Source: Flavobacteriaceae bacterium
Lineage (GTDB): Bacteria; Bacteroidota; Bacteroidia; Flavobacteriales; Flavobacteriaceae
Assembly: GCA_016780245.1 (NCBI GenBank)
Contig: JADHME010000001.1
Span: 12,597-76,596 of the forward strand
Direction: 5' to 3'
DNA: 64,000 nt
Positions 1 to 64,000 of the stretch are shown in pieces; the stretch's first letter is position 1; the number at the start of each line of letters is the position of its first letter. The notes under the pieces were generated by a model that searched no databases, was not told where the DNA came from, and was given only the letters and a program-made list of their open reading frames with translations. The position numbers and the translations under genes were made by a program.

Positions 1-8
1 TTTAATAA

Positions 9-1790
9 TTATTCTTCTTCAGAATCAATATCATCAACTTTAGCATCATCCGGTTCGTCTGGAGCTGAATCTTTATGAGTTAGAAGATGTGATACAACAA
101 CTCTTTTAAATTCCTTACTAAACTCTATAACTTTAAAATCTACCTTGTCTCCTTTAGATAATTTAGATCCATCTTCTTTGTCAAGATGTCTAGTTGGACA
201 AAAAGCAGAAATATCTTCATTAAAGTTTATTATAGCTCCTTTTTCAATAACTTCAGACACTTCAGAATTATGAAGTGTATCTACAGCAAAATCTTTTTCA
301 TATACGTCCCATGGATTAGGTTTTGTTTGTTTATGACCTAAACTAAGTTTTCTACCCTCAACATCAAGATCAAGAATAACAACTTCAATTTTGTCATTCA
401 ATGCTAAAAATTCTGAAGGATGTTTAATCTTTTTTGTCCATGATAAGTCAGATATATAAATTAGACCGTCTATACCTTCTTCAAGTTCAATAAAAACTCC
501 AAAGTTTGTAAAGTTCCTTACTGACCCAGTATGTTTGGAACCTATTGGAAACTTCTTAGTAATATCAGTCCAAGGATCTTGTGTTAATTGTTTAATTCCC
601 AAAGACATTTTTCTAGATTCTCTATCAAGAGTTAAAACTACAGCTTCAATTTCATCTCCAACGTTTACAAAATCTTGAGCACTTCTTAAGTGTGTTGACC
701 ATGACATCTCAGATACATGGACTAGGCCTTCTATACCTTCATCAACTTCTATAAATGCACCATAATCTGCTATTACAACTACTTTACCTTTTATCTTAGA
801 ACCTTCTTTTACATTATCTCCTAATTTATCCCATGGGTGATCAGTTAATTGTTTAAGACCTAATTGAATTTTGGATTTATCATCATCAAAATCTAGTATT
901 ACAACTTTAATTGATTGGTCAAGCTCTAAAATCTCAGATGGATGATTTATTCTACTCCATGACAAATCTGTAATATGAATTAGGCCATCAACACCACCTA
1001 AATCAATAAATACTCCATATGAAGTCATGTTTTTAACAGTTCCTTCAAGAACTTGTCCTTTCTCAAGCTGACCAATAATACCTTTCTTTTGTTCTTCAAT
1101 ATCAGCTTCAATTAAAGCCTTGTGAGATACAACTACATTCTTGAACTCGTGATTAATCTTAACCACTTTGAAGTCCATGTTCTTGTTAGTGTATTGATTG
1201 TAATCTCTAATTGGTTTGACATCTATCTGAGATCCTGGAAGGAAGGCTTCAATCCCAAAAACATCTACAATCATACCACCTTTTGTTCTACACTTAACAA
1301 AGCCTTGAACAACTTCACCAGAATCATGAGCTGCATTAACTCTATCCCAAGCTTTAATAACTCTTGCTTTTCTATGAGAAAGAACTAATTGACCAGACTT
1401 ATCTTCTCTTGTATCTACAATTACTTCAACTTTATCACCTAATTTAAGATCAGGATTATATCTAAACTCATTTTTTGAAATTACTCCTTCTGACTTAGCA
1501 TTAATATCAATAATGACATCTTTCTCTGTCATATGAATCACTTCACCAAGAATAATATTATCATCTGAAGTGTCAACAAAATTTTTCTCTACCAACTTCT
1601 CAAACTCCTTAATTTGTTTCTCATCTAATTCGTCAATACCTTCCTTGTATTGATGCCAGTTAAAATTGGTTAAGAAATCATCTTGTGGATCAACCTTTTT
1701 GGTTGACTTTTTAGCAGGAGCTTTTTTTGGAGTTTTTGTTAGTGTCTTTGACTCCTCAGGTTTAGTTTTTTCAGTATTTTCTTCGCTCAT
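9..1790 (-). CDS. rpsA: 30S ribosomal protein S1
   Basis: ORF-track frame 9..1799. Tandem S1/OB repeats (recurring G.V..G.V......G.F(I/V)(D/E) blocks) and a Lys-rich N-terminal tail, ~590 aa as in Bacteroidota S1. The track start is TTG at 1799 and lies inside a promoter-like box, so the first ATG (MSEEN) at 1790 is preferred. Confidence 0.93.
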   Translation of the reverse strand: MSEENTEKTKPEESKTLTKTPKKAPAKKSTKKVDPQDDFLTNFNWHQYKEGIDELDEKQIKEFEKLVEKNFVDTSDDNIILGEVIHMTEKDVIIDINAKSEGVISKNEFRYNPDLKLGDKVEVIVDTREDKSGQLVLSHRKARVIKAWDRVNAAHDSGEVVQGFVKCRTKGGMIVDVFGIEAFLPGSQIDVKPIRDYNQYTNKNMDFKVVKINHEFKNVVVSHKALIEADIEEQKKGIIGQLEKGQVLEGTVKNMTSYGVFIDLGGVDGLIHITDLSWSRINHPSEILELDQSIKVVILDFDDDKSKIQLGLKQLTDHPWDKLGDNVKEGSKIKGKVVVIADYGAFIEVDEGIEGLVHVSEMSWSTHLRSAQDFVNVGDEIEAVVLTLDRESRKMSLGIKQLTQDPWTDITKKFPIGSKHTGSVRNFTNFGVFIELEEGIDGLIYISDLSWTKKIKHPSEFLALNDKIEVVILDLDVEGRKLSLGHKQTKPNPWDVYEKDFAVDTLHNSEVSEVIEKGAIINFNEDISAFCPTRHLDKEDGSKLSKGDKVDFKVIEFSKEFKRVVVSHLLTHKDSAPDEPDDAKVDDIDSEEE

Positions 1791-1796
1791 AGTGCG

Positions 1797-1827
1797 CAAA
1801 AATATAATTTATTAATTTATTGACAAA
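1797..1827 (-). promoter_or_regulatory. promoter candidate for rpsA: -33 TTTG / N19 / -7 TATTTTTG
   Basis: On the minus strand, TTTG (plus-strand CAAA 1824..1827), a 19-nt spacer, then TATTTTTG (plus-strand CAAAAATA 1797..1804). This is canonical Bacteroidota spacing. The -7 box ends 6 nt before the rpsA ATG. Confidence 0.45.
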
Positions 1828-1850
1828 GCTTAGATATGTTTTTTATTACT

Positions 1851-2495
1851 TTAAAAAGTAATTTTTTCAAGTATTTCCTCAAATACCTGATCAATAGCTA
1901 GATAGCTTACATCAATTCCATAAGCATCTTCAGCTTTTTTGAGTGGAGCAATTTCTCTAGTTGAGTCTATATCATCTCTTTCTTTTATCTCTCTTTCAAT
2001 AGATTCAATTTTGACAGTTTCATCATTTATTTCTTTATGACGCCTTTGAGCTCTAATTTCAGGAATAGCATACAAGAAGAATTTATAATCAGCATCAGGA
2101 AACACGACAGTTCCAATATCCCTTCCATCAACAACTATAGAATTTAACTTAGATGATTTTCTTAAAAGATTATATACAAAGTTTCTTATTTCAGGTTTTT
2201 TTGCATATTCACTAACATTTACTGACACCTTATGCCCTCTTATTTTAGATGTTACATCTTCACCATTTAAAAAGATTGAGAAACTATCATTTTCAAATTT
2301 TTGAGAAATATCAATTTTACTAAAAAGATCATTTCCTAATGTTTCTTTTGGGTTTATTTGATTTCTTATTAAATAAAGAGTTATTGCCCTATAGTATGCG
2401 CCTGAATCTCTATAATTAATATTTAACCTTTTTGCAATTTTCTTTGCCTGAGTACTTTTGCCAGTAGAGGCCTCACCATCAATTGCTATTATCAT
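1851..2495 (-). CDS. cmk: cytidylate kinase
   Basis: P-loop IAIDGEASTGKST followed by a YRDSGAYYRA segment typical of CMP kinase. Located directly upstream of rpsA, a common linkage. Confidence 0.88.
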   Translation of the reverse strand: MIIAIDGEASTGKSTQAKKIAKRLNINYRDSGAYYRAITLYLIRNQINPKETLGNDLFSKIDISQKFENDSFSIFLNGEDVTSKIRGHKVSVNVSEYAKKPEIRNFVYNLLRKSSKLNSIVVDGRDIGTVVFPDADYKFFLYAIPEIRAQRRHKEINDETVKIESIEREIKERDDIDSTREIAPLKKAEDAYGIDVSYLAIDQVFEEILEKITF

Positions 2496-2500
2496 AAAAA

Positions 2501-4954
2501 TTAATTTATATTTTTTGGATTTAAGACCTTTCTATTTGTAAGAGAGTGAGATATTACATCACTCATGTTATTAACGTATATATAGTTTAAGCCCTTAAGA
2601 TATTTTCGATCTATTTCTTCAATATCCTTTTTATTATATGAACTTAAAATAATTTCCTTAATATTTGCTCTTTTAGCAGCCAAAATCTTTTCTTTTATTC
2701 CTCCAACAGGGAGAACCTTTCCTCTTAGAGTAATCTCACCCGTCATAGCGATATTCTTTTTAACTCTTTTTTGAGTAAATAATGAGACAAGGGATGTAAG
2801 TATGGTTATACCCGCGCTTGGACCATCTTTAGGAGTTGCTCCCTCAGGAACGTGAATATGTATATTATATTTTGAGTAATCAATTTCTTTATTGATTCCG
2901 AGATCTTGGTAGTTAGATTTAATGTACTCTAATGCAATAACGGCTGATTCCTTCATTATTTTTCCAAGGTTACCTGTAATCGACAGGTTTCCTTTACCCT
3001 CTGATAATGATGATTCAATAAATAGAATTTCACCACCTACAGAAGTCCATGCAAGACCTGTAACTACTCCAGCGAAATTATTGTTTTCATATTTATCCCT
3101 AAAAAATTTCTGAGGTCCTAATACATCTTTTAAATAATCTTCGTCATTGTAGTCGTTCAACTTAGAATTTGAAACAATTTTTTTAGCTCTGTTTCTAATA
3201 AGCTTAGCAATTTGTTTCTCAAGATTTCTAACCCCAGATTCTCTTGTGTAGCCACTAATAATCTCTTTGATATTTTTATTAGATATTTTAAAATCAGAAG
3301 AATTCATTCCATGCTCAGACAACTGTTTTTTAATTAAAAACTTATTTGCAATTGAGACTTTCTCCTCAGATGTATAACCAGACACGTTAATTAGCTCCAT
3401 TCTATCAAGTAAAGCAGGATGCATTGTTGATAGATTATTAGCTGTTGCGACAAACATTACTTTTGAAAGGTCATAGCCTATTTCTAAGAAATTATCATGA
3501 AAAGAACTATTTTGTTCAGGATCAAGCAACTCTAACAAAGCAGATGAAGGATCACCTTGTGATCCACTTGAAATCTTATCAATTTCATCTAAAACAAAAA
3601 CTGGATTGGATGTACCTGATTTTCTTATACTTTGTATAATTCTTCCAGGCATTGCTCCAATGTATGTCTTTCTATGTCCTCTAATTTCAGCTTCATCTCT
3701 TAATCCACCCAACGAAACTCTAACATACTCTCTGTTTATTGATTTAGCTATAGATTTACCAAGTGAAGTTTTACCTACACCAGGAGGACCATATAAACAT
3801 AAAATTGGTGACTTCATGTCTTTTCTTAATTTGAGAACAGCTAAATACTCTATTATTCTTTTTTTTACATCCTCAAGCCCAAAATGATCATTATCTAAAA
3901 TTTTTTGAGCTTTTTCTAAGTCAAAACTATCTTCAGAATAGTTTTCCCATGGCAGATCAACTAGTAGGTCCAAATAGTTTCTTTGAACAGAATATTCTGC
4001 AACCTGAGAGTTCATCCTCTTTAGTTTAGATAACTCTTTTTCAAAATGATTTCTTGTTTCTTCACTCCAATTTTTGTCTTTTGACTTATTTATCAATTCT
4101 TGAATATCTTCATGATATGAATTTTCCCCAAGCTCCTCTTGAATTGTTTTCATCTGCTGCTGCAAATAATATTCTCTTTGCTGCTGATCTAAATCATTCC
4201 TTACTTTTGATTGTATATCGTTTTTTAGAGCTAGTTTTTCATATTCTACATTTAAGAACTTAAGACATTTCATGGCTCTATTCTGGATACTTGTACTTTC
4301 AAGTAGCTCTTGTTTGTCTTTGACACTAATGTTCATGTTTGAGGAAACAAAATTGATCAAGAATGCAGAACTATGGATATTTTTAATTGCAAATGATGCC
4401 TCTGATGGGATGTTAGGATTCTCTTTTATAATTTTTAAAGCTATATCCTTTATAGCATCAATTGTTGCAGAGAACTTACTGTTTGATTTTTTTAATGCCT
4501 CATCAGAAATAGGATCAACAGTTGCTTGAATGTATGGATCAGTTTTAACAATAGATTTAATCTTAAATCTTTTTTTTCCTTGTATAATAACAGTTGTATT
4601 TCCATCAGGCATTTTCAAAACCCTTAATATTTTTGCTACAGTACCTACTCCATATATATTTTCTATGCCTGGGTTTTCATCATTAATGTTTCTTTGAGCT
4701 ACAACTCCAATTAATTTACTAGACTTATTAGCATCTTTAATAAGTTTTATTGATTTATCCCTACCTGCATTTATTGGGATAACTACACCAGGAAAAAGTA
4801 CTGTATTTGTAAGAGGAAGAATTGGCAATACATCTGGTAAACTTTCTTTTTCAAGTGCCTCTTCATCTTCATTTGTCATTAATGGAATAAAATCAGATTC
4901 CTCACTAATATCATCAAATGACATTTTGTCTATATTATTAAAAATAATGCTCAT
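2501..4954 (-). CDS. lon: ATP-dependent Lon protease
   Basis: 817 aa. LON N-domain, AAA+ Walker A GPPGVGKTS, Walker B VFVLDEIDK, C-terminal protease motif PKDGPSAG. Confidence 0.95.
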   Translation of the reverse strand: MSIIFNNIDKMSFDDISEESDFIPLMTNEDEEALEKESLPDVLPILPLTNTVLFPGVVIPINAGRDKSIKLIKDANKSSKLIGVVAQRNINDENPGIENIYGVGTVAKILRVLKMPDGNTTVIIQGKKRFKIKSIVKTDPYIQATVDPISDEALKKSNSKFSATIDAIKDIALKIIKENPNIPSEASFAIKNIHSSAFLINFVSSNMNISVKDKQELLESTSIQNRAMKCLKFLNVEYEKLALKNDIQSKVRNDLDQQQREYYLQQQMKTIQEELGENSYHEDIQELINKSKDKNWSEETRNHFEKELSKLKRMNSQVAEYSVQRNYLDLLVDLPWENYSEDSFDLEKAQKILDNDHFGLEDVKKRIIEYLAVLKLRKDMKSPILCLYGPPGVGKTSLGKSIAKSINREYVRVSLGGLRDEAEIRGHRKTYIGAMPGRIIQSIRKSGTSNPVFVLDEIDKISSGSQGDPSSALLELLDPEQNSSFHDNFLEIGYDLSKVMFVATANNLSTMHPALLDRMELINVSGYTSEEKVSIANKFLIKKQLSEHGMNSSDFKISNKNIKEIISGYTRESGVRNLEKQIAKLIRNRAKKIVSNSKLNDYNDEDYLKDVLGPQKFFRDKYENNNFAGVVTGLAWTSVGGEILFIESSLSEGKGNLSITGNLGKIMKESAVIALEYIKSNYQDLGINKEIDYSKYNIHIHVPEGATPKDGPSAGITILTSLVSLFTQKRVKKNIAMTGEITLRGKVLPVGGIKEKILAAKRANIKEIILSSYNKKDIEEIDRKYLKGLNYIYVNNMSDVISHSLTNRKVLNPKNIN

Positions 4955-5056
4955 TCAAAACTATTTATGGTCATTATGTCAGAAAAACAAGATATCAGTT
5001 CGTTTAATTGAATTGATAAAGTTCAGACAATAATCACACTTAATTAAGGACAAAAG

Positions 5057-6379
5057 CTATGCCAACTTACTTTTGTCAATTCTAGGAACTCTAATCAATA
5101 ATAAAGCTCCAACAAAAAAGAAAAACATAAAAATTAAAACTGAGAATCTAACTGAGCCTGTTAATTGAGTAGAAAAGGCATAGAAAAGCAAACCAAAGAA
5201 AATACCTATTTTTTCAGTTACATCATAAAAACTAAAAAAAGATGTTGTATCCTTTGTTTCAGGTATAAACAGAGAAAAGGTAGCTCTAGCAACAGGTTGT
5301 GTTCCCCCCATTAAAAGGCCAACAAGTCCTGCAATCATGTAAAATTGATTTGGAGTTTCAATATAATAGGCATAGAAACATACTAATGACCAGAGAAAGA
5401 TTGCAAAAGTTAGTACTATAATATTTCCAAATTTTTGAGCCAATTTTGTAAAACTATATGCTCCACCAATTGCAACAATCTGAATAAGTAAAATGCTAAT
5501 TATAAGACCAGCTGTTTGTTCACTAGCACTTGGCCACTGAATTTCAGTAACTCCAAAGTAAGATGCAATATAAAGTACAGTTTGCAGAGAAAATGAAAAA
5601 ATGAAAAATGCTAACAAGAATCTTGTAAACCTTTTACTAGATCTAATAACCTTATAAACGCTTCTTAACTCCTTAAACCCATTCCAAATAATATTTTTTG
5701 GAATATTTATCTCCCTATTTCCTTTAGGTAAATGATAAAAAGAGTATTGACTAAAACCTAACCACCACAAACCAGTTAATACAAAAGACATCTTCATGGC
5801 ATTTTTATCAGAACTAAACCCAAAATCTTCATAGAAATAAATCATTATTAGATTTATCAAGAGAAGTATAACACTTCCTACATACCCCATTGTATATCCT
5901 CTAGCACTTACCATATTTGTTTGTTTGGGAAAAGTAATATCATTTAAATATGAATTGTAATAGACCAGACTACCCCAGAATCCAAGTAATGACAGGAAAT
6001 ATAGGATAAGACTGAACTCTATATTTTCTAATTCAAACCAATATAGTCCGATACATGAAATAGAGCCCATGTAGACAAAAAACTTCATAAAAATTTTTTT
6101 ATTACCTATATAATCCGCTATACCACTAAGCACAGGTGATATAAATGCAATTAAAAGGAAACAAATTCCTGAAAGAAAACTAATCAAGGTGTCTTTGTTT
6201 ACGTCTACACTAAATATCATAATTGAACTGACATCAGAGAAAACATATGTAGAGTAATATATTGGAAAAATTGCTGAAGAAATAACCAACGAATAAACTG
6301 AATTTGCCCAGTCATATATTGTCCATGCACCAATCAATTTTTTACTTCCTTTTGGATGGTTGGTTTTTTTATTTAGCAT
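5057..6379 (-). CDS. MFS transporter (UMF1/Atg22-like), substrate unknown
   Basis: 440 aa, about 12 hydrophobic spans. General resemblance to UMF1-family MFS permeases. No substrate can be inferred. Confidence 0.7.
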   Translation of the reverse strand: MLNKKTNHPKGSKKLIGAWTIYDWANSVYSLVISSAIFPIYYSTYVFSDVSSIMIFSVDVNKDTLISFLSGICFLLIAFISPVLSGIADYIGNKKIFMKFFVYMGSISCIGLYWFELENIEFSLILYFLSLLGFWGSLVYYNSYLNDITFPKQTNMVSARGYTMGYVGSVILLLINLIMIYFYEDFGFSSDKNAMKMSFVLTGLWWLGFSQYSFYHLPKGNREINIPKNIIWNGFKELRSVYKVIRSSKRFTRFLLAFFIFSFSLQTVLYIASYFGVTEIQWPSASEQTAGLIISILLIQIVAIGGAYSFTKLAQKFGNIIVLTFAIFLWSLVCFYAYYIETPNQFYMIAGLVGLLMGGTQPVARATFSLFIPETKDTTSFFSFYDVTEKIGIFFGLLFYAFSTQLTGSVRFSVLIFMFFFFVGALLLIRVPRIDKSKLA

Positions 6380-6424
6380 AAATTTAAATGATTGACAAAG
6401 TAAGTAAATAAATTAAAAGATATA

Positions 6425-6432
6425 TATATTTG
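6425..6432 (+). promoter_or_regulatory. -7 box TATATTTG upstream of msrB-lpdA
   Basis: Exact TAnnTTTG match 13 nt upstream of the msrB ATG. Confidence 0.3.
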
Positions 6433-6445
6433 TCAAAAAATATAG

Positions 6446-6940
6446 ATGTACTTAAAGTTGCACTTATTTGGACTAGTTTTTTTTAGTTTTACACTATTAA
6501 ACTGCCAAACACAATTAGATAAAGAAGAACCAAAAATAACCTATAAAGTGAATAAATCAGAAGAAGAGTGGAAAGAAGAATTATCTCCTGAAGAATTTGA
6601 GATACTAAGAAATGCGGGAACTGAAAGGCCCCATACGGGAATATATAATATGCATTTTGAAGATGGGGTTTATGTATGCAAGGGATGCGGACAACCTCTA
6701 TTTAAAAGCGGAAGTAAGTTTATGTCCGATTGTGGCTGGCCAAGCTATGAAGGAGCAATTCCAGGTGCAATTGTCTACAGAAAAGATACAAGTTTAGGAA
6801 TGATTAGAACTGAAATTTTATGTTCTAACTGTGGAGGGCATCAAGGACATGTCTTTGATGATGGTCCAACGGCAACTGGCAAAAGATATTGTGTAAATTC
6901 TGCAAGTATAAATTTTATAAATAATAAAAGAAATGACTAA
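6446..6940 (+). CDS. msrB: peptide-methionine (R)-S-oxide reductase MsrB with an export/lipoprotein-like signal
   Basis: Two CxxC zinc pairs (CKGC, CSNC) and catalytic RYCVNS motif. The N-terminus MYLKLHLFGLVFFSFTLLNC looks like a signal peptide with a lipobox-like Cys. Confidence 0.9.
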   Translation: MYLKLHLFGLVFFSFTLLNCQTQLDKEEPKITYKVNKSEEEWKEELSPEEFEILRNAGTERPHTGIYNMHFEDGVYVCKGCGQPLFKSGSKFMSDCGWPSYEGAIPGAIVYRKDTSLGMIRTEILCSNCGGHQGHVFDDGPTATGKRYCVNSASINFINNKRND

Positions 6941-8324
6941 AAAATACGATTTAATTGTTCTAGGAAGTGGTCCAGGTGGATATGTTACTGCAATTAGGGC
7001 GTCTCAACTAGGACTAAAGACTGCTATAGTTGAAAAAGAAAGTCTGGGTGGAGTTTGTTTAAATTGGGGATGTATCCCAACTAAGGCTCTATTAAAGTCA
7101 GCACAGGTATTCGAATACTTAAAAAAAGCTGATTCATATGGACTAAAAGTTAAAGATTTTGATAAAGATTTTGACTCGGTTGTTAAAAGGTCAAGAAGTG
7201 TAGCTGATGGAATGAGTAAAGGAGTAACTTTTTTAATGAAGAAGAACAAGATTGATGTCATTAATGGTTATGGTAAAGTATTACCAAACAAAAAAGTTTC
7301 AGTTGAAAATGATGGTGAAGCACAAGAATTTGAGTCTTCTAATATCATTATAGCTACAGGAGGTAGATCAAGAGTAATTGACTCTATCCCTCAAGATGGC
7401 AAAAAAATCATTGGTTATAGAGAGGCGATGACACTTCCTAAACAACCTAAAAAAATAATAATTGTTGGATCAGGTGCAATTGGAATTGAATTTGCATATT
7501 TCTATAATTCTATGGGTACTGAGGTGAAAATAATTGAATATTTAGACAGAGTGCTACCTGTTGAAGATAAAGATATTTCAAATCAACTAAGCAAAAATTT
7601 TAAGAAGTCAGGAATTGAGATACTAACTAGCTCTGAAGTTATTTCATCTGACACTAAGGGCAAGGGTGTGAAGCTTCAAGTTAAATCTAATGGTCAAATA
7701 TCTGAGCATGAAGCTGAAATTGTCTTATCTGCAGTAGGTGTAAAAAGCAATATAGAGGGTATTGGACTTGAAGAAGTTGGAATAGCAGTTGATAAAGACA
7801 AAATTATAGTTGATGAATTTTATCAAACAAATATTCCTGGATACTATGCAATTGGAGATGTTACATCTGGTCAAGCACTAGCGCATGTTGCTTCAGCTGA
7901 GGGAATACTTTGTGTTGAAAAAATTGCTAAACATGAGGTAGAGCCAATTGATTATGATAATATTCCTGGATGTACTTATTGTTTTCCTGAGGTTGCATCT
8001 GTTGGATTAACTGAAGAGAAAGCTATTGAAAAAGGATATCAAGTTAAGGTTGGAAAATTTCCTTTCACTGCATCTGGAAAGGCTCAAGCATCTGGTCATC
8101 CAGATGGATTTGTTAAGGTTATTTTTGATGAAAAGTATGGAGAGTGGTTGGGTTGTCACATGATTGGTGCTGGAGTTACTGATATGATTGCAGAAGCTGT
8201 TTTAGGCAGGAAACTTGAGACAACGGGTAAAGAAATTCTTAAGTCTGTTCACCCTCACCCTACAATGAGTGAAGCATTAATGGAGGCTGTTGCAGATGCT
8301 TACGATGAAGTTATTCATCTTTAG
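6933..8324 (+). CDS. lpdA: dihydrolipoyl dehydrogenase (E3)
   Basis: FAD fold GSGPGG, redox-active disulfide GGVCLNWGCIPTK, C-terminal HPHPTMSE interface motif. Overlaps msrB by 8 nt. Confidence 0.93.
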   Translation: MTKKYDLIVLGSGPGGYVTAIRASQLGLKTAIVEKESLGGVCLNWGCIPTKALLKSAQVFEYLKKADSYGLKVKDFDKDFDSVVKRSRSVADGMSKGVTFLMKKNKIDVINGYGKVLPNKKVSVENDGEAQEFESSNIIIATGGRSRVIDSIPQDGKKIIGYREAMTLPKQPKKIIIVGSGAIGIEFAYFYNSMGTEVKIIEYLDRVLPVEDKDISNQLSKNFKKSGIEILTSSEVISSDTKGKGVKLQVKSNGQISEHEAEIVLSAVGVKSNIEGIGLEEVGIAVDKDKIIVDEFYQTNIPGYYAIGDVTSGQALAHVASAEGILCVEKIAKHEVEPIDYDNIPGCTYCFPEVASVGLTEEKAIEKGYQVKVGKFPFTASGKAQASGHPDGFVKVIFDEKYGEWLGCHMIGAGVTDMIAEAVLGRKLETTGKEILKSVHPHPTMSEALMEAVADAYDEVIHL

Positions 8325-8733
8325 GGAGGAAGCTTTCAATTGCTAATTCGTAGCTTTTTAGTCCAAATCCTATAATTATCCCATCAACTACTGGTGATAA
8401 ATATGAGTTATGTCTATATTCTTCTCTTGAAAAAGTATTAGATATATGAACTTCAATAACTTTTGTATCAATTGCTTTTATTGCATCACCTATTCCAACA
8501 GAAGTATGAGTATATGCAGCAGCATTAATTATTATACCATCTGAATCTCTGGAATCTTGAATAAAGTTTATTAATTCACCTTCAACATTTGATTGATGGT
8601 ATTCTAAATTAATGTTAGAATATTTTGATCTAAGTAAATTAAAGAAAGTTTCAAAATCTAGATTCCCATAGATATCAGTCTCTCTTGAGCCAAGGAGATT
8701 CAAATTGGGACCATTAATTATTGATAATTTCAT
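8311..8733 (-). CDS. aroQ: type II 3-dehydroquinate dehydratase
   Basis: 140 aa. N-terminal INGPNLNLLG.RE..IYG and HISN motifs of type II dehydroquinase. Confidence 0.9.
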   Translation of the reverse strand: MKLSIINGPNLNLLGSRETDIYGNLDFETFFNLLRSKYSNINLEYHQSNVEGELINFIQDSRDSDGIIINAAAYTHTSVGIGDAIKAIDTKVIEVHISNTFSREEYRHNSYLSPVVDGIIIGFGLKSYELAIESFLPKDE

Positions 8734-8771
8734 ATATTATAAAGGTAACGCTTAAACAGGAATAAAAAAAA

Positions 8772-9680
8772 ATGAATTGGGATAATAGCATTGAGAATTT
8801 TAAGAATTATCTAAAACTAGAAAGAGGATTGAGTATGAATTCAATAGAAAGTTATGAATTTGATCTAATTCAGTTTAAAAATTTTATAATTGAAAATAGT
8901 ATAAATGAGTCGCCAAAAAAATGTAGCTCATCAACAGTTAAAAGATATCTTTATAAAAATTTTTCAAACAAAAAATCTAGAAGTCAAGCCAGAAGTATCT
9001 CAGCATTAAAAAGTTTCTTTAATTACTTATTATTTGAAGGTGAGATTCATTCGTCTCCGCTGAACGATATAGAAAGTCCTAAAATTGAAAATAAATTACC
9101 AGAGGTTCTTACAGAGGATGAAATAAAAAGATTGATTTCTTCAGTTAATCTTGATTCTGAATTTGGACAAAGAAACAAAACTATAATTGAAGTATTATAT
9201 GGCACAGGCATCAGAGTTAGCGAGCTCATTGAGCTAAAACTATCAAACATTTTTTTTAAAGAAAATATTTTAAAAGTAACTGGAAAGGGAAATAAAGAAA
9301 GGTTTGTCCCATTGGGTAAAATTGCTTTAATAGAGATTAAAAAATATTTAAATGATAGAGATAAATTAAAAATCAATTCAAAATTTTCCGATATACTTTT
9401 TCTAAATAGATATGGGAGACAGCTAACAAGATCAATGATATTTAAGGTTATAAATGATTCTTCAAAAAATGCAGAAATTGATAAAAAAATTAGCCCTCAC
9501 ACACTAAGACACTCATATGCTACTCATCTACTAAAAAATGGTGCAGACTTAAGAACAATACAACTTATACTTGGACATGAGAGTATTACTACAACTGAAA
9601 TATATACACATTTAGATACTTTTCATTTAGAAAATGTTTTAAAAAAATATCACCCTAGAGAAAATAAAAATCAAGATTAG
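8772..9680 (+). CDS. xerD: site-specific tyrosine recombinase XerD-like
   Basis: SAM-like N-domain plus catalytic residues GIRVSEL, HTLRHSYATHLL, GHESITTTEIYTH. Housekeeping context with no flanking mobile genes. Confidence 0.82.
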   Translation: MNWDNSIENFKNYLKLERGLSMNSIESYEFDLIQFKNFIIENSINESPKKCSSSTVKRYLYKNFSNKKSRSQARSISALKSFFNYLLFEGEIHSSPLNDIESPKIENKLPEVLTEDEIKRLISSVNLDSEFGQRNKTIIEVLYGTGIRVSELIELKLSNIFFKENILKVTGKGNKERFVPLGKIALIEIKKYLNDRDKLKINSKFSDILFLNRYGRQLTRSMIFKVINDSSKNAEIDKKISPHTLRHSYATHLLKNGADLRTIQLILGHESITTTEIYTHLDTFHLENVLKKYHPRENKNQD

Positions 9681-10375
9681 TCTTTCATTAACCTGAATCC
9701 TTCCCCATGCACATTGATAATTTTAAGTGATGAGTCTTTTTCAAGATATTTTCTAAGTTTTGCAATATATACATCCATACTTCTTGATGTGAAATAATTA
9801 GCATCTCTCCAGATTTTATTTAATGCGATATCTCTAGGCAGCAAATCATCAAAATTTAACACTAACATCTTTAATAGCTGATTTTCCTTTGGAGACAACT
9901 TAAACGAATTTCCTTCTTTATGAGTTAATATTCTAATCTTAGAGTTAAAAGAAAACTCACCAAAATCAAACTCGAAAATATCTTTTTGCTCAGTATTTAC
10001 AGTTGGTTTTCTATTAAGTATAGATTTTATTTTTGCTAGTAGTATCTCTGAATCAAAAGGTTTTGTCAAATAATCATCTGCACCTATCTTATATCCTTTT
10101 AAAACATCATCTTTTAGATTTTTTGCGGTCAGAAAAATTAGAGGAATAGCTTCATTGACTTCTCTAATTTCTTTTGCCAGAGTTAAACCATCTTTAAATG
10201 GCATCATGATGTCTAGAATACATAAATCAAATTCTGATTTATTGAACTTTTCAAAGCCCTCGATTCCATTGGCTGCAAGAGTTATGTCGTAATTATTGAT
10301 AGTTAAATAATCTTTAAGTATCCTTCCAAAATTAGGATCATCTTCTACCAATAGAATTTTTTTATCTGATTTCAT
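9677..10375 (-). CDS. OmpR/PhoB-family response regulator
   Basis: Receiver domain (LLVEDD...LDIMMP...K) followed by a winged-helix Trans_reg_C domain. Overlaps the upstream kinase gene by 14 nt. Confidence 0.9.
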   Translation of the reverse strand: MKSDKKILLVEDDPNFGRILKDYLTINNYDITLAANGIEGFEKFNKSEFDLCILDIMMPFKDGLTLAKEIREVNEAIPLIFLTAKNLKDDVLKGYKIGADDYLTKPFDSEILLAKIKSILNRKPTVNTEQKDIFEFDFGEFSFNSKIRILTHKEGNSFKLSPKENQLLKMLVLNFDDLLPRDIALNKIWRDANYFTSRSMDVYIAKLRKYLEKDSSLKIINVHGEGFRLMKD

Positions 10376-11954
10376 CTTTAAGTGTTTTAATATTTATATA
10401 GAACTTAGTTCCAGAACCTTTTTTACTTTCAAGCATAATTTTACCCTTATGAAAATCAACAATCTTTTTAACATATGAAAGTCCTAGTCCATGTCCTTTA
10501 ATATCATGGATATCTCCATTTTGTTCTCTGTAAAATTTTTCAAATACCATCTTTTGGGTATTCTTGTCCATACCAATTCCATTGTCTTGCACACATATCT
10601 CTATATTATCATCAATGTTTATTGTTGATACTATAATTGATGGTTTGCTTTTTGAGTATTTAACTGCATTGTCTAAAATATTAATAATAATATTTTCTAA
10701 ATGATTGCTATTACCTAATATATTTGAGTTATCTGCATTTAATGAAAGATTAATTGAACCCTTATTGCTTTCAACTATAAGCTTGACATGCTCAACAGCA
10801 TCCTCAATTACTTCATGTATATTTGTCTTTTCCATATCAAATGGATCAGAACTTTTTTCCAACTGAGATATCCTCAAAATATTTTCAACTTGAGATAGCA
10901 TTCTTGCATTCTCCTCCCTAATCATACCCAAATACGAAGTGAATTTGTCATTAATATTATTCTTTGAACTTAATATTGCATCTAGTGCTAGATTAATAGT
11001 TGCAATTGGTGTTTTAAATTCATGTGAAATATTATTAATAAAATCACTCTTTATTTCAGAAAGCTTTTTCTGTTGAATAATTTGATACAAAGCACTTGTT
11101 GAGATAACAATTATAATTAAGGTGAGCATAAAAGATAAAGTAGCAACACCTATAATACCTGATAAAACATATTCTTGTTTTTCAGGAAATGAAACAATAA
11201 GGTCATATTTTATAGGACTAGACCTATCATATAAAAAAGGTATGGAATATTTTGGACCTGATTGCACCTCAATGTAGTTATTAGATTTAACTTTTGTAGA
11301 AAGATTATTACTATATATTCCAAACTCATATGGGGTGGTGATATTTCTATCACTAAAACCTTGGTTCAAGAGGATCTGAATCTCTCTAGAAGTTGTTCTC
11401 TTGTGAATAGGTAATGAAGATGCATATTCTTGGAAAGCAGATTTATATTTTTCAAATTTAAACATGTCAATATCTTCAACAATTTTTAATTTAGATATTG
11501 AGGCATTTAACCTATTCTCTCTTCTATCAAATATGTTCTTATTAACAATTGTAGTTTTAACTGCTTTATAATCCTTTAAATTATCATCTCCGTATCTATT
11601 TGATAAATTATCAGGAAGGTTGATATTATAATCTTCTTCTAGAATACCATAAGCAAAAAAAGTTGAAAGATTGGAAGATTGATCTTCATCTAAAAATAGA
11701 AAAACATCGGTAAAATTTTGTTCATCTGGTGTCCCAATAGAGTCAATTAACATTTGATAAGTATTTACATAGTCATTTAATTCCCTACTTTGAATTTCAT
11801 CAACAACTTCTCTTAATGTTCGATTGACAGCTAAAGAAAATTCTTCTTCCTTATTCTTCCAGGAGGAATATATCCAGTATCCTTGCATCAGAATTATTCC
11901 TATTAAGGAAAATGACATTAGAAGAACGAGTGATGTATATAGTTTTCTATTCAT
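10362..11954 (-). CDS. sensor histidine kinase with a large extracytoplasmic domain
   Basis: Two TM spans bracket a ~240-aa extracytoplasmic segment. H-box NISHEFKTPI and HATPase_c N/G boxes (DNAVKY, DNGIGM, GHGLGL). Confidence 0.85.
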   Translation of the reverse strand: MNRKLYTSLVLLMSFSLIGIILMQGYWIYSSWKNKEEEFSLAVNRTLREVVDEIQSRELNDYVNTYQMLIDSIGTPDEQNFTDVFLFLDEDQSSNLSTFFAYGILEEDYNINLPDNLSNRYGDDNLKDYKAVKTTIVNKNIFDRRENRLNASISKLKIVEDIDMFKFEKYKSAFQEYASSLPIHKRTTSREIQILLNQGFSDRNITTPYEFGIYSNNLSTKVKSNNYIEVQSGPKYSIPFLYDRSSPIKYDLIVSFPEKQEYVLSGIIGVATLSFMLTLIIIVISTSALYQIIQQKKLSEIKSDFINNISHEFKTPIATINLALDAILSSKNNINDKFTSYLGMIREENARMLSQVENILRISQLEKSSDPFDMEKTNIHEVIEDAVEHVKLIVESNKGSINLSLNADNSNILGNSNHLENIIINILDNAVKYSKSKPSIIVSTINIDDNIEICVQDNGIGMDKNTQKMVFEKFYREQNGDIHDIKGHGLGLSYVKKIVDFHKGKIMLESKKGSGTKFYINIKTLKDEIR

Positions 11955-11987
11955 TGACTATAAAATTCTCAAAATTTAAATTCATAA

Positions 11988-12010
11988 TTTCTTAATAAAA
12001 TGTTAAGAAA
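11988..12010 (-). terminator. weak AU-rich hairpin immediately after the coaE stop
   Basis: TTTCTTAA / 7-nt loop / TTAAGAAA (8-bp perfect inverted repeat) abutting the coaE stop codon (12011..12013), followed by a T-rich run on the transcribed strand. The stem is almost all A:U. Confidence 0.25.
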
Positions 12011-12598
12011 CTACTCTAGGTTTATTAGTGTATCGTGAATTTCTAATACTTTACCCTCCAATTCAGTGAAATTAATATTATCAATTATAAAATCACACTT
12101 ATCAATAATTGAAGTTTCATTTATCTGATTCTGTATTCGATTTAAGACATGATCTCTAGATAGCTTATCTCTTTGCATAACCCTTTCAATTCTGGTTTCT
12201 TTTGGGGCTTTAACATATATAATCTTATCAAAAAGATTCTCTGTTTTAGTTTCAAAAATAATTGCCGCTTCTTTTACGACATAGCTCTCGTCTCTATGTT
12301 TAGAGCAAAAATTATCAAAATCTATAGCTACTGCAGGGTGAATTATTGAATTTAGAGACTTAAGTTTTTCTTTATCGTTAAAGACTATTTTAGAAACTAA
12401 TTTTGAGTTTAGATCATTTTTATTATAAATATCTTCTCCAAATAGCTGTTTTATTGAGAGTATAATTTTTTTATCTGAACTTATTAATTCTTTTGCAGAT
12501 TCATCAGCATTGTAAGTGCTTATCCCAATTTTTTTAAAAATATCTAAAACACATGATTTACCAGATCCAATTCCTCCGGTTAATCCGATAATTTTCAT
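12011..12598 (-). CDS. coaE: dephospho-CoA kinase
   Basis: P-loop GLTGGIGSGKS at the N-terminus and CoaE size (195 aa). Confidence 0.9.
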   Translation of the reverse strand: MKIIGLTGGIGSGKSCVLDIFKKIGISTYNADESAKELISSDKKIILSIKQLFGEDIYNKNDLNSKLVSKIVFNDKEKLKSLNSIIHPAVAIDFDNFCSKHRDESYVVKEAAIIFETKTENLFDKIIYVKAPKETRIERVMQRDKLSRDHVLNRIQNQINETSIIDKCDFIIDNINFTELEGKVLEIHDTLINLE

Positions 12599-13410
12599 TA
12601 TGAATTTAATTTATCAATAATTTCTTGACTTACACCAACACTTGAAAATCCACCATCATTATAAATATTTTGAAGAGTAACTCTTTTTGTATAATCAGAG
12701 AAAAGCGATACGGTTAGATTAGCACAATCTTCAGCAGTAGCATTACCAAGGGGTGAAGTTAAATCAGCATATTTAAGAAAATCATCTAATCCTTTTACTC
12801 CTTTTCCAGCAGTTGTTAAAGTTGGTGATTGAGATATTGTGTTTACTCTAACATTTTTTTCTTTACCAAAGAAATAGCCAAAGCTTCTTGCAATGGATTC
12901 TAAAAATGCCTTATTATCAGCCATATCGTTATAATTTGGAAAAGTCCTTTGTGCAGCTATATATGTTAAAGCAACAATACTACCCCACTCCTTCATTGCG
13001 TCTAGTTTTAGTAGAGATTGCATGAGCTTGTGAAAAGATACTGCAGAAACATCCCAACCTTTAGCTAACCAATCATAATTTAAGTCTGTATAGTGTTTAC
13101 CTTTTCTAACATTAACAGACATTCCTATCGAATGAAGAACGAAATCTAATTTTCCGTTAAACTTTTCAGTTGCATGAGAAATTAATTTTTCTAAATCTTC
13201 TAGATTGGTTGCATCAGCAGGAATTATTTCAGAATTAGTTTTCTCAGCTAATTCATTTATTGTCCCCATCCTAATAGAAACAGGGGCATTTGTAAGGATA
13301 AACTCACCTCCTTCTTCATATACCCTTTCAGCAGTTTTCCATGCAATAGAGCTATCATCTAGTGCACCAAAAATTATACCTTTCTTACCTTTTAAAATAG
13401 AATTTGACAT
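12598..13410 (-). CDS. fabI: enoyl-[acyl-carrier-protein] reductase (FabI type)
   Basis: 270 aa SDR with a FabI-style N-terminus (LKGKKGIIFG...SIAW) and the central Y..M...K region. Confidence 0.88.
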   Translation of the reverse strand: MSNSILKGKKGIIFGALDDSSIAWKTAERVYEEGGEFILTNAPVSIRMGTINELAEKTNSEIIPADATNLEDLEKLISHATEKFNGKLDFVLHSIGMSVNVRKGKHYTDLNYDWLAKGWDVSAVSFHKLMQSLLKLDAMKEWGSIVALTYIAAQRTFPNYNDMADNKAFLESIARSFGYFFGKEKNVRVNTISQSPTLTTAGKGVKGLDDFLKYADLTSPLGNATAEDCANLTVSLFSDYTKRVTLQNIYNDGGFSSVGVSQEIIDKLNS

Positions 13411-13454
13411 TACTTATATTTTTTATTTTTTGGTTTCTGCCAACTAAATGCTGT

Positions 13455-13580
13455 TCAAATTGCATCAACTACTGCTAACCATACTGGTTGATTTGTTGAA
13501 GCAAAAACTGCAGCTCTAATTGCAGTACAAACACCAATACATACACCAGCTTTATTAGAGTTCATATGTTTCATATTCAT
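13455..13580 (-). CDS. unannotated 41-aa hydrophobic Cys-containing small protein
   Basis: Own translation: MNMKHMNSNKAGVCIGVCTAIRAAVFASTNQPVWLAVVDAI*. Below the ORF-track size cutoff. Same strand as the flanking recN and fabI. Strong RNY/third-position A-T periodicity (GCT GGT GTA TGT ATT GGT GTT TGT ACT GCA...). Noticeably more G+C than other spacers. Confidence 0.4.
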   Translation of the reverse strand: MNMKHMNSNKAGVCIGVCTAIRAAVFASTNQPVWLAVVDAI

Positions 13581-13595
13581 ATTATAAAGATACAC

Positions 13596-15248
13596 TTAAT
13601 TCAACAACTCGTTAGCAAGTTCATTTGCTGATTTGTTTGATTTATCTCCTGATAACATCTCTGCAATTTCTTTTACTCTATCTTTATCTTCAAGTAACTT
13701 GATATCAGTTATAATTTTATTTTCAACTTCCTTTTTAAATACCTTGTAATGAAAATCACCTTTTGAAGCAACTTGAGGTGTATGTGTTATAACTATAACT
13801 TGCATATTCTTTGACATTTGGCCCATTAAATCTGCAACTTTTGAAGATACAGATCCTGATATACCAGTATCAATTTCATCAAAAATTATAGTCGATAATT
13901 TAATATAGCTTGACAAAATTGATTTAATTGAAAGCATTATTCTTGAAACCTCTCCACCCGAGGCTATATTTCTTAGATCACTATATTTATCACCTTTATT
14001 TGACTTAAGTAAAAATTTACCTTCACTAAATCCATTTTTTTGAATTGATTCTGTTTTTGACAAATCAATTTTTATTTCCGAATTATTCATTCCTAATTCA
14101 GATAAGTTTTGATTTAATAATTTCTCAAAATCGTTCTTAACAGAGTATCTTTTTTTATGAATAAGATTAGCTCTAGAAATAAGATCACCTAATAAGATAT
14201 CTTTTGAAGATTTTAAATCTTTGATTTCTTGATCAATATCTTGGTGTCCATCTACAACCAATATTAGGTTCTCCTTTATTTTAATTAATTCATCTATTGA
14301 TGACACTCTATGTTTATTTTGTAATGTATAGATTTTATCAAGATTTACTCTTAATTGATTTATATCTTCTTCTGAGTTAGAGAGGTCATTAAGTATTGAT
14401 TGAGAGTCATCAATCATATCATTTAGACTTTGAATGATAGAACTAAGGCTATCTGCCAAAGAATTAATTCGATTAGAAGATCCTGAGACTTTGTTTAGTT
14501 TTTTTACAATATTTGAGAGTTTTTCTGAGATTCCTACATGCTCCGAATTAAACTCTTCATAAATTAGAGCTAAGGCTTCTTTAATATTATCTAGGTTATC
14601 CGCCTCTTTAACTTTGTTCTCTATATCTTCTAAGTCAATATTATCAAGATCTATACTATTAAATTCATTTAATAAGTAATTATTATAATCAAGATCTGAG
14701 TCAAGAGTATCTCTTTGTATTTCTTTTTCTTTAATTTTTTTCTCTAAAGCCATTAATGACTTGAAATCATTTGTATAAGTATTGAAATTAATTGTGTTAT
14801 TTGATAAAGAATCAAGAATTAAAAAAATAAAGTTTGTATCTAGTATATTGAGATTGTTAAACTGTGAGTGAATATCCAGTAAAGAATTTGTTAGACTTGA
14901 TAATTGATCTAGCCTAACAGGAGTATCATTAACAAATGCTCTTGATTTCCCACTTTGATTAATCTCTCTTCTAATTATTGTATGATTATCAAAATCTAAA
15001 TCATTATCTGAAAAAAATACCTCAAGATTTTGACCATTAAGGTCAAAAGTTGCTTCAACAAAGCACTTTTTATCTTTATTGATAATTTTTGTATTGTCAA
15101 CTCTGGAGCCAAGAACAAGTGATAACCCTCCCAATAGAATTGACTTTCCAGCTCCTGTTTCTCCAGTGATTGAAGTCATACCATTTTCAAATGATATTTC
15201 GACATTATCAATTAGAGCGTAATTACTTATTCTTAATTTTTTTAACAT
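13596..15248 (-). CDS. recN: DNA repair protein RecN
   Basis: SMC-like. N-terminal Walker A GETGAGKS, long coiled-coil middle, C-terminal signature/Walker B (SGGE...IFDEIDTG). Confidence 0.92.
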   Translation of the reverse strand: MLKKLRISNYALIDNVEISFENGMTSITGETGAGKSILLGGLSLVLGSRVDNTKIINKDKKCFVEATFDLNGQNLEVFFSDNDLDFDNHTIIRREINQSGKSRAFVNDTPVRLDQLSSLTNSLLDIHSQFNNLNILDTNFIFLILDSLSNNTINFNTYTNDFKSLMALEKKIKEKEIQRDTLDSDLDYNNYLLNEFNSIDLDNIDLEDIENKVKEADNLDNIKEALALIYEEFNSEHVGISEKLSNIVKKLNKVSGSSNRINSLADSLSSIIQSLNDMIDDSQSILNDLSNSEEDINQLRVNLDKIYTLQNKHRVSSIDELIKIKENLILVVDGHQDIDQEIKDLKSSKDILLGDLISRANLIHKKRYSVKNDFEKLLNQNLSELGMNNSEIKIDLSKTESIQKNGFSEGKFLLKSNKGDKYSDLRNIASGGEVSRIMLSIKSILSSYIKLSTIIFDEIDTGISGSVSSKVADLMGQMSKNMQVIVITHTPQVASKGDFHYKVFKKEVENKIITDIKLLEDKDRVKEIAEMLSGDKSNKSANELANELLN

Positions 15249-16443
15249 TCTTGTAAATAGTTTCCATTATATCTATTGAAACATCTTTTTTATGTTTCCT
15301 TTCAAATGGAGTAATTTCTAAATCTGAATTTATAAAATCAATTTGATTAAAGTCATTTGAAATTGGATTAAAATCTCCAATTTTATTAACTATTATTGCA
15401 TCAAGATTTTTAGACTTCAATTTCACCTTTGCATTATCAATGTGATCGTCAGTCTCCAGGGCAAATCCAACTAGATATTGATTCTTTTTAATTTTACCTA
15501 ATTCCTTAATTATATCTTTGGTAGGTTTAAGTTTAATAGAGTCTAAACCTATATCTTTTTTAATTTTAGTGTCTTTAAATTCAGCTGGTTTAAAATCAGA
15601 AACAGCTGCAGAGCAAATTACAACGTCAGATGATTTAAAATGAGTCATAGCTTCTTCAAACATCTGATCAGAATCTAGAACCCTATATGTATCTATATTT
15701 AACAAGTCCATTGATAAATTTGTTGGACCTAAGATAAGTTTTACATTTGCTCCAAGAGAAATAGCTGCTTTAGCTAAGTGATATCCCATTTTTCCCGATG
15801 AACTATTACCAATAAATCTTACTGGATCAATTTTTTCATGAGTTGGACCAGCAGTTATTAAAAAATTAAGATTATTTAGTGGAAGAGATTCTTTAAGCTT
15901 AATTTCAATATGTTCAATTATCTCTTCTGGCTCCAACATTCTGCCCTCACCTTCTAAACCACTTGCAAGGGAGCCTTTACCAACAGGAAGTACATTAGTC
16001 TGATTCTTGACTAGTTTTTGAATATTTTCTTGATTAAGAGAATTTCTATACATATCAAGGTCCATTGCTGGAGCAATAAATACGGGACAACTACTTGATA
16101 AATAACATGCTAAAAGAATATTATCACATTTAGCATTTGCCATTGAAGATATAGAGTTTGATGTAGCAGGAGCAATTATAAAGATATCAGCCCATTCGGA
16201 AAGCTCCACATGATTATTCCAAGTAGGGTTTCCGTTTTTCTCAGTAGAAAATTCTGAGTAAACATCATTTTTTGAAACAGTTGAAAGAGTTAGAGGAGTG
16301 ACAAATTCTTTAGAGGAAGGAGTCATAACAACTTTAACATTACAGTTTAGCTTAACTAGTTGCCTTATAAGTAAAGGTGTCTTATAGGCAGCTATTCCAC
16401 CTGTTACTCCTACTAGTATATTTTTTTGAGCTAAAACACTCAT
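15223..16443 (-). CDS. coaBC: bifunctional phosphopantothenoylcysteine decarboxylase / phosphopantothenate-cysteine ligase
   Basis: N-terminal flavoprotein domain (GVTGGIAAYK) plus DFP domain (GNSSSGKMG). 406 aa. Confidence 0.92.
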   Translation of the reverse strand: MSVLAQKNILVGVTGGIAAYKTPLLIRQLVKLNCNVKVVMTPSSKEFVTPLTLSTVSKNDVYSEFSTEKNGNPTWNNHVELSEWADIFIIAPATSNSISSMANAKCDNILLACYLSSSCPVFIAPAMDLDMYRNSLNQENIQKLVKNQTNVLPVGKGSLASGLEGEGRMLEPEEIIEHIEIKLKESLPLNNLNFLITAGPTHEKIDPVRFIGNSSSGKMGYHLAKAAISLGANVKLILGPTNLSMDLLNIDTYRVLDSDQMFEEAMTHFKSSDVVICSAAVSDFKPAEFKDTKIKKDIGLDSIKLKPTKDIIKELGKIKKNQYLVGFALETDDHIDNAKVKLKSKNLDAIIVNKIGDFNPISNDFNQIDFINSDLEITPFERKHKKDVSIDIMETIYKNVKKIKNK

Positions 16444-16454
16444 TCTATTGAAGT

Positions 16455-16787
16455 TTATTGCTCAGTATCAGCTTCGGTATCCCTATAATAAATTTTATTT
16501 TCAAGCCATTCTTCAATAGCAATTGCATATGGCTTAGGAAGTTTTTCATAAAATTTTGAAACTTCAATTTGTTCTTTATTCTCAAAAATTTCTTCAAGGC
16601 TATCATTGTGAGTGGCAAACTCATCAAGTTTATCATGCAATTCTTTCTTGATTTCAGAATTAATCTGACCCGATCTCTTAGCAATTATTGAAATAGCCTC
16701 ATAAATATTATCAGTAGGATTTTCGATCTCAAGTTTATTATATGTTTTTGTGCTGTTCGCAGCGTTAGAATTTCTGTATTTATTCAT
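16455..16787 (-). CDS. rpoZ: DNA-directed RNA polymerase subunit omega
   Basis: NIYEAISIIAKRSGQIN core plus the long acidic C-terminal part typical of Bacteroidota omega. The track start at 16844 overlaps bamD, so the internal ATG (MNKYRN) at 16787 is preferred. Confidence 0.8.
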   Translation of the reverse strand: MNKYRNSNAANSTKTYNKLEIENPTDNIYEAISIIAKRSGQINSEIKKELHDKLDEFATHNDSLEEIFENKEQIEVSKFYEKLPKPYAIAIEEWLENKIYYRDTEADTEQ

Positions 16788-16797
16788 TAGTTTATTT

Positions 16798-17580
16798 TTA
16801 TAAAAGTTGTTTTGCAATATTAATCTTTTCAGACAAGTCATCAATGAAAATGGTATCTGGATAATACCTTAAAAAATTATCAAGTGACCTCTCTAATTCT
16901 GTAACCCTCTCAACAATTCTTGACTCAATACTATTTATAGCAATCTCATATTGAGACAACCACTTATAATAAAGAGCCTCCTCTCTAAAAATAGTACCAG
17001 GATTGTCAGCTATAAAGTTATCAAGTGATTTAATTGCAGAAGTATAATCTCTAATAGTATAGTATTGCTTTGAAATTTCAAAGTCTTTTTCTTCAAGCTT
17101 ATTTTGAAGCTCATCCATTAATTGGAGTGCTTCTGAAACATATTCACTATTTGGGAATCTATTTATAAATACCTGGAGTTTATCAATACCAGTGTATGTA
17201 TCATCTTGATCAAGAGTATAACGAGGTGATAACATAAAATATGATTTAGCCTCCATAAAATATGCTTCTTGAATCCTTTGACTATTTGGATAAGATTTTA
17301 TAAAATTTTCAAATTGAATTGCAGCAGAGTAATATAGTTTAGTCTCAAAATAAGAGTTAGCAAAAAAGTATACTAGTCTTTCACCTTGAGGTTTTCCTCT
17401 ATAACTTGGTATAATTTGCTCGATCAATGCATTTGCCCTTCTGTACTCTCCGTTATTATAGTAATCCTCAGCTGCAGTATACTTATCAACTTCATTTTCA
17501 GTACTATTAAGTAACTTTTGATAATCATTACAGGATAGCAACAAGATTGAAATAGACATAAAAAAGAATATTCTATACAT
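16798..17580 (-). CDS. bamD: outer membrane protein assembly factor BamD (TPR lipoprotein)
   Basis: Lipoprotein signal ...SILLLSC, TPR-like repeats, conserved position upstream of rpoZ-coaBC-recN. Confidence 0.8.
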   Translation of the reverse strand: MYRIFFFMSISILLLSCNDYQKLLNSTENEVDKYTAAEDYYNNGEYRRANALIEQIIPSYRGKPQGERLVYFFANSYFETKLYYSAAIQFENFIKSYPNSQRIQEAYFMEAKSYFMLSPRYTLDQDDTYTGIDKLQVFINRFPNSEYVSEALQLMDELQNKLEEKDFEISKQYYTIRDYTSAIKSLDNFIADNPGTIFREEALYYKWLSQYEIAINSIESRIVERVTELERSLDNFLRYYPDTIFIDDLSEKINIAKQLL

Positions 17581-17597
17581 GTAGATTTATTGTTTGG

Positions 17598-17605
17598 CAA
17601 ATTTA
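17598..17605 (-). promoter_or_regulatory. -7 box TAAATTTG (TAnnTTTG) upstream of bamD
   Basis: Plus-strand CAAATTTA, 17 nt upstream of the bamD ATG, correctly oriented. No clear -33 TTTG at canonical spacing. Confidence 0.3.
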
Positions 17606-17613
17606 ATATAAGT

Positions 17614-19611
17614 TTATGAAATAAGATCTATTAAATTAACTTCATTAATAATAGACACCCCAAGTTCATTAGCAGCATTTAATTTTGATGGTCCAATATT
17701 GTTACCTGCAACTAGATAATTAGTTTTCTTGCTAACTGATGAACTAACTTTTCCACCATTTAATTCTATTAAATTCTTTATCTCATCTCTACTATGAGAT
17801 TCAAAGACACCTGAGATAACAAATATTTTACCATTTAATTTTGCTGAATGAATATCATTATCTTTTTGGTGAAAATTCAGACCAAAAGATTTAAGCTTAT
17901 TTATTATTTGAATATTACTGATATCACTAAAAAAACTAACTATACTCTTAGCTGTTTTATCTCCAATTTCATCAATAGATGATAAAGATTCAATGTCCAT
18001 ATGAGATAATTTATCTATTGAATCAACATGTTTAATTATTTTTTTTGATGCAGACTCACCCACATATCTGATACCTATACCAAATAAAACTTTTTGGAAT
18101 GAATTTAATTTTGATTTTTCAATCCCTTTTTTAAGATTCTCTGATGATTTTTCTCCATAACCTTCAATTTTAGAAATTTCATCATAATTAAGATTATATA
18201 TATCGGCTATATCTCTTAAAAGTCCTAAATCATAAAAAAGTCTTATTGTTTCATCTCCTAGTCCATCAATATTCATAGCTTTTCTTGATACAAAATGTTG
18301 AATTCTACCAATAGCTTGAGGTCTACAATCTATATAATTTGTGCAAAAATAATTAGCTTCAGATTCTAGTTTTTCTAACTCGCTATTACACTCAGGACAA
18401 ATTTCTGGAAAGATTATTTCATCCTCTGAACTACCCCTTCTTTCCTCATCAATTCCCGTAATTTTAGGAATTATCTCTCCACCTTTTTCAACAAACACAA
18501 AATCGTTAACCCTTAATTTTAATTTAAGCATTTGATCATAACTATGAAGAGAGGCTCTCTTAACAGTTGAGCCAGAGATTAAAACGGGTTCCAGATTAGC
18601 AACTGGTGTAACAGAACCAGTCCTACCCACATTAAAGGAAATTGATTTTAATCTAGTAGCAAGGTTCTCAGCCTTATACTTATAGGATATTGCCCATCTT
18701 GGGAATTTTGAAGTGAATCCCAATTGGTTCTGATAATCTATCTTATTTATTTTAACAACTACTCCATCAATCTCAAATGGTAAAGTATTTCTATTTATTT
18801 CCCAATATTTAATATATTCTTTTACTCCTTGAATACTATCAACTACTCTTTCATAATTCGGCACATTAAATCCCATTTCTCTTGCAATATTTAACAATTC
18901 AGAGTGATCTTCAATAGCTATATCATCAGAAACAATAGAGTATAAAAAACATTCCAATGGTCTTCTTGCAACTTCATTGGAATCGAGCATTTTAATACTT
19001 CCAGATGCGGTATTTCGAGGATTCATGAATGGTTGTTCACCATTATCTTTTCTTTTTTTATTAAGCTGATTAAAAGAGTCTAAGGGAATAATTATTTCAC
19101 CTCTAATCTCAAATTTATTTTTCTTGAAACTTTCTTTTAATTTGATGGGTATTGACGATATTGTCTTTAAATTTTTTGTGATATTATCTCCATTTGATCC
19201 ATCACCTCTTGTCAGTCCTCTTACAAGTTTACCTTCATCATACAATAAGTTAACAGACGCACCGTCATATTTAAGCTCACAACAAAATTCAAAGTCTGTT
19301 ATACCAATGTTTTTAACCACCCTATCATACCATGCTTCTAGTTCCTCTGAAGAATAAGTATTATCAAGTGAATACATTGGATAAATATGAGATTCTGAAT
19401 CAAACTTTTCAGATAGTCCACCACCAACTCTATTTGTTGGAGAATTTTCGTCCTTAAATTGTGGATAATCATTTTCAAGTCTTACTAGTTCTGCTAAAAG
19501 TTCATCATATTCAATATCAGATATAATATTTTTGTCGAGATCATAATAGTAATAATTATGTTGGTTAATTATATCTCTTAATTCCTGTATTTTTTGTTTG
19601 ATATTATTCAT
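17614..19611 (-). CDS. ligA: NAD-dependent DNA ligase
   Basis: Adenylation motif CELKYDG, OB fold, Cys4 zinc finger (CPECNS...C..C), HhH repeats and C-terminal BRCT. Confidence 0.95.
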   Translation of the reverse strand: MNNIKQKIQELRDIINQHNYYYYDLDKNIISDIEYDELLAELVRLENDYPQFKDENSPTNRVGGGLSEKFDSESHIYPMYSLDNTYSSEELEAWYDRVVKNIGITDFEFCCELKYDGASVNLLYDEGKLVRGLTRGDGSNGDNITKNLKTISSIPIKLKESFKKNKFEIRGEIIIPLDSFNQLNKKRKDNGEQPFMNPRNTASGSIKMLDSNEVARRPLECFLYSIVSDDIAIEDHSELLNIAREMGFNVPNYERVVDSIQGVKEYIKYWEINRNTLPFEIDGVVVKINKIDYQNQLGFTSKFPRWAISYKYKAENLATRLKSISFNVGRTGSVTPVANLEPVLISGSTVKRASLHSYDQMLKLKLRVNDFVFVEKGGEIIPKITGIDEERRGSSEDEIIFPEICPECNSELEKLESEANYFCTNYIDCRPQAIGRIQHFVSRKAMNIDGLGDETIRLFYDLGLLRDIADIYNLNYDEISKIEGYGEKSSENLKKGIEKSKLNSFQKVLFGIGIRYVGESASKKIIKHVDSIDKLSHMDIESLSSIDEIGDKTAKSIVSFFSDISNIQIINKLKSFGLNFHQKDNDIHSAKLNGKIFVISGVFESHSRDEIKNLIELNGGKVSSSVSKKTNYLVAGNNIGPSKLNAANELGVSIINEVNLIDLIS

Positions 19612-20445
19612 TTAAAATGACAGCCTAGCAAGTCTTTTTTTTCCTCTAAAATCCACTCTAAAGTTAACATCATTTGGCTTAAATTCAGTTAATAAACTAT
19701 TAAATTCTTTAATAAAATCAGGATTTATTTCAAGGTATATCTGACCTCCTTTATTTAAGTTTTTATTTGCAAAAACAAGTATTTGTTTATAGAAATGAAG
19801 TGGATTATCTTCTGGAGCAAACAGCGCAATATGAGGTTCAAAATTTACATTCTCATCTATTTCATCTTTTTTTGAATAATCAAGATAAGGAGGATTTGAT
19901 ATAATAATATCAAAGAAGTCATTGTTAGTAAATTTAGTGTTCATATCATACTCTATTATTTTTACATTTGACTCAAGGATATCCTTATTTATATTACATA
20001 CACGAATAGCTTCTTTTGATATATCTGCTAATGTTACATCAAGACTTATTGTTTTAGAAATTGATATTCCAATACATCCTGATCCAGCTCCCAAATCAAT
20101 TAATTTTTTTCTATCATTTTTATTATTATCGTCAATTACCCATTGGACTAATTCTTCTGTTTCTGGTCTTGGTATTAAGACATTTTCATCTACATAAAAA
20201 TCATAACCAAAAAAACTTTTCTTATTTATTATGTAATCTAAAGGATAATTTCTAAGAATATTTTTAAGACTTGATCTTAAAAGCATCTCATTTTCTGGTT
20301 TTACAATAAAATTTGGATCTAGGGCTATTTTTAAAGGATCAATATTACATAGCTCTTTAAGTAATATTTTGAAAATATAATCAGATTCTTTATTTGTTTT
20401 TTCTAATTGAGATCTATAAAAATCTCTAAATTCAATTATATTCAT
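19612..20445 (-). CDS. prmC: peptide chain release factor N(5)-glutamine methyltransferase
   Basis: SAM motif IDLGAGSGCIG and catalytic NPPY. Abuts the ligA start with zero spacer. Confidence 0.85.
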   Translation of the reverse strand: MNIIEFRDFYRSQLEKTNKESDYIFKILLKELCNIDPLKIALDPNFIVKPENEMLLRSSLKNILRNYPLDYIINKKSFFGYDFYVDENVLIPRPETEELVQWVIDDNNKNDRKKLIDLGAGSGCIGISISKTISLDVTLADISKEAIRVCNINKDILESNVKIIEYDMNTKFTNNDFFDIIISNPPYLDYSKKDEIDENVNFEPHIALFAPEDNPLHFYKQILVFANKNLNKGGQIYLEINPDFIKEFNSLLTEFKPNDVNFRVDFRGKKRLARLSF

Positions 20446-20921
20446 TTTAAATCTTTAAGCATCCATACAGGACAGGCAGTATGACCAGTATTACCCATTG
20501 GTTTATTAATATATTCAAATCCTTTTTTTAAATATAATTTTTGAGCATTAATCATGTTAGGCATTGTTTCAATATAACATTTAGTAAAATTTGATTTTAA
20601 TGCAAATGCTAAACACTTATCAATCATTTTATTTCCAAGACCTTTTCCACGGATAGACTTATGAAAATACATTTTTTGAAGCTCACATATATCACTAGTG
20701 CTTTCTTTAAGCTCAGATATTCCAGCCCCACCTAGGATTTTATTTTCATGCTCAATTATATAATATATAGATCTTGAATTTTGATAAGCTTCAAACATTT
20801 TGTCAAGCTCTGGATCTTCATATGCAGAACCTTTTTTTGGTATTTCCATTTCAACAAGAACTTCCCTGAGAATTCTTGAAAGACTTTTGTTATCACTCTC
20901 ATTAATAGATCTTATTAACAT
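20442..20921 (-). CDS. GNAT family N-acetyltransferase
   Basis: Acetyl-CoA motif A (R/Q-x-x-G-x-G/A: IRGKGLGNKM), 159 aa. Substrate unknown. Confidence 0.75.
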   Translation of the reverse strand: MLIRSINESDNKSLSRILREVLVEMEIPKKGSAYEDPELDKMFEAYQNSRSIYYIIEHENKILGGAGISELKESTSDICELQKMYFHKSIRGKGLGNKMIDKCLAFALKSNFTKCYIETMPNMINAQKLYLKKGFEYINKPMGNTGHTACPVWMLKDLK

Positions 20922-20968
20922 AATGATCTTTTTGATTTAAATTTACAATTCTAATTTTTAAATAAATT

Positions 20969-22003
20969 ATGGACATACACATTAAATACATGAAAAGATG
21001 TATTGAACTTGCATCAGAAGGAATTGGAAACACATATCCAAATCCTATGGTCGGATGTGTAATTGTTCATAATAATAAGATAATTGGTGAAGGTTCACAT
21101 CAAGAGTACGGATCTAATCATGCAGAAGTTAATGCAATAAATAGCGTAGTTGATAAGGACTTATTTAAAGAATCAACATTATATGTTAATCTTGAACCAT
21201 GTAATCATTATGGAAAAACTCCACCTTGTACAAAGCTAATTCTTGAGAAAGGAATTAAGAATGTTATAATAGGATCAAAAGATCCAAACAAAAATGTTTT
21301 GGGGGGTGGAATCAATACTCTTATTTCAAATGGTTGTAATGTAGAGTATGGAATTATGAAAGATGAGTGTGACTCCCTTAATAAAAGATTTTTCACTTTT
21401 CAAAATCAAAAGAGACCATACATTATATTAAAATGGGCAGAATCTAAAGATGGATATGTAAGTCCAAAGAAATCTGATCGAATTCAGGAAGAAGTATTTT
21501 GGATTTCAAATGAAGAATCTAAGAAAATGTCTCACAATTTTAGAAGCCAAGAACATTCAATCCTAGTCGGAGTTCAAACTGTAATTGATGACAACCCAGA
21601 ATTAACCACCAGGTTGGTTGATGGCAATAACCCTACAAGGATAGTTCTTGACCCAAATAATAGAATCCCACCAAATTCAAAAGTATTATCAAATGAGTCA
21701 GAAACAATTATTTTTTCATCAACAAAAAACTTAGAATTAAATGCAGATAATGAGGTTATTGAACAGTTTGATCTTGATTCGATTCTAGAATCATTATTTA
21801 AACGTGGTATTCAGTCGATGATCGTAGAAGGAGGAGCATATACTATTCAAAAGTTTATAGATTCTGAGAAGTGGGATTGTATTAGAATATTTAAGTCTGA
21901 AAAAAATCTTTGTGATGGAGTAGTTGCTCCAAAATTTGAAATTGATAAATTAGAATATAGGTTGATTGGAGACAACAGGTTTTATGAAATTTTCAAAAAT
22001 TAA
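20969..22003 (+). CDS. ribD: bifunctional riboflavin biosynthesis protein RibD (deaminase/reductase)
   Basis: CMP/dCMP deaminase zinc motifs HAEVNA and PCNHYGKTPPC, followed by a RibD_C reductase domain. Confidence 0.9.
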   Translation: MDIHIKYMKRCIELASEGIGNTYPNPMVGCVIVHNNKIIGEGSHQEYGSNHAEVNAINSVVDKDLFKESTLYVNLEPCNHYGKTPPCTKLILEKGIKNVIIGSKDPNKNVLGGGINTLISNGCNVEYGIMKDECDSLNKRFFTFQNQKRPYIILKWAESKDGYVSPKKSDRIQEEVFWISNEESKKMSHNFRSQEHSILVGVQTVIDDNPELTTRLVDGNNPTRIVLDPNNRIPPNSKVLSNESETIIFSSTKNLELNADNEVIEQFDLDSILESLFKRGIQSMIVEGGAYTIQKFIDSEKWDCIRIFKSEKNLCDGVVAPKFEIDKLEYRLIGDNRFYEIFKN

Positions 22004-22392
22004 AATAATTCACTAATTATTTTTGGACACCTCTCCGGTCTCATTGATTTTGAATTTAAAAATGCTAAAGTTGTTGCACCTTCAGTTGTAAGCTCATTAT
22101 TTTGATTAAAAATCTGATACTTAAATTCAATGGTTGCTGTTGGCTTTTTCTCACAAATAACATTTACATATAATGAGTCCCCGAAAAAAAGAGATTTAAT
22201 AAATTTTATTTCACATTTAACAACAGGAAGAATTATATCACTTTCTTCAATTTTTTGGTAAGGCATTTTTAGCTTTTCAAGCCACTCGATTCTTGCTAAT
22301 TCAAAAAATTTTAAATAATTACTATGATGAACAATCCTCATTTGATCAGTTTCACTATACCTGACTTTTATTATGTCCGTTTTATATTCCAT
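22000..22392 (-). CDS. acyl-CoA thioesterase, YbgC/4HBT hotdog family
   Basis: N-terminal VRYSETDQMRIVHHSNYLKFFE motif typical of YbgC-like thioesterases. 130 aa. Confidence 0.75.
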   Translation of the reverse strand: MEYKTDIIKVRYSETDQMRIVHHSNYLKFFELARIEWLEKLKMPYQKIEESDIILPVVKCEIKFIKSLFFGDSLYVNVICEKKPTATIEFKYQIFNQNNELTTEGATTLAFLNSKSMRPERCPKIISELF

Positions 22393-22429
22393 TTTTTTTG
22401 TTATGTGAAGGAATTGAATGTTTTTCCTA

Positions 22430-22437
22430 CAAATTTA
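22430..22437 (-). promoter_or_regulatory. -7 box TAAATTTG upstream of the YbgC-like thioesterase gene
   Basis: Plus-strand CAAATTTA, 37 nt upstream of the ATG at 22392. Confidence 0.3.
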
Positions 22438-22577
22438 TACTACATGATTTTAAATAAAAAAAAATTAATAATCAATAGGTAAACTAATTTTTTTTTCACT
22501 TTTTTTAATTAATATTTGTCAAGAACATTAAACAATAATTCATAAATATATTCAATTAACCTTTAGCCAAGAAAAAA

Positions 22578-24005
22578 ATGAGTCAATCACCCTCATCTGT
22601 ATGGAATAACTGTCTAACTTTCATTAAGGATAATATTCAACCTCAAGCATACAAAACTTGGTTCGAGCCAATAATTCCTGTTAAACTATCTGAAGATGTT
22701 TTAAGCATTCAAGTTCCAAGTAAGTTTTTCTATGAGTGGCTTGAAGAACATTATGTAAAAATTCTTAGAATTGCTCTTACAAAAGAATTGGGATCAAAAG
22801 CGAGACTTGTTTATGTTATTAAAATGGAGAATACCTATGGCAATAAGATGCCATTCACTGAGAGTATTCCAAGTTCTTCAAGTAATGGTATAAAAGTCCA
22901 ATCAATTGAATCTCCATTTAGCACTTTTGCAAGTGAATTAAAAAATCCTTTTGTAATTCCTGGAATAAGAAACCTTCAAATAGAATCTCAATTAAACCCT
23001 AATTACTCATTTGAAAATTTCCTTGAAGGTGACTCTAATAGATTAGCAAGATCAGCTGGAATTGCTGTTTCGAACAAACCAGGTGGAACATCTTTTAATC
23101 CACTATTAATATATGGTGGTGTTGGACTTGGCAAGACTCATCTTGCTCATGCAATTGGTGTAGATGTTAAACAGAAATATCCAGACAAAACAGTTTTATA
23201 TATTTCAGCAGAGAAGTTTACACAACAATATGTTGATTCAGTCAAAAAAAACACAAGAAATGATTTTATACATTTTTATCAGTTAATTGATATTTTGATT
23301 GTTGATGATGTTCAATTTCTTTCAGGAAAATCTGGTACACAGGATGTTTTCTTCCACATATTTAATCACCTTCATCAAAATGGTAAGCAGGTAATTTTGA
23401 CTTCCGACAAGGCTCCTATTGATATGCAAGATATTGAGCAAAGACTTTTATCAAGATTTAAATGGGGCTTATCTGCAGAGCTTCAAAATCCTAACTTTGA
23501 AACTAGAGTCTCAATACTTAAGAATAAGCTATATAGAGATGGAGTTGAAATTCAGGATGAAGTAATCGAGTTTGTTGCAAAGAATATAAACTCTAATGTA
23601 AGAGAACTTGAAGGCGCTATTATTTCACTAATAGCCCAATCTTCATTTAATAAAGCAGAAATAACCGTTGATCTAGCCAAAGAGGTTATAAATAAATTTG
23701 TTAAGAATAACAGAAGAGAGGTTTCTATTGATTACATACAAAAAGTTGTCTCAGATTACTTCCAAATGGACATTCAAACTCTTCAATCAAAAACTAGAAA
23801 AAGACATATTGTGCAGGCTAGACAGATTGCAATGTATTTTGCTAAAAAGTTCACTAAAGCATCCCTTGCTAGTATAGGCTCACAAATTGGAAGAAGAGAC
23901 CATGCAACTGTCCTTCATGCATGTAAGACAGTTGATAATCTGAGCTTTACAGATAAGCAATTTAGAAAATATGTTGAAGATCTCAACCAGAAACTCTCCA
24001 ACTAG
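22578..24005 (+). CDS. dnaA: chromosomal replication initiator protein DnaA
   Basis: AAA+ Walker A GGVGLGKTHL, Walker B IVDDVQFL, C-terminal DNA-binding helix (RDHATVLHA). Confidence 0.96.
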   Translation: MSQSPSSVWNNCLTFIKDNIQPQAYKTWFEPIIPVKLSEDVLSIQVPSKFFYEWLEEHYVKILRIALTKELGSKARLVYVIKMENTYGNKMPFTESIPSSSSNGIKVQSIESPFSTFASELKNPFVIPGIRNLQIESQLNPNYSFENFLEGDSNRLARSAGIAVSNKPGGTSFNPLLIYGGVGLGKTHLAHAIGVDVKQKYPDKTVLYISAEKFTQQYVDSVKKNTRNDFIHFYQLIDILIVDDVQFLSGKSGTQDVFFHIFNHLHQNGKQVILTSDKAPIDMQDIEQRLLSRFKWGLSAELQNPNFETRVSILKNKLYRDGVEIQDEVIEFVAKNINSNVRELEGAIISLIAQSSFNKAEITVDLAKEVINKFVKNNRREVSIDYIQKVVSDYFQMDIQTLQSKTRKRHIVQARQIAMYFAKKFTKASLASIGSQIGRRDHATVLHACKTVDNLSFTDKQFRKYVEDLNQKLSN

Positions 24006-24008
24006 CTT

Positions 24009-25037
24009 TTACCTATAAATTCCCCTGCTGTTTATCCAGCGAATATATGCCTTTTTGTTCCTGTTATGTCCATCTATATCACTTGCAAAAAGATGATACC
24101 CTCTATTTGACGGATCAGCAACCATGAAGAGATAATTATGATTCTCGTGATTAAGAACAGCATCGATAGCTGATATATCAGGCATTGTTATAGGTCCAGG
24201 AGGAATACCTCTAATCTTATAAGTATTAAATTCAGAATTTATTTTAAGATCACGATAAAGTACCCTTCTTATTAGTGTATCGAAGTTATTGTAGTATTCC
24301 TTTAAAGAATAGATAACTGTTGGATCAGCTTGAAGTCTCATCCTTTCCTTAATTCTATTAATGTATAAACCTGCAACTCTTGGACGCTCATCATTTTTTC
24401 TACTTTCAATTTGGACTATTGACGCAAGTGAAATAACTTCTAATTTAGTAAGACCTAGTTTTACCGCCTTTTCAGATCTATCTTTATTCCAAAATTTATT
24501 ATATTCAGCTAACATTTTATCTCTAAAATCTTCAGGAGAAGTATTCCAATAAATATTATAAGAGTTTGGAATAAAAATTGAAATAACATTTTGTTCATTC
24601 AGATTATTGTCTTCAAGAAATTTTTTATCTCTGAATGCTGATAATAAAGATGTGCTATCCTCATATATTTGTTTTGAAACTCTTCCTGCTAGATTCTCAA
24701 CTCTTTCTTGATTGTTAAAAGTAACATTAACAGGAGTATTATTAAATTTTAAGGAATTAACAATATCATTGTTTCCGATGTCCTTGGCTATTTTAAATCT
24801 TCCTGTTTTTTTATTCTTTAGGTAACCCAGTCTTTCTGCAACTTTATAAAAAGTTTTTTCAGATTTGATGTATTTTGATATTGAATCCTTAAAAGCTAGA
24901 CTATCATCCTCCATCACATATAGAAATACACTTTCATCTTCGAATGATGTATTGGGCTTATAATATTTATTATAGTAATCAATAACAAATAATAAAGACA
25001 GGATTGAAATCGGTATTATAATTTTTAGATACTTCAT
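24009..25037 (-). CDS. mltG: endolytic murein transglycosylase MltG (YceG-like)
   Basis: N-terminal TM anchor and YceG core (ASIVQIES......RVAGLYINR, LQADPTVIY, NTYK..G.PPGPI). Confidence 0.85.
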   Translation of the reverse strand: MKYLKIIIPISILSLLFVIDYYNKYYKPNTSFEDESVFLYVMEDDSLAFKDSISKYIKSEKTFYKVAERLGYLKNKKTGRFKIAKDIGNNDIVNSLKFNNTPVNVTFNNQERVENLAGRVSKQIYEDSTSLLSAFRDKKFLEDNNLNEQNVISIFIPNSYNIYWNTSPEDFRDKMLAEYNKFWNKDRSEKAVKLGLTKLEVISLASIVQIESRKNDERPRVAGLYINRIKERMRLQADPTVIYSLKEYYNNFDTLIRRVLYRDLKINSEFNTYKIRGIPPGPITMPDISAIDAVLNHENHNYLFMVADPSNRGYHLFASDIDGHNRNKKAYIRWINSRGIYR

Positions 25038-25537
25038 TTAATTAAAATTTTTTGGAATAAAAGCTCATCATTAAATTTATTATTATAAAACACCCAATCT
25101 TTTTTTAAACCAACCTCATTATAGCCATTTTTTTTAAATAATGAAATGCTCTCAACGTTATTTGAAGAAATATTAGCATAAAGTTGATGCATCGGTACAT
25201 GGTTTGAAACATGTTCTTCAATTAATTTTAAAGACATTGAACCTATACCATTAGATCTAAACTTTTCAAATATAATAATTCCAACTCCAGCCCTTCTGTT
25301 AATGTGGTCATAATCGAAAAGATCTATGAAGCCATAAGAATTAGATTTGTCAAAAATCACAAGTCTAACCTGTTTGTGCTCAATAATATCAAGATGAGAA
25401 TTTTCAATAAATTTTTTTAAAGAATGTTTTGAAAAGGGTGAAGAAGTATTTGAATAAACCCACAGGGATTTATCATTTTCTGTATCATACATCATTTCAA
25501 GATCAGAAGGTTCTAGAGCTCTAAGTCTAATTTTCAT
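25034..25537 (-). CDS. GNAT family N-acetyltransferase (RimJ/RimL-like)
   Basis: 167 aa. GNAT motif A (FRSNGIGSMS) and RimJ-like N-terminal LR.L...D. Confidence 0.7.
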   Translation of the reverse strand: MKIRLRALEPSDLEMMYDTENDKSLWVYSNTSSPFSKHSLKKFIENSHLDIIEHKQVRLVIFDKSNSYGFIDLFDYDHINRRAGVGIIIFEKFRSNGIGSMSLKLIEEHVSNHVPMHQLYANISSNNVESISLFKKNGYNEVGLKKDWVFYNNKFNDELLFQKILIK

Positions 25538-25610
25538 CTTGTTCTAGTTAAACTATAGTTAAAATATAATTATTAAAATTTTAATATGTTATTTTTAGTG
25601 AAAAAATAAA

Positions 25611-26747
25611 ATGAAATTGTATTCCAAAATCATATTGATATCTATAGTATCTTCTCTTTTAGTTTTTGCTTTAACTAAAAGAATCGATAATAAATTTGAT
25701 TCTAAAATAACTTCAGGACTAGTTAGTGATGAATTTTCTAGCCTATCAATTCCTGCTAATTTTAATCAAAACAAACTCACTAATTCTTCATTACCAGATC
25801 TAACTTTTGCTGCAAATAAATCAATTGATGCAGTTGTTCATGTCAAAAATACAAGTATTGTAAAGGATAGCGATTCATGGGCTCTACAATTTTTTTATGG
25901 TGATGATTCTAGAAAAAAAGTTGGAACAGGATCAGGTGTAATAATTTCACCAGACGGATACATTATTACAAATTACCATGTTATAGAAAACTCTACAGAA
26001 GTTATTGTTACTACGAATGATAATAAAGAGTATGAAGCAGTAATAATTGGTTCTGATGAAGTCAATGATATTGCTGTTCTAAAAATAGATTCAGATTCTA
26101 ATCTAGATTATATTTTCTTTGGCGATTCAGATTCAACTCTAATTGGAGAATGGGTTTTAGCAGTTGGAAATCCGTATAACCTAAACTCAACTGTAACTGC
26201 TGGTATTATAAGTTCAAAATCCAGAGACTTGAATGAATTTGACCAAAAGAATCAGTCATTTATTCAGACAGATGCTGCGGTTAATTTTGGAAATAGTGGA
26301 GGTGCCCTTGTAAATATTCAAGGAGAATTAATTGGAATAAACACTCTTATTCAATCAATGACCGGTGGATATGTTGGATATTCATTTGCGGTCCCAAGCA
26401 ATACAGTTAGAAAGATATTTGAAGATATTTTAGAGTACGGTGATGTACAAAAGGGTCTACTTGGTGTTAGAGGGGTTGCTTTAAGATCTTCTTATTCTAA
26501 ACAACTTAATCTAGAAGAAACAGAAGGCTTCTATATTGATGTTATTGAGCCTGGATTTGGAGCCGATAACGCTGGACTTCAAAAAGGTGATATAATTAAA
26601 TCGATAGATGATGTCAAGATTAATAGGTTTTCTGATTTATCAGGCTATTTGTCATCAAAAAGACCTGGAGATAAAGTTAAAGTTAGGTACATAAGAGATA
26701 AAGAGCTTATTACTGCCTCTGTTACTCTTAAGAAAAGCTCTAACTAA
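25611..26747 (+). CDS. S1C (HtrA/DegP-like) serine protease with a single PDZ domain
   Basis: Signal/anchor N-terminus. Catalytic triad contexts TNYHVI, NDIAVLK, GNSGGAL. C-terminal PDZ (GLQKGDIIKSIDD). Confidence 0.85.
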   Translation: MKLYSKIILISIVSSLLVFALTKRIDNKFDSKITSGLVSDEFSSLSIPANFNQNKLTNSSLPDLTFAANKSIDAVVHVKNTSIVKDSDSWALQFFYGDDSRKKVGTGSGVIISPDGYIITNYHVIENSTEVIVTTNDNKEYEAVIIGSDEVNDIAVLKIDSDSNLDYIFFGDSDSTLIGEWVLAVGNPYNLNSTVTAGIISSKSRDLNEFDQKNQSFIQTDAAVNFGNSGGALVNIQGELIGINTLIQSMTGGYVGYSFAVPSNTVRKIFEDILEYGDVQKGLLGVRGVALRSSYSKQLNLEETEGFYIDVIEPGFGADNAGLQKGDIIKSIDDVKINRFSDLSGYLSSKRPGDKVKVRYIRDKELITASVTLKKSSN

Positions 26748-27424
26748 TGAGAATAGATGTACTTACCCTATTCCCTGATGTATTTGATAATTTAAACTCC
26801 TTTTCCATCATTAAAAAAGCTATTGACTCTAAGAAAGTAGAAGTCAATAGTCATAACCTAAGAGATTATGCTGACAACTCAAGAAAAGTTGATGATTATC
26901 CATATGGTGGTTTCCCAGGAATGGTTATAAAAATTGAACCAATAGATAAATGCATAGAGTCTTTAAAGAAAAAAAATAATTATGATGAAATAATTTATTT
27001 AACCCCAGATGGAGAATTATTGGATCAAAAAGAATCAAATTATCTATCGACTTTAAAAAATATTATAATTATATGTGGGCATTATAAAGGGATTGATCAT
27101 AGGATTAGAGAACATATTATAACTAAAGAGATCTCTATTGGGAATTATGTTGTTTCAGGAGGTGAACTACCTGCTGCAGTTCTTTGTGACTCAATAATCA
27201 GACTTTTACCTGGCATCATTGGTGATGAATCTTCTGCACTTTCAGATACTTTTCAAGATAATTTATTAGCAGCTCCTATATATACTAGACCTGAAATTTA
27301 CAAAGGTTTTGAAGTACCTAAAGTTCTTTTATCAGGAAATCAAAGTGAAATAGAGAAATGGAGTGATGAGAAATCTTTGGAAAGAACAAAATTACTTAGG
27401 CCAAATCTTTTTGATAATGAATAA
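26747..27424 (+). CDS. trmD: tRNA (guanine37-N1)-methyltransferase
   Basis: MRIDVLTLFP start and SPOUT knot motifs (CGHYKGIDHR, SIGNYVVSGGELPA). Its start overlaps the protease gene stop (TAATG). Confidence 0.92.
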   Translation: MRIDVLTLFPDVFDNLNSFSIIKKAIDSKKVEVNSHNLRDYADNSRKVDDYPYGGFPGMVIKIEPIDKCIESLKKKNNYDEIIYLTPDGELLDQKESNYLSTLKNIIIICGHYKGIDHRIREHIITKEISIGNYVVSGGELPAAVLCDSIIRLLPGIIGDESSALSDTFQDNLLAAPIYTRPEIYKGFEVPKVLLSGNQSEIEKWSDEKSLERTKLLRPNLFDNE

Positions 27425-27439
27425 AAAGGTTTATTTTTG
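27410..27439 (+). promoter_or_regulatory. promoter candidate for rplS: -33 TTTG / N18 / -7 TATTTTTG
   Basis: TTTG at 27410..27413 and TATTTTTG at 27432..27439, 41 nt upstream of the rplS ATG. Lies across the trmD 3' end and spacer. Confidence 0.4.
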
Positions 27440-27443
27440 CACG

Positions 27444-27463
27444 GATTTGATTTAAGTCAAATC
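27444..27463 (+). promoter_or_regulatory. stem-loop in the predicted rplS 5' leader
   Basis: GATTTGA / TTTAAG / TCAAATC, a perfect 7-bp stem with a 6-nt loop, between the -7 box and the rplS start. Could also act as a weak trmD terminator. Confidence 0.3.
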
Positions 27464-27480
27464 TTAAATAAATTATTTCA

Positions 27481-27825
27481 ATGGATTCTGTAGTTAATTT
27501 AGTTCAAGAAAAACTTATCAATAAAAATGATTTCCCATCATTTTCTTCTGGTGATACAATCAACGTATTTTATGAAATTAGAGAAGGTGATAAAGTAAGA
27601 ACCCAGTCTTTCAAAGGTGTAGTAATTCAAATCAAAGGTAGAGGTCAATCAAAAACTTTTACAATAAGAAAGATGTCTGGTACAGTTGGTGTTGAAAGAA
27701 TTTTTCCAATTAACATGCCTGCTTTAAAGAAAATTGAGGTTAACAAGAAAGGTAAAGTTAGACAATCAAGAATTTATTATTTCAGAGAATTAAGAGGAAA
27801 GAAAGCTAGGATTAAAGAAGTATAA
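27481..27825 (+). CDS. rplS: 50S ribosomal protein L19
   Basis: 114 aa. [19 protein letters not shown] and GVERIFP motifs of L19. Downstream of trmD as usual. Confidence 0.95.
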
Positions 27826-27830
27826 ATCTT

Positions 27831-29063
27831 ATGTCAAAAATTAAATTAGCCAATCCCATAGTCGAGATAGATGGAGATGAAATGGCTAGAATCATCTGGA
27901 AATTTATAAAAGAAAAACTTATTCTAGACTATCTAGATCTTGATATAATATATTATGATCTAGGAATTGAGTCAAGGGATAAAACTGATGACCAAATTAC
28001 AATTGATGCTGCTAATGCTATTAAAAAGTATAATGTTGGCATAAAATGTGCTACAATAACACCAGATGAGCAAAGGGTTGAAGAGTTTTCTCTATCAAGA
28101 ATGTATAAATCTCCAAATGGAACAATTAGAAACATTGTTGGAGGTACTGTTTTTAGAGAGCCTATTATATGTAGATCCATCCCTAGATATGTTCAAGGTT
28201 GGTCAAGACCAATATGTATAGGTAGGCATGCGTTTGGTGACCAGTATAGGGCCACTGATGTAATTACTCATGGACCTGGAAAACTTGAAATGAAATTTAC
28301 TCCTAAAGATGGTGGAGAATCAACAACATGGGAAGTATATAATTTTGAAGAGGATGGAATTGCAATGTCAATGTATAATATTGATTCATCAATTTATGGA
28401 TTTGCAAGATCATGTATGAATATGGCACTTACCAAGAGATGGCCTCTATACCTATCTACAAAAAACACCATACTTAAAGCTTATGATGGTAGATTTAAAG
28501 ATATTTTTCAGGAGGTATACGATAACGAATTTAAAGATAGATTTGAGAAGGAAAATATAACTTATGAGCATAGGCTAATTGATGATATGGTAGCTGCTGC
28601 TATTAAATGGAAAGGAGGGTTTGTATGGGCTTGTAAGAATTATGATGGCGATGTCCAGTCAGATGTAGTTGCTCAAGGTTTTGGATCACTTGGTTTAATG
28701 ACTTCTACATTAGTAACACCTGACGGGAAAACACTTGAAGCAGAAGCTGCTCATGGAACAGTAACTAGACACTTTAGAAGACATCAGAAAGGTGAACAAA
28801 CATCGACAAATCCAATAGCATCAATATTTGCTTGGACAAGAGGTTTAATGCATAGAGGCAAGCTTGATAATAATGAAAAACTTATTAATTTCTGTAAAAC
28901 TTTAGAGGAAGTCTGTATTGAAACAGTTGAGGATGGAAAAATGACTAAAGATCTTGCTTTATTAGTTTTTAGAGATGATTTGGTTGACTCTAATTTTCTT
29001 ACAACACAAGAATTTTTAGATGAATTAAAAAGTAATCTGGATAAAAAATTAGCTATTCAATAA
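27831..29063 (+). CDS. icd: NADP-dependent isocitrate dehydrogenase (subfamily II, IDH1-like)
   Basis: 410 aa, collinear with eukaryote-type IDH ([13 protein letters not shown]...[14 protein letters not shown]...). Confidence 0.93.
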
Positions 29064-29878
29064 TGAAATTTATTAAAGTAACTGAACAAGAATCAAATCA
29101 TAAAGATTTAGAAAAAAAATCTGTAATTGAGCTTGTAAATGCAATGCATGAAGAAGATAATAATGCATTAAAAGCAGTTAATAAGGTTTTACCAAAAATT
29201 TCTGTACTTATTGAGGCCATTGCACCAAAGATTGAAAAAGGAGGAAGATTATTTTACATTGGAGCTGGAACTAGTGGCAGATTAGGTGTTCTAGATGCTT
29301 CAGAGTGTCCCCCAACATTTGGGACTCCTCCAGAAAAAGTTGTTGGACTAGTAGCTGGTGGTATTCCTGCCTTATATAGTTCAATCGAGATTGCTGAAGA
29401 TGACATGAGCCAAGCATGGAAAGATTTATCTGAACATAAAGTTAATTCTGATGATTTTGTTATTGGAATTGCAGCATCAGGAACTACTCCTTATGTTGTT
29501 GGTGGTCTTAAGGATTGTCAAGAAAATAATATTTCTACTGCATGTATTGTGTGCAATGAAAACTCTCCTTTATCTGAATATGCAGATTTTAAAATTGAAG
29601 TTATAGTTGGTCCAGAGTTTTTAACTGGAAGCTCTAGATTAAAAGCTGGAACTGCGCAAAAATTAATATTGAATATGATATCCACTATCTCAATGATTTT
29701 AGATGGTCATGTTAGAGGCAATAAAATGATTGACATGCAGATGTCAAATGCTAAGCTTAGTAAACGTGCTAGAAGAATTCTTATGGAAGAATTAGGTGTG
29801 GATGAAGGTAAAGCTGATGAATTAATTTTGAAATACAAAAGTATTCGTTTAGCAATAGATAACTTTAATAATGAATAA
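29063..29878 (+). CDS. murQ: N-acetylmuramic acid 6-phosphate etherase
   Basis: SIS domain GAGTSGRLGVLDASECPPTFG, 271 aa. Confidence 0.88.
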   Translation: MKFIKVTEQESNHKDLEKKSVIELVNAMHEEDNNALKAVNKVLPKISVLIEAIAPKIEKGGRLFYIGAGTSGRLGVLDASECPPTFGTPPEKVVGLVAGGIPALYSSIEIAEDDMSQAWKDLSEHKVNSDDFVIGIAASGTTPYVVGGLKDCQENNISTACIVCNENSPLSEYADFKIEVIVGPEFLTGSSRLKAGTAQKLILNMISTISMILDGHVRGNKMIDMQMSNAKLSKRARRILMEELGVDEGKADELILKYKSIRLAIDNFNNE

Positions 29879-30098
29879 ATTCCTAAAAAAAGGCTTTATT
29901 CAAGTTTTTACAGGTATTTCGCTTTGCTTTATTGGACCTGTACTAGTTTCTCAAGCATTTAATAATCAAGATCACCCACTTTTTATTGTTGTCCTTGTAA
30001 TTGGTGTTGTTCTTCTTGTTTTAGCTATTTATTTCGGTTACAGAGGAATAAATAATATATTAAATGGAACTTTAGGGCCAAAGAATAATTTAAATTGA
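29871..30098 (+). CDS. small two-TM membrane protein, function unknown
   Basis: 75 aa with two hydrophobic spans. Start overlaps the murQ stop by 8 nt (co-translated layout). Confidence 0.5.
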   Translation: MNKFLKKGFIQVFTGISLCFIGPVLVSQAFNNQDHPLFIVVLVIGVVLLVLAIYFGYRGINNILNGTLGPKNNLN

Positions 30099-30100
30099 AT

Positions 30101-30108
30101 TATTTTTG
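30101..30108 (+). promoter_or_regulatory. -7 box TATTTTTG upstream of thrS
   Basis: Exact TAnnTTTG match 17 nt upstream of the thrS ATG. Confidence 0.35.
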
Positions 30109-30125
30109 AAAGTTGATACTATACT

Positions 30126-32075
30126 ATGATTAATGTTAGTTTTCCAGATAAATCAGTAAAAAAGTTTGAAAAAGGAACTAAAGTTATTGATGTAGCTAAA
30201 AGCATAAGTGAAGGATTAGCTAGAAAAGTTATATCTGCATCATATAATGATGAAATAGTTGAAACAGAATCACCAATTATCGAGAATGGTTCAATCAAAT
30301 TTTTCACATGGGATGATAATGAGGGCAAACAAGCCTTTTGGCATTCGTCTGCACATATTCTGGCTCAAACAATTAAATCTTTTTATCCTAAGTCTAAGCT
30401 TACTATAGGCCCATCGATTGAAAATGGATTCTATTATGATGTTGATTTTGGCGACGATGTTTTTTCTGAAAACGATTTTGGAAGAATTGAATCAAAATTT
30501 TTAGAGCTAGCAAGAGAAGATCATAGTTTCATCATGAAATCTGTATCAAAAAAAGATGCGTTAGATTTTTATAAGTTAGAGAATAATGAATATAAAGTTG
30601 AATTAATTGAGAGTCTTGAAGATGGATCAATAACATTTTGTGATCATTCTAATTTCTCAGATTTATGTAGAGGGGGACACATTCCTTCAACTGGAATAGT
30701 TAAAGCAGTTAAACTTCTTAATGTTGCTGGAGCATACTGGAGAGGGGATGAAAAAAATAATCAATTGACAAGAGTTTATGGAATTTCTTTTCCAAAACAA
30801 AAGCTTCTAACTGAATATCTTGAACTTGTTGAGAAAGCTAAAGAAAGAGATCATAGAAAACTAGGTAAGGAACTGGAACTATTCACTTTTTCAAAAAAAG
30901 TTGGTCAGGGTTTACCTCTTTGGCTTCCTAAAGGTACAGAGTTGAGAGATAGGCTTCAAAGCTTTCTCGAAGACGCTCAAAGAAGAGCTGGATACCAAAA
31001 AGTAATGTCACCTCATATAGGCTCTAAAGAATTATATATTACTTCAGGGCATTATGAAAAGTATGGTGAAGACAGTTTTCAACCTATACTTACTCCGAAT
31101 GATAGTGAAATATTTATGCTTAGACCAATGAATTGCCCACATCATTGTGAAATATTTAATTCTAAACCACTTAGTTACAGAGATTTACCCTACAGGATGG
31201 CGGAATTTGGAACAGTATACAGATATGAACAGAGCGGAGAATTACATGGATTAAGCAGAGTAAGAGGATTTACTGTTGATGATGCTCATATTTTTTGTAC
31301 AACTGACCAGGTTGATTCAGAATTTAAAAACACTATTGATTTAGTTTTATATGTATTTAAATCTCTAGGGTTCAGTGATTTTTATGCTCAAGTCTCATTA
31401 AGAGATCCGGATAATCCGGAAAAATATATAGGATCAGATGAAAACTGGGAAATTGCTGAACAAGCAATTTTAAATTCAGCAAAAGAAAAGGATTTAAATT
31501 ATAAAGTTGAATATGGAGAAGCTGCTTTTTATGGACCTAAGCTTGATTTTATGGTTAAAGATGCACTTGGCAGAAGTTGGCAACTAGGTACTATTCAGGT
31601 AGATTACAACCTGCCTGAAAGGTTCGACCTCACATATAAAGGAAAAAATAATGAAGATATCAGACCTGTTATGCTTCATAGAGCTCCATTTGGTAGCATG
31701 GAAAGATTTGTTGCAATTCTTTTAGAACATACAGGCGGATTATTTCCATTATGGCTTTCAACAACTCAGGTGGAAATCCTAATTGTAAGTGAGAACTTTA
31801 AAAATTATGGCCAAAAAGTTTTAAATATCTTAGAAAATCACGAAATTCGCGCGCACTTAGATGATAGAAATGAGACTGTTGGAAAAAAAATTAGAGAATC
31901 TGAGATAAATAAGGTTCCTTTTATGATTGTTGTTGGGGAAAATGAAGTAAAAAATGAAACAATCTCTATTAGAAGACATCATGGAGAAGATCTAGGTGAA
32001 ATGAAGATTGAAAAATTTGTAGATATAATTAAGAAAGAGATTTCTGATTGTATCCCAAAATTTAATATTAACTAA
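30126..32075 (+). CDS. thrS: threonine--tRNA ligase
   Basis: TGS domain, SAD (HSSAH), class II core ([32 protein letters not shown]) and anticodon-binding domain. Confidence 0.96.
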
Positions 32076-32086
32076 AAATAATTGTT

Positions 32087-32644
32087 ATAGCTATAAGAAG
32101 AAGAAAATCAAATAGGAGATTCCAAAGAGTAATTAAAGAAGATCCTCATAAAATCAACACAAAGATCACGGCATACGAAGTTAGATTAGTTGGTGATAAC
32201 GTAGATGGAGGTATATATTCTACAAGTGAGGCCCTAAGAATCGCTAGAGATTTAGAACTAGATTTAGTAGAAATTTCTCCAAAAGCTTCTCCACCTGTAT
32301 GTAAAATTCTTGAATATAAGAAATTCCTATACGAGCAGAAAAAGAGAGATAAGGTTCTTAAATCAAAAGCAACTAAAATTGTTTTAAAAGAAATAAGATT
32401 CGGACCTCAAACAGATGAACATGATTATCAATTTAAAAAGAAACATGCAGAGAAATTTTTAAATGAAGGTGCAAAATTAAAAGCATTTGTATTTTTTAAA
32501 GGACGATCAATTATTTTTAAGGAACAAGGTCAAATTTTGTTATTAAGATTAGCTCAAGACCTTGAAGAAATAGGAAAAGTCGAACAAATGCCAGAACTAG
32601 AAGGAAAGAGGATGATTATGTATATAACACCAAAAAAGAATTAA
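32087..32644 (+). CDS. infC: translation initiation factor IF-3, non-AUG (ATA or ATT) start
   Basis: Not in the ORF track. Own translation of the frame ending at TAA 32642..32644 gives (M)[85 protein letters not shown]...[11 protein letters not shown]...[13 protein letters not shown]. There is no in-frame ATG at the N-terminus. Candidate starts are ATA 32087 (gives the MAIRRR-type N-terminus) or ATT 32081. Conserved thrS-infC-rpmI-rplT order. Confidence 0.85.
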
Positions 32645-32656
32645 AAAAGAGGAACT

Positions 32657-32854
32657 ATGCCTAAAATGAAAACAAAATCCAGCGCTAAGAAAAGGTTTAA
32701 AGTAACTGGATCAGGAAAAATTAAAAGGAAACACGCTTTTAAAAACCATATTTTGACAAAAAAGTCAAAAAAAAGAAAACTAAGGCTTACTCATTTTGGC
32801 CTAGTTCATGAAAGTGACGAAAATAATATTAAAAGACAGTTAAGACTAAAATAA
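32657..32854 (+). CDS. rpmI: 50S ribosomal protein L35
   Basis: 65 aa, [27 protein letters not shown] signature. Confidence 0.93.
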
Positions 32855-32860
32855 TTAGCA

Positions 32861-33205
32861 ATGCCAAGATCAGTAAATTCAGTAGCTTCAAGAGCTAGAA
32901 GAAAAAAAATACTAAAACAAGCCAAAGGATACTTTGGTAGAAGAAAGAATGTTTGGACAGTTGCAAAGAATGCTGTTGAAAAAGCATTATTATACGCTTA
33001 CAGAGACAGAAAGACTAAGAAAAGGAATTTCAAATCTCTATGGATTATGAGAATTAATGCTGCTGCTCATCAACACGGACTAACCTATAGTGAATTTATG
33101 TTTAAACTAAAGACTAATAACATTTCTTTAAATAGAAAAGTTTTAGCTGATTTAGCCATGAATAATCCAAATGCTTTTGAAGCTATAGTTAAATCTCTTA
33201 AATAA
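32861..33205 (+). CDS. rplT: 50S ribosomal protein L20
   Basis: 114 aa. [19 protein letters not shown]...YAYRDRK motif. Confidence 0.95.
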
Positions 33206-33265
33206 CATTCCCAATTCCTACCTCAACTTTTTGTTTTTTTCAGGGTCTAAAATGAAAAATATAGA

Positions 33266-33811
33266 TTGAAAGAAGGTGCTTTACTTAAATTATTAAAGAA
33301 TCCTGCTTCAAAAGATAAAGGGTTTAAACTTCTTATAGATTTATATCAAGAAAAAATATATTGGATGATTAGAAAAATGGTATTGTCTCACGACTCATCT
33401 AATGATGTATTACAAGAGACTTATATTAGAGTTTTTAAAGGGATAGATAATTTCAAAGAAAAAAGCAAACTAAGTACTTGGATATATAGAATTGCCTATA
33501 ATGAGTCAATTCGTTTTTTAAATAAAGAATCTAAAATGAAAAAAATTGAACTAGATTCTACAGATTATAATTATTCAAAGAAACTATTTGCAGATACATT
33601 TTTTGATGCAGATAATCTATCACTAAAATTTCATCAAATATTATCAGAACTTTCTTTTAGGCAAAGAAATATTTTTAATATGAAATATTTTGATGAACTT
33701 AAATTTGAAGAGATAGCTAAAATAACAGACATAAATATTAATACTGTTAAGTCAGTATACTATTCAGTAGAAAAAAAAATAAAAAAAGAGATAAATGAAT
33801 CATCACTATAA
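33266..33811 (+). CDS. ECF-type RNA polymerase sigma factor (sigma-70 family)
   Basis: Region 2 (YQEKIYWMIRKMV...QETYIRVF...STWIYRIAYNES) and region 4 HTH (FEEIAKITDININTVKS). TTG start as given by the track. Confidence 0.8.
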   Translation: MKEGALLKLLKNPASKDKGFKLLIDLYQEKIYWMIRKMVLSHDSSNDVLQETYIRVFKGIDNFKEKSKLSTWIYRIAYNESIRFLNKESKMKKIELDSTDYNYSKKLFADTFFDADNLSLKFHQILSELSFRQRNIFNMKYFDELKFEEIAKITDININTVKSVYYSVEKKIKKEINESSL

Positions 33812-34124
33812 AAAGTTGGGGCTCAGAATTCCTAACCACTATTTTAAAAGATCTAAAGAAGAAATTTTAGACAAAATTAATCTTAAAGAGGAGCAGTTGA
33901 CTAAAAATTATAACTTCGGCTATTATTATCTATCAATAGCTGCTGTGTTTATTGGAATATTGATTTTTTATACTATTCCATCAAATAATGAAAATTTAAC
34001 AGAATTTGATACAAACTCACCACTAATATCTACATTAATTTCAGGAGAAGAGATTACTGATGAATATATAATTGAGTTTTATTCAGAATCTTTAGTTTTA
34101 AATGAAATTAATTTTGGTAATTAA
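33795..34124 (+). CDS. single-pass membrane protein, positional anti-sigma candidate
   Basis: 109 aa with one TM (YYYLSIAAVFIGILIFYTI). Overlaps the sigma gene 3' end by 17 nt. No recognisable zinc anti-sigma motif, so the call rests on position only. Confidence 0.4.
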   Translation: MNHHYKKLGLRIPNHYFKRSKEEILDKINLKEEQLTKNYNFGYYYLSIAAVFIGILIFYTIPSNNENLTEFDTNSPLISTLISGEEITDEYIIEFYSESLVLNEINFGN

Positions 34125-34155
34125 ACTATTTAGAAATTTTTGTTTCAAAGTGAAT

Positions 34156-34572
34156 ATGAAAAGTTTAAATAATATTTTATTAATATTTTTAGTAACTATT
34201 TTGACTATTAACATATCATATAGTCAAGAAAAGAGAAAGCATTCTCATAAATACTCCCAAGAGTTAATTGAGACCTTATCAAGTTATCAGAAAGAATTAA
34301 TTGAGAAAGAGAGAAAGTATCTTGACAAACAAAGAGATGCTATAAGAAAAACTTTTTCAATAGAGCAGAAAGAGATGGTTGCTGATAGCTCACTAACAAA
34401 TAGTCAAAAAAGAAATAAAATCATTGCATCGTTTTCTTCAGATCAAAAAGAACTTATTGAAAAGTATGATAAGAGGATTGATACAATTAGAAAAAAGTTT
34501 TACAATTCTCTTAGTGAAACTCAGAAATCATTAATAAAGAAAAAAAGAAAGAAGTCAAAGAAGAATGATTAG
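34156..34572 (+). CDS. secreted LTXXQ-repeat (Spy/CpxP-like) protein
   Basis: Signal peptide MKSLNNILLIFLVTILTINISYS. Five (L/F)(S/T)xxQK-type motifs (LSSYQKELI, FSIEQKEMV, LTNSQKRNK, FSSDQKELI, LSETQKSLI) in a Lys/Glu-rich helical protein. The track start at 34102 overlaps the previous ORF, so ATG 34156 is preferred. Confidence 0.55.
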   Translation: MKSLNNILLIFLVTILTINISYSQEKRKHSHKYSQELIETLSSYQKELIEKERKYLDKQRDAIRKTFSIEQKEMVADSSLTNSQKRNKIIASFSSDQKELIEKYDKRIDTIRKKFYNSLSETQKSLIKKKRKKSKKND

Positions 34573-34616
34573 GCTTTTTTAACACAACTTTGGGTTTACG
34601 ATCAACCTTATTGAAA

Positions 34617-34624
34617 TATATTTG
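34617..34624 (+). promoter_or_regulatory. -7 box TATATTTG upstream of the beta-barrel OMP gene
   Basis: Exact TAnnTTTG match 21 nt upstream of ATG 34646. The track's TTG start (34622) lies inside this box, which argues for the ATG start. Confidence 0.35.
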
Positions 34625-34645
34625 CCACGCCAAACAAAAAAAAAT

Positions 34646-37150
34646 ATGAAAAATTTATTCAGATTATTTCTAATCCTATTTAGTGCATCTTTATTTTCAC
34701 AGCAAACTGGAGGTGCAAATAGCCAGCAATATCAAAATTTGCGATTTAATGTTTCCGGCTCTGTAGTTGACTCTGAAACTGATGAAGTCCTTGAGTATGC
34801 AACAATTACCTTAAATAATAAAAGAAATCCTGATAATGTATTCGGAGGTATAACTGGAGAAGATGGTAAATTCTCTGTTGAGGTACCACCAGGTATGTAT
34901 GATATCAGTATTGACTATATTTCATTTGAGTCCTATACAAACAATAACCTATTGGTTAGAGGAAATACTGATTTAGGAACTATTTCTTTAAATCTAGATG
35001 TATCAGTTCTTGAAGAAGTTGAGGTTAGAGCTGAGAGAACACAGGTTGAAGTTAGATTAGACAAGAAAATATACAATGTTGGACAAGACATTACTGTTAG
35101 AGGTGGAAATGTATCTGATGTTTTAGCTAATATACCGTCAATCGATGTTGACTTTGATGGTAATATTTCATTAAGAGGAAATAATAATGTAAGAATTTTA
35201 ATTAATGGGAAGCCATCAGGTCTAGTTGGACTATCAGGGCCACAAGGGCTAAGATCAATTCCCTCTGAATCCATTGAAAAAGTCGAGGTTGTTACATCTC
35301 CGTCTGCTAGATATTCAGCTGAAGGTACTGCTGGAATTTTAAATATTATTTTAAAGAAACAAGATTTACTAGGATTTAACGGTAATGTTAATGGAAGCAT
35401 TGGTTCCCCAAAGAATAGTAGTGGTTCTGGTACATTTAACCTTAGGAATGATAAGTTAAATCTATTCAATACTACTACATATAAGGACTCTGACAATAAC
35501 GGTAACTTTTTCTCGAAAACAGAATACTTTAGAAATAATCTTGAAATCGAAAATTCAAACAAAAGTACTCGAAATGAAAAAAATATTTTTTTAAATCTAG
35601 GTTTAGAATATTATTTTGATGATAAGACTTCACTAACATTAAGTGGGTTTTATAGAAAAGGAGATGAACTTAGTAACTCAAGGAACATTGTAAATGATAT
35701 AACCAATGGTATCATATCTGCTACTAATGAAAGACTTGCCAATGATGAAGAACTTGAAGAGTCGTTTGAATATGCACTTGATTTTTACAAAGATTTTGAT
35801 AAGGATGGTCATACTCTTAGTGCAAGAATATCTTATGAAGAATCTGATGAAAATTCAATTGATAATATAGAAGATTTTTCAACACTTCCTTTTGTATCTG
35901 AATCTGAATTTGAAAGAACAACAAATATAGATTTTCAAAATAGACTTCTTGCCCAAATAGATTACGTTTATCCAATTGATGAAAACACTGAAATAGAATT
36001 TGGATATAGAGGTAGATTCTTAGAGAGGGAAACTGATTATGACGTCTCTTTCCTACAAGGCACCTCATATATATCAGATAGTGGACTATCTAATGTATTT
36101 AACTACACAGAAAATATTAATTCACTATATGGTCAGTTTGGTAAAAAGTTTAACAAATTTTCTGCTTTACTAGGACTAAGATTTGAAGATTCAAAGCAAG
36201 AAATTAATCAAAAAACTACTGGTCAATTTGAAATAAAGAAGTATTCAGACTTATTTCCAACTTTAAATTTAGCTTATGAAATTTCTGATCTAGAGTCAAT
36301 AACACTAGGTTATAGCAAAAGAATTAGAAGGCCAAGAGGATGGGATATTAACCCTTTTCCAAGAAGAAACTCTATTACATCATACAGAAGAGGTAATCCA
36401 TTCTTAGACCCAACATTTTCATCCGCTTATGAAATTGACTATTTAAAGAGATTTAAAAAAATAACAATAAATACATCATTATTCTTTAGACAATCAGATG
36501 GAAATGTAGAGAGAATTCAGCAAGAAACTGGTGAACTTGTTGACCTGATAGTTGATTCAAGTAATGATAACCCTGTATTACAAGTTCCTGTACTCGAGTA
36601 TTATCCAATTAACTTATCAACAAATAAAAGAATTGGATCAGAAGTAAGTATTACATATACTCCATCAAGATCAGTTAGACTAAATGGTAGTTTTACACTT
36701 AATTCTGAAAAGATTAGAGGTAGTTATGAAAATCAAAACTTTGATTCAGATGACACAAATTGGAGCGCTAGATTTAACGGATTTATTAGACTTCCAAAAG
36801 ATTATAGTATTCAATTCTTTGGATTTTTAAGAGGTCCAAGTGAAACTGCTTTTTCTAAAAGAAAGTCTTTTGGATTTACAACAGCAGCAATTCAAAAAAA
36901 TATTCTTGACAGAAAAGGTAACATATCACTTAGATATTCTGATTTATTTAATACTGGTAGATGGAGATCTACTACAACAAGAGAAACTTTTAGGTCAGAA
37001 TCCGAAGGGCAATGGAGAGAGCCTTCACTAATCCTTACATTTTCATATATAATTAGTGAGGATAAGAATAATAGAAGGAAGAGAAGGTCTCAAAGAGATC
37101 AACAGGATTTCAGTGAAGGGGGCGATGATGGACCTATTTTTAACAACTAG
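34646..37150 (+). CDS. outer-membrane beta-barrel protein with CarboxypepD_reg and plug-like domains (TonB-dependent-receptor-like)
   Basis: Signal peptide MKNLFRLFLILFSASLFSQ, N-terminal carboxypeptidase-regulatory-like fold (VSGSVVDSETDEVLEYATITL), plug-like segment (NISLRGNNNVRILINGKP...VEVVTSPSARYSAEG.AGILNIILKK), long alternating beta-strand region, charged C-terminal tail. Confidence 0.8.
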   Translation: MKNLFRLFLILFSASLFSQQTGGANSQQYQNLRFNVSGSVVDSETDEVLEYATITLNNKRNPDNVFGGITGEDGKFSVEVPPGMYDISIDYISFESYTNNNLLVRGNTDLGTISLNLDVSVLEEVEVRAERTQVEVRLDKKIYNVGQDITVRGGNVSDVLANIPSIDVDFDGNISLRGNNNVRILINGKPSGLVGLSGPQGLRSIPSESIEKVEVVTSPSARYSAEGTAGILNIILKKQDLLGFNGNVNGSIGSPKNSSGSGTFNLRNDKLNLFNTTTYKDSDNNGNFFSKTEYFRNNLEIENSNKSTRNEKNIFLNLGLEYYFDDKTSLTLSGFYRKGDELSNSRNIVNDITNGIISATNERLANDEELEESFEYALDFYKDFDKDGHTLSARISYEESDENSIDNIEDFSTLPFVSESEFERTTNIDFQNRLLAQIDYVYPIDENTEIEFGYRGRFLERETDYDVSFLQGTSYISDSGLSNVFNYTENINSLYGQFGKKFNKFSALLGLRFEDSKQEINQKTTGQFEIKKYSDLFPTLNLAYEISDLESITLGYSKRIRRPRGWDINPFPRRNSITSYRRGNPFLDPTFSSAYEIDYLKRFKKITINTSLFFRQSDGNVERIQQETGELVDLIVDSSNDNPVLQVPVLEYYPINLSTNKRIGSEVSITYTPSRSVRLNGSFTLNSEKIRGSYENQNFDSDDTNWSARFNGFIRLPKDYSIQFFGFLRGPSETAFSKRKSFGFTTAAIQKNILDRKGNISLRYSDLFNTGRWRSTTTRETFRSESEGQWREPSLILTFSYIISEDKNNRRKRRSQRDQQDFSEGGDDGPIFNN

Positions 37151-37305
37151 GATTTTAATTTCTTAGATATAAAATCTTTTATCTTTTGGAATACATATGA
37201 TGAAGCCCAATATGGTGCTACAATTGCTAAAAAAATCATGAGCCAAAAGCCCATTGTGAATATTGCTAAAAAAGCTAAAAAACCGAGGTATTGTTGAAAC
37301 TCCAT
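37147..37305 (-). CDS. possible 52-aa small membrane protein
   Basis: Own translation: MEFQQYLGFLAFLAIFTMGFWLMIFLAIVAPYWASSYVFQKIKDFISKKLKS*. Hydrophobic core and basic tail. Its stop overlaps the convergent OMP stop codon. Below the ORF-track cutoff. Confidence 0.3.
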   Translation of the reverse strand: MEFQQYLGFLAFLAIFTMGFWLMIFLAIVAPYWASSYVFQKIKDFISKKLKS

Positions 37306-37312
37306 ATATTTG
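37305..37312 (+). promoter_or_regulatory. -7 box TATATTTG upstream of fumC
   Basis: Exact TAnnTTTG match 47 nt upstream of the fumC ATG. Confidence 0.3.
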
Positions 37313-37359
37313 TAAATGCTAAACAAAAGTAATTTTTTTTAAGTAAATTACAAAGGATC

Positions 37360-38757
37360 ATGGACTACAGAATAGAAAAAGATACACTTGGAGAGGTAAA
37401 AGTTCCTAAGGACAAGCTTTGGGGTGCTCAAACCGAGAGATCAAAAAAAAACTTCAAAATTGGTGACCCATCCTCAATGCCCATTGAGATAATTCACGCT
37501 TATGCTATCGTAAAAAAATCAGCTGCGTCTACTAATCATGAACTGGGAGTATTATCAAAAGAAAAATCTGAACTTATCCAAGCAGTATGTGATGAAATTA
37601 TTTCTAATAAACATAATGAACAATTTCCTTTAGTTATTTGGCAGACAGGTTCTGGAACTCAAACTAATATGAATATAAATGAAGTAATTTCAAACAGAGC
37701 TCATATAATTGAAGGGAAAAAACTTGGAGAATCAGGAAAAACTCTATCACCTAATGATGATGTTAATCTTTCACAATCGTCAAATGATAGTTTTCCTACA
37801 GCAATAAATATTGCTGCTATGAAAATAATTACAGAAAATACATTAGTTAATTTAAAATTATTAAGAGATAGTCTAAATAAAAAGTCAAAGGAGTTTAACA
37901 AAATTGTCAAAATTGGAAGAACTCACCTTATGGACGCTACTCCTATTACCTTAGGCCAAGAGTTCTCAGGTTATGTAGCTCAAATTGATAATGGAATTAA
38001 ATCTATTAAAAATGCAATGGATCATTTATCAGAGTTACCGATTGGAGGAACTGCTGTTGGGACTGAACTAAACACTCCTAAAGGTTATTCAAAAAAAGTT
38101 GTTGAAAGTATTTCAAAAAACTCAGGCCTTAAATTTAAAGAATCCCCTAATAAATTTGAAGGTATTGCATCTCATGATTGTATTGTAGAAATGCATGGTG
38201 CAATCAAGACAGCCGCTACTTCAATATATAAAATATCAAATGATATAAGGCTGATGGGGTCCGGTCCAAGATCTGGATTAGGTGAACTAATATTACCTGC
38301 TAATGAGCCGGGAAGTTCTATAATGCCAGGAAAAGTTAATCCAACACAATGTGAAGCAATCTCAATGGTTTGTGCCCAAATAATAGGTAATGACATGGCT
38401 GTAAGTTTTGCAGGGGCTAATGGTCACTTTGAGTTAAATGTTTTTAAGCCTTTATTCGCATACAATATTATAGAGTCATCAAAAATACTAGGAGATGCAT
38501 GTTTGAGTTTCTCAAAAAACTGTATTGAAGGTCTAAAACCAAATAAAAAGAAAATAGAAAGATTTTTAAACGATTCTCTAATGCTTGTAACTGCTTTAAA
38601 CTCAAAAATTGGATACTACAAAGCAGCAGAAATAGCTAATAAAGCTTATAAAGAGGATATTACGCTTAAAGAAGCATGTATTCAACTAAATTATTTATCA
38701 GAAAAAGAGTTTGATAAATATGTCAATCCTGAAAGAATGACAAACAATGAAGGTTGA
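37360..38757 (+). CDS. fumC: class II fumarate hydratase
   Basis: Fumarate lyase signature [15 protein letters not shown], 465 aa. Confidence 0.95.
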
Positions 38758-39220
38758 AATAGTATCTTACTCAGATAAATATTCTAAATACTTCTATGAT
38801 CTAAATCACGATTGGTTATGTGAATTTTTTTATGTTGAGGAATACGATGAAAAGGTACTAAAAAACTGTAAAGAAGAAATAATCGATAAGGGTGGATACA
38901 TTTTTTTTGCTCTTTATGATACTGAAGTCGTTGGTACTATGGCTCTAATTCACAGTGAAAAAAATATATATGAATTAAATAAAATGGCTGTAAAAAAAGA
39001 TTTAAGAGGAAATGGAATAGGTCATCAATTATTACAATTTATAATTGATTATTCTGTAAATAATAATTTTGAATCAGTAATACTTTACTCCAACACAGTT
39101 TTAAAAAATTCAATTCACCTTTATAATAAATTTGGATTTAAAGAAATAGATAATCCAGATGCACCCTACAAAAGGAGTGATATAAAGATGGAATTAAAAT
39201 TATCTAACCTTAGAAAATAA
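38747..39220 (+). CDS. GNAT family N-acetyltransferase
   Basis: 157 aa, motif [12 protein letters not shown]. Overlaps fumC by 11 nt. Confidence 0.75.
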
Positions 39221-40102
39221 TTTTTCTTTCCAGTTTGTCCATGAATACTTCCTTGCAAATAAAGCAAGAAGAATAGGGAAAACAATAAAAGGAGTAATCC
39301 AATCAGTAATACCAAGACTTGGCTCAGAGATATCAATTAAAATTGATTCTGTTTGAAATACAGTCCAATCTGCTGTTATAAGTAATGCGGCTATAAGATT
39401 ATTAGCAGCATGAAAACCTAAAGCAAGTTCAAGACCATCATCCATAAGTGTCATAATTCCTAAAACGAAACCAACTGTTATGTATAGAATTACAAATTCG
39501 TATCCAAGTGCTGTAATCTCAGGATTAGCTAGATGTAAAGATCCAAAAACAGTAGATGTCAAGAAAAGTGCCATAAATCTACTATTCAACCAATGACCAA
39601 AACCTTGCATTAAATAACCTCGAAAAACAATCTCCTCAACACTAGTTTGAATGGGTATAAACAAAATTGCTATTACTGCTAAGATTAAAAATTCTTTAAC
39701 TTTAAAATTGAAAACGTAGTTTTCAGGATTAAGAGAATACTCTAAAAAAACAAAGGCAGAAACAACTGTACCCCATAGCATAAAAGAATACAAAACCCTT
39801 TCTAAATCAATTTTTTTTCTACTAGATAGAATTGACATAATAGGCAAGTCATGTAGTTTTTTTACAACTAGCCATATGCCTGGTAAAACAAATGCAAAGC
39901 TTAAGAGTAGTAAAAATAGTCTAAGATTTGATGGAATTGTTTTAAAAATATCCATAAGGTCAGCATCTGGGCTAGGTAACTCTGAAGGTAAAAAAGGTAT
40001 CATAGGTAGTTGCCCTATGGTAGAGAATAGTATCAGTATAAATGATCCTAATATATAATACCAAAAATTTTTTAGTTTATATGATTTATCCCAAAGAAAC
40101 AT
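39200..40102 (-). CDS. CPBP family (CAAX prenyl protease-related) intramembrane metalloprotease
   Basis: Polytopic, with the CPBP motifs EEIVFRGY, FGSLHL and HAANN. Its start codon overlaps the stop of the upstream PAS-UbiA gene (TAATG). Confidence 0.8.
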   Translation of the reverse strand: MFLWDKSYKLKNFWYYILGSFILILFSTIGQLPMIPFLPSELPSPDADLMDIFKTIPSNLRLFLLLLSFAFVLPGIWLVVKKLHDLPIMSILSSRKKIDLERVLYSFMLWGTVVSAFVFLEYSLNPENYVFNFKVKEFLILAVIAILFIPIQTSVEEIVFRGYLMQGFGHWLNSRFMALFLTSTVFGSLHLANPEITALGYEFVILYITVGFVLGIMTLMDDGLELALGFHAANNLIAALLITADWTVFQTESILIDISEPSLGITDWITPFIVFPILLALFARKYSWTNWKEKLFSKVR

Positions 40103-41454
40103 TATTGAAAATTAGCTAAAATAATCATATAAATGAAGGAGAATAACATATAAAAATAAATAGTATGAATGTTATACTTAATCAAAGACCTACTGTTATA
40201 GTGCTTAAATAATCCAGCTATTAAGAAATATGAATATATCATTGTTACAGGGATTAACAAATACAAGAACAAAGATCCTTGAGTTTGATTAAGAATATTA
40301 TCTGCTATATAGAAAAGAGAGCCTACAACTATGGCTAAGTTAAAAGCGTAAATCCATCTTGATACTTTTTTACCCAAAAGAACAACTAAATGATTTTTAC
40401 CAACTTTTTTATCTGAAGCATAGTCAGGGTATTGGTTTATAAAAAGAATATTAGTTGTCAATAGACCAATTGGAATTCCCAGTAAAATCAAATTGTAAAA
40501 TTCATTTGAAAATAACTGAATTGTTTCATTAGAAACGGCAAATCCAGTACCTAATGTTAGTAGAGGTCCAAATGAAAGAAAAATTGAAAGTTCTCCTAAA
40601 CCATATCTAGAAGAAAGTCTTATTGGTTTAGCAGTATAAAAGTATCCAACAAGTACTCCAATTAAGGCAATTATTGCAGCATAAAATGCATTAAATGTAG
40701 ATCCAGTATTTACATAACTTGTGTATAAAATTCCAGCAGCAGTAAATAAACCTAAAATAAACATGATATTAGCAAGACTTTTGGTACCCTTCAAAGTTAT
40801 TAGACCAAGCTCTACTGCCCTACTACCTCCAGATAACTGAGCACCCTGAAGAATTGTTGAGTCCATTCCTGCATTAAAGTATTCCGTGTTAGCCTCATCT
40901 GTACCATGTGTAACATCAAAGTAATCATTATACAAGTTTGAAAATAGATGAAAGAATAAAATTCCAAATGTAGTAAGAGTAAGAGATATTGGGCTAAATA
41001 GATTATCTCCAATTCCTGCATAATAACATCCAATGGCAAAAACTGGGAATAAAGATGCAGAAGCAAAACCAACTCTAGTTATTGCTACACCTTTTATGAT
41101 TTTTGTAACAAAACTGATAGGTATATTAACTTCTTCATCAATTACTTCAGTGATTCCACAATATCCTGTTTGTGGATTATTTTTTCCATTACCAAAATTT
41201 GGGGTTATTTTAATTTTTGCAGCAAATTTTGAGCCATCTTTTCTTATAAAATTGGTTTTGGTAATATGTTCACCAGTTTGATTTGCATCCTTTAACCAAC
41301 CTAAAACATTTTGAAGAACTATTTCTCCAGGTGAAAAAATTGAAACTCTTTTAATACCTACTAATTCGTCAGATGGGTAGCCAAACATTTTGACAGCTCT
41401 ATCATTAATGTTTGTAATTAAACCTTCCATATCGCAAATAATAACACTTTTCAT
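40102..41454 (-). CDS. PAS domain fused to a MenA-like UbiA-family prenyltransferase
   Basis: Residues ~1-105 are PAS-like (CDMEGLITNINDRAVKMFGYPSDELVG...FIRKDGSKFAAKIKITP). About 8-9 TM spans follow, with UbiA Asp-rich motifs NLYNDYFDVTHGTD and NQYPDYASDKKVGKNH and a MenA-like YTAKPIRLSSRYGLGE. Confidence 0.8.
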   Translation of the reverse strand: MKSVIICDMEGLITNINDRAVKMFGYPSDELVGIKRVSIFSPGEIVLQNVLGWLKDANQTGEHITKTNFIRKDGSKFAAKIKITPNFGNGKNNPQTGYCGITEVIDEEVNIPISFVTKIIKGVAITRVGFASASLFPVFAIGCYYAGIGDNLFSPISLTLTTFGILFFHLFSNLYNDYFDVTHGTDEANTEYFNAGMDSTILQGAQLSGGSRAVELGLITLKGTKSLANIMFILGLFTAAGILYTSYVNTGSTFNAFYAAIIALIGVLVGYFYTAKPIRLSSRYGLGELSIFLSFGPLLTLGTGFAVSNETIQLFSNEFYNLILLGIPIGLLTTNILFINQYPDYASDKKVGKNHLVVLLGKKVSRWIYAFNLAIVVGSLFYIADNILNQTQGSLFLYLLIPVTMIYSYFLIAGLFKHYNSRSLIKYNIHTIYFYMLFSFIYMIILANFQ

Positions 41455-41473
41455 ATAAATATTTTTAAAGTGC

Positions 41474-41481
41474 CAAATTTA
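41474..41481 (-). promoter_or_regulatory. -7 box TAAATTTG upstream of the PAS-UbiA gene
   Basis: Plus-strand CAAATTTA, 19 nt upstream of ATG 41454, in the 65-nt spacer after the thioesterase gene. Suggests the PAS-UbiA/CPBP pair can be transcribed on its own. Confidence 0.35.
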
Positions 41482-41519
41482 CATTTTGACTAATTAATAT
41501 AAAAGTTTTTTCTTAAGTT

Positions 41520-41945
41520 TTACTTATTAATTGTTAACGTAGTGAGTTTTGCGAACGAAATATCTTTTCCTTCTTTGTTTTTAATTGATATTTTCCAAAG
41601 CTGCATTATCCTTCCCATATGAACTGGTTCAGCTTTGGCAACAACTGTTCCTTCACTTATACCCCTAACATGATTAATTGACAATTCAACGCCTCTTAAC
41701 ATCTGGTTCTCTTTTTTCGAAAAAATTGCAGCAGCTGAACTTCCAACTGTTTCTGCTAGTGCAGCAGTAGCTCCACCATGAAGGACACCAGCAGGTTGAT
41801 GTAGCTTTGGGGTAACTTGCATTTCAGCAACTAAGAAGGTTTCCCCAACATCTGTAAAATTTATATCTAAAGTAGAAACAAGAGTACCCTTACACCTTTC
41901 ATTAGCTTCTTTAAGAATAAACTTTTTTAATTTATTATCAATCAA
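41520..41945 (-). CDS. PaaI/YdiI-type hotdog thioesterase (candidate 1,4-dihydroxy-2-naphthoyl-CoA hydrolase)
   Basis: 141 aa. QPAGVLHGGATAALAETVGS and INHVR...G.V.A.A.P.H.GR..Q.W.I motifs closely follow the YdiI/YbdB pattern as I recall it. Starts 3 nt after the dnaK stop. Confidence 0.72.
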   Translation of the reverse strand: MIDNKLKKFILKEANERCKGTLVSTLDINFTDVGETFLVAEMQVTPKLHQPAGVLHGGATAALAETVGSSAAAIFSKKENQMLRGVELSINHVRGISEGTVVAKAEPVHMGRIMQLWKISIKNKEGKDISFAKLTTLTINK

Positions 41946-41948
41946 AAT

Positions 41949-43868
41949 CTATTCTTCTTTTACTTCTTCAAAATCAACATCCTGTACATCATTACCTTTG
42001 GAATCAGTATTTGTGTTTTGACTATTTGAAGCAGGTCCATCTCCAGTTTGACCAGCGCCACTTTCCGCTTGAGCTTTATACATCTCCTCTGATGCATTTT
42101 TCCAAGCTTCGTTTATCGCATTCAATGTCTCATCAATTTTTTCTAAATCTTTTGACTCATATGCTTTTTTCAAATCCTCTAGAGCAGACTCAATTGGCTT
42201 CTTTTTATCATCAGATAATTTATCACCAAAGTCTTTAAGCTGTTTTTCAGTCTGGAATATCATTTGATCAGCACTGTTAAGTTTATCAACTTCCTCTTTG
42301 GTCTTTGAATCAGCTTCAGCATTAGCTTCAGCATCTTTTTTCATTTTTTCAATCTCCTCTTCTGTTAAACCAGAGGAAGCCTCAATTCTAATATCCTGAG
42401 ATTTATTAGTAGCTTTATCCAGTGCGCTTACATTAATTATTCCATTAGCATCGATATCAAATGTAACCTCTATTTGAGGAACACCTCTTGGTGCAGGTGG
42501 AATTCCATCAAGATGGAATCTTCCAATAGTTTTATTGTCTTTAGCCATAGGTCGCTCACCCTGAAGAACATGAATCTCTACAGATGGCTGATTATCAGCA
42601 GCGGTAGAGAAAACTTGTGATTTTTTTGTTGGAATCGTTGTATTTGACTCAATAAGCTTGGTCATTACATTACCCATTGTTTCTATTCCAAGTGATAGAG
42701 GAGTAACATCTAATAATAATACATCTTCAACATCACCAGAGAGAACACCACCTTGAATTGCAGCTCCTACTGCAACAACTTCATCTGGATTAACTCCTTT
42801 TGAAGGTTTTTTACCAAATAATGACTCAACCTCCTTTTGAATAATTGGAATTCTTGTTGAACCTCCAACTAATATCACTTCATCAATATCTTTTTTAGTT
42901 AGATTAGCATCTTTTAATGCTTTTTTAACTGGTTCCATAGATCTTTTCACTAATTCATCACATAATTGCTCAAACTTAGCTCTTGTTAGTGTAGTTACTA
43001 GATGCTTTGGGCCAGATGAAGTAGCTGTTACATATGGTAAGTTAATTTCTGTTTGTGTGGATGAAGAAAGCTCTATTTTAGCTTTTTCTGCAGCTTCTTT
43101 TAGCCTTTGAAGGGCCATAGAATCATCCCTCAAGTCAATCTGCTCGTTTTTCTTAAATTCTTCAGCAAGAAAGTCTATAATAACTTGATCAAAATCGTCT
43201 CCTCCAAGATGAGTATCTCCATTAGTAGAAAGCACTTCAAATACTCCGTCACCAAGCTCTAATATTGAAATATCAAATGTTCCTCCTCCTAAATCATAAA
43301 CTGCAATTTTTTTGTCCTTACCTCCTTTATCCATTCCATAAGCTAGAGCAGCAGCAGTTGGTTCGTTTATAATTCTTTGAACTTTAAGACCTGCAATCTC
43401 ACCTGCTTCTTTTGTTGCTTGTCTTTGTGAATCATTAAAATATGCAGGTACAGTTACTACAGCTTCTGTAACACTTGATCCTAAATAATCTTCAGCAGTC
43501 TTCTTCATTTTCTGAAGAACCATAGCAGACAATTCTTGTGGTGTATACAACCTACCGTCAATATCAACTCTAGGAGTATCGTTATCCCCCTTAACTACTT
43601 TATATGCAACAGTTTTAACATCATTAGATGATTCACTGAATTTATTACCCATGAACCTCTTAACTGAAGCAATTGTTTTTTCAGGATTAGTCACTGCTTG
43701 TCTTTTTGCAGGATCTCCTACTTTGATTTCACCATCCTCAACGAACGCAATTACAGATGGTGTTGTTCTTTTTCCTTCAGCATTAGGTATAACAACCGGT
43801 TCACTTCCTTCCATAACAGAAACACACGAGTTTGTGGTTCCTAAATCTATTCCAATAATTTTACTCAT
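41949..43868 (-). CDS. dnaK: molecular chaperone DnaK (Hsp70)
   Basis: [18 protein letters not shown] and [11 protein letters not shown] motifs with an acidic C-terminus. The track start at 43925 adds 19 non-homologous residues, so ATG 43868 ([10 protein letters not shown]) is preferred. Confidence 0.97.
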
Positions 43869-43914
43869 AATCTTTAATTTAACTAACTGATGACAACCAT
43901 TATGCCAATTCAAA

Positions 43915-43937
43915 TAATATGACATTATGTCATATTA
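43915..43937. promoter_or_regulatory. perfect 23-bp palindrome (operator candidate) in the dnaK/panB divergent spacer
   Basis: TAATATGACAT-T-ATGTCATATTA (11-1-11, no mismatch), roughly centred in the 110-bp spacer. It lies 47 nt from the dnaK ATG and 42 nt from the panB ATG. Confidence 0.45.
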
Positions 43938-43956
43938 ATAGTAAATATATTTATGC

Positions 43957-43964
43957 TATTTTTG
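43957..43964 (+). promoter_or_regulatory. -7 box TATTTTTG upstream of panB
   Basis: Exact TAnnTTTG match 14 nt upstream of ATG 43979. Confidence 0.3.
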
Positions 43965-43978
43965 TGAAAAATCATATA

Positions 43979-44794
43979 ATGACCAATAACTCAAATCAAT
44001 CAAGAGTAACAATTAAGATTCTTAATCAGATGAAAAACAAATCTGAGAAAATTTCAATGCTTACTGCTTATGATTTCAGTTTTGCAAAAATAATTGACGA
44101 AGCAGGCATTGATATTATTTTAGTTGGTGATTCTGCATCAAATGTCATGGCTGGTCACGAGACTACACTTCCAATTACTCTTGATCAAATGATATATCAT
44201 GCAAGTTCAGTAGTAAGGGCAGTCAATAGAGCCTTAGTTATTGTCGACCTACCTTTTGGAACCTATCAAGCTGATTCTAAAGAGGCATTAAAATCTGCTA
44301 TCAGAATAATGAAGGAATCAGGAGCTCATGCTGTTAAATTAGAAGGAGGGTATCAAGCTAAAGAGTCAATAGAAAGAATTATCCAAGCAGGAATTCCAGT
44401 AATGGGTCATTTAGGTTTAACCCCTCAATCCATATATAAATTTGGGACATATGAAGTTAGAGCAAAAGATAAGCAAGAGGCTGATACATTATTAAATGAT
44501 GCATTAATGCTTGAAGAGATTGGCTGTTTCTCTGTTCTGTTAGAAAAAATACCAAATACACTTTCAAAAGAAGTTTCCTCAAAATTAACAGTTCCAATCA
44601 TCGGAATTGGAGCAGGAAGTCATGTGGATGGACAGGTTCTTGTACTACAAGATATGCTTGGAATGAATAAAGACTTCAGTCCAAGATTCTTAAGAAGATA
44701 TCTTGATCTAAACTCATTAGTTGGCAATGCTGTAAAAAAATACTCTACTGATATTAAATGCGGAGATTTTCCTAATGAAGAAGAGCAGTACTGA
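43979..44794 (+). CDS. panB: 3-methyl-2-oxobutanoate hydroxymethyltransferase
   Basis: MLTAYD, LVGDS and AVKLEGG motifs. The internal ATG (MTNNSNQ) is preferred over the track start at 43919, which lies in the palindrome. Confidence 0.92.
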
Positions 44795-45482
44795 TTTGAA
44801 ACTTAAAAAATCTGAAATACTCTTTGAAGATAATCATTTGATAATCATCAATAAAAAACCTGGAATACTTGTTCAAGGTGATATTACTGGAGATATTTCA
44901 TTAATTGAAATTACTAAAGAATACTTAAAAAATAAGTATAATAAAAAAGGAAATGTTTTTTTAGGTTTAGTAAATAGAATTGATAGACCTACCTCAGGAA
45001 TAGTAATTTTCGCAAAGACCAGTAAAGCATTATCTAGAATGAATGAAATACTTAGAAATCGAGAAATACAAAAAATCTATTGGCTAATTATTTCAAATAA
45101 ATTTGCTTCAAATAATGGTAAAATAGAAGGCTGGTTTAGAAAGAATTCAAAACAGAATAAATCTTATTTTTTTGAATCTCAGGTAACTAACTCAAAATTT
45201 GGAAGCTTATCCTATAAGAAACTTAAGACACTAGATAATTATTGTTTAGTAGAAGTTGAACTTATAACTGGAAGACATCATCAAATTAGATGCAGTTTTT
45301 CAGAATTAGGATACCCAATTCAAGGAGATTTAAAGTATGGTTCAAGAAGATCAAACAAAGACGGTGGTATTTATCTTCACTCAAAGAGGGTAGAGTTTGT
45401 TCATCCTGTTTCCAAAAATAAAATATTTTTAAAAGCAGATACTCCTAGGACAGGACTGTGGTCTGCTTCTCCTTCCTATTAA
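44775..45482 (+). CDS. RluA-family pseudouridine synthase (no S4 domain)
   Basis: Catalytic [10 protein letters not shown] and GRHHQIR motifs, 235 aa. Confidence 0.85.
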
Positions 45483-47016
45483 TCAAAATAGCTTTTTCTT
45501 TTATAATGTTTTGTAAAGGTTTTCTGTCTATTTTACTTTCTAACCATGAAATAATATCTAGGTAAAGAAAAGCTCTTTTTTCATATGGATCATCTTCATA
45601 TTTTTTTAGTTCATTATAAAGATTTCTTAGGAAACCTTTTATTTCTCCTGGGTAAATATTCTCCAATCCATTCAGATACTTTAAAATTGTTTTTTGAACT
45701 TCATGTAAATCATTAAGCTTATCCAAATAACTATATGTTTCCTTTATAATTTTATCCAAATTAAAATCGAGTCCTGCCTCCCAATGAGCTATAAGATTTA
45801 GAATTCTAGTAAAACATTGAAGGTCTTCCCTCAATTTTATATTTTTATTTCTGATTATTAAACTGGTATATTTAATACATTTATCAAACTCATCAACTGT
45901 AAAATACATACAAGCAATTTTATAATATAGAAGCATAATGTGATGGTGATCAATGAAATTTTTATTTTTTTCAATACCATCTAGGACCTCAGGAATAATT
46001 TTTATTGACTCTTTAAATGTTCCCTCTAGAACATGAAGGTTGAAGAGATTGTTATATTTATATAAAAAAATTAATGCATTTAAATTCTGATTAACAGGAA
46101 ATGATTCATCCTCAACAACTTCTATCATATCATCCAAACGGTTTTTAAATTTAGATGGGTATTTTATTAGAGATAATGCCTCAAGTAAAAAATTATAACC
46201 TTTCAAATAGTAAACTGGATGAATTTTTATCATCTCAGGCTTGTTGTTAAATGTATCGATCCATTTTGATGCATATTTATAACTTGAAAGGAAATCTTGA
46301 GCCAAGAGACTATACCATACCCATGATTGATAATAAATTATTTTTTCTCTAAATCCTAAGTTTTCAGGGTTATAGTACTTAATTTTTTCATCAAATATTG
46401 TTTTAATCTCTTTTGATTCATAGTCACTTTTTGCATATCCTGCTTTAATAAGCTTTTCATATAGTTGAAGAGAGATATTTGATAATGAACTTGAAACATC
46501 ATTAAGCTGTTTTAGATGGTTTGTCTGATTAATTAATTCATCTGTTCTGTTAGTAAGACTTCTTGTTACATATAAAGATTCAATTAATTTTTCAAACTCT
46601 ACAATTTCATATGCAGAAGTATTTTCATCATATTTTAATGCATATGACTTCACTTTATCAAGAATCTTTAAACTTTGCTTATAAAGTCCCTTTTGATATA
46701 AAATAGTTGCAAAATCAATCTGACCTCTAATATGAAGCTTAACATTTTTATGCTGTGGATTTAACCTAAGACTAATTAATATTTGTTTATACAGATGTGC
46801 TTTAAGATTTGAAAGCTGTTGCTTTGTAACTATATTACTGTCAACGATCTTCTTTTCATCATATTTTCTCATCTTATCCAGAAGGTTGAATAAGTTTAAA
46901 AACTTTGAATCTACATTAGAACCCATTCTTCCAACATAAAGTTTAAATTGTCTTTTCTCAGACTTTGTTAAGGATTTTATAAGCACAAAAAGATTATCTT
47001 TGATATCAGTAGTCAT
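45445..47016 (-). CDS. large all-helical protein of unknown function
   Basis: 523-aa uninterrupted ORF with coding-like composition. N-terminal LIKSLTKSEKRQFKLY segment, then repeated amphipathic helices (TPR-like appearance). No catalytic motif recognised. Confidence 0.6.
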   Translation of the reverse strand: MTTDIKDNLFVLIKSLTKSEKRQFKLYVGRMGSNVDSKFLNLFNLLDKMRKYDEKKIVDSNIVTKQQLSNLKAHLYKQILISLRLNPQHKNVKLHIRGQIDFATILYQKGLYKQSLKILDKVKSYALKYDENTSAYEIVEFEKLIESLYVTRSLTNRTDELINQTNHLKQLNDVSSSLSNISLQLYEKLIKAGYAKSDYESKEIKTIFDEKIKYYNPENLGFREKIIYYQSWVWYSLLAQDFLSSYKYASKWIDTFNNKPEMIKIHPVYYLKGYNFLLEALSLIKYPSKFKNRLDDMIEVVEDESFPVNQNLNALIFLYKYNNLFNLHVLEGTFKESIKIIPEVLDGIEKNKNFIDHHHIMLLYYKIACMYFTVDEFDKCIKYTSLIIRNKNIKLREDLQCFTRILNLIAHWEAGLDFNLDKIIKETYSYLDKLNDLHEVQKTILKYLNGLENIYPGEIKGFLRNLYNELKKYEDDPYEKRAFLYLDIISWLESKIDRKPLQNIIKEKAILINRKEKQTTVLS

Positions 47017-47141
47017 TGTATATATATATTATTTATATTATTGATTATCAATATTTTAAATATTAATTAATGTTTTCGGATATTGTAAAATTAATATACT
47101 TTTTTTTAACTATCACCATTTAAGTAATAATTTAGTAAGTA

Positions 47142-48302
47142 ATGAAAAATCAGGTTCAAATTTTTGATACAACTTTAAGAGATGGAGAACAGGTTCCGGG
47201 TTGTAAACTTGATACCAAAAGTAAATTAATTTTAGCAGAGAAAATTGATCATCTTGGGGTTGATATAATTGAAGCAGGCTTTCCAATTTCAAGTCCTGGA
47301 GACTTTAAATCAGTTGTTGAAATCTCCAAGATTATAAAAAACGCATCAGTATGTGCTTTAAGTAGAGCTAACGAAAAAGATATTGATGTTGCAGCTGAGT
47401 CATTAAAAAATGCAAAAAAACCAAGAATTCATACCGGTATAGGTACATCTGAAGTTCATATTAAATATAAATTCAACTCAAATAAAGACTCAATAATTGA
47501 AATAGCAAAAAAATCAGTTGCTCATGCAAGAAAGTATGTGGACGATGTTGAATTTTATGCCGAAGATGCTGGTAGAACAGATAACGAATTTCTTGCAAAA
47601 GTATGTGAAGAAGTTATTAAGTCTGGAGCTACTGTTTTAAACATACCAGATACAACTGGCTATTGCTTACCTATTGAATATGGAGATAAAATTAAGTTTT
47701 TAATGAATAATGTTAAAGGTATTGAAAATGTTACAGTTTCATGTCACTGTCACAACGACCTTGGGCTAGCAACCGCTAACTCTATATATGGAGTTATTAA
47801 TGGTGCAAGACAAATTGAGTGTACAGTTAATGGTATTGGAGAGAGAGCAGGAAACACATCTTTGGAAGAAGTTGTTATGATTTTAAGACAGCATACTGAT
47901 TTAAACCTAGATACTAATATTAATTCTAAACTTCTTAATGAAACTAGCCAAAAAGTATCTGAACTTATGGGAATGCCTGTTCAACCAAATAAGGCTATAG
48001 TTGGATCCAATGCATTTGCTCATAGCTCTGGTATTCATCAAGATGGTGTTATTAAGAAAAGAGAAACTTATGAAATTATTGATCCACTTGATGTTGGTGT
48101 TGATAAATCATCAATTGTACTGACGGCTAGGAGCGGTAGAGCTGCACTGGCATTTAGAATGAAGCAATATGGAGTTAATCTTACAAAAAAAGAACTTGAT
48201 GATGTTTATAATGAGTTCTTAATAGTAGCTGACAGAAAGAAAGAAGTAACAGACATAGATTTTCCTGAAATTCTTCAGAATAAAAATATTAGTTATGGCT
48301 AA
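47142..48302 (+). CDS. leuA: 2-isopropylmalate synthase, short form lacking the C-terminal regulatory domain
   Basis: DRE-TIM motifs [10 protein letters not shown] and HCHNDLGLA. 386 aa, ending after the post-barrel subdomains. First gene of the leu operon. Confidence 0.82.
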
Positions 48303-49683
48303 AACACTATTTGACAAAGTTTGGGATTCGCATGTAATTGAAAAAATAAAAGATGGCCCAGATGTTCTTTTTATTGATAGACACTTCATTCATGAAGTTA
48401 CAAGTCCAGTAGCATTTGTTGGGCTTAATAACAGGGGTCTTAAAGTAATGTTTCCTGATAAAACTTTTGCCACTGCTGACCATAATACACCAACTATAAA
48501 TCAACATCTACCAATTAAGGATAAACTATCAGCAATACAGGTGAAAACCCTAGAAAAAAACTGTATTGAGCATGGTATTGATTTTTGGGGACTTGGTCAT
48601 AATAAGAATGGTATTGTTCATGTTATTGGTCCAGAAAATGGTATCACTCAGCCAGGACTTACAATTGTATGTGGAGATTCTCATACATCTACTCATGGTG
48701 CATTCGGAGCTATTGCATTTGGTATAGGAACATCTGAAGTAGAAATGGTTCTTGCATGTCAGTCTATAATGCAACAAAAGCCTCTAAAGATGAGGATAAA
48801 CATTGATGGATCTCTTAATTCTCATGTTACACCAAAGGATGTTGCTATATATATTATCTCAAGACTTTCTTCCTCTGGCGCAACTGGATATTTTGTCGAA
48901 TATTCAGGAGAAGTTTTTAAGAATATGAGTATGGAAGGTAGAATGACTGTCTGTAATCTTAGTATTGAAATGGGTGCAAGAGGTGGAATGATTGCCCCAG
49001 ATGAGATAACATTTGAATACATAAAAGGTAGAGAATATGCCCCTAAAGGAGAAGTATGGGAGAATGCTCTATCCTATTGGAAATCACTAAAGACTGATAA
49101 TGATGCAATTTTTGATAAAGAATTTAACTTTAATGCAAGTGATATTGAACCTATGATTACTTATGGCACTAACCCAGGTATGGCTATTCCCATTTCCAAA
49201 TCAATTCCAGGTTCCGGTTCAGACTCGGAATCATCATATCAAAAGGCACTCGACTATATGGAGTTTAAGGAAGGTGAAATGATGATTGGAAAAAAAATTG
49301 ACTATGTCTTCCTTGGAAGCTGCACAAATGGGAGAATTGAAGACTTTAGAACATTTGCTAGCTTAATAAAAGGCAGGAGAAAATCTGATGATGTTGATGC
49401 TTGGCTTGTACCTGGATCACATAAAGTATTAAAAAGTATAAAAGATGAAGGAATACTAGATATCCTAACAGATTCTGGTTTTAAATTGAGAGAACCTGGT
49501 TGCTCTGCATGTCTGGCAATGAATGATGACAAAATACCCAAAGGAAAATATGCAGTAAGTACCACAAATAGAAATTTTGAAGGAAGACAAGGACCTGGTG
49601 CTAGAACTTTACTTGCAAGTCCTTTGGTCGCTGCTGCTACTGCTATTACTGGAAAGATAACTGATCCAAGAGAAATTATTTAA
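48295..49683 (+). CDS. leuC: 3-isopropylmalate dehydratase large subunit
   Basis: Aconitase family. [18 protein letters not shown] and CSACLAMN Fe-S ligand contexts. Confidence 0.95.
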
Positions 49684-49684
49684 A

Positions 49685-50281
49685 ATGGCTTACGATAAAT
49701 TTAACATTCTAAACAGCTCAGCTGTTCCACTTAATATTGATAATGTAGATACAGATCAAATTATCCCAGCAAGATTTTTGAAAGCAACTGAAAGAAAAGG
49801 ATTTGGTGAGAATCTTTTTAAAGATTGGAGATATAACTCAGATGGCACTGCTATTGATTCATTTCCTTTAAACAATAAAATCTACAATGGAAAGATACTT
49901 GTTGCTGGTAAAAATTTTGGATGCGGATCTTCAAGAGAGCATGCTGTTTGGGCAATATATGATTACGGCTTCAGAGCTGTTGTATCAAGTTTTTTTGCTG
50001 ATATATTTAAAAATAACTGTTTAAATATTGGTGTTCTACCTATTCAAGTTTCTGAGGAATTTTTAATAGATATTTTTTCTCAAGTTAATACAAATCCAAA
50101 AAGTAATTTTGAGGTAAACCTAGAAATTCAAGAATTTAAGATTATTGAAACTGGAAAGTCTGAAAAATTTAATATTAGCTCTTACAAAAAAAGTAACATG
50201 TCAAATGGTTTTGATGATATAGATTACCTTATAAATAAAAAGCAAGAAATATCTAAATTTGCCAATAATTCTCCATACTAA
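49685..50281 (+). CDS. leuD: 3-isopropylmalate dehydratase small subunit
   Basis: GKNFGCGSSREHA motif, 198 aa. Confidence 0.93.
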   Translation: MAYDKFNILNSSAVPLNIDNVDTDQIIPARFLKATERKGFGENLFKDWRYNSDGTAIDSFPLNNKIYNGKILVAGKNFGCGSSREHAVWAIYDYGFRAVVSSFFADIFKNNCLNIGVLPIQVSEEFLIDIFSQVNTNPKSNFEVNLEIQEFKIIETGKSEKFNISSYKKSNMSNGFDDIDYLINKKQEISKFANNSPY

Positions 50282-51795
50282 TGTCCAAACATATTGAAAT
50301 AATGGATACTACTCTGAGGGATGGAGAACAGACCTCAGGAGTATCATATTCACCTAAAGAAAAACTTACAATAGCTAAGCTTTTGTTGGATGATCTTAAA
50401 ATAGATCGAATAGAAGTCGCCTCTGCAAGGGTATCTGAGGGAGAACTTAATTCAGTTAAGGAAATATCTAGCTGGGCAGAAAAAAATAGCAGAATAGATA
50501 GTATTGAAGTTTTAACATTTATAGATGAAGGAAAATCTATACAATGGCTATTAGACTCAGGATGTAAAGTTCAAAATCTTTTAACTAAAGGTTCCTTAAA
50601 TCATTTAAAGCACCAATTAAAGAAAACCCCTGATCAACATTTTAATGACATATCAAAAACTATTGATATTGCGGAAAAAAATTCAATAACCACTAACATT
50701 TATCTTGAAGATTGGAGTAATGGAATGAAAAATAGTAAAGATTATGTTATAGATTATTTTAATTTTTTAAAAACAAAAAACATCAAAAGAGTCTTACTTC
50801 CTGATACCCTAGGAATTTTAACTCATTTTGAAACTTATGAATTCATAAATGAAGTAAGAAATAAATATCCAAATTTTCATATAGACTTTCATGGACATAA
50901 TGACTATGATTTAAGTGTTGGAAACTCATTAGAAGCTATTAGAGCTGGTTGCGATGGTCTTCACCTTACAATAAATGGAATGGGAGAAAGGGCTGGTAAT
51001 ACTCCCCTGTCAAGCGCTGTTGCAGCAATTAGAGACTTCTTACCAGAATACAAAATAAATGTTGAAGAAAAGAATCTGTTTAAAGCAAGCAAATTAATTT
51101 CAACATTTTCTGGACAAAGTGTATCATCTAATAAACCAATAGTTGGTGAAAATGTATTTACGCAAACAGCTGGTGTTCACGCAGATGGTGATAATAAAAA
51201 AGATTTATACTTCAACAACTTGAATCCAAGTAGATTTGGCAGGAAAAGAAAATATGCTCTTGGAAAGACTTCTGGAAAAGCTAATATTAAAAAGAACCTA
51301 GATGAATTAGGAATTAATCTAAATGATGATGAGCTTAGCGTTGTAACATCTAAAGTGATTGAATTAGGAGATAAAAAAGAGAAGGTTACAATTGAAGATC
51401 TTCCTTATATTATTAGTGATGTTCTTGAATATCCAACAAAAAAGAAAGACATAATAATTGAATCTTATGTTTTAACTCATGCAAAGACTCTTAGACCATC
51501 TGCTTCTCTTTCATTAATTATTAATGATGAACTTTATCAAGAAAACTGTACAGGTGATGGCCAATTTGATGCATTTATGAATGCATTAAAAAAAATATAC
51601 TCTAAAAGGAAAAAGATACTTCCAAAATTAATTGATTATGCTGTTCGTATCCCCCCAGGTAGTGATTCAGATGCATTTTGTGAAACCACTATTACTTGGG
51701 ATACTGGATCAAAAAAATTTAAAACAAGAGGACTTGATACAGATCAAACAGTGTCTGCCATCAAAGCAACAGAGAAAATGTTAAATACTGAATAA
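50281..51795 (+). CDS. citramalate synthase / 2-isopropylmalate synthase family protein with C-terminal LeuA_dimer-type regulatory domain
   Basis: [10 protein letters not shown] and HGHNDYDL DRE-TIM motifs plus a ~120-aa C-terminal regulatory-type domain. Inserted between leuD and leuB. Confidence 0.75.
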   Translation: MSKHIEIMDTTLRDGEQTSGVSYSPKEKLTIAKLLLDDLKIDRIEVASARVSEGELNSVKEISSWAEKNSRIDSIEVLTFIDEGKSIQWLLDSGCKVQNLLTKGSLNHLKHQLKKTPDQHFNDISKTIDIAEKNSITTNIYLEDWSNGMKNSKDYVIDYFNFLKTKNIKRVLLPDTLGILTHFETYEFINEVRNKYPNFHIDFHGHNDYDLSVGNSLEAIRAGCDGLHLTINGMGERAGNTPLSSAVAAIRDFLPEYKINVEEKNLFKASKLISTFSGQSVSSNKPIVGENVFTQTAGVHADGDNKKDLYFNNLNPSRFGRKRKYALGKTSGKANIKKNLDELGINLNDDELSVVTSKVIELGDKKEKVTIEDLPYIISDVLEYPTKKKDIIIESYVLTHAKTLRPSASLSLIINDELYQENCTGDGQFDAFMNALKKIYSKRKKILPKLIDYAVRIPPGSDSDAFCETTITWDTGSKKFKTRGLDTDQTVSAIKATEKMLNTE

Positions 51796-51797
51796 TT

Positions 51798-52865
51798 ATG
51801 ATTTTAAAAATAGCTGTATTATCTGGAGATGGAATTGGACCTGAAGTTACTGAACAATCTATTAAAGTACTTAAATCTTTAGGTAAAAAATTTAATCATA
51901 AAATTGAATTAGAAAGTGGATTAGTTGGAGCAGTTGCAATTGATAAATACAATGATCCCTATCCAGATGAAACTCATCAAGTATGTCTAAATTCAGATGC
52001 AATTCTTTTTGGTGCGATTGGGGATCCTAAATATGATAATAATCCAAAAGCTAAGGTAAGACCTGAACAAGGTTTACTCAAAATGAGAAAGAAACTAGGA
52101 CTATATGCAAACCTCCGCCCTACGAAGGTCTTTGAATCCTTATTAGAGATGTCACCAATTAAAGAAGAAAGAATATCTGGAACTGATATCCTTTTTGTAA
52201 GAGAATTAACCGGAGGTATTTACTTTGGAGAAAGAGGTAGAAGGGATAATGATAATTTTGCATTTGACACATGTGAATATAATAGAGATGAAATTATTAG
52301 AATTGCAAAAATAGGATTTGAGTATGCACAGAGAAGATCAAGTAAGTTATGTTGTGTTGATAAAGCAAATGTTCTTGAAACATCAAGACTATGGAGAGAA
52401 ACAGTTCAAAGTATGGAAAAAAACTATCCAAATATAGAGGTCTCATATGAATTTGTAGATGCTGTTGCTATGAGATTAGTTCAATGGCCAAATTCGTATG
52501 ATGTATTGATTACTTCAAATCTTTTTGGTGATATTTTAACAGATGAAGCTTCAGTCATTTCTGGTTCAATGGGGCTTATGCCATCTGCCTCAGTTGGTTC
52601 TGAAAACGCTCTATATGAGCCAATTCATGGCTCTTACCCAGAAGCAGCAGGAAAAAATATTGCTAATCCTATCGCTTCAATTTTATCTCTTTCAATGATG
52701 CTAGATCATTCATTTAATTTGAAAAAAGAATCAGAAATAATCAATAATGCAGTTGAAGAATCTCTTAAAAATAAATATGTAACTCCTGACCTGAGCTCAG
52801 ATGAAAAAACATTCTCAACAGATCAAGTTGGTGACTATATAGTAAATTTTATTGAAAAAAATTAG
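51798..52865 (+). CDS. leuB: 3-isopropylmalate dehydrogenase
   Basis: [13 protein letters not shown] start and [12 protein letters not shown] signature. Confidence 0.95.
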
Positions 52866-54439
52866 AGTATATAGTCTGTAGAAATAAAATTAGAGTCATT
52901 GGAGTCTAAAAGTTTTTTTAGTATCCTGTTATTATGAATATTATCCTTTGAAGCTACAAAAGTTCTTATAGAGAATGCTCTTAATGCATCATGAACACTT
53001 AAAGTACTTACAGCAGAATTTTTTCTACCTGTAAAAGGATAGATATCTGGACCTCTTTGACATGAGCTATTAAGATTAACCCTACACACAAGGTTTGCAA
53101 GAGTATCAATAAGTGGCCCTAGTTGTTTTGTATCACTTCCAAAAAGACTTACTTGTTGACCGTATTCTGAATTTGCCATATCATCAAGAGGTTCATCTAT
53201 ATCCTTAAATGAAATTACAGGAATTACAGGTCCAAACTGTTCTTCTTCATATACTCTCATATTTTGGTTTACAGGATATAATATTGCGGGAAAACAATAG
53301 TTTTCAGTGACTTGTCCTCCTTTTTTATTAACTATTGATGCGCCTTTAGAGACAGCGTCATCAATTAAATCTCTTATATATTTTGGTTTGGATGGTTCAG
53401 GCAAGGGTGTTAAAAAAGAATCCTCTTCCCATGGCATTCCAAATTTTAAACTGTCAACCGCTTGTGCGAACTTCTTATTAAATTCATGTACTATTGATTC
53501 ATGAACATATAAAACTTTAAGTGCAGTACATCTTTGACCATTATATGACAGACAACCTGAAATACATTCTTGAATAGTTAAGTCAAGGTCAGCGTCAGGC
53601 AGTATAATCCCCGGATTTTTTGCTTCTAGTCCTAAAACGAGTCTAAGCCTATTTTTATTAGGATGCTGATCTTGAAGTGCAACTGCAGATGAACTATGTC
53701 CAATTAGTGCAAGAACATCAACATAACCTGTTTGCATTATAGGAGGACATATTTTTCTTCCTCTTCCAAAGAGAATATTAACAACCCCAGGAGGAAAACA
53801 TTCCTTAAAGGCATTTAATAAAGGAGCGATTAAAAGCACTCCATGCTTTGCAGGTTTAAAAATAGTTGTATTACCCATTAAAATAGCTGGTATTAGCAAA
53901 CAAAAAGTTTCGTTCAATGGATAATTATATGGACCTAAGCATAAAACAACACCTAAAGGACCCCTTCTAATATGTGCGTGAATACCTGAATCTTTCTCAA
54001 ATCTTGCAGAAGATCTATCAATCTTTTTGTATTCATTAATTGTATCGTAAATATAGTCTACTGTTCTATCAAACTCTTTTTCAGAGTCTTTTTTGTTTTT
54101 TCCTATCTCCCACATTAAGAGGTTAACTACAACATCTCTATGTTCCTGAATCTTATCAGCAAACCTTTTCATACATTTAAGTCTATCTCTAACCTTCATA
54201 GTAGGCCATTTACCTTGACCTCTATCAAATGCTTTTTTGGCTGATTCTAGGGCTTCTAATGCTGACTTTGAGTCCATATCTGGTATTGAACCTAGAAGCG
54301 TTTGAGAATAAGGTTTGTTAGGGTCAGAGCTTATTGTTGAATAAACTTCTGAAGTATCTCCATCCCATTTTATTAATTTTCCGCCCACAAGATATTCCCT
54401 GCAGTTTAATTGATCTACTTTAATAGTTTTTGTTGACAT
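52862..54439 (-). CDS. aldehyde dehydrogenase family protein, GapN-like (non-phosphorylating GAPDH type)
   Basis: 525 aa. [18 protein letters not shown], catalytic-Cys context [12 protein letters not shown] and C-terminal [15 protein letters not shown] resemble GapN. The usual ELGGK motif reads GLEAK here. Starts 5 nt after the ilvA stop. Confidence 0.72.
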
Positions 54440-54444
54440 ATATT

Positions 54445-55692
54445 TTAAATTAAAAAACGAAGAGTTTCTGGTTTCTCGTTTAAATACTCTCCAAAGAAAC
54501 CATTTTCTTTCATCTTTTTTACTAAATCATTTAAATCTTTAGAAAATTTTAACTCAATACCTACGATTGCTGTTCCATTTTCTCTGTTATTTTTTTTGAC
54601 ATATTCAAAGAAGGTAATATCATCATTTTTACCGAGTACATTGTTTACAAATTCTTTAAGTGCACCTGCTCTTTGAGGAAACTTAACAATGAAATAATGT
54701 TTAAGGTTTGAATAAAATAATGCCCTCTCTCTTATCTCTGCCATCCTTGTAAAATCATTATTTCCACCACAAATTAATACACCAACATTTTTATCCTTAA
54801 ACATTTTATTATTTAACTCAAGTGCTGATATTCCTATAGCACCTGCAGGCTCAACCACTATTCCATCTTTGTCATAAAGATCTAGTATAGTTTGACATAT
54901 TTTACCTTCAGGAACTAATAAAATTTCATCTAAATATTTTTTACAAATATCAAAAGGAATTTTACCAATTTTTTTTATTGAAACCCCATCAACAAAGTTA
55001 TCAATAGAGTCTAGTTTAATAATTTTTCCATCTTTTAAAGACTTACTCATTGCAGGAGCTCCTTTTGCCTCAACACCAATAATCTTTGTTTTGGGAGACA
55101 ATTCTTTAAAGACAGTAATTATTCCAGAAATTAAACCTCCTCCTCCTACTGGAACAATCAAATAATCAAAATGCTTATCAACTTGATCTAGAATTTCTAA
55201 TCCTATAGTTCCTTGACCTTCAATAACATTAACATCATCAAATGCATGAACAAATAAATCTTTATCAGTATTTTGCTTTTGAGCTTCATATTGGGCATCG
55301 TCAAAATTGTCTCCGATTAATATAATTTCAACATATTCACCTCCAAAAATTTTAACCCTTTCAATTTTTTGTTTTGGAGTTGTAACAGGCATATAAATTT
55401 TTCCATAAATTTTTAGCTTATTGCAAGAATATGCAAAACCCTGAGCATGATTACCAGCACTTGCACAAACTAGTGTTTTATTCTTTAGATAGTCTGAGTC
55501 AATAGATCTAATTTTATTAAAAGCACCACGAATTTTAAAAGATCTAACTTGCTGAAGATCTTCACGTTTTAAGTAAATTTTACAATTTAGATCATTTGAA
55601 AGTCTCTCATTTATAACTAAGGGAGTTAAAACTGAGACACCTTGAAGATTTTCAGAAGCAATCCTAACTCCTTTTAAATCAGGAAGTTGCAT
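54445..55692 (-). CDS. ilvA: threonine ammonia-lyase (biosynthetic, single regulatory domain)
   Basis: PLP-lysine context [16 protein letters not shown] loop, one C-terminal ACT-like domain. 415 aa. Confidence 0.9.
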
Positions 55693-55695
55693 TTC

Positions 55696-57168
55696 TTAAA
55701 CAGATTTCATTGAAGTCATGTACTGCCTAAGTTCATCACCAATTATTTCAATTGAGTGGTATCTAATTGTTTCGTTAATCTCAATTAATTTTTTATTATC
55801 AACAGAGCTAGAACTCTTACTTATTGAGTCTGAACCAATTATGTCAGTTTCTACTTTATCAAAGAATTTAGAGAGAAGTGGAATTGCATCATTATTAAAA
55901 AGATAGCATCCATATTCTGCAGTATCAGAAATAATATTATTCATTTCGTATAATTTTTTTCTGGAAACTAGATTAGCTATAAGCGGAAGTTCATGAAGAG
56001 ATTCATAGTATGCAGACTCTTCTTTTATACCTGCTTCAACCATTGTTTCAAAGGCTAACTCAACACCAGCCTTAACAAGTGCTATCATTAAAATTCCATT
56101 ATCAAAATATTCTTGCTCAGAAATTTCATCTGATGTAGGATCTGTCTTCTCAAAATCAGTCTTACTTGTTTCTTCTCTCCAACTTAAAAGTTCTTGATCA
56201 TCATTCTCCCAATCCTTCATCATAGTCTCGGAGAATTTACCTGATAAGACATTATCCATATGCTTAATAAATAATGGAGATAATATTTCTTTAAGTTCCT
56301 CAGATAATTCAAATGCTTTAACTTTTGCAGGGTTTGATAATCTGTCCATCATATTTGTTATACCTCCATGCTTTAAAGCTTCTGTAACAGTCTCCCATCC
56401 ATATTGAATAAGTTTTGCAGAGTAGCTAGGTTCAATTCCAAGTTCTTTCATTTTATTAAAGCACAGAATTGATCCTGTTTGGAGCATTCCACATAATATT
56501 GTCTGCTCACCCATTAAATCAGATTTAACTTCAGCAACAAAAGATGATTCTAAAACTCCTGCTTTATCAGATCCGAGAGATACCGCATATGCTTTAGCTG
56601 CATCAAAACCAATTCCATTAATATTATTTTCAGGATGAACAGCAATAAGTGTAGGAACTCCAAAACCTCTTAAGTACTCTTCTCTTACCTCAGATCCTGG
56701 AGATTTTGGTGCGACCATAATAACGGTAATATCTTCTCTAACTTTAATACCCTCTTCTACTATGTTAAATCCATGAGAATAAGAAAGAATAGAGTCTTTT
56801 TTCATTAATGGCATAAGTTGTTCAACAACTGGAGTATGGTTTTTATCTGGAGTCAAATTTATTACCAGGTCAGAATTTGGTATTATTTCTTCGAAATTAC
56901 CAACATTAAACTTATTTGTACTTGCATTAACGAACGATTGTCTTATAGAATCAATAGATGACTGCCTGAGAGCATATGAAATATCAAGACCAGAGTCTCT
57001 CATATTAAGGCCTTGATGTAAACCTTGGGCTCCACAACCAACAATAGCTATTTTTTTATTCTTGAGAAATTCCACCCCATCACTAAATTCAGATGAGCTC
57101 ATAAATCTACATTTTCCTAATTGCATTAGTTTCTCTCTAAATGATAGAGTGTTAAAGTAATTTTTCAT
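55696..57168 (-). CDS. ilvC: ketol-acid reductoisomerase, long (class II) form
   Basis: 490 aa. NADPH motif GCGAQG and a duplicated knotted C-terminal domain length. Confidence 0.93.
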
Positions 57169-57173
57169 TGTTT

Positions 57174-57707
57174 TTATTTTTGGTTTTTAAAAGTATTTAA
57201 AATTTCCGAGATTCCCATCTTTTCTTTACTCACAGCTATTCTTCCAGATCTAGTAAATTGAAGAAGGCCAAAAGGCGCAAGATCTTTATAAAGTTTTTCA
57301 GTATCTTCTCTAAATCCAGTTTTTTCAATCACAAAAAACTCTGTATTTACTGTAACAATTCTTGCATTAGAATCTTTAATTATATTTTGTATGTGTCTCT
57401 CCTCAAATAATGAAGATGACTTCATTTTATATAATGCAGATTCTTGAAATATCGTTTCATCATCTCTGTGGTAAAAAGCTTTTATTACTTCGACCTGTTT
57501 CTCAATTTGCTTAATCACCCTTTCTACGCCAGATTTTGTCATTTTAACAACAATAATAAATCTATATACATTCTTTATTTCAGATTCTGATGTTGTAAAA
57601 CTCTCAATATTTATGTGTCTTTTTAGAAAAATTGCTGAAATTCTATGAAGAAGACCAACGTTATTTTCAGTGTAAACAGATACGGTGTAATTTTTTCTTT
57701 TTTCCAT
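57174..57707 (-). CDS. ilvN: acetolactate synthase small (regulatory) subunit
   Basis: N-terminal ACT domain ([26 protein letters not shown]) plus ALS_ss_C-like C-terminus. Confidence 0.88.
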
Positions 57708-57708
57708 T

Positions 57709-59403
57709 TTAATCTAGCCTAATATCTGAAACAGAAGCTCCAGAGGGAATCATTGGGAATACATTATCTTCTTTTTCCACACAAACTTCAAGAACATATG
57801 GTTTTTTTGACTTAATCATTCTCTCAACAGCAGGCTTTAAGTCTTTTCTATTCTTTACTCTTTCAGAATCAATATAATAACCCTTAGCAATTGTAACAAA
57901 GTCAGGATTTATCATTTCAGTTGAGGCATATCTTTTATCAAAGAACAATTGTTGCCATTGTCTAACCATTCCAAGAAAATCATTATTCAAAATAACAATC
58001 TTAACAGGAATTTGAAGTTGAAAAATTGTTCCAAGCTCTTGAATGGTCATTTGATAACCACCATCACCAATTACTGCAACAACCTCTCTTTCCAATGCTC
58101 CCATTTTAGCTCCCATCGCAGCAGGAAGTGCAAATCCCATAGTTCCAAGGCCTCCAGATGTAATATTACTCTTTGATTTTATAAAATTTGCATATCTACA
58201 TGCAACCATTTGATGCTGTCCAACATCTGTGACTATAATCGCATCACCGTTAGTAAATTCATTTATGGCAATAATTGACTCTCCCATTGTTAGTCCTTTT
58301 TTATTTGGACTTAAATCTGATTTAATTACTTTATCAAACTCAATTTTCATTAAATCATCAAATTTTGAAATCCATTTTTTATGGGATCTTTTATCTATTT
58401 TATTGGTAATCATTTGAAGAGATTCTTTACAGTTACCAATTACCGGAACATCAACCTTTATATTCTTATCAACCTCTGCAGGATCAATTTCAAGATGTAT
58501 AACTTTAGCTTGAGATGCATATTTACTGGGGTCACCAGTAACACGATCATCAAATCTCATCCCAACAGCAATTAAAAGATCACACTTATTAGTCAGAATG
58601 TTAGGTCCATAATTTCCATGCATACCTACCATACCAACATTTAACTCATGTGAAGTTGGTAAAGCTGACAAACCAAGAATTGTCCATGCTGCAGGAATCC
58701 CACTTTTTTCAACAAAATTTTTAAATTCTTCTTCAGCATTTCCCAGGATTACCCCTTGCCCCCATACAATCAATGGCTTTTTTGCTTGATTAATTAGCTT
58801 TACAGCATGATCTATCGAATCATCATTAACTTCAGGATAAGGAATATAGCTTCTAATTCCATTACATTTTTTATAATCATATTCAAAAAGCTCAAATTGC
58901 GCATCTTTTGTAATGTCAATCAATACAGGACCTGGTCTACCAGATTTTGCAATATAAAATGCTTTCGCAAAGATTTCAGGTATTTCTGATGCCTTAGTTA
59001 TTTGATAATTCCATTTTGTAACTGGCATTGAAATCCCAATAATATCAGTTTCTTGAAAAGCATCTGAGCCTAAAAGATGAGAAGGTACTTGACCGGTTAT
59101 ACATACAACAGGTGTTGAATCAATTTGAGCATCTGCAATACCAGTAACAAGATTAGTTGCACCAGGACCAGATGTAGCAATTGCAACCCCTACTCTACCA
59201 GAGGATCTTGCATATCCCTGAGCTGCATGAATAGCACCTTGCTCGTGTCTAGCAAGAACATGTTTTAGCTTATCTTGAAATTTATAAAACTCATCGTATA
59301 CAGGCATTATAGCACCTCCAGGATATCCCCAGACAAGGTCTACTCCCTCATTTAATAAACAATGGATTACAGCTTCAGCACCACTAATTTTTTTATTTTT
59401 CAT
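57709..59403 (-). CDS. ilvB: acetolactate synthase large (catalytic) subunit
   Basis: ThDP enzyme. GYPGGAIMPVYD, RHEQGA.HAA, IGDGGYQM...NN ThDP-binding motif. Confidence 0.93.
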   Translation of the reverse strand: MKNKKISGAEAVIHCLLNEGVDLVWGYPGGAIMPVYDEFYKFQDKLKHVLARHEQGAIHAAQGYARSSGRVGVAIATSGPGATNLVTGIADAQIDSTPVVCITGQVPSHLLGSDAFQETDIIGISMPVTKWNYQITKASEIPEIFAKAFYIAKSGRPGPVLIDITKDAQFELFEYDYKKCNGIRSYIPYPEVNDDSIDHAVKLINQAKKPLIVWGQGVILGNAEEEFKNFVEKSGIPAAWTILGLSALPTSHELNVGMVGMHGNYGPNILTNKCDLLIAVGMRFDDRVTGDPSKYASQAKVIHLEIDPAEVDKNIKVDVPVIGNCKESLQMITNKIDKRSHKKWISKFDDLMKIEFDKVIKSDLSPNKKGLTMGESIIAINEFTNGDAIIVTDVGQHQMVACRYANFIKSKSNITSGGLGTMGFALPAAMGAKMGALEREVVAVIGDGGYQMTIQELGTIFQLQIPVKIVILNNDFLGMVRQWQQLFFDKRYASTEMINPDFVTIAKGYYIDSERVKNRKDLKPAVERMIKSKKPYVLEVCVEKEDNVFPMIPSGASVSDIRLD

Positions 59404-59408
59404 ATTAA

Positions 59409-61082
59409 TTATTCATCAGTTACACATCCGTTAGATGCATTAGAAACTGACTTTAAATATTTATACAGAATACCTTTTTTAATTTTTAAATCTGGTTGCT
59501 TCCATTTTTCTTTTCTCTCTATAATTTCTTTATCAGAAATATCAACAAAAATCTTATTTTTTTCTGAATCAATAGTTATGATATCACCATTTTCTACTAT
59601 TGCTATAGTTCCACCTTCAAATGCCTCAGGTACAATGTGACCAACTACAAATCCATGAGTTCCTCCAGAGAATCTTCCATCAGTAATTAAAGCAACTTCT
59701 TTCCCTAATCCAGCACCCATTATGGCTGATGTAGGTTTTAACATCTCTGGCATTCCCGGACCTCCCTTAGGCCCTTCGTATCTTATTACTACAACATCTC
59801 CCTTTGAGACTTCAGAATTTTTGATAGCTGAAAGACATTCAAACTCGCTATTAAAAACTTTAGCTGGACCTGAAAATATTAAACCTTCTTTACCAGTTAT
59901 TTTTGCAACACATCCATCTTCAGCTAAATTTCCCTTTAGTATCTGAATATGACCACTATTCTTAATAGGATTTGATATTGGAAAAATTAGATCATTTGAA
60001 CTTACATCTGGAGACTTAATTTTGGATAAGTTTTCTTCTAATGTATTACCAGTAACAGTTAGACAATCCCCATGAAGCATTTTATTTTCAAGCATATATT
60101 TTAATACGTATGGAACACCCCCTATTTTATGTAAATCTTTCATTAGATATTTTCCACTGGGTTTAAGATTAGCTAAATACGGAGTTGAGTCACTTATTTC
60201 TTGAAAATAATCAATTGACAAATCTAAATTTGCTGCTCTAGATATTGCTAGAAAATGAAGCACTGCATTAGTTGATCCCCCAAGAACAGTAATCAGTCTT
60301 AATGCGTTTTCAAGAGATTTCTTTGTAACAATATCAGAAGGCTTAATATCATTCTCAATTAGATTTTTAATTGATTCACCAATCTCTGAACATTCATTTA
60401 TTTTTTCTTTGCTTATTGCAGGATTAGATGAGTTGTAAGGAAGCGACATACCTAATGCTTCAATAGCTGAAGCCATAGTATTTGCTGTATACATCCCCCC
60501 ACATGCCCCAGCTCCCGGACAAGCATTTTTAATTACATTTTTATACTCAGTCTCATCTATTTTTCCTGAAACTTTTTCACCCCATGCTTCAAATGCTGAC
60601 ACAACATCCAGCTCTTTATTATTATAACATCCAGAGTCAATTGTTCCTCCATAAACTAATATGCTTGGTCTATCAAGCCTTAGCATAGCCATTAGGGCTC
60701 CAGGCATATTTTTATCACATCCAACAACTGTTATTAACCCATCATATGACATTGCTTGAACCACAGTCTCCATTGAATCTGCAATAATATCCCTAGAAGG
60801 AAGGGAATACCTCATTCCAAAAGTTCCCATAGAAATCCCATCACTAACACCAATGGTATTAAAAATTAATCCAACATATTTTGAAGCAGTTATACTATCT
60901 TTAATTTTAACTGATAAATCATTAAGATGCATATTACAGGGGTTACCCTCATAACCAGTACTTGCAATTCCAATAAATGGTTTGTCAAAATCTTCATCAT
61001 TCAAACCAATAGCATGAAGCATAGCTTGTGCAGCTGGTTGGGAATCATCCTTAGTAACTACTCTACTAAATTTATTATACAT
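59409..61082 (-). CDS. ilvD: dihydroxy-acid dehydratase
   Basis: ILVD/EDD signatures CDKNMPG and [14 protein letters not shown]. 557 aa. Confidence 0.95.
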
Positions 61083-61155
61083 ACACTTAAAACTATTTTA
61101 AAATTATCACCCTAGAATGATGTTTTTTAGGACAATTATTTTCTTAAATTATATT

Positions 61156-61163
61156 CAAAAATA
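61156..61163 (-). promoter_or_regulatory. -7 box TATTTTTG upstream of ilvD
   Basis: Plus-strand CAAAAATA, 73 nt upstream of the ilvD ATG. Implies a ~65-nt leader. Confidence 0.3.
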
Positions 61164-61255
61164 AACATCGACTCTTAATAAACTATATATCAGTATATTA
61201 TACTATATATTTTAGCATACCCAAATAATAAATTATAATATTGATTTTAAATAAT

Positions 61256-61263
61256 TAGATTTG
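61256..61263 (+). promoter_or_regulatory. -7 box TAGATTTG upstream of the class-3 aldehyde dehydrogenase gene
   Basis: Exact TAnnTTTG match only 8 nt upstream of ATG 61272 (very short leader if functional). Confidence 0.25.
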
Positions 61264-61271
61264 AAATAATT

Positions 61272-62651
61272 ATGGATCATAAAGATATTGATAAAGTAAT
61301 TGAATCTCAAGTAAAATTTGTTAAAGACAACTCTAACTCTGTCAGTAATAGGATTCAAATCTTAAACTCATTATTAATATCAATAAAACATAATGAGTCA
61401 AGAATTTATGAGGCACTAAAACAAGATCTAAACAAACATGAGTTTGAGTCTTTTTTATCTGAAATACTTCTTGTTAAAAAAGAGATTAAATTATTTGTAA
61501 GAAAACTTAGAAGTTGGTCAAAAAAAAAGAGAGTTAGTGGTTCTATTCTAAATTTTCCTTCAGGGAATTATCTGATACCTGAGCCATATGGAAATGTTTT
61601 GATTATAACTCCATGGAATTATCCATTTCAACTATCCCTAACACCCTTAATTGGAGCTATTGCTGCAGGAAATGCTGTAATAATAAAACCATCTGAACTA
61701 GCTCCAGCAACATCTAGGGTTCTAAAAGAATTGATTGATTCTGTATTCCCCCAAAATTTGGCAACTGTTATTGAGGGAGATGCAGGTATTGCTAAATATT
61801 TATTAGATAAGAAATGGGATTATATATTTTTTACTGGTAGCACAAGAATAGGAAAAATTATAGCTGAAAAAGCTGCAAAAAATTTAACTCCAATTACTTT
61901 AGAACTTGGAGGAAAAAGCCCATGTATAGTAGATTCAGGAGTAGATATAGACAAGGTTGCTAAAAGAATCGTTTCCGGAAAGTTTGTTAATTGTGGTCAA
62001 ACATGTATTGCTCCAGATTACATTGTTGTCAATCAACATGTTAAATCTGATCTTATTTCAGCTATTAAAGAGAACATTATAAAGACATTTGGTAATAAAC
62101 CTATAGAATCTGAAAGCTATGGAAGAATTATCAATACAAACAACCTAATAAGACTTGAAAATATTATTAAAGATCAAGTTATTGAGTTTGGCGGGAAAAT
62201 CAATATGGATAAACTATATATTGAACCAACAATAATTGTTGATCCTCAAATTGATTCTGAAATAATGAATGAAGAAATTTTTGGACCAATTTTGCCTATT
62301 TTGTCATACGATAATGAAAGCGAAATTAAAAATATTCTTGACACAAACCCAACACCTCTTGCATTCTATATTTTTTCTAAAAATCAAATGTTTATTGATA
62401 ACCTAATAGAAAACAATAAATTTGGTGGCTGTGTTATTAACGATACTTTAATTCATTACATTAATCCAAATCTTCCATTTGGAGGTATTGGTGATAGTGG
62501 AATGGGAGCTTATAGGGGTAAATTTAGTTTTAATACTTTCTCACATCAAAAGCCAGTTTTAATAAAAAAAAATATGATAGACATACCTTTTAGATATGGT
62601 CCTTATCCAAAATCTTTCAATTTTATAAGAAAAATTCTTGAAAAAATATAA
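61272..62651 (+). CDS. aldehyde dehydrogenase, class 3-like NAD(P)+ dependent
   Basis: Canonical LELGGKSP and catalytic NCGQTCIAPDY motifs. 459 aa. Confidence 0.85.
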   Translation: MDHKDIDKVIESQVKFVKDNSNSVSNRIQILNSLLISIKHNESRIYEALKQDLNKHEFESFLSEILLVKKEIKLFVRKLRSWSKKKRVSGSILNFPSGNYLIPEPYGNVLIITPWNYPFQLSLTPLIGAIAAGNAVIIKPSELAPATSRVLKELIDSVFPQNLATVIEGDAGIAKYLLDKKWDYIFFTGSTRIGKIIAEKAAKNLTPITLELGGKSPCIVDSGVDIDKVAKRIVSGKFVNCGQTCIAPDYIVVNQHVKSDLISAIKENIIKTFGNKPIESESYGRIINTNNLIRLENIIKDQVIEFGGKINMDKLYIEPTIIVDPQIDSEIMNEEIFGPILPILSYDNESEIKNILDTNPTPLAFYIFSKNQMFIDNLIENNKFGGCVINDTLIHYINPNLPFGGIGDSGMGAYRGKFSFNTFSHQKPVLIKKNMIDIPFRYGPYPKSFNFIRKILEKI

Positions 62652-62652
62652 G

Positions 62653-63369
62653 ATGGAGAAGACAGTCACTGATGCGATTGAATTTAGAAGATCTGTAAGA
62701 AAATTTGACCCCAAAAAAGATCTTGATATAGATATTGTCAAGAAATGTATTATTAATGCTACTCTAGCACCGACTAGCTCTAACTTACAACTTTGGGAAT
62801 TTTATCATATAACTGATAAAAATTTATTAGGTAAAATTTCAGAATGTTGTTTTAGTCAACCTGCTGCAAAAACTGCAAAACAAATTGTTGTAACTGTAGT
62901 TAGAAAAGATTTGTGGAAAAGTAGAGCAAATGATAATTTAAATTTTTTTAAATCAAAAAAAGATTCACTTTCTGAGAAGCAATTCAATTTGACTAAGAGA
63001 TATTATAAAAAGGTTATTCCTTTTGTATATAAAGATTTTTTCGGAATTCTTAGTCTATGTAAATACTTGTTTGCCTACATAGTTGGATTTTTTAGAGTTA
63101 TGTACAGACAACTTAATAGATCTGATTCAAGAATTATTGCACATAAAAGCGCTGCTTTAGCATCTCAAAATTTCATGATAAGTATGGCAGGATTTAGTTA
63201 TGACACGTGCCCTATGGAGGGATTTGACTCTGTTAAAGTAAAAAGAATCTTAAACCTTAACTCAAAATCAGAAATTAATATGATAATTGGATGTGGTATA
63301 AGACTTGAAGAAGGTGTTTATGGAGAAAGGTTTAGAATTCCTTTTGAAAAAGTCTATTATAAAAGATAA
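62653..63369 (+). CDS. nitroreductase family protein
   Basis: N-terminal AIEFRRSVRKF and APTSSNLQLWEF motifs. ATG 62653 is preferred over the TTG at 62638, which overlaps the upstream gene. Confidence 0.75.
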   Translation: MEKTVTDAIEFRRSVRKFDPKKDLDIDIVKKCIINATLAPTSSNLQLWEFYHITDKNLLGKISECCFSQPAAKTAKQIVVTVVRKDLWKSRANDNLNFFKSKKDSLSEKQFNLTKRYYKKVIPFVYKDFFGILSLCKYLFAYIVGFFRVMYRQLNRSDSRIIAHKSAALASQNFMISMAGFSYDTCPMEGFDSVKVKRILNLNSKSEINMIIGCGIRLEEGVYGERFRIPFEKVYYKR

Positions 63370-63378
63370 GTCTGGATA

Positions 63379-64000
63379 TTATAACTTAGATTCTTCAATA
63401 GATTTCTCAAGCCAATTTTGAAAATTTTTATCGGAGGTAAACTGAATTGGTTCTGACAAAATTTTACCAGAAGGGAGCATGGCAACATAGTATGGCTGAG
63501 AAGCATTATTAAAATTTATTTGCTGAAAAAGAGACCATCTCCTTCCAATGTTATTTATATATTGAATTCTTCCAGATTTATTAATGTATTTAAATTTCTC
63601 AATATCTGAAAGCTTAGTTCTATCATCTACGTATAAGGAAATTATTACATAATTATTATCTAACAACTCGTATATTTTTGGCTTTGACCATACATTTTCC
63701 TCCATTCGTCTACAGTTGGCACAAGCCCAACCTGTAAAGTCTAATAATATAATTTTATTATTCTCAATAGCATAATCTTTTCCTTCATCATAACTTTTAA
63801 AACAATTTAGCCCAAGAGGACATTCGCTCTGTTTTTCTTCAATAGAATAAAACTCAGGTGGAAGAATACCACTTAAGAGTCTAACATTTTTACTATCATA
63901 TAATCCACTTAGTAAGTAAATTGAAAACAACAAAAACAACCATCCTGAGATGCTTTTATAATTAAACTTTAACTTACCAAAATAGGATCCAAATAGATAG
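63379..64000 (-). CDS. dsbD: thiol:disulfide interchange protein DsbD-like, C-terminal part (truncated by window edge)
   Basis: Thioredoxin-like C-terminal domain with FTGWACANCRRME. The frame stays open upstream of the track start (…YFGKLKFNYKSISGW-LFLLFSIYLL…) to position 64000, so the gene continues beyond the window. Confidence 0.65.
   Translation of the reverse strand, partial: YLFGSYFGKLKFNYKSISGWLFLLFSIYLLSGLYDSKNVRLLSGILPPEFYSIEEKQSECPLGLNCFKSYDEGKDYAIENNKIILLDFTGWACANCRRMEENVWSKPKIYELLDNNYVIISLYVDDRTKLSDIEKFKYINKSGRIQYINNIGRRWSLFQQINFNNASQPYYVAMLPSGKILSEPIQFTSDKNFQNWLEKSIEESKL

Follow-up and report, generated by a model that had tools for sequence, protein, structure and literature searches.

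A PAS domain fused to a MenA-like prenyltransferase in NS5 Flavobacteriaceae and other marine plankton

NS5 Flavobacteriaceae encode a protein, of 450 aa in this DNA, in which a PAS domain is joined in a single reading frame to a MenA-like UbiA prenyltransferase. We interpret this fusion as an active MenA-clade polyprenyltransferase, probably the working MenA of the organism, that would be under direct PAS control by a cytoplasmic cue and that would have arisen once and spread horizontally; a probability of about 0.55 is assigned to this reading. The fusion was intact in about 74 species-level NS5 genomes, at 74 of the 76 genome loci, and was kept in every sampled species of the NS5 lineage. 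It was also present in Marinimicrobia and marine Euryarchaeota; more than 2000 homologues were detected, and PF13426 and PF01040 occurred together in all 120 among the matches listed. Full-text literature searches yielded no paper describing the architecture, just as the sequence-only reading of this DNA had known of no characterised example. The PAS and MenA-like fusion is an undescribed architecture in several very abundant ocean microbes, archaea included; its occurrence there and the strong conservation of the PAS domain suggest direct, enzyme-level control of quinone synthesis.

The window, which is the whole 64-kb stretch of DNA that was analyzed, carries the fusion in a conserved block. 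The block begins with dnaK (41949..43925, minus strand; HSP70 PF00012, 891 bits), which encodes Hsp70 and is syntenic with the fusion block in nearly all NS5 loci. A gene for a 141-aa hotdog thioesterase of the YdiI/EntH/MenI type follows (41520..41945, minus), with a TTG start 3 nt past the dnaK stop. The thioesterase matched 4HBT at 59.2 bits (Pfam gathering score 20.6) and passed the cut-off of TIGR00369 at 112.5 bits, and its scores against EntH (105 bits) and MenI (88-90 bits) were both under the equivalog cut-offs. A 65-nt spacer (41455..41519) separates it from the fusion gene (40102..41454, minus; a single ORF), which is followed by a 300-aa CPBP protease gene (39200..40102, minus; Rce1-like, glutamic-type, PF02517). 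These coordinates and HMM results agree with the earlier description of a YdiI/MenI-like thioesterase gene 65 nt upstream of the fusion and 3 nt after dnaK. At most NS5 loci the thioesterase gene adjoins the fusion; 11 loci lack it. The ORF list of the window placed all four genes on the minus strand, a detail absent from the sequence-only reading.

The sequence features that had been claimed for the locus were all confirmed to be present. The peptides NLYNDYFDVTHGTD, NQYPDYASDKKVGKNH, YTAKPIRLSSRYGLGE, EEIVFRGY, FGSLHL and HAANN were found in the ORF translations, and the profile searches that had been proposed gave matches to PAS_9, UbiA, Rce1-like and 4HBT that each exceeded the Pfam gathering score. 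The Bacteroidota-type -7 promoter box, TAAATTTG, was located at 41474..41481 (minus), 19 nt before the fusion ATG, where it had been reported. The pattern TAnnTTTG shows no enrichment in the window (102 matches against 102.9 expected). Only its kept position makes the box meaningful: among 74 orthologous loci, 51 have one 16-23 nt ahead of the start codon.

The proposal that the first 105 or so residues form a PAS fold was supported by both profile and predicted structure. The PAS domain (residues 1-105; 41140..41454, minus) scored 33.5 bits against PAS_9 (gathering score 27), and the AlphaFold (AF2) model of the whole fusion (pLDDT 85.8, pTM 0.82) shows a PAS fold, with strands at residues 3-8, 12-16, 63-70, 76-87 and 95-104, followed by a nine-helix UbiA fold. 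Foldseek matched the PAS half to 3LYX (target TM-score 0.80-0.82, rmsd 1.6-1.8 A). The domain carries the signature C7-D8-x-E10-G11, KRVSxFSPGE (R36), W53-L54 and GYCG (C99). C7 was found in 86 of 89 fusion sequences and C99, which is absent from the 12 most divergent, in 77; both occurred in 76. Mean identity was 75% (0.75) for the PAS domain versus 60% (0.60) for the UbiA domain, and by this measure of sequence identity the PAS half is more constrained than the catalytic half. The two are connected by a linker and pre-membrane helix (residues 106-126, helix 115-126; 41077..41139, minus), which was modeled by AF2 at pLDDT 85-91 and has a mean pairwise identity of 68% in NS5, above that of the catalytic domain.

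The LOV (FMN), NifL/Aer (FAD) and FixL/EcDOS (heme) sensors share the fold of the fusion PAS (target TM-score 0.7-0.8, rmsd 2-3 A) as well as the generic residues D8, G11 and GY at 25-26. Unlike LOV domains, the fusion PAS lacks the adduct Cys, and the LOV motif NCRFLQ reads KRVSIF; unlike FixL, the region of the proximal His has Asn in NS5, with His only in some other lineages. No cofactor or ligand could be assigned from PAS signatures, and a flavin signature was not identified. Both Foldseek and the PAS profile also matched the hERG entries 5VA1 and 1BYW. In hERG/EAG potassium channels an N-terminal PAS (eag) domain is likewise fused to a polytopic membrane protein, where it docks on the cytoplasmic face of the channel and no kinase or cyclase is involved. 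The hERG protein differs in being a eukaryotic ion channel rather than an enzyme, and has no sequence relationship to the fusion past the PAS fold.

The PAS domain continues in frame into the catalytic half (residues 127-450; 40105..41076, minus), which has nine predicted membrane helices and matched UbiA PF01040 at 73.2 bits (gathering score 34.2); the earlier assignment to a UbiA enzyme with Asp-rich, MenA-like motifs was upheld. In the first Asp-rich motif, N173-LY-N176-D177-YF-D180-VTHG-T-D186 (40897..40938, minus), the alignment shows N173 and D177 to be invariant, with conservation of 90% or more at N176, D180, G184 and D186. In the second, N340-QYP-D344-YAS-D348-KKVG-K353 (40396..40437, minus; translation confirmed from the DNA), N340 and P343 are invariant in the alignment, and conservation is again 90% or more at D344, D348 and K353. 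The first motif is common to PAS-less MenA-like relatives, and NDYFDxxxGxD, SGGSR, YTAxPxRL..GLGEL and NxxPDxxxDxxxGKxxLVV are all intact and shared with them. UbiA enzymes have an N-in topology, which together with the helix order of the model would put every conserved motif, as well as the PAS domain, on the cytoplasmic side.

MenA (1,4-dihydroxy-2-naphthoate polyprenyltransferase, EC 2.5.1.74) and its human orthologue UBIAD1 share with the fusion the nine-helix UbiA fold and the motifs NDYxDxxxGxD, NxxxDxxxDxxxGKxxL and YTxxP..GLG(D/E)L. Foldseek matched the membrane half to AfUbiA (4TQ3/4) and UBIAD1 (8DJK_B), the latter being the best match by target TM-score (0.78) and also the nearest solved structure by sequence. 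Unlike MenA, the fusion bears the 105-aa N-terminal PAS domain, which is seen in no characterized MenA, and scores under every equivalog cut-off: its best NCBIfam matches were MenA models, with TIGR00751 at 52.8 against a cut-off of 102.15, and the PGAP label was only "UbiA family prenyltransferase". Two PAS-less relatives pass the TIGR00751 cut-off. NS5 members also have an extra disordered insertion in a cytoplasmic cap loop (residues 192-206; 40837..40881, minus; pLDDT below 50 in AF2), which was absent from non-NS5 fusions in the alignment.

We infer that the fusion most likely prenylates 1,4-dihydroxy-2-naphthoate to give demethylmenaquinone for the NS5 respiratory chain. The short ordered linker and helix would hold the cytoplasmic PAS domain at the membrane face that carries the Asp-rich motifs and cap loops, and in the likeliest mechanism a cytoplasmic cue would shift PAS conformation or oligomeric state, thereby changing how the catalytic cap closes or how accessible it is. 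Foremost among the candidate cues is the redox state of thiols or of the quinone pool, sensed via Cys7/Cys99; a small ligand is an alternative. From the PAS strand order, Cys7 and Cys99 would lie on neighboring beta-strands and the PAS domain would contact the cap. The redox cue is proposed by analogy with ArcB, in which quinones are reported to oxidize two PAS cysteines and thereby switch output (PMC11620690). Like the fusion, ArcB is a membrane protein bearing a cytoplasmic PAS, and each has a pair of conserved cysteines. It differs in that its output is a histidine kinase rather than a fused biosynthetic enzyme and in its cysteine positions; the parallel is one of function and assigns the fusion to no ArcB family, and a disulfide in the fusion is a candidate feature.

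Signal gating of quinone synthesis is plausible: the PAS half is under tighter constraint than the enzyme, and other lineages have further or different modules at the N-terminus. In the marine euryarchaeal form the PAS domain is supplemented by an EF-hand pair, and in MenA-like relatives a PNPOx-type (PNPOx_N) domain takes the same N-terminal position. PAS domains can also serve purely structural roles, and a possible, less probable explanation is that the fusion is a housekeeping MenA of constitutive activity whose non-sensing PAS dimerizes or docks a partner (the thioesterase, polyprenyl-diphosphate synthase or MenG) for channeling. By profile, the nearest PAS domains of solved structure, 3LYX and the CTR1-like PAS 5IU1, are cofactor-free or dimerizing, which fits a structural module, as does the failure to find a cofactor-binding signature; PAS conservation and a rigid linker would suit a fixed protein-protein interface equally well, and pathway partners adjoin the gene in several lineages. 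These partners vary by lineage, however, whereas the PAS signature is constant. The Ca2+-binding EF-hand pair stacked on the archaeal PAS and the PNPOx-type domains of relatives resemble interchangeable inputs, and a simple scaffold needs no conserved Cys pair.

The neighboring genes point to quinone synthesis. In Marinimicrobia, aroC-aroK-aroB-aroQ lies directly upstream of the fusion; at locus L083 a polyprenyl synthase gene lies 35 nt upstream; the closest PAS-less relative is in a UbiE-methyltransferase/polyprenyl-synthase/UbiA operon; and in NS5 the MenI-like thioesterase gene is upstream. No canonical menA, menB-F or mqn genes were found within the 64-kb window. The fusion is likely the sole housekeeping MenA, a single-copy status that we infer. 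It is unlikely that the fusion is instead a MenA paralogue that prenylates another aromatic acceptor to make a non-menaquinone prenylquinone, pigment or signaling lipid, with a separate canonical MenA making menaquinone. Scores well under all MenA equivalog cut-offs, an identity of only 33-44% to the nearest PAS-less relatives, the NS5-specific cap-loop insertion and apparent movement between phyla and domains, which is commoner for accessory functions, would favor such a paralogue. Against it, core-quinone neighbors (aro, polyprenyl synthase, UbiE/MenG, MenI-like thioesterase) recur in four independent lineages, the MenA-type motifs are fully conserved, and NS5 loci sit amid the housekeeping genes dnaK, fumC and panB. 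The gene is also kept in all sampled species of a lineage with genomes of about 1.2 Mb; at only about 1.17 Mb (PMC9122927), NS5_A genomes are unlikely to carry a redundant second MenA.

The CPBP protein belongs to the Rce1-like type II CAAX prenyl endopeptidase family (PF02517; 56.6 bits, gathering score 22.4) and fell well short of the myxosortase/Mrt and ABC-permease CPBP model cut-offs. Its EExxxR, FxxxH and HxxxN motifs are invariant in orthologues, with E156, E157, R161, H190, H231 and N235 unchanged in 59 of them. The TAATG overlap noted earlier was seen at the junction, where the last base of the fusion's TAA stop (40104..40102) is also the first of the CPBP ATG (40102..40100). This overlap is not distinctive: the genome is 30% GC and roughly 95% coding, gene overlaps are the rule, 25 of 38 same-strand neighbor pairs in the window are spaced at 5 nt or less, and five of the 38, coaE/fabI among these, show the identical 1-nt overlap. 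The predicted adjacency of fusion and CPBP proved universal within NS5, where CPBP is the next gene at all loci (gap -1 to +77 nt, leaving out three loci with an automatic start call inside the gene), and did not hold in the seven non-NS5 contexts (Marinimicrobia, archaea, L069, L081, L083, L084 and L085), none of which had CPBP beside the fusion.

A prenylation-plus-proteolysis pair acting on a CAAX-like membrane or protein substrate, as the sequence-only reading had speculated, or a protease that processes or regulates the fusion, is very improbable. CPBP does stay the next gene in NS5 even where flanking synteny shifts (L012, L017, L037-42), with invariant catalytic residues, a shared promoter and frequent overlap. 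The pairing is nevertheless unsupported because the adjacency is absent outside NS5 and 1-nt overlaps are common in the genome, with short gaps normal between unrelated genes. The acceptors of UbiA-family enzymes are small aromatic or lipid molecules, and these enzymes are not known to prenylate proteins. CPBP sequences also drift apart faster than those of the fusion (mean identity 53%, minimum 35%), and, unlike the CAAX endopeptidase setting, nothing points to a prenylated protein substrate, and the prenyltransferase linkage is limited to one lineage. The fusion, with its own promoter, would be co-transcribed with a CPBP protease catalytically intact by motif, in a partnership that appears specific to NS5.

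The origin proposed for the PAS-controlled MenA is a single fusion event, probably, followed by horizontal spread among the surface-ocean plankton NS5, Marinimicrobia and marine Euryarchaeota, with some lineages stacking a further input, the EF-hand pair, onto it. In a rough NJ tree the fusions were not resolved as one clean clade. The chance that assembly, frameshift or gene calling joined two genes is negligible: nothing speaks for it beyond a truncated ORF at locus L029 and some fragmentary database entries, and it is refuted by the conserved, confidently modeled linker and by the recurrence of the intact ORF. The fusion, earlier proposed as one real in-frame gene, is an authentic gene that purifying selection maintains: its ORF is uninterrupted at 445-456 aa in some 70 independent SAGs and MAGs, and the same ORF recurs in hundreds of metagenome assemblies.

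Four co-oriented genes on the minus strand occupy positions 39200-43925. These are dnaK (41949..43925), a gene for a 141-aa hotdog thioesterase (41520..41945) whose TTG start lies 3 nt past the dnaK stop, a 450-aa ORF (40102..41454) that joins a PAS_9 domain to a UbiA domain, and a 300-aa CPBP ORF with an Rce1-like profile (39200..40102). The sequence-only reading had described an overlap between the stop of the fusion and the start of the CPBP gene, and the two genes do share one base (TAATG, 40100-40104); all of the peptide motifs quoted in that reading were likewise found in the translations. A GNAT acetyltransferase gene (38747..39220, plus strand) is convergent with the CPBP gene, and their 3' ends overlap by 21 nt (39200-39220). 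The GNAT gene shares a further 11 nt with fumC, and both overlaps illustrate tight genome packing. The window is 30.5% GC and approximately 95% coding, in agreement with the description of NS5_A genomes from this marine lineage (1.17 Mb, roughly 30% GC; PMC9122927).

Both halves of the fusion were recognized by domain models. Residues 3-92 matched PAS_9 with 33.5 bits (Pfam gathering score 27) and the TIGR00229 PAS model with 34.0 bits (cut-off 22.9), and residues 137-409 matched UbiA (PF01040) with 73.2 bits (gathering score 34.2). An AlphaFold2 model, generated from an alignment of 23 diverse fusions, had a mean pLDDT of 85.8 and a pTM of 0.82. It contained the five-stranded sheet of a PAS fold (residues 3-8, 12-16, 63-70, 76-87 and 95-104) with the helices expected of that fold, a linker modelled with confidence (pLDDT 85-91) and a short helix at 115-126, and nine membrane helices between residues 128 and 447 that correspond to the nine-helix UbiA fold. 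The one disordered segment, residues 192-206 (40837-40881, minus strand), holds a low-confidence 11-aa insertion specific to NS5 (NAGMDSTILQG) in the loop after the first Asp-rich motif; lying ahead of SGGSR, this insertion sits in the loop expected to cap the active site. When the model was compared with the PDB using Foldseek, the membrane half matched AfUbiA (E about 1e-7) and human UBIAD1 (target TM-score 0.78), and the N-terminal half matched 3LYX (target TM-score 0.80-0.82, rmsd 1.6-1.8 A) as well as NifL, EcDOS, FixL, Aer and LOV proteins. The soluble segment that had been read by eye as PAS, and the membrane enzyme that follows it, were thus recovered by both profile and structure. UbiA enzymes have an N-in topology. 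Together with the helix order of the model, this would place both Asp-rich motifs, the YTAxPxRL loop, R422 and the PAS domain on the cytoplasmic face.

The best explanation of this architecture, to which we assign a probability of roughly 0.55, is that the fusion is an active MenA-type enzyme whose cytoplasmic PAS domain would tune catalysis from the active-site face. The most plausible signal would be redox or quinone state, read through a Cys pair much as in ArcB; alternatively, the domain may respond to a small ligand. Mean pairwise identity within NS5 was highest in the PAS domain (75%), followed by the linker (68%) and the UbiA domain (60%), and, judged by this conservation, the PAS half is not a decaying remnant. 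Generic PAS residues are present (D8, G11, I13, G25-Y26), together with a signature that is conserved across phyla: C7 (86/89 sequences), R36 of KRVSxFSPGE (84/89), W53-L54 (83/89) and G97-Y-C99-G (C99 in 77/89). Both cysteines occur in 76 of the 89 sequences. Strand A-beta carries C7 and strand I-beta carries C99, and since these strands are neighbours in the PAS sheet, it is conceivable that C7 and C99 form a redox-sensitive pair.

Other PAS chemistries were considered and rejected. LOV photoreceptors carry their adduct Cys in NCRFLQ, whereas the corresponding region of the fusion reads KRVSIF (within KRVSIFSPGE), with Val where the adduct Cys would be. The heme-PAS proteins FixL and EcDOS have a proximal His on the F-alpha helix; in contrast, helix 43-60 contains no His in NS5, which has Asn in that region. 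At position 49, 72 of the 89 sequences have Asn and 6 have His, and in the alignment this position is offset from the FixL His by one residue. Single-sequence and profile searches of PDB sequences for a cofactor signature gave generic PAS similarity only. The top single-sequence match, the designed repeat protein 7RDR, was discarded as a low-complexity helical artefact. By profile, the nearest solved PAS domains are 3LYX and 5IU1, which are cofactor-free or dimerising. The strongest competitor, possible but on balance unlikely, is that the same enzyme carries its PAS domain as a non-sensing module for dimerisation or docking.

The identity of the enzyme half was assessed by residue conservation, family models and gene context. 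N173, N176, D177, D180, D186, N340, D344, D348 and K353 are invariant or at least 90% conserved, in keeping with the two Asp-rich motifs through which the UbiA family binds Mg2+ and diphosphate; the helix order of the model would set them at helix ends on the cytoplasmic side. All significant NCBIfam matches of the membrane half were to MenA models (TIGR02235, NF004751, TIGR00751 and others). Scores fell far below every equivalog cut-off (TIGR00751, 52.8 bits vs 102.15; NF004751, 63.5 vs 264; TIGR02235, 65.2 vs 225), and the protein is therefore filed as MenA-like rather than as a curated MenA equivalog. Human UBIAD1, the fold match of the membrane half, is also the closest solved relative by sequence; no characterised MenA is known to carry a PAS half. 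Relatives of approximately 300 aa that lack the PAS half (33-44% identity) scored 90-175 bits on MenA models, with two passing the TIGR00751 cut-off, and share four MenA-type motifs with the fusion: N-D-Y-F-D-x3-G-x-D, S-G-G-S-R, Y-T-A-x-P-x-R-L...G-L-G-E-L and N-x-(F/Y)-P-D-x3-D-x3-G-K-x-x-L-V-V.

The gene neighbourhoods seen in independent lineages are suggestive of quinone synthesis. In Marinimicrobia, aroC-aroK-aroB-aroQ come immediately before the fusion; at locus L083 a polyprenyl-diphosphate synthase gene ends 35 nt ahead of it; the closest PAS-less relative (P0174) lies in an operon of UbiE/MenG-methyltransferase, polyprenyl-synthase and UbiA genes; and in NS5 a YdiI/EntH/MenI-like thioesterase gene is just upstream. 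Approximately 50 ORFs of the window were annotated with NCBIfam and Pfam, and all were housekeeping genes (rpsA, lon, dnaA, leu, ilv etc.); no second menA and no other men or mqn genes were found within the 64 kb. No menB/C/D/E/F or mqn genes were found in any fusion locus. The NS5 genomics paper and its supplements do not mention menA, K02548 or menaquinone (PMC9122927). Taken together, the motifs, the NCBIfam matches and the quinone-gene context led us to treat the fusion as a predicted MenA-clade quinone prenyltransferase, most likely the MenA of the cell. That it is instead a MenA paralogue acting on a different aromatic acceptor appears improbable.

Upstream of the fusion, a TAAATTTG box was found at 41474-41481, 19 nt ahead of the ATG, where a -7 element had been noted. 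The TAnnTTTG pattern is no more frequent in the window than expected by chance (102 matches vs 102.9 expected), and direct reading of the 40 nt upstream of the box revealed no -33 TTTG element. The position of the box is kept in 51 of 74 loci, which indicates that the fusion-CPBP unit has a putative promoter of its own. The thioesterase gene probably rides on the dnaK transcript. Its product, which had been proposed to be YdiI/MenI-like, scored above threshold for the hotdog domain (4HBT, 59.2 bits vs the Pfam gathering score of 20.6; TIGR00369, 112.5 bits, cut-off 36.6) but fell short of the equivalog cut-offs for MenI (87.8-89.5 bits, cut-offs 185-226) and EntH (105 bits, cut-off 237); the domain assignment stands, and the narrower one is tentative. 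The thioesterase gene is missing from the fusion block in 11 loci (L043-47, 49, 50, 53, 59, 64 and 71), and in two others extra DNA separates it from the fusion (about 3.4 kb in L012, 2531-6001; 1.3 kb in L017, 4670-6001), with CPBP still directly downstream.

The downstream gene was confirmed as a CPBP protease. PF02517 scored 56.6 bits (gathering score 22.4), and the catalytic residues of the EExxxR, FxxxH and HxxxN motifs (E156, E157, R161, H190, H231, N235) are invariant among 59 orthologues; a comparison with solved structures returned no match. It had been speculated that the fusion and the protease form a CAAX-type pair for prenylation and proteolysis of a membrane substrate. This is very improbable, even though those residues are invariant and CPBP is always the next gene in NS5, at a gap of -1 to +77 nt except in three loci with an automatic start call inside the gene, and remains so where the flanks are rearranged (L012, L017, L037-42). 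The adjacency is universal in NS5, but none of the seven fusion contexts outside NS5 holds a CPBP gene. Nor is the overlap distinctive: 25 of 38 same-strand neighbouring pairs in the window are at most 5 nt apart, and five, including the unrelated coaE/fabI, have the identical 1-nt overlap. UbiA enzymes, moreover, are not known to prenylate proteins. Taken together, these points identify fusion-CPBP as a stable, NS5-specific operon and do not support a mechanistic link.

The fusion is a real gene. A search of 5.8 billion proteins returned at least 2000 homologues, and among the 120 matches listed all combine PF13426 with PF01040, with lengths of 436-458 aa, and derive from independent marine assemblies (Tara, JGI, ENA, NCBI). 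In a scan of one genome per species, the full-length gene was found in 74 loci of uncultured Flavobacteriaceae SAGs and MAGs, including Candidatus Marisimplicoccus (NS5_A marine group), nearly all of which have an uninterrupted ORF of 445-456 aa; only L029 (truncated) and L058 (N-run) deviate. An intact reading frame on this scale reduces an assembly, frameshift or gene-calling artefact to a negligible probability. In L029 (6001-6453), a MED-G11 MAG, the ORF ends after 150 aa and similarity carries on downstream, as expected of a pseudogene with a frameshift or of a misassembly.

An exhaustive HMMER search of 1.84 billion cluster representatives yielded about 25 full-length PAS+UbiA representatives at 30-65% identity. 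These include a 445-aa cluster from Candidatus Marinimicrobia/Neomarinimicrobiota (P0130) and a 541-551-aa cluster from marine Euryarchaeota MAGs (P0126, L078 1990-3645; P0280, L090 10001-11626). The euryarchaeal proteins carry an extra N-terminal EF-hand pair ahead of the PAS domain (EF-hand_7 41.1 bits, PAS_9 38.6, UbiA 89.9), which implies a possible Ca2+ input on an archaeal quinone-synthesis enzyme. The same contig also carries a thermosome gene, in support of an archaeal genome. In a rough neighbour-joining tree of UbiA domains the archaeal and Marinimicrobia proteins were sisters and deeper branches were unresolved; a single origin for all fusions thus rests on the shared PAS signature. 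Other MenA-like proteins have a PNPOx-type (FMN-binding split-barrel) domain in place of PAS (P0220, P0245 at locus L089, P0253) or an unassigned domain of approximately 150 aa in the same N-terminal position, a pattern that suggests a MenA-like core fitted with cytoplasmic input modules that can be exchanged. In every case, a convergent CREG/PNPOx/DUF2470 gene comes next after the archaeal EF-hand-PAS-UbiA gene (L078-L080; L090/L091 at 11631-12488), and flavodoxin and small methyltransferase genes lie nearby. Flavin- or heme-type barrels thus recur with the enzyme clade of the fusion.

Full-text literature searches, which also covered MGII/Poseidoniales and quinones, returned no description of a PAS-MenA or PAS-UbiA fusion, and the combination is absent from a systematic survey of archaeal fusion proteins. 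No MenA or UbiA-family enzyme controlled by a fused sensor was found in the searchable literature. Control of menaquinone synthesis is known to act upstream, as in DHNA feedback on MenD, or at transcription. MenA and PAS kinds are each already known; the novelty lies in their combination, with PAS as the input to a MenA core. Should the PAS domain gate prenyl transfer, cells would have a novel, highly direct means of adjusting respiratory quinone content to redox or energy state, and it would operate in the dominant heterotrophs of the surface ocean (NS5 Flavobacteriaceae, Marinimicrobia and marine Euryarchaeota). In the genomes that carry the fusion, reduction has gone so far that few classical regulators remain. 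The fusion is notable for its ecological reach, for the strong constraint on its sensor half and for its cross-domain spread, a clear-cut example of a putatively regulated membrane enzyme that has moved horizontally. Thousands of database entries are labelled "DHNA octaprenyltransferase" or "UbiA family prenyltransferase", and the sensor half goes unmentioned.

A more ambitious proposal is offered tentatively. The PAS domain would truly act as a sensor, responding to oxygen, to a light-linked metabolite or to the redox state of thiols or the quinone pool, and would gate menaquinone synthesis at the enzyme, closing a direct, post-translational feedback loop on respiratory-chain capacity in some of the most abundant rhodopsin-bearing photoheterotrophs of the ocean. 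The module would have passed ready-made between Bacteria and Archaea, as a 'smart enzyme' to which the archaeal lineage added a Ca2+-binding EF-hand pair, and would be part of a broader, so far unrecognised group of MenA enzymes whose inputs (PAS, EF-hand plus PAS, PNPOx-like) are interchangeable.

An RprY-like response regulator and a histidine kinase (9677-11954, minus strand) make up the one classical two-component pair found in the 64 kb, which fits a regulator-poor, streamlined genome where enzyme-level control could matter. dnaA lies at 22578-24005, which places the locus near the presumed replication origin, and complete leu (47142-52865, plus strand) and ilv (52862-61082, minus strand) operons are located further downstream. 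Rfam and tRNA scans of the whole window detected no RNA family or tRNA. A PAS-UbiA homologue from a Bacteroidota genome with type IX secretion genes (P0157; L081/L082, 7001-8266) has two degenerate Asp-rich motifs (NVISDYFLEKDGAVD, INQFPIADGKYRPALD) and has lost SGGSR; it may have kept the architecture as a pseudo-enzyme with no catalytic activity. Two genes downstream of a PAS-UbiA gene, loci L085 (6783-8729) and L086 (7186-9132) encode a 648-aa protein of unusual architecture, in which a Rieske [2Fe-2S] domain is combined with the N, M and C domains of TPP_enzyme.
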